Shown here piece after piece: positions 1 to 64,000 of a stretch of DNA of 64,000 nt. The stretch comes from Eledone cirrhosa. Lineage: Eukaryota. The notes beneath the pieces are model-generated. The model ran no database searches. It was not told where the DNA came from and worked only from the letters and a program-made list of their open reading frames with translations. The position numbers and the translations under genes were made by a program. The stretch lies in contig OZ024748.1 of assembly GCA_964016885.1 (NCBI GenBank), forward strand, positions 25,048,001 through 25,112,000, in the 5' to 3' direction. Numbering within the stretch: the first letter of the stretch is position 1; each line of letters starts with the position of its first letter.

Positions 1-18
1 ATACACACACATATATAC

Positions 19-92
<74 letters not shown>
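1..92. repeat. (TA)n/(TG)n microsatellite
   Basis: Direct reading of dinucleotide runs. Confidence 0.95.
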
Positions 93-93
<1 letters not shown>

Positions 94-660
94 AAGAACT
101 ATTTGCAACCGTGCTGCATAAAATGTGACAAGTATGATGATACATTAGAGGTCATAAAGAAGACACACTGAACTTATTAACTCGACCTGTTAACAGGTCA
201 GGTTATTAACATTCAATAAGAAATACTTTCTCTTCAGTTGATTGTTATTATCTTTCCCTGTGATTATGCATGAAAGGGCGATTCATTCCATTAAGGCTTG
301 TGGAGGTAGTATGATTGAAGAGATATCGATTTTGTTAATCACTAACTTCAATCATATTAGCATTCTATGCTTGGAAACACATCAAAGTACAGATTGGCTA
401 AATTTAATTCTGATTTCTCCACTTTGCCTGTTCTGATTTCTATGAATTAATCCACCTCTTCTAAACCATAAAAATAACACCCTTCAATCTCAGTAAGCAG
501 TATTTCGTATTAGAAGATTCTAGACAGGTTCTGATAAAATGCAATTTGTAGTCAGTCATAAAATGTTACACTGATGGATCAGTTTTCATAGAAACTAATG
601 AGTTTCAGCTCCTCTTTAATTCAGTTTTGTACATCGAACTTTGCTTCAAATTACAAGTCT

Positions 661-761
661 GTTATCATCACCATCACCATCATCGTCGTCGTCGTCGTAG
701 TCGTCATCAGCATCGTCATCAACATCGTCATCATCATCATCATCATCATCGTCGTCATCAA

Positions 762-792
<31 letters not shown>

Positions 793-851
793 GTCATCAG
801 CATCGTCATCAACATCGTCATCATCATCATCATCATCATCGTCGTCATCAA

Positions 852-897
<46 letters not shown>

Positions 898-922
898 GTC
901 ATCATCGTCGTCATCAACATCG

Positions 923-954
<32 letters not shown>

Positions 955-1007
955 GTCATCATCATCATCATCATCATCATCATCACCATCACCATCATCA
1001 TCATCGT
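661..1007. repeat. Imperfect (CAT/CGT)n trinucleotide microsatellite
   Basis: CAT runs with CGT/CAA/CAG interruptions. Explains the poly-H/I/M ORFs. Confidence 0.95.
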
Positions 1008-1058
1008 TGTGATCGTTGTTTATGTTGCGCCTAAATCAGAAACCCTTATTATTATTAT

Positions 1059-1520
1059 TTACGGGGTCGATAAAATAAAGTACCAGTAATGCACTGGGTA
1101 ATTGCTGGCCTTGTGCCTAAAGTAGAAACAATTATTTGCCAGTATCGGTAGAAGGTCGGACGCCATGCTTTGACGCATAGAGTTACGGCCCTTGCCATTC
1201 TGAGTTCAAATCCTGCCGAGGTTAACTTTGCCTTTCATTCTTACGGGGTCGATAAAATAAAGTACCAGTAATACACTGGATAATTGCTGGCCTTGTGCCA
1301 AAAGTAGAAACAATTATTATTATTAGGGTGGTGGATTGGTAGTATCGGTAGAGCGTCGGACGCCATGCTTTGCAGCTTAGAGTCCCGGCCCTTTAAGTTC
1401 TGAGTTCAAATCCTTACTGGGTCGATAACATGAAGCACCTGTAATGTACTGGCGTCAATTTAATCGATTTTCCTCTCCCTAAAATTACTGGCCTTGACCC
1501 TAAATCAGAAACCATTATGA
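1059..1520 (+). mobile_element. Tandem cluster of tRNA-derived SINE family 1 copies
   Basis: A-box-like TGGCAGTATCGGTAGA, B-box-like GAGTTCAAATCC and core GCCGAGGTTAACTTTGCCTTTCATCCTTACGGGGTCGATAAAATAAAGTACCAG. Roughly 20 copies occur in the window. Confidence 0.85.
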
Positions 1521-1524
1521 TTAT

Positions 1525-1566
<42 letters not shown>

Positions 1567-1577
1567 AGCAAATCCTC

Positions 1578-1602
1578 TTAATTCTGCTGGATCTCAAACG
1601 TA
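1578..1602 (-). CDS. Possible terminal coding exon of the VirK-like gene (S-TFEIQQN*)
   Basis: T-rich tract then CAG at 1603-1605. Phase 2 entry matches the previous exon. Very short, so weak support. Confidence 0.2.
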
Positions 1603-1825
1603 CTGGACCATTAATAAACAAAAAACAAAAATTTCCTTTATGCCGAGAGTGGGTCATAATTAGCTGACAGCGATGGCGTGCTTGTATTAATGCAAATGGG
1701 CATCATTTTGGACCCTTATATGTGTATACAAGTGTGTGTGTGAGAGATGGGAGGGGTGCGATTGATATTATATTTATCGATTTCGAAAAGATGAAATCTA
1801 AAATTGATCTCCAAGTATTGCATTG

Positions 1826-2065
1826 AAGGCGCGTGACTTAGTGGCTAAAGAATTGGATTCACAATCGTGCGGTTGTGAGTTCGTTGCGTTATGTCCTTCA
1901 GCAAGACAATTTATTTTACGTTTCTCTTTCTGCCAGCAGCTGCGACCGGTAGATAGTATCAGATCAGCAATTAGACAGAGCAAAGGAAACATTGTTTCCT
2001 CGGTCCGATTTGACGAGTTCCACCCCACTCGGCCAGCGAATGAGGTCAGGGATCTAGGCGATCGT
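1826..2065 (+). mobile_element. tRNA-derived SINE family 3 copy
   Basis: GGCGCGTGACTTAGTGG head and ...TGTCCTTCAGCAAGACA... body. Homologous to 29699-29950 and 57590-57832. Confidence 0.75.
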
Positions 2066-2220
2066 TTTTATTTTTTTCTTCAGTAGAAGAAGAATAAAAA
2101 AAAAAACGGCGGTGGTGGTGGTGGTCTTTATATAGTAGTGTCGTTGTTGTTCGAACTGGAAAATGTCTGTGCGTTGATGTTCTCTCTCTTTCACTCACTG
2201 CCTCTGTCTCTCTCGCTCTC

Positions 2221-2418
2221 CCCATCTCTCATTAAGATAGAGAAGGCGTTTCCGCGGAGGATGGTGAGGGAGAGGCATTAGAAGAGCCATTCCAGCTCAT
2301 GAGGCTCACACATGCGCCTAGCCAACTCTGTGCCGATGGTGGTGAGTAATGGGGTGGTTCTAGGGCCAAGAACACCAGAAGTCTCCACTACTACAGGCTC
2401 GACCGCAAACCTGTCGGA
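2221..2418 (-). mobile_element. 3' remnant of a CRE-like non-LTR retrotransposon (RLE C-terminus), degenerate
   Basis: Manual translation SDRFAVEPVVVETSGVLGPRTTPLLTTIGTELARRMCEPHELEWLF*CLSLTILRGNAFSIL matches the P.xxETxGxxG...LSxxIxRGNA tail of CRE-type elements. One in-frame stop at 2278-2280. Confidence 0.7.
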
Positions 2419-2420
2419 GG

Positions 2421-3521
2421 TAAGATCTTACCTTTGTATGACTAAAATAAGAGCTTACCTTTGTATGACTAAAATAAGAGTTTATCTTTGTATGACTAAA
2501 ATAAGATCTTACCTTTGTATGACTAAAATAAGAGCTTATCTTTGTATGACTAAAATAAGAGTTTATCTTTGTATGACTAAAATAAGATCTTACCTTTGTA
2601 TGACTAAAATAAGAGCTTACCTTTGTATGACTAAAATAAGAGCTTACCTTTGTATGACTAAAATAAGAGCTTATCTTTGTATGACTAAAATAAGAGCTTA
2701 TCTTTGTATGACTAAAATAAGAGTTTATCTTTGTATGACTAAAATAAGAGCTTACCTTTGTATGACTAAAATAAGAGTTTATCTTTGTATGACTAAAATA
2801 AGAGCTTACCTTTGTATGACTAAAATAAGAGCTTACCTTTGTATGACTAAAATAAGAGCTTACCTTTGTATGACTAAAATAAGAGCTTATCTTTGTATGA
2901 CTAAAATAAGAGTTTATCTTTGTATGACTAAAATAAGAGCTTACCTTTGTATGACTAAAATAAGAGCTTACCTTTGTATGACTAAAATAAGAGCTTATCT
3001 TTGTATGACTAAAATAAGAGCTTATCTTTGTATGACTAAAATAAGAGTTTATCTTTGTATGACTAAAATAAGAGCTTACCTTTGTATGACTAAAATAAGA
3101 GTTTATCTTTGTATGACTAAAATAAGAGTTTATCTTTGTATGACTAAAATAAGAGCTTACCTTTGTATGACTAAAATAAGAGTTTATCTTTGTATGACTA
3201 AAATAAGAGTTTATCTTTGTATGACTAAAATAAGTGCTTACCTTTGTATGACTAAAATAAGAGCTTACCTTTGTATGACTAAAATAAGAGCTTATCTTTG
3301 TATGACTAAAATAAGAGTTTATCTTTGTATGACTAAAATAAGAGCTTACCTTTGTATGACTAAAATAAGAGTTTATCTTTGTATGACTAAAATAAGAGTT
3401 TATCTTTGTATGACTAAAATAAGAGCTTACCTTTGTATGACTAAAATAAGAGTTTATCTTTGTATGACTAAAATAAGAGCTTACCTTTGTATGACTAAAA
3501 TAAGAGCTTACCTTTGTATGA
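2421..3521. repeat. 27-bp minisatellite, ~41 copies, containing the exon end and splice donor
   Basis: Unit AGAGCTTACCTTTGTATGACTAAAATA; on the minus strand TATTTTAG-TCATACAAAG-GTAAGCTCT. Confidence 0.95.
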
Positions 3522-3650
3522 CGTCATAGAGCTGACAAAACCATTTGCCTTGTTTCTGAATGTGACTCTGAGGAGGCAGCAAGTATGTTACTGTCACATA
3601 AACAGACGAGTTACTGTAGACAACAACTTCTTTTAATATAGAAACAAATC
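3512..3650 (-). CDS. Coding exon, C-terminal half of VirK-like domain
   Basis: Acceptor TTTGTTTGTTTCGTGCCAG, donor AG/GTAAGC, 139 nt, phase 1 to 2. Open frame GFVSILKEVVVYSNSSVYVTVTYLLPPQSHIQKQGKWFCQLYDVIQ continues exon 5458-5750 in phase. Not in the ORF track. Confidence 0.8.
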
Positions 3651-3709
3651 CTGGCACGAAACAAACAAAATAGGTTTAGTACAGTTAAAGAAAAACAAAC
3701 GTGTTACAT

Positions 3710-3868
3710 GTATGTGTGTGTGTGTGTGTGTGTCTGATTATGTTTGTATGTGCGTGTGTGACTATGTTTGTATGTATGTGTGTATGTATCTGACTGTTTT
3801 TATGTGCGTGTGTGTGTTTGTATGTGCATGTGTGTGGGTATGTGACTATGTATGTGTGTGTGTGTATT

Positions 3869-3922
<54 letters not shown>
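3710..3922. repeat. Degenerate (TG)n microsatellite
   Basis: Direct reading. Confidence 0.9.
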
Positions 3923-4329
3923 CTTGTTAGTGCGTATAGATACAACAAGGCCGAATAGTTAAACATCTCGCTTCGCAATCATTAGGTTTGGAGTTCGATA
4001 CCACTGCGTGGCATCTTAAACAAATGTCATTTAAGAATATACATATATATATATAATAGGAGTTTATATCGATATCCAGTGATATATAAATATGCATGTA
4101 TGTATATATATATATATAATTCCTCATGTTGTCAAATAGATGGGTTGTCAGTGTTTAGTCCACCGACTCATGATATCTGCTGGATCTTTGACGAGAACGT
4201 GCCCATCTTTGGACATTAATGGTGACATTTTTTTAGGGTTGTGGACCAAACACTTGCCTTATTGTGCTGTATAATGCCTTCAAGACTCCGCAGCGAAAGA
4301 TCATCAAATATTGATGTGATGTCTTCGAG

Positions 4330-4572
4330 AAAAAGCGAGTGGAGCATGCTGTTTCGAAGCGTTCACTTCGTAAGCAGGACTCAAGTGCAAAATTTCAGCA
4401 AGAATTGCGGTGCAATTTATGTAACCGATTTCTTCTAACACTAGCTGGTTTTGTTAACCATCTGAAGTCACAGGAGCCAGGGAGATGGTTCTGTAAGATG
4501 GTTCTACCGTCACGCACTCTACGGTACATTTGCAGTGAGTGTGACTTAATTTGGACTGACCAGACATGGTAA
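4330..4572 (+). mobile_element. Degenerate 3' end of an RTE-like LINE with C2H2-like fingers
   Basis: EHAVSKRSLRK...CNLCNRFLLTLAGFVNHLKS...CSEC. Similar architecture to 37440-37870. Confidence 0.45.
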
Positions 4573-4633
4573 AATGCATGAAGATACACCCCAGTCGGTT
4601 TTACCAGGAGACATATATATATATATACGAGAC

Positions 4634-4667
<34 letters not shown>

Positions 4668-4771
4668 AAAAGAATGAAACGAAATTTCATTTCTCACTCT
4701 TAGTACGGGTGATACTTAAATGTAAGTATGTATATATACGTACACACATATATGTATACAGACGTAGAGTA

Positions 4772-4841
<70 letters not shown>

Positions 4842-4967
4842 ACAGTAGTATATATATATATATATATATATACACGAGCGGGTGTGAAGAGTCACCTGCT
4901 TGCACATGATCGTGCAATGTTTAATCAAGGGATGGCACTCTCTGACAAGAAGTAGCAATCAACATAA

Positions 4968-5021
<54 letters not shown>

Positions 5022-5075
5022 GTGAGGTTTTTTTTACAAAATGAAAAATAACCGAGGTGTTCTACACGTGAAAGT

Positions 5076-5370
5076 ATAAAGAAAAAGAGATGAAATCGAA
5101 AATGCAACTGGAGTCTTATTTTTTTAAAACATATATATATTTATTTGGTTCCTTTACCGGTTTCGCAGTTCTTCTGCTTTTCAAAAGGTGAGTTGAGATG
5201 GAGGGTCTGTGGTTTTTCTCACATCAGATGTGAGAAAAACCACAGACCCTCCATCTCAACTCACCTTTTGAAAAGGAGAAGAACTGCGAAATCGGTAAAG
5301 GAACCAAATAAATATATATATGTTTTAAAAAAATAAGACTCCAGTTGCATTTTCGATTTCATCTCTTTTT

Positions 5371-5376
<6 letters not shown>
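5076..5376. repeat. ~300-bp near-perfect palindrome (fold-back element), centre 5226
   Basis: Arms are reverse complements with about 2 mismatches. A (TA)n tract abuts the right end and another lies just upstream. Confidence 0.95.
5151..5188 (-). ncRNA. Minimal type I hammerhead ribozyme motif (U3-A8 variant)
   Basis: CCUU-UUGAAAA-GCAG[AAGAA]CUGC-GAAA-CCGG-UA-AAGG: stem I CCUU/AAGG, stem II 4 bp, palindromic stem III. Mirror copy with 2 substitutions at 5264-5301 (+). Confidence 0.75.
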
Positions 5377-5414
<38 letters not shown>

Positions 5415-5457
5415 TCTTTTCACTTCAGTTTAGCTATTTGAATGTATTTTTACTTAC

Positions 5458-5750
5458 CTGATTCTGTGTGAATTAATTTGTGGTGAGAAAATTCCAGTCG
5501 TAGAATCTCTTTCTTTTTATAATCTCTAAATATTTCATATGTATCAACGTAGTCTCCGAACGATAAACGGTCCACCTTGGTACCAGAAACCAGGTAGCAA
5601 TTGGTTAGATTAACTGTATATCTTACACTATGACCTGACGTTAAAGCTCCTGCTAAACTAACCAAGTCACGCAACTCCCAAGGTCCAATATACAAGTTAG
5701 CTAACTTCGGCGAGTCTTTTTGAAATTTACGAGATCTGCCGAAACGTAAC
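5458..5750 (-). CDS. Coding exon, N-terminal half of VirK-like domain
   Basis: Acceptor TTTCTATTCCAG, perfect donor CAG/GTAAGT, 293 nt, phase 2 to 1. Non-repetitive peptide ...LAGALTSGHSVRYTVNLTNC...GDYVDTYEIF...LEFSHHKL. Confidence 0.85.
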
Positions 5751-6025
5751 CTGGAATAGAAATCAATAAATGAATAAGGAAAAATTACAAACAAAATACT
5801 GTTCGACGAAGAAATATTAATACATTAGTACATATATAAAAGCAGCGATCAAGCTGAAACTTCGAAGTCACTGCCACTTTTCTACACAGAAAATAACATT
5901 TACACAACAAGCAGTGAGTGCTCATTCGGTTAATGTTTGAATGTTATGATTGCTAGGGCATTTTAAACATCCATTCTAATATTATATATGCCTGTCCCTT
6001 CAATCTTTCTAATTTCTCATTCTTT

Positions 6026-6060
6026 CTTCTGATGAAGGACTAGCATCCGAAACGGTAAGA
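6026..6060 (+). ncRNA. Hammerhead-like core within a dispersed Penelope pLTR-like repeat
   Basis: CUGAUGA-A-GGA[CUAGCA]UCC-GAAA-CGG-UA; stem I is weak. Downstream ...AGCGTTAACCTAATA is shared with 54345-54420 and the reverse copies near 7000-7060 and 46365-46475. Confidence 0.5.
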
Positions 6061-6249
6061 CCCTCTTCCTGCTATTTCAAGCGTTAACCTAATATGTTCC
6101 TTCCATATATTGTACCGATTTTGTTGTTATTTCTGTTTTCCTTATACACATATGTATATATATATATATGTGTGTGTGTGTGAGTGTGTGTGTGTGTGTG
6201 TGGTGTGTGTGTATGTGTGTGTGAGTGTGTGTGTGTGTGTATAAATAAA

Positions 6250-6440
6250 GAGGGCATGGTAAGATACCAGGTAGAGCATAACTCACCAGAGTACTCAATA
6301 CTTAGGGTAGTAGAGTGGGTAGTAGGAAAAGAGTCAGGACCTCGATGGCTGAGCTCCGGCCGTTTCGACAGCTAGATCTAGTTCGGATCTAGCTGTTGAA
6401 ACGGGCGGAGCTCAGCCGTCGGGGTCCTGCCTCTTTTCCT
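6250..6440 (+). mobile_element. Small non-autonomous element ending in a ~118-bp hairpin
   Basis: Inverted repeat at 6323-6440. Homologous inverted copy at 45127-45320 and degenerate copy at 60217-60335, all flanked by TA-rich simple repeats. Confidence 0.65.
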
Positions 6441-6692
6441 ATATATATATATATATATATACACACACATATTTACGCGTGTAGAAAATGTGTTAAATTT
6501 CTAAAAGACTTTGGTTTTTCTTTTAAATACACTCACATACATACGCGCGCACACACACACACCACATATAAATATACATATATATATATGTATGTATACA
6601 TATGTTTGTGCGTATATGTACGTACGTGTGTATAAATGTACGTATGTATATATATATACATATATATGTATGTATATAGATGATGTATGATA

Positions 6693-6757
<65 letters not shown>

Positions 6758-6945
6758 TATGTGTGTGTGTATGTATGTATATATGTATAAATTAACTATG
6801 GAGATATAAAAGATACAGAAGCGAAAACTAATCCAAACCAAACATTGAGTGTGTTTTATTATTATTTCTGGCAATATTATAATAATATGACCTTCCCAAA
6901 ATATAACCTTATATATATATATATATATATCATATATCATATATC

Positions 6946-6995
<50 letters not shown>

Positions 6996-7807
6996 AAAAT
7001 TTGAACGGGAACAAAACAGAGAGGCAGTACGAACAAATGTTTATTAGTTTCACGCTCTTGAGAGTGGGGTGGTGGTGATATATATCATTTATTATATATT
7101 CCTGATCCCTATATGAACTTTTATCTATACAATGCATCATATAAATACACTTTTCAAGATATTGTGACCTCCACCATTTAGATGGTACTATATACAATCT
7201 TTAATAAATACCTAAAACACTTCAAATATTTTTCAATTTTCACCAATTTCAACATATCAATTCCACTGGTGACTTCATGCTATGTATGATTGATTAAGAC
7301 TGGAAACAAAGCAAGAATATTCAGCTCGATATTTGTTAAAACGGAAACAACACCCAAAACTTCTGTCTACATTCTCTTCCTTCGGGTTAAACCTGAAAGT
7401 AATCGCAAAGATTAATCTGATCCACCTTACTGGTCTTTCGTTAATTTCGAGTTCCAAACCCTTTCCATCACCTCAATTAGCTTGAACCCTCAAGCAGACC
7501 TATTTATAATTTCTAGTATCAACGTCACGCCGCCTCAATTAGCTTCAACCATCTAAATGACTTTTCTGTAGTTTCTAGTATCAACCGCAGCCTCGGGTAC
7601 CCTGAACCGTCTAGCTGACTTTTCTAGTTTCAATGCCACTCCATAACCTCTCACATCTGTTAATGGTAACTATCTCTTACTCTCATTATAATATTCCTCA
7701 ATAACTTTTCCTCGATGATCATTTATAGAATACAATTCTTTGTTGATAAAATAGCTTAAACAATTTCATTCATACCTTTATACCAGTAGCTGCCTATAAA
7801 CAACATA

Positions 7808-10782
7808 GCAGACACCGCTCTCTAGAAGGTGGGACAGACACTGCTTTCTAGAGCGTCGGACATCACTCTTTAGAAGATGACACAGACACCGCTCTCTAGA
7901 AGGTGGGACAGACACTGATTTCTAGAGGGTTGGACACCACTCTTTAGAAGGTGACACAGACACCGCTCTCTAGAAGGTGGGACAGACACTGCTTTCTAGA
8001 GGGTTGGACACCACTCTTTAGAAGGTGACACAGACACCGCTTTCTAGAAGGTGGGACAGACACTGCTTTCTAGAGCGTTGGACATCACTCTTTAGAAGGT
8101 GACACAGACACCGCTTTCTAGAAGGTGGGACAGACACTGCTCTCTAGAGCGTTGGACATCACTCTTTAGAAGGTGACACAGACACCGCTTTCTAGAAGGT
8201 GGGACAGACACTGCTTTCTAGAGCGTTGGACATCACTCTTTAGAAGGTGACACAGACGCCGCTTTCTAGAAGGTGGGACAGACACTGCTTTCTAGAGCGT
8301 TGGACACCACTCTTTAGAAGGTGACACAGACACCGCTTTCTAGAAGGTGGGACAGACACTGCTTTCTAGAGCGTTGGACATCACTCTTTAGAAGGTGACA
8401 CAGACACCGCTTTCTAGAAGGTGGGACAGACACTGCTTTCTAGAGCGTTGGACATCACTCTTTAGAAGGTGACACAGACACCGCTCTCTAGAAGGCGGGA
8501 CAGACACTGCTCTCTAGAGGGTTGGACACCACTCTTTAAAAGGTGACACAGACACCGCTTTCTAGAAGGTGGGACAGACACGGCTTTCTAGAGCGTTGGA
8601 CATCACTCTTTAGAAGGTGACACAGACACTGCTTTTTAGAAGGTGGGACAGACACTGCTCTCTAGAGCGTTGGACATCACTCTTTAGAAGGTGACACAGA
8701 CACCGCTTTCTAGAAGGTGGGACAGACACTGCTTTCTAGAGCGTTGGACATCACTCTTTAGAAGGTGACACAGACACCGCTTTCTAGAAGGTGGGTCAGA
8801 CACTGCTTTCTAGAGCGTTGGACACCACTCTTTAGAAGGTGACACAGACACCGCTTTCTAGAAGGTGTGACAGACACTGCTTTCTAGAGCGTTGGACATC
8901 ACTCTTTAGAAGGTGACACAGACACCGCTTTCTAGAAGGTGGGACAGACACTGCTCTCTAGAGCGTTGGACATCACTCTTTAGAAGGTGACACAGACACC
9001 GCTTTCTAGAAGGTGGGACAGACACTGCTTTCTAGAGCGTTGGACACCACTCTTTAGAAGGTGACACAGACACCGCTTTCTAGAAGGTGGGACAGACACT
9101 GCTTTCTAGAGCGTTGGACATCACTCTTTAGAAGGTGACACAGACACCGCTTTCTAGAAGGTGGGACAGACACTGCTCTCTAGAGCGTTGGACATCACTC
9201 TTTAGAAGGTGACACAGACACCGCTTTCTAGAAGGTGGGACAGACACTGCTTTCTAGAGCGTTGGACATCACTCTTTAGAAGGTGACACAGACACCGCTT
9301 TCTAGAAGGTGGGACAGACACTGCTTTCTAGAGCGTTGGACACCACTCTTTAGAAGGTGACACAGACACCGCTTTCTAGAAGGTGGGACAGACACTGCTT
9401 TCTAGAAGGTGGGACAGACACTGCTTTCTAGAGCGTTGGACACCACTCTTTAGAAGGTGACACAGACACCGCTTTCTAGAAGGTGGGACAGACACTGCTT
9501 TCTAGAGCGTTGGACACCACTCTTTAGAAGGTGACACAGACACCGCTTTCTAGAAGGTGGGACAGACACTGCTTTCTAGAGCGTTGGACACCACTCTTTA
9601 GAAGGTGACACAGACACCGCTTTCTAGAAGGTGGGACAGACACTGCTTTCTAGAGCGTTGGACATCACTCTTTAGAAGGTGACACAGACACCGCTTTCTA
9701 GAAGGTGGGACAGACACTGCTCTCTAGAGCGTTGGACATCACTCTTTAGAAGGTGACACAGACACCGCTTTCTAGAAGGTGGGACAGACACTGCTTTCTA
9801 GAGCGTTGGACATCACTCTTTAGAAGGTGACACAGACACCGCTTTCTAGAAGGTGGGACAGACACTGCTTTCTAGAGCGTTGGACACCACTCTTTAGAAG
9901 GTGCAACAGACACCGCTTTCTAGAAGGTGGGACAGACACTGCTTTCTAGAGCGTTGGACATCACTCTTTAGAAGGTGACACAGACACCGCTTTCTAGAAG
10001 GTGGGACAGACACTGCTTTCTAGAGCGTTGGACACCACTCTTTAGAAGGTGACACAGACACCGCTTTCTAGAAGGTGGGACAGACACTGCTTTCTAGAGC
10101 GTTGGACATCACTCTTTAGAAGGTGACACAGACACCGCTTTCTAGAAGGTGGGACAGACACTGCTTTCTAGAGCGTTGGACATCACTCTTTAGAAGGTGA
10201 CACAGACACCGCTTTCTAGAAGGTGGGACAGACACTGCTTTCTAGAAGGTGGGACAGACACTGCTCTCTAGAGCGTTGGACATCACTCTTTAGAAGGTGA
10301 CACAGACACCGCTTTCTAGAAGGTGGGATACCACTCTCTAGAAAGTGGATCACACTCTCTAGATGGTCGGTTACTCTTCTTTAGAAAGTGGGACACGGCT
10401 CTCTAGAAGGTGGGACACCACTCTCTAGAAAGTGGGACACGGCTCTCTAGAAGGTGGGACACCACTCTCTAGAAAGTGGGACACGGCTCTCTAGAAGGTG
10501 GGACACCACTCTCTAGAAAGTGGGACACGGCTCTCTAGAAGGTGGGACACCACTCTCTAGAAAGTGGGACGCGGCTCTCTAGAAGGTGGGACACCACTCT
10601 CTAGAAAGTGGGACACCGTTCTCTAGAAGGTGGCATGTCACCCTCTAGATGGAGGGACGCCACTCTCTAGAAGGTGGGGCACTCCTCTCTAGAAGGTGGC
10701 ATAAACACCGCTATCTAGTAGGTGGGAGAGACACCGCTCTCTAAAAGGTGAGATAGACACCGCTCTCTAGAAGGTGACACCC
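7808..10782. repeat. Compound satellite: ~34 x 74-bp (26+22+26) units grading into 44-bp (22+22) and degenerate 22/26-bp units
   Basis: Shared core GACAC..CTYTCTAGAAGGTGG. A period of 74 was verified between 8040 and 8114. Confidence 0.95.
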
Positions 10783-11102
10783 TCACCTTATCTCAAACGA
10801 AACTTGACGTTGTATGTCATTTCTATCTGATTTCAAATGTATCACACATAAAATCGTTCACATGGCTAAACTATTCTCTCTCACACCCTGTAACATATTT
10901 CTGATGCTGTGTAAACTAAGATCGCCGTTGAAATCCTTGGTTAAAATAATTTTTCTGTTGTGCTTTTAATTGTGATTTTATTTAACTCGGTGATGGTATT
11001 TTGTGTGAGGAGTTTTGGCTAGTTTAAGTTTGTTATATTTTGTTGATGGTTAGGGGTTGTGCAAGAGAAATTACATATCTCCACAACAAAGCCTACAACT
11101 AG

Positions 11103-14100
11103 CTAGCATCTTCTTATCGTGTAGCTGTCTTTCAATCCAGTCCAACAGAACTAGCTTCTTCCTATAGTGTAGCTGTCTTTCAATCCAGTCCGACAGAACT
11201 AGCTTCTTCCTATAGTGTAGCTGTCTTTCAATCCAGTCCGACAGAACTAGCTTCTTCCTATAGTGTAGCTGTCTTTCAATCCAGTCCAACAGAACTAGCT
11301 TCTTCCTATAGTGTAGCTGTCTTTCAATCCAGTCCGACAGAACTAGCTTCTTCCTATAGTGTAGCTGTCTTTCAATCCAGTCCAACAGAACTAGCTTCTT
11401 CCTATAGTGTAGCTGTCTTTCAATCCAGTCCAACAGAACTAGCTTCTTCCTATAGTGTAGCTGTCTTTCAATCCAGTCCAACAGAACTAGCTTCTTCCTA
11501 TAGTGTAGCTGTCTTTCAATCCAGTCCAACAGAACTAGCTTCTTCCTATAGTGTAGCTGTCTTTCAATCCAGTCCGACAGAACTAGCTTCTTCCTATAGT
11601 GTAGCTGTCTTTCAATCCAGTCCGACAGTTCTAGCTTCTTCCTATAGTGCAGCTGTCTTTCAATCCAGTCCGACAGAACTAGCTTCTTCCTATAGTGTAG
11701 CTGTCTTTCAATCCAGTCCGACAGAACTATCTTCTTCCTATAGTGTAGCTGTCTTTCAATCCAGTCCAACAGAACTAGCTTCTTCCTATAGTGTAGCTGT
11801 CTTTCAATCCAGTCCGACAGAACTAGCTTCTTCCTATAGTGTAGCTGTCTTTCAATCCAGTCCGACAGTACTAGCTTCTTCCTATAGTGTAGATGTCTTT
11901 CAATCCAGTCCGACAGTACTAGCTTCTTCCTATAGTGTAGCTGTCTTTCAATCCAGTCCGACAGTAATAGCTTCTTCCTATAGTGTAGCTGTCTTTCAAT
12001 CCAGTCCGACAGAACTAGCTTCTTCCTATAGTGTAGCTGTCTTTCAATCCAGTCCGACAGTACTAGCTTCTTCCTATAGTGTAGCTGTCTTTCAATCCAG
12101 TCCAACAGAACTAGCTTCTTCCTATAGTGTAGCTGTCTTTCAATCCAGTCCGACAGTACTAGCTTCTTCCTATAGTGTAGCTGTCTTTCAATCCAGTCCA
12201 ACAGAACTAGCTTCTTCCTATAGTGTAGCTGTCTTTCAATCCAGTCCGACAGTACTAGCTTCTTCCTATAGTGTAGCTGTCTTTCAATCCAGTCCAACAG
12301 AACTAGCTTCTTCCTATAGTGTAGCTGTCTTTCAATCCAGTCCGACAGAACTAGCTTCTTCCTATAGTGTAGCTGTCTTTCAATCCAGTCCGACAGAACT
12401 AGCTTCTTCCTATAGTGTAGCTGTCTTTCAATCCAGTCCGACAGAACTAGCTTCTTCCTATAGTGTAGCTGTCTTTCAATCCAGTCCGACAGAACTAGCT
12501 TCTTCCTATAGTGTAGCTGTCTTTCAATCCAGTCCGACAGAACTAGCTTCTTCCTATAGTGTAGCTGTCTTTCAATCCAGTCCGACAGTACTAGCTTCTT
12601 CCTATAGTGTAGCTGTCTTTCAATCCAGTCCAACAGAACTAGCTTCTTCTTATCGTGTAGCTGTCTTTCAAACCAGTCCGACAGTACTAGCTTCTTCCTA
12701 TAGTGTAGCTGTCTTTCAATCCAGTCCGACAGAACTAGCTTCTTCCTATAGTGTAGCTGTCTTTCAATCCAGTCCAACAGAACTAGCTTCTTCCTATAGT
12801 GTAGCTGTCTTTCAATCCAGTCCGACAGAACTAGCTTCTTCCTATAGTGTAGCTGTCTTTCAATCCAGTCCGACAGTTCTAGCTTCTTCCTATAGTGCAG
12901 CTGTCTTTCAATCCAGTCCGACAGAACTAGCTTCTTCCTATAGTGTAGCTGTCTTTCAATCCAGTCCGACAGAACTATCTTCTTCCTATAGTGTAGCTGT
13001 CTTTCAATCCAGTCCAACAGAACTAGCTTCTTCCTATAGTGTAGCTGTCTTTCAATCCAGTCCGACAGAACTAGCTTCTTCCTATAGTGTAGCTGTCTTT
13101 CAATCCAGTCCGACAGTACTAGCTTCTTCCTATAGTGTAGCTGTCTTTCAATCCAGTCCGACAGTACTAGCTTCTTCCTATAGTGTAGCTGTCTTTCAAT
13201 CCAGTCCGACAGTAATAGCTTCTTCCTATAGTGTAGCTGTCTTTCAATCCAGTCCGACAGAACTAGCTTCTTCCTATAGTGTAGCTGTCTTTCAATCCAG
13301 TCCGACAGTACTAGCTTCTTCCTATAGTGTAGCTGTCTTTCAATCCAGTCCAACAGAACTAGCTTCTTCCTATAGTGTAGCTGTCTTTCAATCCAGTCCG
13401 ACAGTACTAGCTTCTTCCTATAGTGTAGCTGTCTTTCAATCCAGTCCAACAGAACTAGCTTCTTCCTATAGTGTAGCTGTCTTTCAATCCAGTCCGACAG
13501 TACTAGCTTCTTCCTATAGTGTAGCTGTCTTTCAATCCAGTCCGACAGAACTGGCTTCTTCCTATAGTGTAGCTGTCTTTCAATCCAGTCCGACAGAACT
13601 AGCTTCTTCCTATAGTGTAGCTGTCTTTCAATCCAGTCCGACAGAACTAGCTTCTTCCTATAGTGTAGCTGTCTTTCAATCCAGTCCGACAGAACTAGCT
13701 TCTTCCTATAGTGTAGCTGTCTTTCAATCCAGTCCGACAGAACTAGCTTCTTCCTATAGTGTAGCTGTCTTTCAATCCAGTCCGACAGAACTAGCTTCTT
13801 CCTATAGTGTAGCTGCCTTTCAATCCAGTCCGACAGTACTAGCTTCTTCTTATCGTGTAGCTGTCTTTCAAACCAGTCCGACAGTACTAGCTTCTTCGTA
13901 TAGTGTAGCTGTCTTTCAATCCAGTCCGACAGTACTAGCTTCTTCCTATAGTGTAGCTGTCTTTCAATCCAGTCCGACAGAACTAGCTTCTTCCTACAGT
14001 GTAGCTGTCTTTCAATCAAGTCCGACAGTACTAGCTTCTTCCTATAGTGTAGCTGTCTTTCAATCCAGTCCGACAGTACTAGCTTCTTCCTATAGTGTAG

Positions 14101-17100
14101 CTGTCTTTCAATCCAGTCCGACAGAACTAGCTTCTTCCTATAGTGTAGCTGTCTTTCAATTCAGTCCAAGAGAACTAGATTCTTCCTATAGTGTAGCTGT
14201 CTTTCAATCCAGTCCGACAGAACTAGCTTCTTCCTATAGTGTAGCTGTCTTTCAATTCAGTCCGACAGAACTAGCTTCTTCCTATAGTGTAGCTGTCTTT
14301 CAATCCAGTCCGACAGAACTAGCTTCTTCCTATAGTGTAGCTGTTTTTCAATCCAGTCCGACAGTACTAGCTTCTTCCTATAGTGTAGCTGTCTTTCAAT
14401 CCAGTCCAACAGAACTAGCTTCTTCTTATCGTGTAGCTATCTTTCAATCCAGTCCGACAGTACTAGCTTCTTCCTATAGTGTAGCTGTCTTTCAATCCAG
14501 TCCGACATAACTAGCTTCTTCCTATAGTGTAGCTGTCTTTCAATCCAGTCCGACAGAACTAGCTTCTTCCTATAGTGTAGCTGTCTTTCAATTCAGTCCG
14601 ACAGAACTAGCTTCTTCCTATAGTGTAGCGGTCTTTCAATCCAGTCCGACAGAACTAGCTTCTTCCTATAGTGTAGCTGTCTTTCAATCCAGTCCGACAG
14701 TACTAGCTTCTTCCTATAGTGTAGCTGTCTTTCAATCCAGTCCGACAGAACTAGCTTCTTCCTATAGTGTAGCTGTCTTTCAATCCAGTCCGACAGAACT
14801 AGCTTCTTCCTATAGTGTAGCTGTCTTTCAATCCAGTCCGACAGAACTAGCTTCTTCCTATAGTGTAGCTGTCTTTCAATCCAGTCCGACAGAACTAGCT
14901 TCTTCCTATAGTGTAGCTGACTTTCAATCCAGTCCGACAGAACTAGCTTCTTCCTATAGTGTAGCTGTCTTTCAATCCAGTCCGACAGAACTAGCTTCTT
15001 CCTATAGTGTAGCTGTCTTTCAATCCAGTCCGACAGTACTAGCTTCTTCCTATAGTGTAGCTGTCTTTCAATCCAGTCCGACAGTACTAGCTTCTTCCTA
15101 TAGTGTAGCTGTCTTTCAATCCAGTCCGACAGAACTAGCTTCTTCCTATAGTGTAGCTGTCTTTCAAACCAGTCCGACAGAACTAGCTTCTTCCTATAGT
15201 GTAGCTGTCTTTCAATCCAGTCCGACAGAACTAGCTTCTTCCTATAGTGTAGCTGTCTTTCAATCCAGTCCGACAGAACTAGCTTCTTCCTATAGTGTAG
15301 CTGTCTTTCAATCCAGTCCGACAGTACTAGCTTCTTCCTATAGTGTAGCTGTCTTTCAATCCAGTCCGACAGTACTAGCTTCTTCCTATAGTGTAGCTGT
15401 CTTTCAATCCAGTCCGACAGAAGTAGCTTCTTCCTATAGAGTAGCTGTCTTTCAATCCAGTCCGACAGAACTAGCTTCTTCCTATAGTGTAGCTGTCTTT
15501 CAATCCAGTCCGACAGAACTAGCTTCTTCCTATAGTGTAGCTGTCTTTCAATCCAGTCCGACAGTACTAGATTCTTCCTATAGTGTAGCTGTCTTTCAAT
15601 CCATTCCGACAGAACTAGCTTCTTCCTATAGTGTAGCTGTCTTTCAATCCAGTCCGACAGAACTAGCTTCTTCCTATAGTGTAGCTGTCTTTCAATCCAG
15701 TCCGACAGAACTAGCTTCTTCCTATAGTGTAGATGTCTTTCAATCCAGTCCGACAGTACTAGCTTCTTCCTATAGTGTAGCTGTCTTTCAATCCAGTCCG
15801 ACAGAACTAGCTTCTTCCTATAGTGTAGCTGTCTTTCAATCCAGTCCGACAGAACTAGCTTCTTCCTATAGTGTAGCTGTCTTTCAATCCAGTCCGACAG
15901 AACTAGCTTCTTCCTATAGTGTAGCTGTCTTTCAATCCAGTACGACAGTACTAGCTTCTTCCTATAGTCTAGCTGTCTTTCAATCCAGTCCGACAGTACT
16001 AGCTTCTTCCTATAGTGTAGCTGTCTTTCAATCCAGTCCGACAGTACTAGCTTCTTCCTATAGTGTAGCTGTCTTTCAATCCAGTCCGACAGTACTAGCT
16101 TCTTCCCATAGTGTAGCTGTCTTTCAATCCAGTCCGACAGAACTAGCTTCTTCTTATCGTGTAGCTGTCTTTCAATCCAGTCCGACAGTACTAGCTTCTT
16201 CCTATAGTGTAGCTGTCTTTCAATCCAGTCCGACAGAACTAGCTTCTTCTTATCGTGTAGCTGTCTTTCAATCCAGTCCGACAGTACTAGCTTCTTCCTA
16301 TAGTGTAGCTGTCTTTCAATCCAGTCCGACAGAACTAGCTTCTTCTTATCGTGTAGCTGTCTTTCAATCCAGTCCGACAGTACTACCTTCTTCCTATAGT
16401 GTAGCTGTCTTTCAATCCAGTCCGCAAGTACTAGCTTCTTCCTATAGTGTAGCTGTCTTTCAATCCAGTCCGACAGAACTAGCTTCTTCCTATAGTGTAG
16501 CTGTCTTTCAATCCAGTCCGACAGTACTAGATTCTTCCTATAGTGTAGCTGTCTTTCAATCCATTCCGACAGAACTAGCTTCTTCCTATAGTGTAGCTGT
16601 CTTTCAATCCAGTCCGACAGAACTAGCTTCTTCCTATAGTGTAGCTGTCTTTCAATCCAGTCCGACAGAACTAGCTTCTTCCTATAGTGTAGATGTCTTT
16701 CAATCCAGTCCGACAGTACTAGCTTCTTCCTATAGTGTAGCTGTCTTTCAATCCAGTCCGACAGTACTAGCTTCTTCCTATAGTGTAGCTGTCTTTCAAT
16801 CCAGTCCGACAGAACTAGCTTCTTCCTATAGTGTAGCTGTCTTTCAATCCAGTCCGACAGAACTAGCTTCTTCCTATAGTGTAGCTGTCTTTCAATCCAG
16901 TCCGACAGAACTAGCTTCTTCCTATAGTGTAGCTGTCTTTCAATCCAGTACGACAGTACTAGCTTCTTCCTATAGTCTAGCTGTCTTTCAATCCAGTCCG
17001 ACAGTACTAGCTTCTTCCTATAGTGTAGCTGTCTTTCAATCCAGTCCGACAGTACTAGCTTCTTCCTATAGTGTAGCTGTCTTTCAATCCAGTCCGACAG

Positions 17101-20100
17101 TACTAGCTTCTTCCCATAGTGTAGATGTCTTTCAATCCAGTCCGACAGAACTAGCTTCTTCTTATCGTGTAGCTGTCTTTCAATCCAGTCCGACAGTACT
17201 AGCTTCTTCCTATAGTGTAGCTGTCTTTCAATCCAGTCCGACAGAACTAGCTTCTTCTTATCGTGTAGCTGTCTTTCAATCCAGTCCGACAGTACTAGCT
17301 TCTTCCTATAGTGTAGCTGTCTTTCAATCCAGTCCGACAGAACTAGCTTCTTCTTATCGTGTAGCTGTCTTTCAATCCAGTCCGACAGTACTAGCTTCTT
17401 CCTATAGTGTAGCTGTCTTTCAATCCAGTCCGCAAGTACTAGCTTCTTCCTATAGTGTAGCTGTCTTTCAATCCAGTCCGACAGAACTAGCTTCTTCCTA
17501 TAGTGTAGCTGTCTTTCAATCCAGTCCGACAGTACTAGCTTCTTCGTATAGTGTAGCTGACTTTCAATCCAGTCCGACAGAACTAGCTTCTTCCTATAGT
17601 GTAGCTGTCTTTCAATCCAGTCCGACAGAACTAGCTTCTTCCTATAGTGTAGCTGTCTTTCAATCCAGTCCGACAGAACTAGCTTCTTCCCATAGTGTAG
17701 CTGTCTTTCAATCCAGTCCAACAGAACTAGCTTCTTCCTATAGTGTAGCTGTCTTTCAATCCAGTCCGACAGAACTAGCTTCTTCTTATCGTGTAGCTGT
17801 CTTTCAATCCAGTCCGACACTACTAGCTTCTTCTTATCGTGTAGCTGTCTTTCAATTCAGTCCGACAGAACTAGCTTCTTCTTATCGTGTAGCTGTCTTT
17901 CAATCCAGTCCGACAGAACTAGCTTCTTCTTATCGTGTAGCTGTCTTTCAATCCAGTCCGACAGTACTAGCTTCTTCCTATAGTGTAGCTGTCTTTCAAT
18001 CCAGTCCGACAGTACTAGCTTCTTCCTATAGTGTAGCTGTCTTTCAATCCAGTCCAACAGAACTAGCTTCTTCCTATAGTGTAGCTGTCTTTCAATCCAG
18101 TCCGACAGTACTAGCTTCTTCCTATAGTGTAGCTGTCTTTCAATCCAGTCCGACAGTACTAGCTTCTTCCTATAGTGTAGCTGTCTTTCAATCCAGTCCG
18201 ACAGAACTAGCTTCTTCCTATAGTGTAGCTGTCTTTCAATCCAGTCCGACAGAACTAGCTTCTTCCTATAGTGTAGCTGTCTTTCAATCCAGTCCGACAG
18301 AACTAGCTTCTTCCTATAGTGTAGCTGTCTTTCAATCCAGTCCGACAGAACTAGCTTCTTCCTATAGTGTAGCTGTCTTTCAATCCAGTCCGACAGTACT
18401 AGCTTCTTCCTATAGTGTAGCTGTCTTTCAATCCAGTCCGACAGAACTAGCTTCTTCCTATCGTGTAGCTGTCTTTCAATCCAGTCCGACAGAACTAGCT
18501 TCTTCCTATCGTGTAGCTGTCTTTCAATCCAGTCCGACAGAACTAGCTTCTTCCTATAGTGTAGCTGTCTTTCAATCCAGTCCGACAGAACTAGCTTCTT
18601 CTTATCGTGTAGCTGTCTTTCAATCCAGTCCGACAGTACTAGCTTCTTCCTATAGTGTAGCTGTCTTTCAATCCAGTCCGACAGTACTAGCTTCTTCCTA
18701 TAGTGTAGCTGTCTTTCAATCCAGTCCGACAGTACTAGCTTCTTCCTATAGTGTAGCTGTCTTTCAATCCAGACCGACAGTACTAGCTTCTTCCTATAGT
18801 GTAGCTGTCTTTCAATTCAGTCCGACAGAACTAGCTTCTTCCTATAGTGTAGCTGTCTTTCAATCCAGTCCGACAGAACTAGCTTCTTCCTATAGTGTAG
18901 CTGTCTTTCAATCCAGTCCGACAGAACTAGCTTCTTCCTATAGTGTAGCTGTCTTTCAATCCAGTCCAACAGAACTAGCTTCTTCCTATAGTGTAGCTGT
19001 CTTTCAATCCAGTCCGACAGAACTAGCTTCTTCTTATCGTGTAGCTGTCTTTCAATCCAGTACGACACTACTAGCTTCTTCTTATCGTGTAGCTGTCTTT
19101 CAATCCAGTCCGACAGAACTAGCTTCTTCTTATCGTGTAGCTGTCTTTCAATCCAGTCCGACAGAACTAGCTTCTTCTTATCGTGTAGCTGTCTTTCAAT
19201 CCAGTCCAACAGAACTAGCTTCTTCCTATAGTGTAGCTGTCTTTCAATCCAGTCCGACAGTACTAGCTTCTTCCTATAGTGTAGCTGTCTTTCAATCCAG
19301 TCCGACAGTACTAGCTTCTTCCTATAGTGTAGCTGTCTTTCAATCCAGTCCGACAGTACTAGCTTCTTCCTATAGTGTAGCTGTCTTTCAATCCAGTCCG
19401 ACAGTACTAGCTTCTTCCTATAGTGTAGCTGTCTTTCAATCCAGTCCGACAGTACTAGCTTCTTCCTATAGTGTAGCTGTCTTTCAATCCAGACCGACAG
19501 TACTAGCTTCTTCCTATAGTGTAGCTGACTTTCAATCCAGTCCGACAGAACTAGCTTCTTCCTATAGTGTAGCTGTCTTTCAATCCAGTCCGACAGAACT
19601 AGCTTCTTCCTATAGTGTAGCTGTCTTTCAATCCAGTCCGACAGAACTAGCTTCTTCCTATAGTGTAGCTGTCTTTCAATCCAGTCCAACAGAACTAGCT
19701 TCTTCCTATAGTGTAGCTGTCTTTCAATCCAGTCCGACAGAACTAGCTTCTTCTTATCGTGTAGCTGTCTTTCAATCCAGTCCGACACTACTAGCTTCTT
19801 CTTATCGTGTAGCTGTCTTTCAATTCAGTCCGACAGAACTAGCTTCTTCTTATCGTGTAGCTGTCTTTCAATCCAGTCCGACAGAACTAGCTTCTTCTTA
19901 TCGTGTAGCTGTCTTTCAATCCAGTCCGACAGTACTAGCTTCTTCCTATAGTGTAGCTGTCTTTCAATCCAGTCCGACAGTACTAGCTTCTTCCTATAGT
20001 GTAGCTGTCTTTCAATCCAGTCCAACAGAACTAGCTTCTTCCTATAGTGTAGCTGTCTTTCAATCCAGTCCGACAGTACTAGCTTCTTCCTATAGTGTAG

Positions 20101-23100
20101 CTGTCTTTCAATCCAGTCCGACAGTACTAGCTTCTTCCTATAGTGTAGCTGTCTTTCAATCCAGTCCGACAGAACTAGCTTCTTCCTATAGTGTAGCTGT
20201 CTTTCAATCCAGTCCGACAGAACTAGCTTCTTCCTATAGTGTAGCTGTCTTTCAATCCAGTCCGACAGAACTAGCTTCTTCCTATAGTGTAGCTGTCTTT
20301 CAATCCAGTCCGACAGAACTAGCTTCTTCATATAGTGTAGCTGTCTTTCAATCCAGTCCGACAGTACTAGCTTCTTCCTATAGTGTAGCTGTCTTTCAAT
20401 CCAGTCCGACAGAACTAGCTTCTTCCTATCGTGTAGCTGTCTTTCAATCCAGTCCGACAGAACTAGCTTCTTCCTATCGTGTAGCTGTCTTTCAATCCAG
20501 TCCGACAGAACTAGCTTCTTCCTATAGTGTAGCTGTCTTTCAATCCAGTCCGACAGAACTAGCTTCTTCTTATCGTGTAGCTGTCTTTCAATCCAGTCCG
20601 ACAGTACTAGCTTCTTCCTATAGTGTAGCTGTCTTTCAATCCAGTCCGACAGTACTAGCTTCTTCCTATAGTGTAGCTGTCTTTCAATCCAGTCCGACAG
20701 TACTAGCTTCTTCCTATAGTGTAGCTGTCTTTCAATCCAGACCGACAGTACTAGCTTCTTCCTATAGTGTAGCTGTCTTTCAATCCAGTCCGACAGAACT
20801 AGCTTCTTCCTATAGTGTAGCTGTCTTTCAATCCAGTCCGACAGAACTAGCTTCTTCCTATAGTGTAGCTGTCTTTCAATCCAGTCCGACAGAACTAGCT
20901 TCTTCCTATAGTGTAGCTGTCTTTCAATCCAGTCCAACAGAACTAGCTTCTTCCTATAGTGTAGCTGTCTTTCAATCCAGTCCGACAGAACTAGCTTCTT
21001 CTTATCGTGTAGCTGTCTTTCAATCCAGTACGACACTACTAGCTTCTTCTTATCGTGTAGCTGTCTTTCAATCCAGTCCGACAGAACTAGCTTCTTCTTA
21101 TCGTGTAGCTGTCTTTCAATCCAGTCCGACAGAACTAGCTTCTTCTTATCGTGTAGCTGTCTTTCAATCCAGTCCGACAGTACTAGCTTCTTCCTATAGT
21201 GTAGCTGTCTTTCAATCCAGTCCGACAGTACTAGCTTCTTCCTATAGTGTAGCTGTCTTTCAATCCAGTCCTACAGAACTAGCTTCTTCCTATAGTGTAG
21301 CTGTCTTTCAATCCAGTCCGACAGTACTAGCTTCTTCCTATAGTGTAGCTGTCTTTCAATCCAGTCCGACAGAACTAGCTTCTTCCTATAGTGTAGCTGT
21401 CTTTCAATCCAGTCCGACAGAACAGGCTTCTTCCTATAGTGTAGCTGTCTTTCAATCCAGTCCAACAGTACTAGCTTCTTCCTATAGTGTAGCTGTCTTT
21501 CAATCCAGTCCGACAGAACTAGCTTCTCCCTATAGTGTAGCTGTCTTTCAATCCAGTCCGACAGTACTAGCTTCTTCCTATAGTGTAGCTGTCTTTCAAT
21601 CCAGTCCGACAGAACTAGTTTCTTCCTATAGTGTAGCTGTCTTTCAATCCAGTCCGACAGAACTAGCTTCTTCCTATAGTGTAGCTGCCTTTCAATCCAG
21701 TCCGACAGAACTAGCTTCTTCCTATAGTGTAGCTGCCTTTCAATCCAGTCCGACAGAACTAGTTTCTTCCTATAGTGTAGCTGTCTTTCAATCCAGTCCG
21801 ACAGTACTAGCTTCTTCCTATAGTGTAGCTGTCTTTCAATCCAGTCCGACAGAACTAGTTTCTTCCTATAGTGTAGCTGTCTTTCAATCCAGTCCGACAG
21901 AACTAGCTTCTTCCTATAGTGTAGCTGCCTTTCAATCCAGTCCGACAGAATTAGCTTCTTCCTATAGTGTAGCTGCCTTTCAATCCAGTCCGACAGAACT
22001 AGTTTCTTCCTATAGTGTAGCTGTCTTTCAATCCAGTCCGACAGAACTAGCTTCTTCCTATAGTGTAGCTGTCTTTCAATCCAGTCCGACAGTACTAGCT
22101 TCTTCCTATAGTGTAGCTGCCTTTCAATCCAGTCCGACAGAACTAGCTTCTTCCTATAGTGTAGCTGCCTTTCAATCCAGTCCGACAGAACTAGTTTCTT
22201 CCTATAGTGTAGCTGTCTTTCAACCCAGTCCGACAGAACTAGCTTCTTCCTATAGTGTAGCTGTCTTTCAATCCAGTCCGACAGTACTAGCTTCTTCCTA
22301 TAGTGTAGCTGTCTTTCAATCCAGTCCGACAGAACTAGTTTCTTCCTATAGTGTAGCTGTCTTTCAATCCAGTCCGGCAGTACTAGCTTCTTCCTATAGT
22401 GTAGCTGTCTTTCAATCCAGTCCGACAGTACTAGCTTCTTCCTATAGTGTATCTGTCTTTCAATCCAGTCCGACAGTACTAGCTTCTTCCTATAGTGTAG
22501 CCGTCTTTCAATCCAGTCCGACAGAACTAGCTTCTTCCTATAGTGTAGCTGTCTTTCAATCCAGTCCGACAGAACTAGCTTCTTCCTATAGTGTAGCTGT
22601 CTTTCAATCCAGTCCGACAGAACTAGCTTCTTCCTATAGTGTAGCTGTCTTTCAATCCAGTCCAACAGAACTAGCTTCTTCCTATAGTGTAGCTGTCTTT
22701 CAATCCAGTCCGACAGAACTAGCTTCTTCTTATCGTGTAGCTGTCTTTCAATCCAGTACGACACTACTAGCTTCTTCTTATCGTGTAGCTGTCTTTCAAT
22801 CCAGTCCGACAGAACTAGCTTCTTCTTATCGTGTAGCTGTCTTTCAATCCAGTCCGACAGTACTAGCTTCTTCCTATAGTGTAGCTGTCTTTCAATCCAG
22901 TCCGACAGTACTAGCTTCTTCCTATAGTGTAGCTGTCTTTCAATCCAGTCCAACAGAACTAGCTTCTTCCTATAGTGTAGCTGTCTTTCAATCCAGTCCG
23001 ACAGTACTAGCTTCTTCCTATAGTGTAGCTGTCTTTCAATCCAGTCCGACAGTACTAGCTTCTTCCTATAGTGTAGCTGTCTTTCAATCCAGTCCGACAG

Positions 23101-25625
23101 AACTAGCTTCTTCCTATAGTGTAGCTGTCTTTCAATCCAGTCCGACAGAACTAGCTTCTTCCTATAGTGTAGCTGTCTTTCAATCCAGTCCGACAGAACT
23201 AGCTTCTTCCTATAGTGTAGCTGTCTTTCAATCCAGTCCGACAGAACTAGCTTCTTCCTATAGTGTAGCTGTCTTTCAATCCAGTCCGACAGAACTAGCT
23301 TCTTCCTATAGTGTAGCTGTCTTTCAATCCAGTCCGACAGTACTAGCTTCTTCCTATAGTGTAGCTGTCTTTCAATCCAGTCCGACAGAACTAGCTTCTT
23401 CCTATCGTGTAGCTGTCTTTCAATCCAGTCCGACAGAACTAGCTTCTTCCTATCGTGTAGCTGTCTTTCAATCCAGTCCGACAGAACTAGCTTCTTCCTA
23501 TAGTGTAGCTGTCTTTCAATCCAGTCCGACAGAACTAGCTTCTTCCTATAGTGTAGCTGTCTTTCAATCCAGTCCGACAGAACTAGCTTCTTCCTATAGT
23601 GTAGCTGTCTTTCAATCCAGTCCGACAGAACTAGCTTCTTCCTATAGTGTAGCTGTCTTTCAATCCAGTCCGACAGAACTAGCTTCTTCCTATAGTGTAG
23701 CTGTCTTTCAATCCAGTCCGACAGAACAGGCTTCTTCCTATAGTGTAGCTGTCTTTCAATCCAGTCCGACAGTACTAGCTTCTTCCTATAGTGTAGCTGT
23801 CTTTCAATCCAGTCCGACAGAACTAGCTTCTTCCTATAGTGTAGCTGTCTTTCAATCCAGTCCGACAGAACTAGCTTCTTCCTATAGTGTAGCTGTCTTT
23901 CAATCCAGTCCGACAGAACTAGCTTCTTCCTATAGTGTAGCTGTCTTTCAATCCAGTCCGACAGAACTAGCTTCTTTCTATAGTGTAGCTGTCTTTCAAT
24001 CCAGTCCGACAGAACTAGCTTCTTCCTATAGTGTAGCTGTCTTTCAATCCAGTCCGACAGAACTAGCTTCTTCCTATAGTGTAGCTGTCTTTCAATCCAG
24101 TCCGACAGAACAGGCTTCTTCCTATAGTGTAGCTGTCTTTCAATCCAGTCCAACAGTACTAGCTTCTTCCTATAGTGTAGCTGTCTTTCAATCCAGTCCG
24201 ACAGAACTAGCTTCTTCCTATAGTGTAGCTGTCTTTCAATCCAGTCCGACAGTACTAGCTTCTTCCTATAGTGTAGCTGTCTTTCAATCCAGTCCGACAG
24301 AACTAGTTTCTTCCTATAGTGTAGCTGTCTTTCAATCCAGTCCGACAGAACTAGCTTCTTCCTATAGTGTAGCTGCCTTTCAATCCAGTCCGACAGACCT
24401 AGCTTCTTCCTATAGTGTAGCTGCCTTCCAATCCACTCCGACAGAACTAGTTTCTTCCTATAGTGTAGCTGTCTTTCAATCCAGTCCGACAGAACTAGCT
24501 TCTTCCTATAGTGTAGCTGTCTTTCAATCCAGTCCGACAGTACTAGCTTCTTCCTATAGTGTAGCTGTCTTTCAATCCAGTCCGACAGAACTAGTTTCTT
24601 CCTATAGTGTAGCTGTCTTTCAATCCAGTCCGACAGTACTAGCTTCTTCCTATAGTGTAGCTGTCTTTCAATCCAGTCCGACAGAACTAGCTTCTTCCTA
24701 TAGTGTAGCTGTCTTTCAATCCAGTCCGACAGTACTAGCTTCTTCCTATAGTGTAGCTGTCTTTCAATCCAGTCCGACAGTACTAGCTTCTTCCTATAGT
24801 GTAGCTGTCTTTCAATCCAGTCCGACAGAACTAGCTTCTTCCTATAGTGTAGCTGCCTTTCAATCCAGTCCGACAGTACTAGCTTCTTCCTATAGTGTAG
24901 CTGTCTTTCAATCCAGTCCGACAGAACTAGCTTCTTCCTATAGTGTAGCTGCCTTTCAATCCAGTCCGACAGTACTAGCTTCTTCCTATAGTGTAGCTGT
25001 CTTTCAATCCAGTCCGACAGAACTAGCTTCTTCCTATAGTGTAGCTGTCTTTCAATCCAGTCCGACAGAACTAGCTTCTTCCTATAGTGTAGCTGTCTTT
25101 CAATCCAGTCCGACAGAACTAGCTTCTTCCTATAGTGTAGCTGTCTTTCAATCCAGTCCGACAGTACTAGCTTCTTCCTATAGTGTAGCTGTCTTTCAAT
25201 CCAGTCCGACAGAACTAGCTTCTTCCTATAGTGTAGCTGTCTTTCAATCCAGTCCGACAGAACTAGCTTCTTCCTATAGTGTAGCTGTCTTTCAATCCAG
25301 TCCGACAGAACTAGCTTCTTCCTATAGTGTAGCTGTCTTTCAATCCAGTCCGACAGAACTAGCTTCTTCCTATAGTGTAGCTGCCTTTCAATCCAGTCCG
25401 ACAGTACTAGCTTCTTCCTATAGTGTAGCTGTCTTTCAATCCAGTCCGACAGAACTAGCTTCTTCTTATCGTGTAGCTGTCTTTCAATCCAGTCCGACAG
25501 AACTAGCTTCTTCCTATAGTGTATCTGTCTTTCAATCCAGTCCGACAGTACTAGCTTCTACCTATAGTGTAGCTGTCTTTCAATCCAGTCCGGCAGTACT
25601 AGCTTCTTCCTATAGTGTAGCTGTC
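11103..25625. repeat. 48-bp satellite, ~300 copies, ~14.5 kb
   Basis: Unit CTAGCTTCTTCCTATAGTGTAGCTGTCTTTCAATCCAGTCCGACAGAA with few variants. Confidence 0.98.
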
Positions 25626-26399
25626 AAGAATCTTTTGTAAATATACTTATATAAGTAGAATGAGAAAAAACTAATATTTACGTTGTATCGAGTTATGTAT
25701 GACAATGATATTGAAGCAAGGAGGGACATCCTGACATTTAACGAGTAGAGAAGTTGATGGTGAAAATATGTTGGTGTTGCCACAAAGTTACATTAAAGTT
25801 AACTTTATTTCAGTTTTAATGTCAGTTCCCACACCAGATTTATTAATGACCGCTTCTTAGATAACAATGCTTTTTTTAAACTCGCCTACATTTCACTTTC
25901 ACACTTCTCTATATATTTTCATCTATATTACTGTTTGGCAAGCTAAGGGACTCCATTTAAAATGAAAAAATAAAAATGACCTTAAACAATGAAAAAAGTC
26001 AAAAGTGTCATATTTAAGTGAGTTTACATAGATGTCATAGAAATGTTGAGGGAACTACTAACGGACGTGCTTTCAAGTGAAGAGGTTAGCAACAAGAGTG
26101 AGAAAGGAAGGAAAAGAAAATGAAATATTATGTTAACACCATGATAAAATCTCTGCAGCCTCTTTCGTTCTTTTCCTTACTGATATTTCACAAATATATG
26201 TGCATTTCTTTTCTTTATTTCATTTAAGTCTTCCGAAAGGAAGGCAACATTCGGTAATAGTGTTTATATAAATTCCAAATATATTAGATGGAAATAAACG
26301 AGAGAAAATATATGCACACCTAAAAGCTAAACAAATGTTTTTCACTTTTACAGTAGATTTCAAAATAGACGCAGCATCGCTAAATGGGTAAAAATACAC

Positions 26400-26640
26400 T
26401 CTGCAATCATTAAGTGCGGGGTTCATTCCTACTGCATGGTATCTTGGGAAGATGTCATTTAACCATAGCCTTTAATCGTTCCATGCCTTGTGAGTGAAAC
26501 TGAGTAGACAGAAACTGCATAGAAGCCCGTCAAATGAACTGTACCGCTAAATCTCACAGCTACCTAGACGTTAATTTCATGAGCTGGCTGTTCCGTTGAT
26601 CAAGCAACTGGAACACTCGTCATCGAAACCAACGGAGATC
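26400..26640 (+). mobile_element. tRNA-derived SINE family 2 copy
   Basis: GGTTCA..CC.ACTGCATGG.ATCTTGGG..A.ATGTCATTT..CCATAGCC...GCCTTGTGAGTG. Homologs at 3947-4030, 47708-48010, 56278-56430 (-) and 57985-58530. Confidence 0.7.
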
Positions 26641-27494
26641 CATCGATATTTCAATATTTCGAGTTAAAACCTAAAGTGACTTTCTTAAACTCCATGACTA
26701 TTTCACGATGTTTTATATACACTATACTATTCCGGTAACATTCAGTATTTACAAAAAGGTTTCTGATGGTTTTCAAACAATAACGTAATTTATTGAGATC
26801 ATATGAACAACATTAATTCTTGACATGCTTCCAGCAGATTATATTTGAAAAGTTCGTGTTATCTCTACACATAGGTCCTAATAATTGCAAATATCTTCAA
26901 AATCCAATATCTGCTGATATTGGATTTTCATATTCTTGCCTCTGGTGTTGTTGCTACTGTAATTGTTTAGTTAACTTCATGTCAGCTCTGATCGAGCAGA
27001 CGTGTGCTGAAAAGTGTTTAAGCCATTTAATCTTTTTTAACGTAACACTAGATGTATAGTATTTGCAAGGACACACTATCCAGCGATTTCTAGCCCTTTT
27101 TCAGGCGGTAGGGAGTGATTTGAGGGAGATTTGATAACTATGTCTAGGAGGTCAAACAACCATGTTGGGGCAATACAACATTCATATAAAATAACTTCAA
27201 TAATATACAGTCATATTCTGAAGTATTCGGTGAAGATATTACTGAAGAAATCCACCACCATTTCCCGTTTTTAAAGCAGCATTATGTACATATATTCAGA
27301 TCGTAGGGTATTTTAAACTTTCAATTTGACAATATATCCTACTCCTTTATCTTGAAATTTCTTTATCATTAAATATTTAATCCGTTTCTTTAGGTTCGCA
27401 GTTTAAAGCTGATTCAACGAGCTTCTATCTATTGTTGTAGATATATTATTTCAATTTCAATTTGAGATTTCAATGTGGGTTTACATTAGATTGT

Positions 27495-27725
27495 CTCAGC
27501 CAATCAGCTTATCAGTCTCGCTGAGCCACTTACAGCTCACCAGTCTAACTGAACTAATCACTGCTCACCAGTCTAACTGAGCCAATCACTGTTCACTAGT
27601 CTCACTGAGCCAATCACAGCTCACTAGTCTAACTGAGCCAATCACTGTTCACTAGTCTCACTGAGCCAATCACAACTCACCAGTTTAACTGAGCCAACCA
27701 TAGCTCACCAGTTTCACTGAATCAA
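27495..27725. repeat. 28-bp tandem repeat carrying AGCCAATCA (CCAAT/NF-Y-type) motifs
   Basis: Unit CTGAGCCAATCACAGCTCACTAGTCTAA, about 7 copies. GAGC at 27607, 27635, 27663. Confidence 0.85.
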
Positions 27726-27830
27726 TTACATATTTGCGCAGTTTATCAGTATAAAGATAAACCAGACTGGTATTGCTCGCCAAGTTGTACAAAAATAAAA
27801 AAAATTTTAGATTATATGATTTCATAAAAT

Positions 27831-28050
27831 AATGGTTTCTTATGTAGGCACAAGGCCAGCAATTTTGGGGGGAGGGAAAAGTCGATGAGATCGACCCCAG
27901 TGCGCGACTGGTACTTTATTTTATCGACCCCGTAAGGATGAAAGACAAAGTTAACCTCGGCGAGATTTGAACTCAGATCATAAAGGGCCGTAACTCTATG
28001 CGGCAAAGCATGGCATCCGACCCTCTACCGATATTGCCAATCCACCGCCC
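27831..28050 (-). mobile_element. SINE family 1 copy
   Basis: Reverse complement of the family-1 core and A/B boxes. Confidence 0.85.
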
Positions 28051-29389
28051 TATGATTTCATAAAATAATAATAGTAACTTAAAACGAATGCACCAAAATT
28101 GTTGGCAACTATTAAACTGAATTTTTATTGAGATAAAAAAAACTTCTATGTTGTTATTTTTGTTGATTAACATCCTGCGTTCATTTCCGTTACCCTTCGT
28201 TTTCCAAACAACAAGAAAATTCCAAACATTTATCTTTGGCATCAGAATTGTAAGACAAGTTCCACTAACGAATAGCAATAGGTTTTTCTTATGACGTAAT
28301 GAAATATCCTACAGACTTTATGAACAATTACTAAAGGTATCTTATAACAATTGCGTTTTAGATATACCGGACACTCAGAAGCTCAGCTGGTTTGCAAAAA
28401 AAGAAAGGAAAAATCTCAAATAAAGAAATCTGAGCTTACTGCTAAAATAAGAAATTACTAATTCTGCGTACATGTTAGCCACAATGTAACAAGAACTGCA
28501 CTGAAAGAAGTGAAACACCGAAACATCACGGCTGCAACTCAACTATATAATGTTTTACACGTGAGAAGCTTCAAGAAAAAACATTATACTTTTCTATTCC
28601 TTTTCCTATAAAATAATTTATATAAATCTTAATTCCTTCTTGATACCAATAACAGAGCTAGTAATTCTTAGAAAAAAAGAATGGCAAAGAATCTTGTCAT
28701 ATTTTGTCAAGTTCTTCAAGGAATTGGCAAAGTTGTTAGAGCGTAGGAAAAAATGCCTTGCGGTATTTGTTCCCAGTTACTGCGTCCTAAGTTCATATCC
28801 TGATGGGGGTCGACTTTTCCTTTTATCGTTTTGGGATTAACAAAATAAAATACCAGACCAGCGCCAGCGGAGATGTTTTCTGCTAATTGTTGTTGTTGTT
28901 GTTGTTATTTTTACGTTCTGAGTTTTTGCGTGGTAAATTTAATCCGTCACCCACATGATCCTTCAATACCATTAGCAGACTTCACTATATTGCGAGCATC
29001 AGGACCAGGTCTCCGTATAGGCCCCCAGTTTGAGGACAATTTCTTCTGGGTTTTTTCCATCAGTCTTGGAGTCTCTAAAACAGTAAAGGGGTCTCTAAAA
29101 CAGCTGCTTTTCCTATTCCTGCGTAACTAAACGATGGTACAAAAAAATTCTGCCCTTCATTCATGCAAGGTCGATAAAATAATTTGCAGTGAAGTAATGA
29201 AAGTTGATTTAATCTATATTTCCAACCATCAAAATATGTAGACATAGCGCTAGTGTTAAATATTTTGATTTTAGTTCTGTTCGACTATTATTTTTAATGA
29301 TGTTTTAAAATAGTATTTTAATTGCATTTTGACAGTATATATACATACATAAATGCATACATACATAAATGCATACATACATACATACA

Positions 29390-29423
<34 letters not shown>

Positions 29424-29627
29424 CACACACATTAGATAGCTGAGTTAATTTCATATTGAAATTTATCGTCTCCTCACTCAAGATGAGTTAGTTTACTGAC
29501 ATGTCAAGCTGTCTTATTTTCTAAACACCAACACTACCGACATTCCCTTTATGTAACATGTAGCTAAATCCTAATTGTTGATTGATTCAATCCTCCTTAA
29601 TATCTTCTCCTCGCTCGATGAAATATA

Positions 29628-29693
<66 letters not shown>

Positions 29694-29698
29694 ATGTA

Positions 29699-29950
29699 GG
29701 CGCGAGGCTGAGTGGTTAGAGAATTGGATTCGCAATCGTGAGATTGTGAGTTCGTTCCCAGAAGATTCCGGGTGATGCGTTATGTCCTTGAGCAAGACAT
29801 TTTATTTCACGTTGCTCCTTCCGCATGGAGTTGCGACCGACATATAGTATTAGCAATTGGGAAGACCTGTGGAAACATTGTTTCCTCGGTCCCATTTGAC
29901 AAGTTCCACCTCACTCGTTAAGCGAATGAGGTCTGGGATCTTGTAGATCG
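29699..29950 (+). mobile_element. SINE family 3 copy
   Basis: Homologous to 1826-2065. Confidence 0.75.
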
Positions 29951-29990
29951 ACTATCGATATATATATGTATATATATATATATATATATC

Positions 29991-30307
29991 AGTTTAGGAA
30001 TAACCAAAGAGTGCTTAGAAATACATTGTTTTATTTACTAACAGTGTTTCATCCATACCCCAGGACAGGAATCATCGGAGCTTATAAACAAAAATATATA
30101 TCAAAGGTTGCAGGCTCCATCGAGCTCTGTCACCTGAACAAGGATAAAGGACAAATAGGGGGTCCCAAGGCCAGCGTTGCATAGAATAACACATAATACA
30201 TGATACATATAATGTTATAAAAAATTACATTAAAAGTTTATCACGGATGAAACACGGTTAGCTAATAAAACAATGTATCTCTAAGCACTCTTTGGTTATT
30301 CCTAAAT
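29991..30307. mobile_element. Inverted-repeat-bounded Penelope pLTR-like element
   Basis: ~63-bp inverted repeats (29993-30054 / 30245-30307) overlapping a hammerhead-like core. Confidence 0.6.
30037..30081 (-). ncRNA. Hammerhead-like motif (CCGAUGA core, U4C)
   Basis: GCU-CCGAUGA-U-UCC[13 nt]GGA-U-GAAA-CACUG-UU-AGU. Confidence 0.5.
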
Positions 30308-30539
30308 TTATAACGGCTCTGTAGTATACTAGTTATCCTACATTGAGCTAAAACCACACTGTCATACCAAGGGCAATATATCTGCGTGTGTGTGCACATT
30401 AATATACTTGTCAACGAAAATATATAAAAGTTTGGTGGTTCACCACTGGATAGAACTGGTCATTCCGTATAGTCATTTTACTCAATATATATATATATTG
30501 ATGTATTTGGGTTGGAGAGGGTGATGTTGTCCTAATATT

Positions 30540-30725
30540 TGTTTCTACTTTAGGCACAAGGCCAGCAATTACCCAGTTCATTACTGGTACTTTATTTTAT
30601 CGACCCCGTAAGGATGAAAGGCAAAGTCAACCTCGGCGGGGTTTGAACTCAGGTCGTAAAGGGAACTAACTATGCTGGAAAGCATGGCGTCCGACCCTCT
30701 ACCGATATTGCCAATCCACCGCCTA
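30540..30725 (-). mobile_element. SINE family 1 copy
   Basis: Reverse complement of the family-1 consensus. Confidence 0.85.
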
Positions 30726-31162
30726 ATTTTGTCCTAATATTGCCAATCCACCGCCTAATGTTGTCCTAATATTGCTAGAAAAACAGTAAAACACACTCAC
30801 TGCTTGGTTTAGCTTTCGTTTCAGTATATATTTATATTTTTATAAATAATTTACCTGGTAATCAATGTTTATCATGGATGGACCAACAGTTAAAAATATA
30901 AATAAAAACATCCCCAAATATAACAATATCTGTTTCAACTCACGATTTCATATCAAAAACAAATACATCACCTCTCTCTATATATATTTAGAGTGAGAGA
31001 GAGTAAAGAGGTATACTGTGTAAATGTGCAATAAATGTACGCAATGAGAACTTAATCATGTTAAATCGTAAAATTTTACTTGTTTACATGTCAATATATA
31101 CATTTACATACTAACTATATACAGATAACAAATATATCGTATACTTCGGCTGCTAAGTGTAC

Positions 31163-31221
<59 letters not shown>

Positions 31222-31654
31222 CTTATATATAATAGTGTTGTAGTTTGCTTAAAGTATATATATATATAGATAAAATATACTATATTACATAATATACATA
31301 TTATAACGTGTAAACTGTATGTATATATATATAACTATATATATATATATATATGTAGGAGGTGAGTTTTATTGTAGTACAATAAAGCAAAGCAGATATC
31401 GGATAAGAAGCACTCTACAGTTTGTAGGACTGGAGTATACATAATATATATAATATATAAGATCAAAACATCAATCTAAAACTACTTTTCATATGTGATT
31501 TAAAACTGCACTATCCACAAGTGTTTTTTAACCTTCATATCATGTCTTCCTATTTTATCTGATGAAAACACATATTATTGCATGATGATATTTGTTTTTG
31601 AAATGCGCATAATAAAATACATGGAACTCTTTTAACCATCTTTTGATCTTATAT

Positions 31655-31696
<42 letters not shown>

Positions 31697-31732
31697 GTTT
31701 ACATGTTATAATATGTATATTATGTAATATAG

Positions 31733-31876
<144 letters not shown>

Positions 31877-32159
31877 ATGTAAGTACCCAAGAGAGACAGG
31901 GCAATAACATCCGAGTTAACAAAAAAGTATTATTTTTGTTGCCAAATCTAGCTACTAGCTGTTGGTAATGTTGAAACCTGTAAGTTGTTACATTAAGAAA
32001 GAAAGATGGTTTGGAGGAGAAGTGTATTCTAATCTCCCGAGAACGAAACAGTGCACTATTCGCAACTATTTCAGTAGTATGTATGTATGTATGTATGTAT
32101 GTATGTATGTATGTATGTATGTATGTATGTATGTATGTATGTATGTATGTATGTATGTA

Positions 32160-32475
32160 TCTGCAGATTTCTAATTAGTTCTGCATAAATATTCTCCTTT
32201 TCGCTAATCTTTAATATTACACTGGCATCTGCTGGGCAGCTAATTTCCACTACTGTCCCATATCATTATATCTGGTCTGTTATGCCTGCATTTTATTGGG
32301 ATTTCTGACTGGAACATTCCACCATTGCTGTAACTTTTTATGTGTTTATTGTCGGGGCTATCTTTTCTACGGATTGCATTGTACGGTGTTTTGGCCACTA
32401 CGTCATGCCTCATAGGTGGATAGTACTGTGATGACATCTTTGGACAGCTGCTTATGACATGCTCGGATTTCGTCT
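32160..32475 (-). mobile_element. Fragment of R4/Dong-like LINE subfamily B (RLE region)
   Basis: MSSQYYPPMRHD...HNRPDIMIWD. Bounded on both sides by (TATG)n. Confidence 0.8.
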
Positions 32476-32520
32476 ATGTATGTATGTATGTATGTATGTA
32501 TGTATGTATGTATGTTTATG

Positions 32521-33123
32521 TCAGGTCACCAGTTGGTGCTACTGGTAACATGCATCCCAGTACAACCTGTCTCATGGTCGGGTCGTTGGCGACTAAACTG
32601 GCAACCCCATCAAGGTTTCTTGGTGAGGAGGGTGACTTTGGACATCCTGCAGGACTAAAAGCAAAACCTGTCAAAGGGCAAAGGAGCTCTTAAGAGTCAA
32701 TGGCCATCCAAAATCACCGGGAGAGATGACCCCTTAGCCTTTGTCAAGGCAGAATTCTAGGAGAAGGAAAACTCTGATATAACACCTGCAACTCTGATGG
32801 TATCCAATGATGTTGACTTATTCTTCTTTTTGGTAAATATCATCTTGGTTAAGAGAGTGGGACTGGCTTTGTGCATTGCCTCACTATAAAAGCTTCACGG
32901 CACAGGCATTGCTTTATATCTGGAGATCTCTCTGCACTTGTCGTCACATGGTACCATGGGCCCAGCACTATGTGTCAATAATTGTCACAAGTGTAGTGTT
33001 TGTACCAGAGTTTTCAAGTCGCTGGCTGGACTTAAAAGTCACACTCGTTCAGCGCATCGGTGGGGGTTCTCCTACATGGATATAAAGTAGTGTCCGTACT
33101 CGAAAACGAGTTGGCAGCCACCA
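32521..33123 (+). mobile_element. Short internally deleted RTE-like non-autonomous element with (TATG)n tail
   Basis: RTE-type 5'UTR motif CTAGGAGAAGGAAAACTCTGA. The 3' part encodes HKCSVCTRVFKSLAGLKSHTRSAH (C2H2). Near-identical copies at 51361-51915 and 53231-53785. Confidence 0.7.
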
Positions 33124-33194
33124 TGTATGTATGTATGTATGTATGTATGTATGTATGTATGTATGTATGTATGTATGTATGTATGTATGTATGT

Positions 33195-34885
33195 ATGTGT
33201 CGTCTGGTATCATTATTTTATAAATCTTTATAGTGAGCCGATTTCTAAGATAGACACAAGACTTTCATTTGAATTTAGACAACATCAATTAGGTAAATAC
33301 GTGTGTATGTTTGCATGCTCACGCACCTGTGTGTGTGCAGGTATGGATGTTATTGTACGTGTGGATCAGTATGTTTTGAGTTATATATGTATACATGCAT
33401 ATGTTTTGTATCTATACGTGTATATATGCAGTTATTACATGCAGGATTTTTGGAATGTTTTACATATTTTACACTTCCATTAATGGATTGTACTTGTAAG
33501 TTCCTAACTAGTCGCGTTCTTTCTGGTTCTGAGAAGCCCAGCTTGTCAAGATTTGTGCTAAAGAAATTAGTAAAATATCCCAGAGACCAAATGATCACAG
33601 GTATAAATCTGAAGGCATAGTGAGGGTGGAGTATCTGCAAATTCGTCATTAGTTTTGCATAGATGTTGTTTTCGCTTATCTTTAATATTGTATTGGCATC
33701 TGCTTGGCAGCTAACTTCCACTACTGTGTATGCCTTCTTTTCCCTGTGCCGTATCATTATATCTGGTCTGTTATGTTTGCATTTTATTGGGATTTTGACT
33801 GGAACATTCCACCAGTACTCTTTAACTTTATGTATGTATATGTCTTCCACATTGCTGTAACTTTCAATATGTTTATTGCCGGGGCTATCTTTCTACGGAT
33901 TGCATTGTATAGTGTATAGACATAGAGCTGCTTATGACATGGTTGACATCTTCGATGTTAATTCTGCAGAGTTTGCATGTATTGTCACATCTATGTGTTT
34001 TTCCTGCATACCTATCTCTTTTGTGCATCAGGTATTTTGTATTGATTTCCTGCTCTTGGATTGCAAAAGCATATCCTTCAAAGTGAGAGCCAATATAGCA
34101 GTTGTTGGTCCAAAATAGACTACATTGTTTATCTATATTATTCTCATTTTGGAGCCTCCTGGCAACATATCCATGCATGATTTTCTGCCGAGAAGCATGC
34201 AGCTTTTCATCCTGGATTCACTGCGTTACTGCTGGGCAATTTTCCTGGGTGTGAGTTTTGATTATCATGCAGGGGGGGAATATTTCTCAAGGAGTTCCTT
34301 CCCAACTCTCATGATCATATCTGTCTCATATAGACATACTTTCTCAATAGATGTATTCCTACGCTTGGTGTTTCGTAGATGTCGGGGAGAAATGATGCGA
34401 CACTCAAATGCTGTCTGGACTGATGTTAGGTCTCTGCCTCCCTGTGTATGTTTCAGATAGAAGCAGTCTACGTCACTGTTGATGTGGAAATTTCCAGTGT
34501 TGTTTAGGATTTTTCGGACTTAAACTTCGATAGCTCTGGTTTCATATATCGTCCAGTCGAGTATTCCAAACGTTGGTGTTATGACAGGCACGGCAAACAC
34601 ATTGTGAGCCACTGTTTTATAAAATGTTTACAAATAGAGAGAGTCGGTTTCTAACATAGACACAAGACTCTCTCATTGGAATTTAAACATCAACTAGGTA
34701 GAAATGTCTGCATGTCTGCATGCATGCATGTGCGTGCAGGTATGGATGTTAATGTTTGTGTGGAGGTGTATGTTTTGAGTTATATGTGTGCATGTGTATA
34801 TGCTTTGTATCTGTACATGTGTATATGCAGTTATTAGATGCAACATTTTTGGAATGTTTCACATATTTTTACTGTTTCGTTAATG
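33195..34885 (-). mobile_element. Degenerate R4/Dong-like LINE subfamily B (post-RT, CCHC, RLE, 3'UTR) plus a second B tail at 34630-34885
   Basis: MHGY...HFEGYAFAIQEQEI..CKLC...H; HNRPDIMI..VVEVSC. Frameshifted. The 3'UTR ends at (CATA)n in element sense. Confidence 0.85.
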
Positions 34886-34889
34886 TTTT

Positions 34890-37335
34890 CTCTTTCTCTT
34901 AATTTCGAGTATATTTTTTTGACCGGCCACCTTCCTGGTGGCAAGGTTGTAAAAGAAAAGAAATTGTCATCCCTTGAATCGCAAGAATGTTTTGCAAATT
35001 TTGAAGGTGCCAGCTATCGCAGCCATTTGTAGACTATGAATTAGGGAGCTGCGCTTTTTGTCCACAAATCCAAGTTCAGTCATACTTTGGTCCAAGCGGG
35101 TTGGTATATAACCCGTAGCACCAATAATGATGGGTATGAAGCTAAAGGTGTATCTTGGATACTGGATTTGTAAACTCCTCATCAATGGTCCGTAGATGTC
35201 CTCCTTCTCCTGTATTTTTCTGACAACGTTTATATCAAGTGGGCAGCTGATCTCCACAACAGAACACGTTTTCAATGTATGGTCCCAAACTACAATATCA
35301 GGCCGGTTGTGCTTTAATTTGGTGGCAGTTTTTATTTTCAGGTTCCACCAGTATTCCTTAGTGCCATCTGTCTCAATATATTCTTCCTCGTTTGTTGTTA
35401 ATTTTGTTTTCCGAAGTGCGTTCCAGATGGTTCTAGCTATCCCATCGTGTCTCATGGGGAGGTAGTAGCGAGATGACATTCTTTCGCAGCTGGCAACAAT
35501 GTGGCTTACATCCTCGATCTTTGTTTTACATATCCTACATTTATTGTCAGCTGCTGGCCCTCCTCTTTTGTGCAGCAGATATTTGGTAGGGAGTTCTTGT
35601 TCCTGTATTGCATAGAGATATCCCTCAAGGTGTGATGTCATAAACTTGTCGGAACTCCATGCCAGGCTTTTTGAGTGGTTTATCCCCTCTATGGTCTGTG
35701 TTTTACGCCTCAAGTATCCATGCACAACTTTTTCTGTAAATTGGTCAATTTTTTAATCTTGTTTGAACATTGAATAGGATCTTCCGATTTCTCTGGGTGA
35801 GAGATTTATATCAGGCTTTATTCCATATCTCTCCTCCAGATCAGTCGCTATTCTAATGATATTTCTTTTTTCATGGTCATAAACCTGGGCAAGATGGTTG
35901 CCAACCTTTTTCCTCTGTTGAAGGTGTTGCTTCAGTGTCACTATCCGGGTCTCATATGTTGTTAATATTGATTTTAGACCCCGGCCACCTTCCTTGCGTG
36001 AGAAGTATAGCCTATCCACATCACCATTGATGTTAAAGTTCCCAGTAACACTGAGAAGTTTTCGAGTTCTAACATCCATCTCACTTAGTTCTTGCAATGA
36101 CCAGTTCAGTAGGCCAAATGTTGGCGTTAGAATTGGCACAGCATAAGTATTGTGGGCAATGTATTTGTTGTATGCTGACAGTTCTGATGACCATATTTTC
36201 TTTACTCTTCTGAGGTATTCAGTTCTGGTTCTCTCCTTATTTATGGGTCCATCATATCTGACATTCTCATCCTGTCCAAGATATCTGTAGTTGTCACCTG
36301 ACTGCAGAGGTTGTATTGTCAGGCCGTTCATCTCTAGATTTCTAGAGGAGGGCACAGCTCTTCCACGTTTTACTGCCAAATATGCACACTTGGACTCACC
36401 AAATTTCATTTTGATGCCGGTTGAAAATTGTGTAATGAGGTCCAATTGTTTCTTGATGTCATTGATATTTGGCCCATACAACTTCAGGTCATCAACAAAG
36501 AAAAGATGGGAGATACTTCTGGTCCCACTTCTTTGTCCACCTTGTTTCCTGAGTAGGTAAGATAGTGGATTCAGTGAGAGAACGAAGAGTAGCACTGACA
36601 AGCTATCACCCTGAAAGATGCCCTTCTGGTAATGTATCTTATCAGTCTTAACCTGCTCCTTCTCACCTCTAAGGATCAAACTGGTGTACCAGTTCTTGGT
36701 CAGGCGTTCAACAGCAGCTACCAATGGTTGTGGGACTTTAGCTAACTGTAAAACCTTAACAATCCACCCATGAGGTACACTATCAAATGCTTTTTGATAG
36801 TCCAGCCACACGACAGTCATGTTTCTGCGATTCTTTGTTGTTTTTTCCTGAATCATTTTGTTAGTTAGTAGGTGATCTATGCAACCCCACACCTCCCTCT
36901 TTCCACCAGCTTTCTCAGGTGTTATGATGTTGTTGGTAGCACAGTGATCCTGTAAGAAGAGGTTAAGGCACCCAGTATATAATTTATACATGATGTTTTG
37001 GCAGGCAATTGGGCGGTAATTTTTAGCAAGGGTGGTTTGGCTATTTTTGGGAATGAGGAGAGTAGAGGCAGTTGATAACCATCTGGGCAGTTCTTGTGTG
37101 CCCTTAATGGTTTCTGTAAACAGCCGTATGAGATCTTGCCGATAGAAAGTGAAATTCTTCAACCAGTATCCTGTAATGAGGTCTGGGCCTGGCGATTTCC
37201 TATTCGACATTTTCTGTAGAGTTGTTTCCAGTATTGACCCATCTATGTCATATTGTTTTGTCTGGACATGTTGGCAGTAGTCCTGTTCCAGTTCTTTTAG
37301 CCAATTAGCTTGTCTGTTGAATCCGTCATCCGTTT
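34890..37335 (-). mobile_element. 5'-truncated R4/Dong-like RLE non-LTR retrotransposon, subfamily A
   Basis: RT motifs YRPIAC, WLDYQKAFDSVPH, GIFQGDSLS, HLFFVDDLKLY, YRYLG; CCHC CRICKTKIEDVSHIVASC; RLE HNRPD..VVEISCP..EKEDIY. The 5' end abuts (CATA)n. Confidence 0.92.
34967..37333 (-). pseudogene. Reverse transcriptase-CCHC-RLE ORF with a single nonsense codon
   Basis: ORFs 35753-37210 and 34967-35725 are in the same frame. TAA at 35753-35755 is GAA in the second copy near 52326. The frame stays open upstream to the microsatellite. Confidence 0.88.
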
Positions 37336-37439
37336 GTATGTATGTATGTATGTATGTATGTATGTATGTATGTATGTATGTATGTATGTATGTATGTATG
37401 TATGTATGTATGTATGTATGTATGTAGGAATGTCACCTA

Positions 37440-37870
37440 GGAATGTCGCCCAGAACATAAACAAGTGAAGCGTCAGCTCCGGAAGTGTTATGCTCACAGT
37501 CTTGGTGAAGTCATCAGTAGTTGGACAAATTCTGTCAGCGTGTACCCCTCTCAAAAGCTGGTTATGTTAATCAACTGAAGTCACATGAAAGGAAAACCAA
37601 CTGCAACACCACCCAACAAAGACCTGGCGAAACAACGTGCGATATGCAAGAAAGTGTATAGAACTAGTTCCGGACTAAAGACACATGGTGGTACATAATG
37701 ATCCTGTGGAAAGCACAAGTCTCTTCTCTCATCTGTGTTGTAAACCATGCAGATCTCCAGCTGGCCTACCAAGTCACCCACGAAGTTATGGACGCAAATC
37801 GGATGATAACGAAGAATCAATAATAGACGGCAATCGTCTGTGAAGACGCTGCAATTCTCATGTATCTACG
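37440..37870 (+). mobile_element. Degenerate RTE-like LINE 3' end with several C2H2 remnants
   Basis: EHKQVKRQLRK, CKKVYRTSSGLKTH and CCKPCRSPAGL fragments. Follows (TATG)n and ends in a TATG/TACG-like tail. Confidence 0.5.
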
Positions 37871-38228
37871 TACGTACGTAGCTGGTGATATGATAACGAA
37901 TGCAAATTTATATTGATGAAGACGTATATATGAATCTGTACTCCCTGGCGGAGTGGGAAGGGCGCCCCTTATGACAAACGACGTGTATTCGGCACTTTAA
38001 ACCAAACGATTCTGAACATATCTTCCCGAGAGAAAGAGAGGGAGGAAGAATCGATCCCAATAGGGTACTGGATGAAAGTTGACCTTGGCGGGATTTGAAC
38101 TCAGACCACAGAAAGCCAGAACTAACAATGCAAAGCATTCATTTAGACATTCTAGCGATTCTGCCGATTCGCCACACATTATGCGAATACCAAAATTGGT
38201 ATGAACATTGTGGTAAAGATACAAGGTT

Positions 38229-38229
<1 letters not shown>

Positions 38230-38268
<39 letters not shown>

Positions 38269-38363
38269 ACACACACACACACATACACACACACACACAC
38301 ACCCACACATTTATGTATATATATATATACATATATACATACTTATACACACACACACACACT

Positions 38364-38395
<32 letters not shown>

Positions 38396-38482
38396 CATAT
38401 ATAAACTACCAAGTTTATATAGTTGTGAGATAACCATACACACACACACATTTATGTATATATATATACATATATACATACT

Positions 38483-38562
<80 letters not shown>

Positions 38563-38648
38563 TAAACTACCAAGTTTATATAGTTGTGAGATAACCATAC
38601 ACACACACACATTTATGTATATATATATATACATATATACATACTTAT

Positions 38649-38685
<37 letters not shown>

Positions 38686-38730
38686 CATATATAAATTACC
38701 AAGTTTATATAGTTGTGAGATAACCATACA
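38230..38730. repeat. Tandem triplication of a microsatellite-containing unit
   Basis: TATAAAYTACCAAGTTTATATAGTTGTGAGATAACCATACA recurs near 38400, 38561 and 38690. Confidence 0.85.
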
Positions 38731-39332
38731 AAATGGCGAGATTATGTGATGAGTTATATTGATATCAAACTGATATCACTCTGTAATGAGGATATAAAAC
38801 TTGATGTGTCTGTATGATAACGATACAAAACTGCTACATATGTGTGTGGGTATGTGTAGGTATGTATGTGTGTGGGTGTGTCTGTATGTCTGTGTATCTG
38901 TGTATGTGTGCGTGTGCCTATGTGTGTCTGCTTATGCATATATGTATGTATGTGTGTATATGTGTATGAGAGTGTCTGTGTGTGTATGTACGTGCATATG
39001 TGCGTATGTTTGTAATTCTGTACCTATGCGTGCAAACGTATGGCTATATGTGTGTATGGGTATATGTGTGTGGGTGTGTATCTATGTGTGTATTTTTGTG
39101 CATATGTGTATGTTTGTGTGCATGTGTGTGTATATGTATAATTGTGTGGCTATGTGTGTGTGTCGGTGACTCTATCAGCTCTACGATACAGACATATAAA
39201 CGCGGGTCATGATATTTCCATCAACAATTTAGCAAAAGAAACTGTTGTGGGTTTTCACCTTTGAAAACCACCAACTCCGCCCAGTCCCCCTTTTGCTATT
39301 CTGTTCCTCATTTACAGGTATATCATTAAGGT

Positions 39333-40050
<718 letters not shown>

Positions 40051-40057
40051 TTAGGTT

Positions 40058-40445
40058 AGGGCAGTCGACTGACAGAACAAAATGTGTTGCGGTATTTCGT
40101 TCTGAGTTCAAAACCCGTTGGGACCAACTTGACATTTCATGCTTCCGGAAGTCGATATCAAATAATAGAACCAGGTAGCTACTGGGGTTGATTTTACCGA
40201 CTTCCCTTCCTCCATAGTTGGTGGCTTTGTGCATAAATTAGAAACCATTTTCATCATCATTATCATCATTATCGGTGGATTGGCAGTATCGGTGGAGCGT
40301 CGGATCCATGCTTTGTAGCATAGAGTTATGCCCCTTTACGGTCTAAGTTCAAATCCCACCGAGGTTAACTTTGCCTTTCATCCTTACGGGGTGAATAAAA
40401 TAAAGTACCAGTAATGTACTGGGGTTGTGCCAAAAGTAAAATCCA
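40058..40445 (+). mobile_element. Two SINE family 1 copies (first one divergent)
   Basis: B box and family-1 core. Confidence 0.75.
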
Positions 40446-40512
40446 TTATTAGTGAACAAATCATTGTTAAAATTCAGTTATTTTAATAAATATATCTATA
40501 TCTATATATATA

Positions 40513-40874
40513 ATTATAATTGAATATAAAAGAAAAGCGAACACAGATATATAGATATATGTGTTCAAATCGTAAGGGACCAGATTCGCTAAGGTGAAAA
40601 GAATACTAACTATAGACAATTGGGTTCGCTTGTTTCAATTTAAGAAAAAATTAAGAAAATAATTACAAACCGGAATTGTGGTAACTACCAATCACCCAGA
40701 CAACTTGTTGTTTCGCAAAGTTAATTATTTTCTTAATTTTTTCTTAAATTGAAACAAGCGAACCCAATTGTCTATAGTTAGTATTCTTTTCACCTTAGCG
40801 AATCTGGTCCCTTACGATTTGAACACATATATCTATATATCTGTGTTCGCTTTTCTTTTATATTCAATTATAAT
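40513..40874. repeat. Perfect 153-bp inverted repeat with 56-bp spacer
   Basis: Arms 40513-40665 and 40722-40874 are reverse complements. Confidence 0.95.
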
Positions 40875-40974
40875 ATACGACTCGGAAATATCTATTTCTT
40901 AGAGCTATTTTGTTGTAAGAGACTATTTTGAGTTCCTAATTCAATATATACATTTAATATATATATATATATAT

Positions 40975-41490
40975 ATATATGAGAGTATTGAAGTTTGCTT
41001 GAAGCATTGTGGAATAATAAATAAATATCTTTAAGTCGTTTGGAAGCCTCTACAATGCAAATGGGTAAATCTCCGGGTAACAAGATCCGGTGGTGGAGAG
41101 AGGGATGTAAGTGGGTGTACGTTGAGATGCGTGGTGTGTAAAGATGTGTAAATGTCTTTACACACCACGCATCTCAACGTACACCCACTTACATCTCTCT
41201 CCCCACCACCGGATCTTGTTACCCGGAGATTTACCCATTTGCATTGTCGAGGCTTCCAAACGACTTAAAGATATATATATATATATATCTACATTCATAC
41301 ACACACACACACGTTCCTCTACACACTATACATCTCATTCTACATTTCCTCTTACATCTCTCTCTTCACCACCGGATTTTACCCATGATGTTACCCCGAG
41401 ATTTACCCATCTGCATTGTTGAGGCTTCCAAAACGACCAATTTTTTTATTATTCCACAATGCTTCAAGCAAACTTCAATACTCTCATATA
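40975..41490. repeat. Fold-back element (centre ~41150) with an extra partial direct copy of one arm
   Basis: 41025-41144 is inverted to 41155-41274. 41351-41490 repeats the right arm and extends the inverted match to 40975. Confidence 0.85.
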
Positions 41491-41584
41491 TATATATACA
41501 TATATATATATACGCACACACACACACACACACGCGCGCGCGCACACACACGCACACACACACACGCGCACACACGCGCACACA

Positions 41585-41725
<141 letters not shown>

Positions 41726-42009
41726 GATGTATGCAAGAAACTGTATCTTCGTATCTCAAGCATCAATCAGATCATGTAAGTAACTCATGTTCCATACAAT
41801 ACAGTAGATGACATACAAAAGAAAGTACATGGAGTTGTTAAAACAGCGGTTAACAACATCGTTTATAATGAGGTAGAATTGCAAACATTGAATAGCAATG
41901 TCGCCATGTTGATACTTGTGGTGTAATAATATCAACACTGCTGGCTGCTTGTGACAACATTAAATAGGGTTTATACACATCAGTTTCTGAAATACTCAAT
42001 CTAAACATC

Positions 42010-43094
42010 TTAACTCTTAACAACCCTGTAATGATCTATCAAAAAAGTCTTTAAAAACTACTTTGTTAATTCAAATGTTTACTTTTGAATTACTCGTTGC
42101 TAAAATTTGCTATATTAGAATAAAGACCAAATTTTAATGTGATACAGTAATAGTACTATTTTTTTTACTATGTTTCTAGTATCTTGATTAGTGACCAAAT
42201 CATAGAGAACATTTTTAGAATTGAATAAAGACTTAAATTGTTAATGTAATGCAGCCATAGTGCCTTTTTTTTACTAAATGTCTATAGCATCTCTACTCGT
42301 TGACAGATCGTGCTGAAGATTAGTAATATTAGAATAAAAACTAATTTCTAATGTAGTCATAGTACTGTTTTATATTAAATGTTTATACTAACATTGTGGC
42401 AGTATCAGTAGAGCGTCGGACACCATACTTCGTTCTATAGAGTTACGGCCCTTTACGTTCTGAGTTCAAATCCCGCCAACATTAGCTTTGCCTTTCATCT
42501 TTACGGGGTCGATAAAATAAAGTACCATTAATGCACTGGGGCCGGGTTAATAAACTTCCCCTCCCTACAAATTGTTGGCTCTGTGCCTAAATTAGTTGGC
42601 AGTATCAATAGAAGATCGGACGCCATGCTTTGACGCACAGAGTTACGCCCCTTGATAGTTTGAGTTCAAATCCTGCCGAGGTTCGATAAAATAAAGTACC
42701 AGTAATACACTGAAATAATTGCTGGCCTTGTGCCTAAAGTTGAAACAATTATTAGTGAACAGGAGTTGGTTTGGCAGTATCGGTAGAGGGTCTGACGCCA
42801 TGCTTTGACGTATAGAGTTACGGCCCTTGCCATCCTGAGTCCAAATCCCGCCGAGGTTAACTTTGCCTTTCAACCTTACGGGGTCGATAAAATAAAGTAC
42901 CAGTAATGTACTGAGTAATTGCTGGCCTTGTGCCAAAAGTAGAAAAAATTTTTAGTGAACAAATCATTGTTAAAATTTGGTGTATTAGAGTGATGACTTT
43001 AATTTTTAATGCGGTGACGTCATGGTACACTTTAGTACTTTTCAAGATGTTGTTACTAATGCGGTTTCATGCGGTAGAGGACGTTAAGAGTTAA
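42010..43094. mobile_element. TTAA-flanked piggyBac-like MITE with three nested SINE family 1 copies
   Basis: TTAA-CTCTTAACAACCC ... AGGACGTTAAGAG-TTAA. Interior homologous to 62992-63199. Confidence 0.6.
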
Positions 43095-43282
43095 TATCGG
43101 TAGAGATGTAATATGTTGATGCAATTTAATACATTTACCTCCCTTCATCTTGGCTTGGTAATCTCTTACTAGTATCTTACTAGTAGCTTACTTGGGGCAA
43201 AGATGACTAACTATTGTTGTAACCTTTAATTATAGTTGTGTGCGTAAGGCGGGTGTGAGACCGTTCTACTGATGTACGTATG

Positions 43283-43333
<51 letters not shown>

Positions 43334-43386
43334 ATGTGTGCACGTATGTATGTCTGTATATGTATGTATGTTTGTGTGTATGCACG

Positions 43387-43435
<49 letters not shown>

Positions 43436-43605
43436 ATGTTTGCACGTATGTATGTCTGTATATGTATGTATGTTTGTGTGTATGCACGTATGTATGTCTG
43501 TATATGTATGTATGTTTGTGTGTATGCACGTATGTATGTCTGTATATGTATGTATGTTTGTGTGTATGCACTATGTATGTCTGTATATGTATGTATGTAT
43601 GTATG

Positions 43606-43686
43606 TCAGGTCGCTCTGGTAACATGAAACCCAGTACAACCTGTCTCATGGTCGAGTCGTCGGCGGCTAAACTGGCAACCCCACCA
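43606..43686 (+). mobile_element. 5' fragment of the RTE-like short element
   Basis: Matches 32521-32610. Preceded by (TATG)n. Confidence 0.75.
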
Positions 43687-43784
43687 AGCGTGCAGCCACC
43701 TTGTATGTATTTTCCGTCTTCTTCTCTATACATCTCTCGTTAAGGATGGAGAACTACGTTGAATAAATGGTCTTAATAGTAACA

Positions 43785-43891
<107 letters not shown>

Positions 43892-43985
43892 GATAAATCC
43901 ACCAATTAATGGTAGGGCCTAAGCCGTATGAAGAACTCAATGTAATCCGTATGTAGAAGATGTCGTGAAGCAAAGTTTAAAATCA

Positions 43986-44113
43986 ATTTCTGAAGACGGC
44001 GGGTAGTGAAGACGTATGTATATTTTCTTGCTATGATATTTTGTAATATATTTTACATAGATCAATAATTGAATGGACATACGGGGAACTACCCCCAGAA
44101 ACGATCGTAAAAT
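43986..44113 (+). ncRNA. Hammerhead ribozyme motif with extended stem II
   Basis: AUUU-CUGAAGA-CGGCGGGUAGU...ACUACCCCCA-GAAA-CGAUCG-UA-AAAU, with an inner helix CGUAUGU/ACAUACG. Confidence 0.6.
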
Positions 44114-44169
44114 AATGAGTTTTACTATGAATTAACCGTTTTTTGTTTAATTTCATTGTTTTCACTATT

Positions 44170-44213
<44 letters not shown>

Positions 44214-44500
44214 TTGACCACAAGAATTTTTGCAACACGAATTGGCGCGAAACTTATTTTAATACATCTGGAGCCACTTTTTTCACATAAAACAGGTAGC
44301 ATTTCCAAAACTAATCAGATTAGAGCAAACATCACGGGCGCTCTATCTCAAAATTATTTTTGAAAAGCATTAGAAATGCGCAACCGGTAAAACTTAAAAC
44401 CAAAACTGAATACTAATCAATACTATTACTAATTTTAACTTATTCCTAATTAAACTATTTTTCACTGTGAACAATTTGTCAGCATTTTCTTTTCCATTTA

Positions 44501-44595
<95 letters not shown>

Positions 44596-45048
44596 TTATA
44601 TATTTCGGTAATGTAATATAACTGGTTCTTTCAAACGAAGTCCCTTTAATATTTATTCCACTCGTTTTACACAGGTACCTCACATCATTCTGGAATACAA
44701 CAGGACAGTGACGATTATTCCGTTGAAGTAAGCTGTAACCAAAGGCGCCATTGTTCACAGAATTAGATATAAATGGAATACTGCCAACATCTTCATCATT
44801 ACAACCATATCATCATCATCATCAACCTCATCATCATCATCAGTATTATCACCACAATGCTACTACTAAATGAACACGTGTTTTACGTGTCCTGTGTTTC
44901 TATACCAATAATAAAAACCACTAAATAAGTTTAGAGATTGCAGAAAGGTTTTAACAACTTGTTTCAATTTGATGACCTCGTTTCCTTATCTATCAAACGA
45001 AGAACATAGTTCAAGAATTTGCAATACAAGATTCAACCTTCTGCATTC

Positions 45049-45126
<78 letters not shown>

Positions 45127-45129
<3 letters not shown>

Positions 45130-45319
45130 GGAACATTTTTAACCCCGACGGCAGAGCTCAAGCCGTTTCGACGGCTATTTCAGTCCAGAAATGGCCGTCG
45201 AAACGGCTTGAGCTGTGCCGTCGGGGTTAAACATTTTCCTATTACCCACTCTACTACCCTAACTATTGAATACTCTGGTGCGTTATGGTCCATCTGGTTC
45301 CTTACCTCACCTCCTGCGT

Positions 45320-45320
<1 letters not shown>
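45127..45320 (-). mobile_element. Hairpin-ended element, same family as 6250-6440
   Basis: CCCCGACGGCAGAGCTCAAGCCGTTTCGACGG / CCGTCGAAACGGCTTGAGCTGTGCCGTCGGGG, plus the shared ACCCACTCTACTACCCT body. Confidence 0.65.
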
Positions 45321-45365
<45 letters not shown>

Positions 45366-45467
45366 TAATAAAATAACAGATTAAAGTTTAAGCAACGAAT
45401 CGGTGCTTTCACCCTTAACGGGATCTTCTGAAACTCTTCTGATTTTAGTCATCACATTTATTATTAT

Positions 45468-45496
<29 letters not shown>

Positions 45497-45503
<7 letters not shown>

Positions 45504-45636
45504 ATACTTGGGGGGGGGTCATATTTGTGTAATAATATTGCCAGAATTAATAACAGAACACACTCACTGTTTATGACCCTCCCCAAGTATAACAATATTT
45601 GTTTCGACACACGATTTCATATCAAAAACCTCGCAA

Positions 45637-45640
<4 letters not shown>
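45497..45640. mobile_element. Small IR-bearing repeat family
   Basis: TATTGTTATACTTGGGG..GGTCATA / TATGACCCTCCCCAAGTATAACAATA. Relatives at 30770-30960 and 60382-60560. Confidence 0.55.
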
Positions 45641-45700
<60 letters not shown>

Positions 45701-45701
<1 letters not shown>

Positions 45702-46116
45702 TAAAAGGAATTCCAACTTTGTCTGATTTACTCGTTTTATTTACAATCCTTTAAAATTTATAATGGTATTAGAATGAAATAGTATGGTGGAATATTAAAT
45801 GTTAAGTGTTAATTGAACAAGTACTTTCATGCTTTCGCAATCTTCAGGTTCATAATGTGTGGTGACAGTCAAGTTTGCAATTTTCAACTGTTGAAATTTC
45901 CACAGTTGAAAATTGCAAACTTGCAACAGTTGAAAATTGCAAACTTGACTGTCACCACAGAATATGAACCCGAAGATTGCGAAAGCATGAAAGTACTTGT
46001 TCAATTAACACTTAATATTTAATATTCCACCATACTATTTCATTCTAATACCATTATAAATTTTAAAGGATTGTAAATAAAACGAGTAAATCAGACAAAG
46101 TTGGAATTCCTTTTAT
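45701..46116. repeat. ~416-bp near-perfect palindrome (fold-back element)
   Basis: Arms of ~190 bp are reverse complements, with a short internal duplication at the centre. Confidence 0.95.
45814..45852 (-). ncRNA. Minimal type I hammerhead ribozyme motif
   Basis: UGAAC-CUGAAGA-U-UGC[GAAA]GCA-U-GAAA-GUAC-UU-GUUCA: 5-bp stem I, GNRA-capped stem II, palindromic stem III. The mirror copy at 45965-46003 (+) has CCGAAGA. Confidence 0.75.
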
Positions 46117-46308
46117 AAATATAATCTTCTATACACAATCATACACACCCGTGTATATTTATCTATATTATTATTGATAACGCACTATATATCTCTCTCT
46201 GGTGTGTTACCTTCTCAACATATTATATTTTAAAGGGCTCAGGATCTCTTCCCCTTTGAGCACATTATTTACAGGGAATAACGACGGCCTATGCCTCCGT
46301 TAATTTAT

Positions 46309-46368
<60 letters not shown>

Positions 46369-46550
46369 CAAGGAAACGACAAAAACAGAGGTACAAAAAG
46401 TCTTGTTGGTTTCACACCTTATATGGAAAGAGGGAAAGAAAGTTCGGCGTCTCGGACTTTATCCCTTCTCCGAGAGTACAAATATAGAGACAGGATCACA
46501 AAGGATAGATACAGAAAACAAAAGGTAGTCCAGAAAAAAAAAAACGAAAA

Positions 46551-46732
46551 TAATTGTTTCTACTTTTGGCACAAGGCCAGCAATTATTCCATTGCATTAC
46601 TGGTACTTATTTTATCGACCCCAGTACGGATGAAAGGCAAAGTTAACCTTGGCGGGATTTGAACTCAGACCGTAAAGGGACGTAACTATGTTAGAAAGCA
46701 TGGCGTCCGACCCTCTACCGATACTGCCAATT
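46551..46732 (-). mobile_element. SINE family 1 copy
   Basis: Family-1 consensus, reverse strand. Confidence 0.85.
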
Positions 46733-46847
46733 CATGATAGTAAACAAGACAAACAGTTAGGTTGTCTTGAAAACGATTTTGGAACGCAAAGTGAAATGTG
46801 TGCGTGTATATATATATATATATAGTCTTCATATTTTTTATTATTAC

Positions 46848-46940
<93 letters not shown>

Positions 46941-47451
46941 CTAAAGAGGCAGAATCCCAACGGTGAGCCCACCTGTTTCAACTTTTTTTACACATGTGTG
47001 TGTATATATATGTATCTATATATATATATATACATATATATATATACATATATATACATACATATATATATACATACATACACATATATATATATATATA
47101 TATTATATGGGGGGGGGGGAGGTTGCCTCTGTGTGTGTGTGTCTAATTTTAAATGTCTTGTTTCAATGTGTCGTCAGTGAGAATATCTGTGCATTTGTAG
47201 AGTGAAAATATGTCAATCATTATCAGATGTGACAACTTTTTTTGCTGACACTAGAAACATCATAGACAACCGATTATTTTGTAATCGCCACTCCCAATAC
47301 TTTCCTAATAAGGACAATATTGTGATATTAAATCACAATTCAGCCGCCCACTTCCCAAATCTTTACACAGTTGATACTTATCACATGTTATAAAATCGCT
47401 ACATGTTCCGTCTATATTTATGTTTATATTTTGCTAGCTATATTTTTATCA

Positions 47452-48247
47452 TTGGTGGATTGGCAGTATCGGTAGAGGGTCGGACGCCATGCTTTCCAGC
47501 ATAGTTACGTCCCTTAACGATCTGAGTTCAAATCCCGCTGAGGTTGACTTTGCCTTTTATCCTTACGGGGTCGATAAAATAAAGTACCAGTAATACACTG
47601 GGTAATTGCTGGCCTTGTGCCAAAAAGTAGAAACAATTATTTCTATAATTTGTATAATTTCCGTCCATGTATGTAAGCAAATGTGTTATGTTTACATACA
47701 CTTCTGGGGATACAGCATGGCCGAATGGTTGAAGTCATTAGGGCCCAGGTTCAATCCCACAGCATTGTACCTGGAGCAAATGATATTTACCGCAGCCTCC
47801 AGTCAACTTAAGCCTTATAGTTGAAATTAGAAGCACAAAGGATGGGGTATGCCTGTAATTGAAAGGGCCAGCCTTGTCACGCATCGAGTCACATTGAATC
47901 TACTGGAGAACTACGTTGAGTGCACACATGTCTGAGGAATGCTCAACCACTTAATGTGGCGAGCAGGCTATTCGGTTGTTCGAACAACTGAAACACTTGT
48001 CGTCGGAAGAGAGGAAGATCCAAGAAGAACATCTATAAAGAAAACAACCATACAAAACTACATTCATTGGCAGTATCGGTAGAAGGTCGGACGCCATGCC
48101 TTGACGCATAGAGTTACGGCCTTTGCCATTCTGAGATCAAATCCCGCCGAGGTTAACTTTGCCTTTCATCCTTACGGGGTCGATAAAATAAAGTACCAGT
48201 AATGTACTGAGTAATTGCTGGCCTTGTGCCATTAGTAGAAACAATTA
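47452..48247 (+). mobile_element. SINE cluster (family 1, family 2, family 1)
   Basis: Family consensus motifs at 47452-47640, 47708-48010 and 48067-48247. Confidence 0.8.
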
Positions 48248-48529
48248 ATGAATTATACACGTCTAAAACTCACACTCGTTCATGATCCTCATAAGCCCAC
48301 CCGGTAACCGTATCCCTCATCCACATACTCCTCTATCCATTGCCAAGCCTCGCATTAATAATCCTCGCTACTTCATCCGATACTCTCGCTTATTAGCTCA
48401 ATATCCATTGTCAAACTGAGAATTATAATCATCACAGGCCCTCCCCATATATTTACCTCCTCTCTATTTATTATCTCTCTGTCAATTGCCAGAGCACGCG
48501 CTAATAATTCCCTACCCACCCCATTTATT

Positions 48530-51077
48530 AACCTCTCTTCTATTCTTCTCCTCTGTCAATTTCCAGACCTCGCTACGCCGTTATATATATTAACTTCTCT
48601 TCTATTCTTCTCCTCTGTCAATTGCCAGACCCCCACCCCCATATGTTAACTTCTCTTCTATTCTTCTCCTCTGTCAATTGCCAGACCCCACCCCCATATA
48701 TTAACCTCCCTTCTATACTTCTCCTCTGTCAATTGCCAGACCCCCACCCCCATATATTAACCTCCCTTCTATTCTTCTCCTCTGTCAATTGCCAGACCCC
48801 CACCCCATATATTAATCTCTCTTCTATTCTTCTCCTCTGTCAATTGCCAGACCCCCACCCCCATATGTTAACTTCTCTTCTATTCTTCTCCTCTGTCAAT
48901 TGCCAGACCCCCACCCCCATATATTAACCTCCCTTCTATTCTTCTCCTCTGTCAATTGCCAGACCCCCACCCCTATATATTAACCTCTCTTCTATTCTTC
49001 TCCTCTGTCAATTGCCAGACCCCCACCCCCATATATTAACCTCCCTTCTATTCTTCTCCTCTGTCAATTGCCAGACCCCCACCCTCATATATTAACTTCT
49101 CTTCTCTTCTACTCTGTCAATTGCCAGACCCCCACCCCCATATATAAACCTCCCTTCTATTCTTCTCCTCTGTCAATTGCCAGACCCCCACCCCCATATA
49201 TTAACATCCCTTCTATTCTTCTCCTCTGTTAATTGCCAGACCCCCACCCCCATATATTAACCTCTCTTCTATTCTTCTCCTCTGTCAATTGCCAGACACC
49301 CACCCCCATATATTAACCTCTCTTCTATTCCTCTCCTCTGTCAATTGCCAGACCCCCACCCCCATATATTAACCTCTCTTCTATTCTTCTCCTCTGTCAA
49401 TTGCCAGACCCCCACCCCCATATATTAACCTCCCTTCTGTTCTTCTCCTCTGTCAATTGCCAGACCCCCACCCCCATATATTAACCTCCCTTCTATTCTT
49501 CTCCTCTGTCAATTGCCAGACCCCCACCCCCATATATTAACCTCCCTTCTATTCTTCTCCTCTGTCAATTGCCAGACCCCCACCCCCATATATTAACCTC
49601 CCTTCTATTCTTCTCCTCTGTCAATTGCCAGACCCCCACCCTCATATATTAACTTCTCTTCTCTTCTACTCTGTCAATTGCCAGACCCCCACCCCCATAT
49701 ATAAACCTCCCTTCTATTCTTCTCCTCTGTCAATTGCCAGACCCCCACCCCCATATATTAACATCCCTTCTATTCTTCTCCTCTGTTAATTGCCAGACCC
49801 CCACCCCCATATATTAACCTCTCTTCTATTCTTCTCCTCTGTCAATTGCCAGACACCCACCCCCATATATTAACCTCTCTTCTATTCCTCTCCTCTGTCA
49901 ATTGCCAGACCCCCACCCCCATATATTAACCTCTCTTCTATTCTTCTCCTCTGTCAATTGCCAGACCCCCACCCCCATATATTAACCTCCCTTCTGTTCT
50001 TCTCCTCTGTCAATTGCCAGACCCCCACCCCCATATATTAACCTCCCTTCTATTCTTCTCCTCTGTCAATTGCCAGACCCCCACCCCCATATATTAACCT
50101 CTCTTCTATTCTTCTCCTCTGTCAATTGCCAGACCCCCACCCCCATATATTAACCTCCCTTCTATTCTTCTCCTCTGTCAATTGCCAGACCCCCACCCTC
50201 ATATATTAACTTCTCTTCTCTTCTACTCTGTCAATTGCCAGACCCCCACCCCCATATATAAACCTCCCTTCTATTCTTCTCCTCTGTCAATTGCCAGACC
50301 CCCCCCCCCCCATATATTAACCTCTCTTCTATTCTTCTCCTCTGTCAATTGCCAGACCCCCACCCCCATATATTAACCTCCCTTCTATTCTTCTCCTCTG
50401 TCAATTGCCAGACCCCCACCCTCATATATTAACTTCTCTTCTCTTCTACTCTGTCAATTACCAGACCCCCACCCCCATATATTAACCTCTCTTCTATTCT
50501 TCTCCTCTGTCAATTGCCAGACCCCCACCCTATATATTAACCTCTCTTCTATTCTTCTCCTCTGTCAATTGCCAGACCCCCACCCCCATATATAAACCTC
50601 CCTTCTATTCTTATACTCAGTCAATTGCCAGACCCCCACCCCCATATATAAACCTCCCTTCTATTCTTCTCCTCTGTCAATTGCCAGACCCCCACCCCCA
50701 TATATTAACCTCCCTTCTATTCTTCTCCTCTGTCAATTGCCAGACTCCCACCCCATATATTAACTTCCCTTCTATTCTTATACTCAATCAATTGCCAGAC
50801 CCCCACCCCATATATTAACCTCCCTTCTATTCTTATACTCTGTCAATTGCCAGACTCCCACCCCCATATATTAACCTCCCTTCTATTCTTATACTCTGTC
50901 AATTGCCAGACTCCCACCCCCATATATTAACTTCCCTTCTATTCTTATACTCTGTCAATTGCCAGACTCCCACCCCCATATATTAACCTCCCTTCTATTC
51001 TTATACTCTGTCAATTGCCAGACTCCCACCCCCATATATTAACCTCCCTTCTATTCTTATACTCTGTCAATTGCCAG
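48530..51077. repeat. 56-bp minisatellite, ~45 copies
   Basis: Unit ATTGCCAGACCCCCACCCCCATATATTAACCTCCCTTCTATTCTTCTCCTCTGTCA. Confidence 0.96.
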
Positions 51078-51360
51078 GCCTCGCACTAAACATTAGCCCA
51101 ACTATTACTCATCAGAATTACATCGTTATGTACTCTCACTTCCTACCCATGTTTTTCCTACATGCATCAACCTACAAACAGAAATTCTGTATCAACTGCA
51201 TCAAGCTCACAAATATAGGAGTTATAAATACGATTGGCGTCTCAAGCTTAATAATAACGAAAAATTAAATAAAAACGACATAATATATGTATATTAACCA
51301 GGCTATCTTAGGAATCAAACACACACACACAGACGAGTGCGCGCACACATACATACATAC

Positions 51361-51915
51361 ATGGTGGCTGCCAACTCGTTTTCGAGTACGGCCACTACTT
51401 TATATCCATGTAGGAGAAACCCTACCGAAGCGCTGAACGAGTGTGACTTTTTAGTCCAGCCAGCGACTTGAAAACTCTGGTACAAACACTACACTTGTGA
51501 CAATTATTGACACATAGTGCTGGGCCCATGGTACCATGTGACGTCAAGTGCAGAGAGATCTCCAGATATAAAGCAATGCCTGTGCCGTGAAGCTTTTATA
51601 GTGAGCAAAGGCACTGCACAAAGCCAGCCCCACTCTCTTAACCAAGATGATATTTACCAAAAAGAAGAACAAGTCAACATCATTGGATACCATCAGGGTT
51701 GCAGGTGTTATATCAGAGTTTTCCTTCTCCTAGAATTCTGCCTTGACAAAGGCTGAGGGGTCATCTCTCCCGGTGAATTTGGATGGCCATTGACTCTTAA
51801 GAGCTCCTTTGCCCTTTGACAGGTTTTGTTTTTAGTCCTGCAGGATGTCCAAAGTCACCCTCCTCACCAAGAAACCTTGGTGGGGTTGCCAGTTTAGTCG
51901 CCAACGACCCGACCA
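51361..51915 (-). mobile_element. RTE-like short element, copy 2
   Basis: Near-identical reverse complement of 32574-33123, with (CATA)n on both sides. Confidence 0.8.
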
Positions 51916-51984
51916 TACATACATACATACATACATACATACATACATACATACATACATACATACATACATACATACATACAT

Positions 51985-53200
51985 ACAACTAGTTAGGAAA
52001 CTACAAGTATAATCCATTAATGGAACAGTAAAAATATGTAAAACATTCCAAAAAATGTTCATCTAATAACTGCATTTACACATGTACAGATACAAAGCAT
52101 ATACACATGCACACATACAACTCAAAACATCCACATATACAATAACATCCATATCTACACATGCATGGATACAAACATATCTACCTAGTTGCCCAGGTTT
52201 ATGGGCATGAAAAAAAAAATATCATTAGAATAGCGACTGATCTGGAGGAGAGATATGGAATAAAGCCTGATATAAATCTCTCACCCAGAGAAATCGGAAG
52301 ATCCTATTCAATGTTCAAACAAGATGAAAAAATTGACCAATTTACAGAAAAAGTTGTGCATGGATACTTGAGACGTAAAACACAGACCATAGAGGGGATA
52401 AACCACTCAAAAAGCCTGGCATAGAGTTCCGTCAAGTATATGACATCACACCTTGAGGGATATCTGTATGCAATACAGGAACAAGAACTCCCTACCAAAT
52501 ATCTGCTGCACAAAAGAGGTGGGCCAGCAGCTGACAATAAATGTAGGCTATGTAAAACAAAGATCGAGGATGTAAGCCACATTGTTGCCAGCTGCGAAAG
52601 AATGTCATCTCGCTACTACCTCCCCATGAGACACGATGGGATAGCTAGAACCATCTGGAACGCACTTCGGAAAACAAAATTAACAACAAACGAGGAAGAA
52701 TATATTGAGACAGATGGCACTAAGGAATACTGGTGAAACCTGAAAATAAAAACTGCCACCAAATTAAAGCACAACCGGCCTGATATTGTTGTTTGGGACC
52801 ACACATTGAAAACGTGTTCTGTTGTGGAGATCAGCTGTCCACTTGATGTAAACGTTGTCAGAAAAATACAGGAGAAGGAGGACATCTACGGACCATTGAT
52901 GAGGAGTTTACAAATCCAGTATCCAAGATACACCTTTAGCTTCATACCCATCATTATTGGAGCTACGGGTTATATACCAACCCGCTTGGACCAAAGTATA
53001 ACTGAACTTGGATTTGCGGACAAAAAGCGCAGCTCCCTAATTCATAGTCTACAAATGGCTGCGATAGCTGGCACCTTCAAAATTTGCAAAACATTCTTGC
53101 GATTCAAGGGATGACAATTTCTTTTCTTTTACAACCTTGCCACCAGGAAGGTGGCTGGTCAAAAAAAAAAATACTCGAAATTAAGAGAAAGAGATAACAT
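51985..53200 (+). mobile_element. Chimeric R4/Dong-like insert: subfamily B tail (51985-52191) fused to subfamily A 3' region (52189-53200)
   Basis: The A part is near-identical to 34890-35892, with independent stops. TTG microhomology at the junction; ends in CATA-like repeats. Confidence 0.85.
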
Positions 53201-53230
53201 GCATAGATACATACATACATAAATACATAC

Positions 53231-53785
53231 ATGGTGGCTGCCAACTCGTTTTCGAGTACGGCCACTACTTTATATCCATGTAGGAGAAACCCTACCGAAG
53301 CGCTGAACGAGTGTGACTTTTTAGTCCAGCCAGCGACTTGAAAACTCTGGTACAAACACTACACTTGTGACAATTATTGACACATAGTGCTAGGCCCATG
53401 GTACCATGTGAGGACAAGTGCAGAGAGATCTCCAGATATAAAGCAATGCCTGTGCCGTGAAGCTTTTATAGTGAGCAAAGGCACTGCACAAAGCCAGTCC
53501 CACTCTCTTAACCAAGATGATATTTACCAAAAAGAAGAACAAGTCAACATCATTGGATACCATCAGGGTTGCAGGTGTTATATCAGAGTTTTCCTTCTCC
53601 TAGAATTCTGCCTTGACAAAGGCTAAGGGGTCATCTCTCCCGGTGATTTGGGATGGCCATTGACTCTTAAGAGCTCCTTTGCCCTTTGACAGGTTTTGTT
53701 TTTAGTCCTGCAGGATGTCCAAAGTCACCCTCCTCACCAAGAAACCTTGGTGGGGTTGCCAGTTTAGTCGCCAACGACCCGACCA
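53231..53785 (-). mobile_element. RTE-like short element, copy 3
   Basis: Near-identical to copy 2, with the same 5' truncation point. Confidence 0.8.
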
Positions 53786-53839
53786 TACATACATACATAC
53801 ATACATACATACATACATACATACATACATACATACATA

Positions 53840-54270
53840 CTTACATACTCCACCCTGATTACACCTTCAGATTTATGCCTGTGATTATTGGGGCACTGGG
53901 ATATGTTAGTAACTGCCTCAATACAAATCTTGAGAAGCTAGGCTTCACAGGAACAGAAAGAACACAACTAGTTAGGAAACTACAAGTACAATCCATTAAT
54001 GGAACAGTAAAAATATGTAAAACATTCCAAAAATTTTGCATCTAATAACTGCATATACACATGTACAGATACAAAGCATCTACACATGCACACATACAAC
54101 TCAAAACATCCACATCCACACATACAATAACATCCATATCTACACATGCATGCATACAAACATATCTACCTAGTTGATGTGTAAATTCCAATGGGAAAGT
54201 CTTGTGTCTATGTTAGAAACCGACTCTCTCTCTATTGGTAAAACTTTGTGAAATTATAAAACCAGAAGAA
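53840..54270 (+). mobile_element. R4/Dong-like subfamily B 3' end and UTR
   Basis: ILHPDYTFRFMPVIIGALGY...KICKTFQKFCI*. Flanked by (CATA)n on both sides. Confidence 0.85.
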
Positions 54271-54712
54271 CATACATACATACATTTGTTTGTGTGTGTA
54301 TTCCTAACCTTCCCACGTCTATCTGTTCTCTCATCCGAACTTTCCTAAAGAAAGACTTCTGTCCGAAACGTTGAAACCTCCTCCACTTCCTCCAAGCGTG
54401 AACCTAATATAACTGTGTTTTGTTTTGTTTCATTTATTAACTATATGTATATTTAGAATTGTAACTTCAACAAAACTTCATTTAACAATGATTGCAAATT
54501 CTACCATAGTACATATTGTCAGGAACTAAAGATGGCGGATGTCTATTTGGTGATAGGGAACATGAAATGATTATGGGTGACAGAAACAATAGATAAAGAG
54601 AAAATATATATTGTAAAATATACCAAAAAGAAGAACTAGATATATTGTAAAATATATAGAGTAAAGGCAAATGAATATGGAAATGGAGAACATACACACT
54701 CATCATACATAC

Positions 54713-54763
54713 CTCGACCTCCTGCCTCTAGTTGACGTGACACGAGGTGTCGGGGCGAGCAGT
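54713..54763 (-). CDS. 51-nt phase-2 microexon (LLAPTPRVTSTRGRRS)
   Basis: Branch-like TACTTAC, acceptor TTTCTGTTGCAG, donor GAG/GTATGT. GC-rich against its flanks and phase-compatible with the neighbouring exons. Confidence 0.55.
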
Positions 54764-55439
54764 CTGCAACAGAAACGGCCGATCAACAGAGAGAAGTAAG
54801 TATATGGAAAGAGCAAATGGAAGTTGAAAACGACGATGTCACACAGAGATAGATAGAGATAGAGAGAGAGAGAGAGAGAGAGAAATACAAGATTCACACG
54901 TGAGATGGAGGTGCCAACTACGAGAGGGTGAAGGATAAAAGTTTGGGAACATTCTCTACAAACGAGATTATATATTTGTAGTTTTATCTAGGAACTACAA
55001 CTAAGACATTGTCATGCTGTCATCATGTGATATATTGATTGAATTCAAAAAAGGATGAATGCTTATGTACTACTGATATTTCCGTGGTTACATGGGAGAG
55101 GGCAGCAAGGCAAATAAAACTATCATTGTTGGTGATTTATCTACTAAGATATATTATTACAACACAGTTCTAAGTGTCACACAAATTACTTCATGCAGGT
55201 TTCAGCGGTTTTAGTTACATTCAGTTTATCTTTTTTAAATAAATAATGAAGTAATGGGGAAAAAAAGAATAACAACATATTAATAAAAAAACATCGAAGA
55301 TTTCCACATGAGAATTGTTATACGTATTAGAAAATAAGGTTTTTCTATTTTCATACAAATGTGAAACAGCACGTGAGAGGGGGAAGAGTGAGAGAGAAGC
55401 TAATATAAGAGATGTAGATGGGGGTAAAGAATATAAGGA

Positions 55440-57055
55440 TTACTAATTTAGATACAAGGCCGGTAATTTTAGGGAATGGACAATGTCGGTCATATTGAAA
55501 CCTCTTTCACCACCATCCTCGGTACTTGATTGGTATTTTATCGACCATGGAAGGACGAAAGGCGAAGCTCACCTCGGTGGTATTTAAACTTAGAATGTAA
55601 AGAGCCGTAAGTAAATGCTGTGAAGCACCTTGTCCGATGCTCTACCAACTCTGCCACTTCACCACCGTGGAGGTAAAGAGCATAACTACCACCAATATGT
55701 TTGGAAATTATTTTAATTATGGTCAAATACCGTGTATTTGTCCGTGTCCACTGAATTTTTTCTCTGATTTTTCTCGTAAAACACGTTACTTAGCTGTTCT
55801 TACTGATCTGTACGATAACGACAGAACAATCTAAAACCATGAAATAACGTTATATCTCATCTGATTCCACCCACGAGATCTCGTACATCCATTTTAATAT
55901 TATCTATCATTATATCCCACCGAGGTTTGAGTTCAAATCCCGCCGAGGTTAACTTTGCCTTTCATCCTTACGGGGTCGATAAAATAAAGAACCAGTAATA
56001 CGCTGGGATAATTGCTGGCCTTGTGCCAAAAGTAGAAACAATTATATTTCCTCTACGGATTGGCAGTGTCGGTAGAAGGTGGGACGCCATGCTTTGATGC
56101 ATAGAGTTCCGGCCCTTGCCATTCTGTGTTCAAATCCCGCTGAGGTTAACTTTGCCTTTATCCTTACGGGGTCGATAAAATAAAGTACCAGTAATACACT
56201 GGAATAATTGCTGGCCTTGTGCCAAAAGTAGAAACAATTATATTTCATCTACAGTTATGTTGTTAATTCTGACGCTTATGTCTGTTTCCCCATAACTGGA
56301 ATGGACCTCTGTCAGTTTCGACGGTGAGTGTTCCATTTCAACGGAACAACCTGCTCGTGAAATTAACGTGTAAGTGATTGGGTAGTCCATAAACAAGTGC
56401 ACCCTTAACGTAATTCTCAGGGAGATTCGGAGGTCCATCGAGTCGTGTGTGTGTAGAGAGAGACATTTAGCTTTGTATCTAACAATAACAAAACAATAAC
56501 AAGAATGGTTTCTTATATAGGCACAAGGCCGGCAATTTTTTTTTTAGGGGGGGGGGGTCGATTAAATCGACCCCTGTGCGTGACTGGTACTTTATTTTAT
56601 CGACCCCGTAAGGATGAAAGGCAAAGTTAACTTCGGCGGGATTTGAACTCAAAGCATGGCGTCCGACCCTCTACCGATACTGCCAATCCACCGCCCTAAT
56701 AATAATAATACTAAATATGTTATTACTGAAAGTACAGGTCGGTAGGTGGCGGCATTGACAAAACAACAAACAAAACGTCATCCGCCATTTTAGTTCTCTC
56801 TCTCTGCGTTTTAACGTCGACCATACCTTCCCCCAATGTTTAGAGACTTCAGTTGCTAATGTAAAAATGTATTATTGGCAGTATCGTTAGAGGGTCGGAC
56901 GCCATGCTTTGCACCACAGTTACGTCCCTTTACGATCTGAGTTCAAATCCCGCCGAGGTTGACTTTGCCTTTCATCCTTACGGAGTCGATAAAATAAAGT
57001 ACCAGTAATGCACTGGGTCATTTGCTGGCCTTGTGCCTAAAGTAGAAACAATTAT
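55440..57055. mobile_element. Cluster of SINE family 1 and 2 copies in both orientations
   Basis: Family cores at 55440-55660 (-), 55925-56240 (+), 56278-56430 (-), 56507-56697 (-) and 56875-57055 (+). Confidence 0.8.
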
Positions 57056-57290
57056 TATTGTTTTTATTATTGCTGACCTCGTCCTATTAATGTAAAACAC
57101 TGCTTCTTGTTTGTTGTTTTGTTATTTTTTTTATTTCGTTTGTATATCATGGCCTTTGTGACCAATTTAAGAAATTCTACTACTACTACTACTACTGCTG
57201 CTACTACTACTACTACTACTACTATCATCAGCGTCATTATTATTATCTTTTTTGTTATGTTCAACTTTAAAGATGACATAAAGCTCTAGA

Positions 57291-57353
<63 letters not shown>

Positions 57354-57589
57354 GTGTACATGTAAACCCACGTGATTAAATGCTGTAGTGCTTCAATTAA
57401 ATAACAATTAACATTTAAGCAATTACTCCAACAAGTTGTTGGTCAATATAAGCTATCTTTGTTTAATTAAGCTATTAAAGTCGGAAGTTAACAGCAGAAA
57501 TAAAACCGGTAATTACATTGATATGCTTAAGAAAACAACAACAAAAACAAAATGTGTCCGTCTTAATCGATTGACTCGTTCGACAAGAT

Positions 57590-58530
57590 ACCAGACCTCT
57601 GTTGTTTACCGAGTTGGGGAGGAACTCGTCAGATCAGACCAAGGAAACAATGTTTTCATAGTCTTTCCATTGCTGATATTATCTACTGCTCGCAATTCTT
57701 GGCAGAAAGAGCGATGTGAAATAAAGTGTCTTGTTTAAGGATATAACGCATCGCCCGGTCCGGGAATCGAATTCACAACCTCGTGACCTCGCGATTGTGA
57801 ATCCAATTCTCTAACCACTCAGCCACACGTCTTAATAGAACCTGAACATTCTGATAACATTACTTACAGCAATTAGATAAAACAGGTAAAACCTGTGTCT
57901 CAGATATTACGGCAATGAAATACATTTATTCAACAAATCGAATACAACAAAGTTAACAACAAATACTAAACGTTCAAATATTGCGGATACAGCATGGCCG
58001 AATGGTTAAAATGTTTGCTTCGCAATCTTTAGGTCGCAGATTCAGTCCCACTACATGACACCTTGGGCAAGTGATATTTACCATAGCCTCGAGGAGACTG
58101 AAGCCTTATAAGTAAAACTAGAAGTACGTCGGTCTTATCATACATCGTGTCACACTAAATCTACTTGAGAACTACGTTGAGTGCACACTTATCTGGAGAA
58201 TACTCAGCCACTTATGTGTTAATTTGACGATCAGCTGTTTGGTTGTTCGAACAAATAGAACATTCGTCGAATGGTTTAGAAATTTGCTTCACAATCGTTA
58301 GGTCCCGGGTTCGAGCCCACTTCATGACATCTTAGACAAATGTCAATCACCATAACGTCGAGTGAGACACATGCCTTGTGAGTGAAATTGGGTAGACGCT
58401 GGATCTCACTGAGAATTACTTTAATAGTACACGTGTTTGTGTAATACTCAGCCGTTTATTATATATACGTTAATTTCACGAGCAGTTGATCGAACAAGTG
58501 GCACATTCATTGCCAAAACCGACGGAGGTC
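57590..58530. mobile_element. SINE family 3 (-) followed by two family 2 (+) copies
   Basis: Homology to the other copies in the window. Confidence 0.7.
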
Positions 58531-59222
58531 CATTTCAAATATTATCTCTATTCGGCATAAACAATTTTCCTAAAAATAACCACTAAACAGCACAGAATTT
58601 GAAATTCCACTAAAATCTATATTAACTCAATTACACAGCAGAAGTTCAATAGGTTTTATAAAATATAGCAGCATTGCAGTAATTCAATGAAACATAAAAA
58701 CTTGCCTAGTGTTATAGAAAATAATGATTTTAGTCTTATTCAGACGGCCTTTGGGGAAATACTTTCGAATTAATAAATTCCCTGTATATTATTACAATTA
58801 CCGAGTAGTGAGAACAATGCTGTACAATAAATCAATGTAATCTAACATATTCTACCCCTGTCATATCTCCATTTCTTTGGCTATAAAACTTTTGTTAAAC
58901 CATCGATATGTAGAAAATGTTCATTGTTTGAATATTTTCTCTTTGACGGTAATGTAAAATATTGAATTCTAATTTAGGCACTAGGGTAGAAAATTTGGGG
59001 GGGAAGGGCAAAGTTGATTATATCAGTCCCCAAAACTTGACTGGTACTATATTTTATCGACGCCGGAAGGATGAAAGGCAAAGTTGACTTTGGTGGGATT
59101 TGAATTCAGAACAAATACCACAATGACGTTTTATCCAACGTTCTACCAATTCTGCCAATCCAACATTCTCAGTAATGATGTTAGATATTATCAAAGTACA
59201 TGTCACTGAATCTAACTTGTGA

Positions 59223-59301
59223 CGAAGAAGAAGAAGAAGAAGAAGAAGAAGAAGAAGAAGAAGAAGAAGAAGAAGAATTAGAAGAAGGAGAAGAAGAAGA
59301 A
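59223..59301. repeat. (GAA)n microsatellite
   Basis: Direct reading. Confidence 0.95.
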
Positions 59302-60332
59302 TTCGCAATATCTAATTTACAATATCTAGTTTGTAATTTGTACATATTAGAACAAGATATCAGCACTTGCTTCTATAATACTTCCTCCCACAATTTCCGT
59401 CAGTGAACGCTGCTTTTTAAATCAAGATTTAATCATGTAATTCTAACCTTCTCCGACAAAACATTGAGCTCTAAGAAACAACGAGGCTTCTTCATCGTAA
59501 GAAAACAATTAACATCCTTTCAGTTTTTCTAACAAGTTAGATATGTGTGGCTAGTGACAGATTTCTCCTAACAATGTCCTACATTTCAAGGAGGTCGACA
59601 TATTTAGAATAAAATAGATTCTAATAAGCCCACTACGACTTGTTGCTGAGAGAAAGTAGAGAAGCTGACTTTCTTTATCGAGAAACATTCATTAATATAT
59701 TTATCAGTTCCATGTAGCAACGTGTTCAATTTAAACGAAATAATGCCATATTTTTCTAATTACGAAAGGTTATCAGAAAGAAAAATGTTGTGATATCTTT
59801 TATTTTTGTTGTAACAATTGTTATAACTGTTGTTGTTTGCACAAATTAATTCAGAAGGGTTTCGACATGGAAGCTATGAGAAACCAAAGTAGCGTCAACC
59901 GTCAAACATCTAACTCCTTAGATTCTTTCTCCTGACAATCAATGTTGAATGATTTTCACAGAAGAGGTAGGCGTAGAAATAAAGTCAACAGATGTGAGAG
60001 TTCAAAGACAAAAGCATTGTTGGTCAACTATTAACCATGTGACTAGCCTTATCTAATTATTGTATTAAAAAAGATAATGTTTATAATGTTTATATTGCTT
60101 CATTATTCTATAAATCATTTCATAACACTTTTAATGATTCCAGAAGTAACTTGAAAAATGTCCGTTGTAATACAAGTGACATATATATTATTATATTATT
60201 ATTATTATTATTATTAAGAGTCAGGACCCAAGGGCTGAGCTCTTGCTTCTTCAACGGCTAGTTCCTGACTACTACTCCAAATATCGAGTGTTCTGTTGAG
60301 TAATGGTTTTACTAGTTTAAACTGGTTCTATC

Positions 60333-60387
<55 letters not shown>

Positions 60388-61596
60388 ATACTTGGGGAGG
60401 GTCATATTTGTGTAATATTGCCAGAATTAATAACAGAACACACTCACTATTTGGTTGGTTTTCGCTTTTCGCTTCTGTGTCTTCTATATCGGTAATCTAA
60501 TTTATTCGGTCCTCAATGTTGCCATTGACTGACCAACGGTCAAAAATAATACAGATACAATATAAACACAAACACATATATATAGTTTATCAAAGTTCTT
60601 TCGTTGCACATCTGCAACATCGTCAGTGGTGCTATTGTTTCCTCCCGTTGCATTGTATTTTCTACGCCATCTTTATTTAGTCTGTTTATATATTTATTTA
60701 TTTGTTTATTTTATTTTGTCTTCTTTGCGCATGCGTTTGCGCGTGTGTATAGTGTTTTGTTTGATGTGTGTTCGTGATTGGGTGACTGTGTGTATATATA
60801 TAAACCCACTTAGTATTGATGGTCACAAGAATGAATACTCAATGCCATAGTAGAGAGTAATATTTCCTTTATTAAACCTAAGTTTGAGTCTTGTTAATCC
60901 CTCTGGAGTTTCTCCTGTGTATTCACATAGTCGTCAGAGAAAACAGCCTTGTCTGATAACCCTGGGAGTACACATGAGAATCTCCAGAGTAACATTCGGC
61001 CTAAATAAAAATAAATATATTTTAAAAATAAAAATACAATCTCCATTGATAATTAAAACTGAACGGGATAGGGAACAATCAATAAAAGAAACAATACAGA
61101 ATTTCTTATTTATTGATTTTAACATCAAAATATAGTTTAACATTTCTTCATGTGTTTGATTAAAATATGATTTAACAAATTCATTCAGTTACCAGTATTC
61201 CTTTGTGTCTAGCATGCAACATTATTCGTGCATGGATGCAAAAGCGTGCACACAAATGCATGCATTGGTGGGGAACACAAGAAATTGCAAACAAAAGATT
61301 TTTTTTTTTTTAAATAATTATTAACATAAAGATTAGATTATTATTGCATTGCAAAGGTAAACTGGTGTTGCGTGTGTGTGTGTACGTGTTTGTGTGTACA
61401 TAGGTGTGTACGTGTGTATGTGTGTGTACGTGTTTGTATGTACGCCTGTGTGTGCGCGTGCGCGATCGCGCGTTTGTGTGTATAAACGATCACTATACAT
61501 GTATTGCAAAAGTAAACTGGAATAGTGAAAAGTGAACATCTTGCATACTTACACAAGATCTGTTTGTGTGTATGTGTGTTTACACGTGTGTGCGCG

Positions 61597-61638
<42 letters not shown>

Positions 61639-62096
61639 TGTGTGTGTGTGTTTGTACAAAACATTCACTACAAGTATTCTGGGTTTATAACTAGCCAGTG
61701 AAACTACAATTCAATGAGTGAGTAGTTCCGTTCCGCTAACAAATGGAACATTCGGCGTCAGACGCCACGGTGAAGGTGACAACGCAGCTATTATTACGGG
61801 GTCGATAAAATAAAGTACCAGTAATGCACTGAATAATTGCTGGCCTTGTGCCAAAAGTAGAAACAATTATTTAAACCTTCCATCCGTGTTTTAGCAAGGA
61901 GTGTATTATTGGCTTATTTTTGTCTCGCAAATTTTCTCGGTGCCAGCTTTACTCGTTAACAAGCTTTACTAGTGTTTTTTATTGTCTTTTTTTTGTTTTT
62001 CTTCTTCTTTTTTGTGGGGGGAGGGGTGTTATCAAAATCTATTAACATTGTCCCTGTCCCCTAAAATGTTATTTTATTACATTTAATTGGTCTTAC

Positions 62097-62236
62097 TTTT
62101 GTTTTATCTTCTTTATCTTCATTAGTTTGTAAGGTACTCCAATTGCTGTGATTTTACTACCGTCTGACAACCGATACCACCCCTCTTGTGTATTGATGTA
62201 GGTTGGAGTCAATACAACTGACACAAGAATTCGAAC
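62097..62236 (-). CDS. Coding exon (VRILVSVVLTPTYINTQEGWYRLSDGSKITAIGVPYKLMKIKKIKQ)
   Basis: Long U-rich tract then TTTTCCAG, donor GTAAGA, 140 nt. Only phase 0 is open, exiting in phase 2. Confidence 0.65.
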
Positions 62237-62991
62237 CTGGAAAATAAACAAAAGTAACAAAATAAACAAAAACAGAAAAAATAAAATAATAAAATTCAAA
62301 AGAAAAAATGAATAAAGTTTCTTTTAAAGGGGATATTTGACAATATTACAATATTAACAATTGTTAGAAAATGTAGAAATTTCAGACGCAGAAAATAACT
62401 GTAAACACAATCGATTGTTATAAATAATAGCTTAGAAAATTCCGGAATTTGAGAAGTACGAAGTTCCATTCTTTGTAGTGGCTCCTGGCCCCTTTTTCTG
62501 TCTTTAAGATTTTTTTACCCGATTTTCTAAGCTATTCTTGATAGAAATCGACTGTATTTACTTTCTGTGTTTGAGATTTATAGTTTTTTTTTTTAATTTC
62601 AATCAACTCCGAGTTTTACTTTTGAAATATTCAAAATGTTTTGTTTTGTTTTTTTAATTTTTGATTTTTAAGAAATGCTGCAAACCAACACTCATATAGG
62701 ATTATTGAATTATTCCCCCCTCCGAAATTATTCCCACGAGGGCGCAACTCTAGCCAAGAGTGTAGAGTTTCACTTCCAATCAGTCTTCCCCTTTTCGATT
62801 ATAAAACTTTTATCGGCCCCTTTTCTCTTTATCTCTCATCCATTATATTATTTTTATCCTTTTTAAAAAATATTAATACTTGTTCAAAATAAATAAATAA
62901 TATATTTTGAGAATTAATATATTAAGAGATATTTTAGGAATGTTAAAATGAAAAAAATTTGCTAAAAAGTTAAGTCATGAAAATATTGTTG

Positions 62992-63199
62992 TTAACTCTT
63001 AACATCCTGTAATGATTCAGCAGAAAATATCTCAAAACGGATTTATTAATTCAAATGTTTATTGTATTTTTACTAAATTTGCAATATTAGAGTAAAGACT
63101 TAAATTTTTAATGATATGCAGCCACAGTGCTGTTTTTTTTAACCTTTCAAAGACGTTTTGCTAATGCAGTTTCATGTGATACAGGATGTTAGGATTTAA
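62992..63199. mobile_element. ~200-bp TTAA-flanked piggyBac-like MITE
   Basis: TTAA-CTCTTAACATCCTGTA ... TACAGGATGTTAGGAT-TTAA (14/16 TIR match). Confidence 0.65.
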
Positions 63200-63426
63200 A
63201 GAATAAATCTGAGCGAAATCAAATTCTAAATCAGGTTGGAGTGTTTCCTCTTCAATCAAAACTATCTAGCTGTCAAGCCACTTATATCTATATATAATTT
63301 ATAGGTGAAATTCTAACTCACTAACCTAAATAATCGTTTCGTTATGAGGTAACTACTGCAGATACACTGAATTCAGAAATTATTTAACAGATTATCGAAG
63401 TTTTATATAGTTTCGTACAAGCTGAC

Positions 63427-63480
63427 CATTATTATCAACAAGAAAAAGCCACAGATAAATAATAGATTGGAAATGCACAT
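63427..63480 (-). CDS. Candidate first coding exon (MCISNLLFICGFFLLIIM, signal/anchor-like)
   Basis: ATG preceded by an in-frame stop; donor ATG/GTCAGC in phase 0; upstream acceptor TATTTCAG near 63612. Confidence 0.45.
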
Positions 63481-63717
63481 AGCAAATTGGCTACTATAAC
63501 GGCTCCACGCATGCGTATTTCAGTCACGTAAGGCAGAAGGAAATAACACATAAATCTTTTCTTTTTTGTTTTGAACCGCTTCCGTTTCACATTTGAAAAG
63601 AGGGTATAACCCTGAAATATTATGTTGAAATATACTGGGTAAAACATTACTTTGTTTTATTTGTCATCCTTCACCCTTTATATATTTGCCTACCACATTA
63701 TACCGGCTTTTTAAAAT

Positions 63718-64000
63718 TTATCAGTCATTTATTATATATCTCATAATACTTCATATTTACTATACAACTTATCAGTCATTTATTATATATCTCATAATAC
63801 TTCATATTTACTATACTACTTATCAGTCATTTATTATATATCTCATAATACTTCATATTTACTATACTACTTATCAGTCATTTATTATATATCTCATAAT
63901 ACTTCATATTTACTATACTACTTATCAGTCATTTATTATATATCTCATAATACTTCATATTTACTATACTACTTATCAGTCATTTATTATATATCTCATA
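63718..64000. repeat. 51-bp AT-rich tandem repeat running off the window end
   Basis: TCAGTC recurs at 63721, 63772, 63823 and onward. Confidence 0.95.

What the first reader, a model, noticed from the sequence alone, without database searches (positions are those of the whole stretch)
3512..5750. Intron-split VirK-like domain in an animal genome
Seen: two phase-compatible exons encode ...LAGALTSGHSVRYTVNLTNC..GDYVDTYEIF..LEFSHHKLIHTESGFVSILKEVVVYSNSSVYVTVTYLLP..KWFCQL. From memory this parallels the bacterial VirK family pattern (AL..G..V....DL..C ... FS..H ... C), small exported proteins of unknown function in Agrobacterium and other bacteria. Inference: an uncharacterised animal VirK-fold protein, either old horizontal transfer that later gained introns or a patchily retained family.
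Basis: partly seen in the sequence, partly recalled or inferred. Interest (0 to 1): 0.75.

Follow-up and report, generated by a model that had tools for sequence, protein, structure and literature searches.

The report
Mollusc secreted CpcT-VirK-VirK fusion protein
The two exons belong to an intact octopus gene whose product has the fold of a cyanobacterial pigment-attaching enzyme joined to two copies of a bacterial VirK domain; relatives occur in cephalopods, bivalves and snails, and it is likely a secreted carrier of a small pigment-like molecule, which is untested.

Summary
The two exons (5750-5458, 3650-3512) are part of an intact, roughly 95-kb, 8-exon gene with two cassette exons. The 521-aa form has no stops, all GT-AG introns, and 90% identity to the uncharacterised Octopus sinensis LOC115220992. 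Architecture: predicted signal peptide, CpcT/CpeT barrel (PF06206), basic linker, two VirK domains (PF06903). The orthologue passes both Pfam cut-offs. Predicted folds match VirK 5xta (Z 15.5, next hit 6.0) and CpcT 4o4o (Z 20.1). Relatives are named in cephalopods, bivalves and a gastropod, and they appear to share the exon 4/5 intron. CpcT's catalytic Tyr and Asp (roles recalled) are not kept in cephalopods, and no phycobiliprotein gene was found, so it is not a classical lyase. Best guess: a secreted small-ligand binder, probably for a tetrapyrrole (0.45). One 2024 paper states that this family is absent from animals. I found no paper on the mollusc protein. Horizontal transfer is likely but unproven.

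The parts
5458..5750 (-). Coding exon (finding exon A): end of the basic linker and first two thirds of VirK domain 1 (residues 240-337 of the 521-aa form; Cys291)
   Evidence: also covered by single-copy-depth DNA contigs 5422-5873 in 3 of 4 runs laid
3512..3650 (-). Coding exon (finding exon B): second part of VirK domain 1 (residues 338-383; Cys376)
3651..5457 (-). 1,807-nt phase-1 GT-AG intron at Gly338; the position appears shared with bivalve-like and gastropod-like homologues
   Evidence: 13 of 13 exon-sized database fragments match the exon-A profile to position 73-76 of 76 and none scores on the exon-B profile
54713..54763 (-). 51-nt in-frame cassette exon in the linker, encoding an R-G-R-R furin-type motif
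   Evidence: database isoforms with and without it
62097..62236 (-). Coding exon: C-terminal strands of the CpcT/CpeT barrel (residues 177-222)
1..64000 (-). The whole window lies inside the gene. Exons outside it, in G000:C8: 25139132-25138605 (ATG, signal peptide, most of the CpcT barrel), 25134796-25134767 (30-nt cassette), 25044862-25044693 and 25043896-25043652 (end of VirK1, VirK2, stop)
2421..3522 (-). 27-bp x 40.8 tandem array formed from the exon-B donor junction (intronic by-product, not coding)

Best explanation
The two exons are part of one intact mollusc gene encoding a CpcT-type barrel plus two VirK domains; the product is predicted to be secreted and likely binds a small flat ligand, most likely a tetrapyrrole such as a bilin, non-covalently in the barrel rather than attaching it to a protein. 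Shown: the gene model, the domain identities, the conservation, and the loss of the cyanobacterial catalytic pair in cephalopods. Inferred steps: (1) the signal peptide sends it through the secretory route, with three disulfides (C148-C168, C291-C376, C426-C505) and N-glycans; (2) the barrel takes up the ligand; (3) the VirK pair is a docking or ligand-holding module for extracellular partners; (4) in octopods the 51-nt cassette adds the only strict furin-type site, so splicing may decide whether the barrel is cut free of the VirK pair; (5) both domain types likely came from bacteria before the mollusc classes split.
For: Gene: 521-aa and 504-aa forms without stops, all GT-AG; second cassette found, score 49 against 5 for the next of 55 candidates. 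Domains: 5 of 5 full-length proteins pass both Pfam cut-offs. Folds: 4o4o Z 20.1, rmsd 2.4 over 183; CRL 6lix Z 16.8; 5xta Z 14.3 on VirK2; 5xta Z 15.5, rmsd 2.0 over 116 on VirK1, next hit 6.0 of 48,161 chains. VirK1 against VirK2: HHalign 95.5%. Secretion: hydrophobic N-terminus (window mean 2.05-3.73 in 8 of 10 sequences; the other two lack the N-terminus), no later membrane segment, six cysteines invariant in 7 full-length rows. Ligand: 4o4s is CpcT with bound phycocyanobilin; plant CRL keeps bilin binding with a diverged function (PMC8931380, passage); the next structural neighbours include heme-binding nitrobindins (Z 9.7). The barrel is as conserved as the VirK domains (135/201 invariant in 4 cephalopods). 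Spliced expression is inferred from full-length ORFs on 1.75-4.1-kb Logan contigs of relatives.
Against: No ligand was tested. The arginine, tyrosine and tryptophan positions that hold bilin in CpcT (roles recalled) are poorly kept: P-Y-R becomes P-V-Q or P-S-Q in cephalopods and the Trp column is I, V or L. CRL's bilin binding is unrelated to its phenotype, so the fold need not imply a pigment role. Biliverdin was not detected in the four mollusc species' shells tested in PMC4674117, although protoporphyrin was (abstract). The signal peptide rests on hydropathy only. The strict furin motif lies in the linker of only 1 of 5 non-cephalopod sequences and is constitutive in the two squid/cuttlefish-like clusters. 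Domain packing is unresolved (pTM 0.50). The folds were computed for the 90%-identical orthologue, not for this genome's own protein.
Confidence: 0.45

Rival explanations
1. A secreted structural or adhesion protein (mucus, matrix, cuticle or shell) in which the barrel works as a protein-interaction scaffold, as plant CRL does, with no relevant small ligand.
For: Strong net positive charge (+28; 17 K/R against 1 acidic residue in 213-262). CRL and SSG7 have diverged to protein-import roles (passages). Bilin-contact positions are weakly kept.
Against: No low-complexity or repeat motifs typical of matrix proteins. One copy in this genome. 28 of 201 barrel positions are invariant across three classes, including Asn40, Arg112, Trp152, Glu194 and Trp196.
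Confidence: 0.27
2. A host-microbe interface protein that binds bacterial, algal or dietary molecules in gut, gill or skin secretions, using domains that bacteria themselves export.
For: Bacterial VirKs are type II-secreted at host interfaces (passages of PMC5700972 and PMC6617341). A stand-alone CpeT-family gene with a hydrophobic N-terminus occurs in Aeromonas. The protein is cationic.
Against: Single copy and 72% identical between octopods and squid/cuttlefish-like forms, unlike typically expanded, fast-evolving immune families (general knowledge). No expression data.
Confidence: 0.15
3. A true enzyme: an extracellular lyase that covalently adds a bilin or similar electrophile to a cysteine of an animal protein, possibly its own VirK domains.
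For: Closest fold is CpcT. His33-equivalent and the barrel disulfide are kept in cephalopods. Mactra keeps Asp at the Asp163 column, and an invariant Glu194 lies one residue away, so the register is uncertain.
Against: The Tyr65 column is V, S or F and the Asp163 column is Q or N in 6 of 7 animal rows. No phycobiliprotein match in the genome. All six mature cysteines pair up as conserved disulfide candidates, leaving no free acceptor.
Confidence: 0.1
4. On origin only: the two domains are ancient and were inherited vertically, then lost in most animals, rather than transferred from bacteria.
For: Animal sequences are distant from all bacterial ones: no tblastn match in plasmids or phages, 12-18% identity in structural alignments. 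CpcT-family genes occur in plants. The Atlas cluster is 100% eukaryotic with Mollusca only 'commonest'.
Against: Plant CRL is plastid-associated, so its presence is explained by endosymbiosis. The top three VirK clusters were 86-100% bacterial (scores under 0.9, leads only). All 9 named animal species found are molluscs. Two independent families would need the same pattern of losses.
Confidence: 0.3

Closest known systems
Bacterial VirK family (Pfam PF06903; Legionella lpg1832/NttG, PDB 5xta; Agrobacterium Ti-plasmid VirK)
   Same: Fold (Z 15.5 and 14.3), helix-strand-Cys start and terminal Cys pair, profile match to six plasmid VirKs (HHalign 93.3% and 95.6%), export signal, unknown activity.
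   Different: Two tandem copies inside a 504-531-aa protein behind a CpcT barrel; intron-split; 13-16% identity to 5xta; animal host. Not related to the Shigella/Klebsiella VirK/YbjX family of the same name (recalled; not tested).
T-type phycobiliprotein lyases CpcT/CpeT (PF06206; PDB 4o4o/4o4s; phage CpeT 5hi8)
   Same: Barrel fold (Z 20.1), Pfam score 55.8 bits, Y/F-S-N start motif, His and the Cys pair.
   Different: Signal peptide, VirK fusion, catalytic Tyr/Asp columns changed in cephalopods, no phycobiliprotein substrate found in the genome.
Plant CRUMPLED LEAF / rice SSG7 (PDB 6lix)
   Same: A eukaryotic CpcT-fold protein with a diverged job (Z 16.8; passages).
   Different: CRL is anchored in the plastid outer envelope with the barrel in the cytosol and has no VirK domains; this protein is predicted to be secreted.
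RefSeq 'uncharacterized protein LOC115220992' (Octopus sinensis) and its database orthologues
   Same: Same gene: 90% identical, with database isoform lengths of 504, 514, 521 and 531 aa matching the two cassettes; automatic Pfam labels PF06903 and PF06206 are already attached.
   Different: No name or function is given, and I found no paper on it.

Membership tests
VirK (PF06903) | Pfam score above the curated cut-off (23.7 bits) | tested here: met
   Whole orthologue 34.8 bits; 5 of 5 full-length proteins pass. Exon A alone 19.1 bits does not; a six-frame genome scan found 0 matches.
VirK (PF06903) | lpg1832 (5xta) fold | tested here: met
   VirK1 model pLDDT 93: Z 15.5, rmsd 2.0 over 116; Foldseek E 2.1e-6. 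VirK2: Z 14.3, rmsd 1.7 over 117.
VirK (PF06903) | Conserved cysteine pair at the first strand and near the C-terminus | tested here: met
   C291/C376 and C426/C505 are invariant in 7 full-length rows and align with the bacterial cysteines.
VirK (PF06903) | N-terminal export signal | tested here: inconclusive
   Hydrophobic N-terminus by hydropathy; no signal-peptide predictor was run.
VirK (PF06903) | Small stand-alone single-domain protein of about 145 aa | tested here: not met
   Two domains within a 504-531-aa fusion. The domains are members; the protein is not a typical VirK.
VirK (PF06903) | Role in host interaction | not testable with these tools
   Undefined even in bacteria (passages).
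T-type bilin lyase CpcT/CpeT (PF06206) | Pfam score above cut-off (21 bits) and calyx beta-barrel fold | tested here: met
   49.4 bits on this genome's exon 1; Z 20.1 to 4o4o.
T-type bilin lyase CpcT/CpeT (PF06206) | Cys116-Cys137 pair and His33 | tested here: met
   C148/C168 invariant; His60 kept in cephalopods and the gastropod-like row, not in three bivalve rows.
T-type bilin lyase CpcT/CpeT (PF06206) | Catalytic Tyr65 and Asp163 (roles recalled from Zhou 2014, not read) | tested here: not met
   Tyr column V/S/F, none Tyr in 7 animal rows; Asp column Q/N in 6 of 7, D in Mactra. A one-residue shift would place the invariant Glu194 there.
T-type bilin lyase CpcT/CpeT (PF06206) | A phycobiliprotein substrate encoded in the same organism | tested here: not met
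   PF00502: 0 matches in G000, control Synechococcus positive; an exon-wise scan can miss genes.
T-type bilin lyase CpcT/CpeT (PF06206) | Bilin binding and covalent attachment activity | not testable with these tools
   Needs an assay.
T-type bilin lyase CpcT/CpeT (PF06206) | Homodimer (recalled for CpcT) | not tested
   No dimer model was obtained.
Horizontally transferred gene in an animal | Integrated in a host chromosome with spliceosomal introns (not contamination) | tested here: met
   60.6-Mb contig, introns of 0.8-49 kb holding a non-LTR element and satellites.
Horizontally transferred gene in an animal | Nesting within a bacterial clade in a supported tree; absence from sister lineages | tested here: inconclusive
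   Only 5 non-animal CpeT and 6 VirK sequences were in hand, and no tree was built. The animal profile scored cyanobacterial CpeT highest (35.5 bits) and Aeromonas 14.5, while the Atlas ranked Pseudomonadota clusters nearest (0.78).

The most novel reading that the evidence does not exclude
Early molluscs, or their ancestors, built a secreted protein from two bacterial domain families and use it as an animal bilin-handling protein: it captures dietary phycobilins or the animal's own heme-breakdown pigments outside the cell for transport, colour, light sensing or detoxification, with alternative splicing controlling release of the pigment-binding barrel. It would be the first CpcT-type pigment binder in animals and the first tractable handle on what VirK domains do.
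Probability: 0.25. Interest if true: 0.85.

Novelty: new variant of a known kind. Interest (0 to 1): 0.58.

Why it matters
A 2024 paper states that CRL/CpcT homologues are absent from animals (PMC11606413, passage), and a 2017 paper describes VirK as specific to plant-associated bacteria (PMC5700972, passage). Here both domains sit in one conserved, intron-rich mollusc gene. Molluscs deposit tetrapyrrole pigments, and a carrier with this fold would be directly testable by a simple colour-shift binding assay. The fusion also links VirK, whose function is unknown, to a ligand-binding barrel. If no ligand binds, it remains an old, undescribed domain fusion of probable bacterial origin.

Tried and rejected
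RNA junction: no RNA holder listed; the four runs laid behave as DNA, covering repeats and introns, and show no 5458/3650 joint among the rows shown; exon B was only partly covered there. This says nothing on expression. Pseudogene or chance ORF: rejected (after correcting two off-by-one acceptor positions). Contamination: rejected. Six of the 24 hits (P0010, P0011, P0013, P0018, P0022, P0024) were dropped as long repeat proteins with short repeated matches. A bacterial CpcT-VirK fusion was sought and not found, but sensitivity was poor: the genome scan gave one chance hit in a phage-tail-like gene; the metagenome scan gave 0 of 199 candidates; tblastn of the orthologue in plasmids and phages gave none; a phylum-wide bacterial search could not be centred. 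The profile search returned only four cephalopod proteins and missed rows of its own alignment, so the range outside molluscs is untested. NCBIfam: nothing meaningful. PDB sequence searches gave only weak hits (5xta E 0.44-0.67, 4o4o E 0.17). A slug paper's 'CPCT1/2' genes are undefined in the passages, section 2.6 and supplement 2 that I read; not counted as prior description. The CpcT structure paper was not held, and the supplements of two HGT compendia could not be read; these could list the gene. No dimer model was obtained. Flanking loci L029 and L030 were fetched and not analysed.

Full report
Observation. The window lies at G000:C8:25048001-25112000 in a 3.0-Gb genome. On the minus strand, exons 5750-5458 and 3650-3512 have canonical acceptors and donors and are joined by a 1,807-nt phase-1 intron. 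Exon A alone matches Pfam VirK at E 0.0014, below the cut-off, and exon B matches nothing. The nearest database protein is from Octopus bimaculoides at 90% identity.

The whole gene. A search of 1.84 billion representatives with exon A gave 24 hits. I kept 18 and dropped 6 long repeat proteins. The best hit, a 515-aa Argonauta protein, mapped to six places on this contig. The assembled model has seven exons over about 95 kb, all GT-AG. It gives 521 aa with the 51-nt cassette at 54763-54713 and 504 aa without it, with no internal stop, and is 469/521 identical to O. sinensis LOC115220992. A second, 30-nt cassette lies in intron 1 (score 49 against 5 among 55 candidates). Together the cassettes account for the 504, 514, 521 and 531-aa isoforms in databases. 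No paralogue was found in this genome (lower bounds).

Expression. No RNA of this species was available. Full-length ORFs of 504-532 aa on Logan contigs of 1,750-4,128 bases can hardly be genomic if the gene is as intron-rich in those animals as it is here, so I infer spliced transcripts in related cephalopods.

Domains. Five of five full-length proteins tested pass the cut-offs of both CpeT (PF06206) and VirK (PF06903). Among the 18 kept hits, 12 had a VirK match at E 0.05 or better and 3 passed its cut-off. The AlphaFold model of the orthologue (pLDDT 79.9, pTM 0.50) has a barrel at residues 22-222, a disordered linker at 223-262 and two compact domains. The barrel matches CpcT 4o4o (Z 20.1), plant CRL (16.8) and phage CpeT (15.9); residues 398-520 match VirK 5xta (Z 14.3). 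The finding's own domain, folded alone (pLDDT 93), matches 5xta at Z 15.5, rmsd 2.0 over 116 residues, with the next of 48,161 chains at Z 6.0 (Foldseek E 2.1e-6). The two VirK domains are an internal repeat (HHalign 95.5%), and each matches a profile of six bacterial VirKs (93.3% and 95.6%).

Secretion and processing. Eight of ten sequences begin with a hydrophobic stretch, the other two lack the N-terminus, and none has a later membrane segment. The model carries three N-glycan sequons and a net charge of +28. Six cysteines are invariant across seven full-length rows, two per domain. In octopods the 51-nt cassette supplies the only R-X-K/R-R motif in the protein (3 of 3 forms with it, 0 of 4 without). 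Squid/cuttlefish-like forms have a second, constitutive motif (9 of 9). Only 1 of 5 bivalve or gastropod sequences has one in the linker. The furin consensus is general knowledge, and cleavage is inferred.

Active site. Against three cyanobacterial, one phage and one Aeromonas sequence (Nostoc numbering), the animals keep the S/T-N start motif, the cysteine pair and, in cephalopods and the gastropod-like row, the His. The Tyr65 column is V, S or F, the Asp163 column is Q or N in 6 of 7 rows, and the Trp175 column is aliphatic. The catalytic roles of these residues are recalled from Zhou 2014, which I saw only as a reference line. The register near Asp163 is uncertain by one residue. No phycobiliprotein gene was found in the genome. 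I therefore do not file the protein as a T-type lyase. Non-covalent ligand binding remains the most economical use of a conserved calyx: 4o4s holds a bilin, CRL retains bilin binding without being a lyase, and nitrobindins are the next folds.

Age and origin. Named homologues come from nine mollusc species in three classes, at 27-36% identity between classes. Thirteen of 13 exon-sized fragments end at the same Gly338 boundary; 11 of them are nearest to the bivalve Mactra or the gastropod Nucella. The intron therefore appears older than the class split. Contamination is excluded. Transfer from bacteria is likely (about 0.65, inference from the families' known ranges), but I built no tree, the two similarity signals disagree on the nearest bacterial group, and the range outside molluscs is untested. 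An earlier AI note on an exported two-domain CpcT relative in a heterotrophic bacterium is a lead only; I found a stand-alone relative in Aeromonas but no bacterial CpcT-VirK fusion.

Literature. Ten searches showed no paper on this gene or on animal VirK or CpcT domains among the listed results. Most were seen as listings only, and several returned far more papers than were listed. Passages read: PMC11606413 (states absence from animals), PMC8931380, PMC10254012, PMC8983314, PMC5700972, PMC6617341. Reference line only: PMC7325957. Abstract: PMC4674117. PMC13336835: passages, one section, one supplement. Supplements of two HGT compendia were unreadable and may list the gene. The automatic Pfam labels already exist in databases.

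Verdict. A real, intact, conserved gene. The VirK reading is correct but incomplete. The CpcT-VirK-VirK architecture is a new variant of known families, with unknown but directly testable chemistry. Interest 0.58.

Noticed in passing
window 2421-3522: A 27-bp x 40.8 tandem array built from the end of exon B and the start of its intron: 20 copies keep an AAG|GTAAG donor and 21 carry GAT instead. Use of any downstream donor would read straight into TAA, so these are potential decoy donors.
   Followed up: partly
window 34967-37432 (minus): Non-LTR retrotransposon remnant in the 49-kb intron: RVT_1 E 4.6e-24 and zf-RVT in two consecutive open frames. A related-looking fragment lies at 33350-33892.
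   Followed up: partly
window 11103-25625 and 7809-10776: 48-bp x 302.6 and 74-bp satellites; the first gives stop-free frames of up to 3,709 codons that are not genes.
   Followed up: partly
window about 5090-5340: A long inverted repeat visible in the intron between the two exons, lying in very high-copy repeat sequence (contig depths of several hundred thousand); possibly a MITE-like element.
   Followed up: no
G000:C8:25134796-25134767: 30-nt cassette exon inserting 10 residues into a beta-hairpin of the CpcT barrel, present in octopod and squid/cuttlefish-like isoforms. In CpcT a loop is recalled to cover the partner's pocket; whether it is the same loop was not checked.
   Followed up: partly
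L019:3866-4585: Stand-alone CpeT-family gene (136.8 bits) with a hydrophobic N-terminus in Aeromonas caviae, in a 4.9-Mb record filed as a plasmid. Its P-F-R-Q-R motif matches the gastropod-like protein P0020.
   Followed up: partly
ESM Atlas cluster, rank 1: A 95-member all-eukaryote cluster of about 227 aa (44% PF06206, Mollusca commonest) hints at stand-alone or partial CpcT-domain proteins, possibly beyond molluscs; score 0.80, a lead only.
   Followed up: no
PMC13336835 (not a locus): Undefined genes 'CPCT1' and 'CPCT2' change in slug muscle under salt stress; whether these are CpcT-domain genes could not be told.
   Followed up: partly
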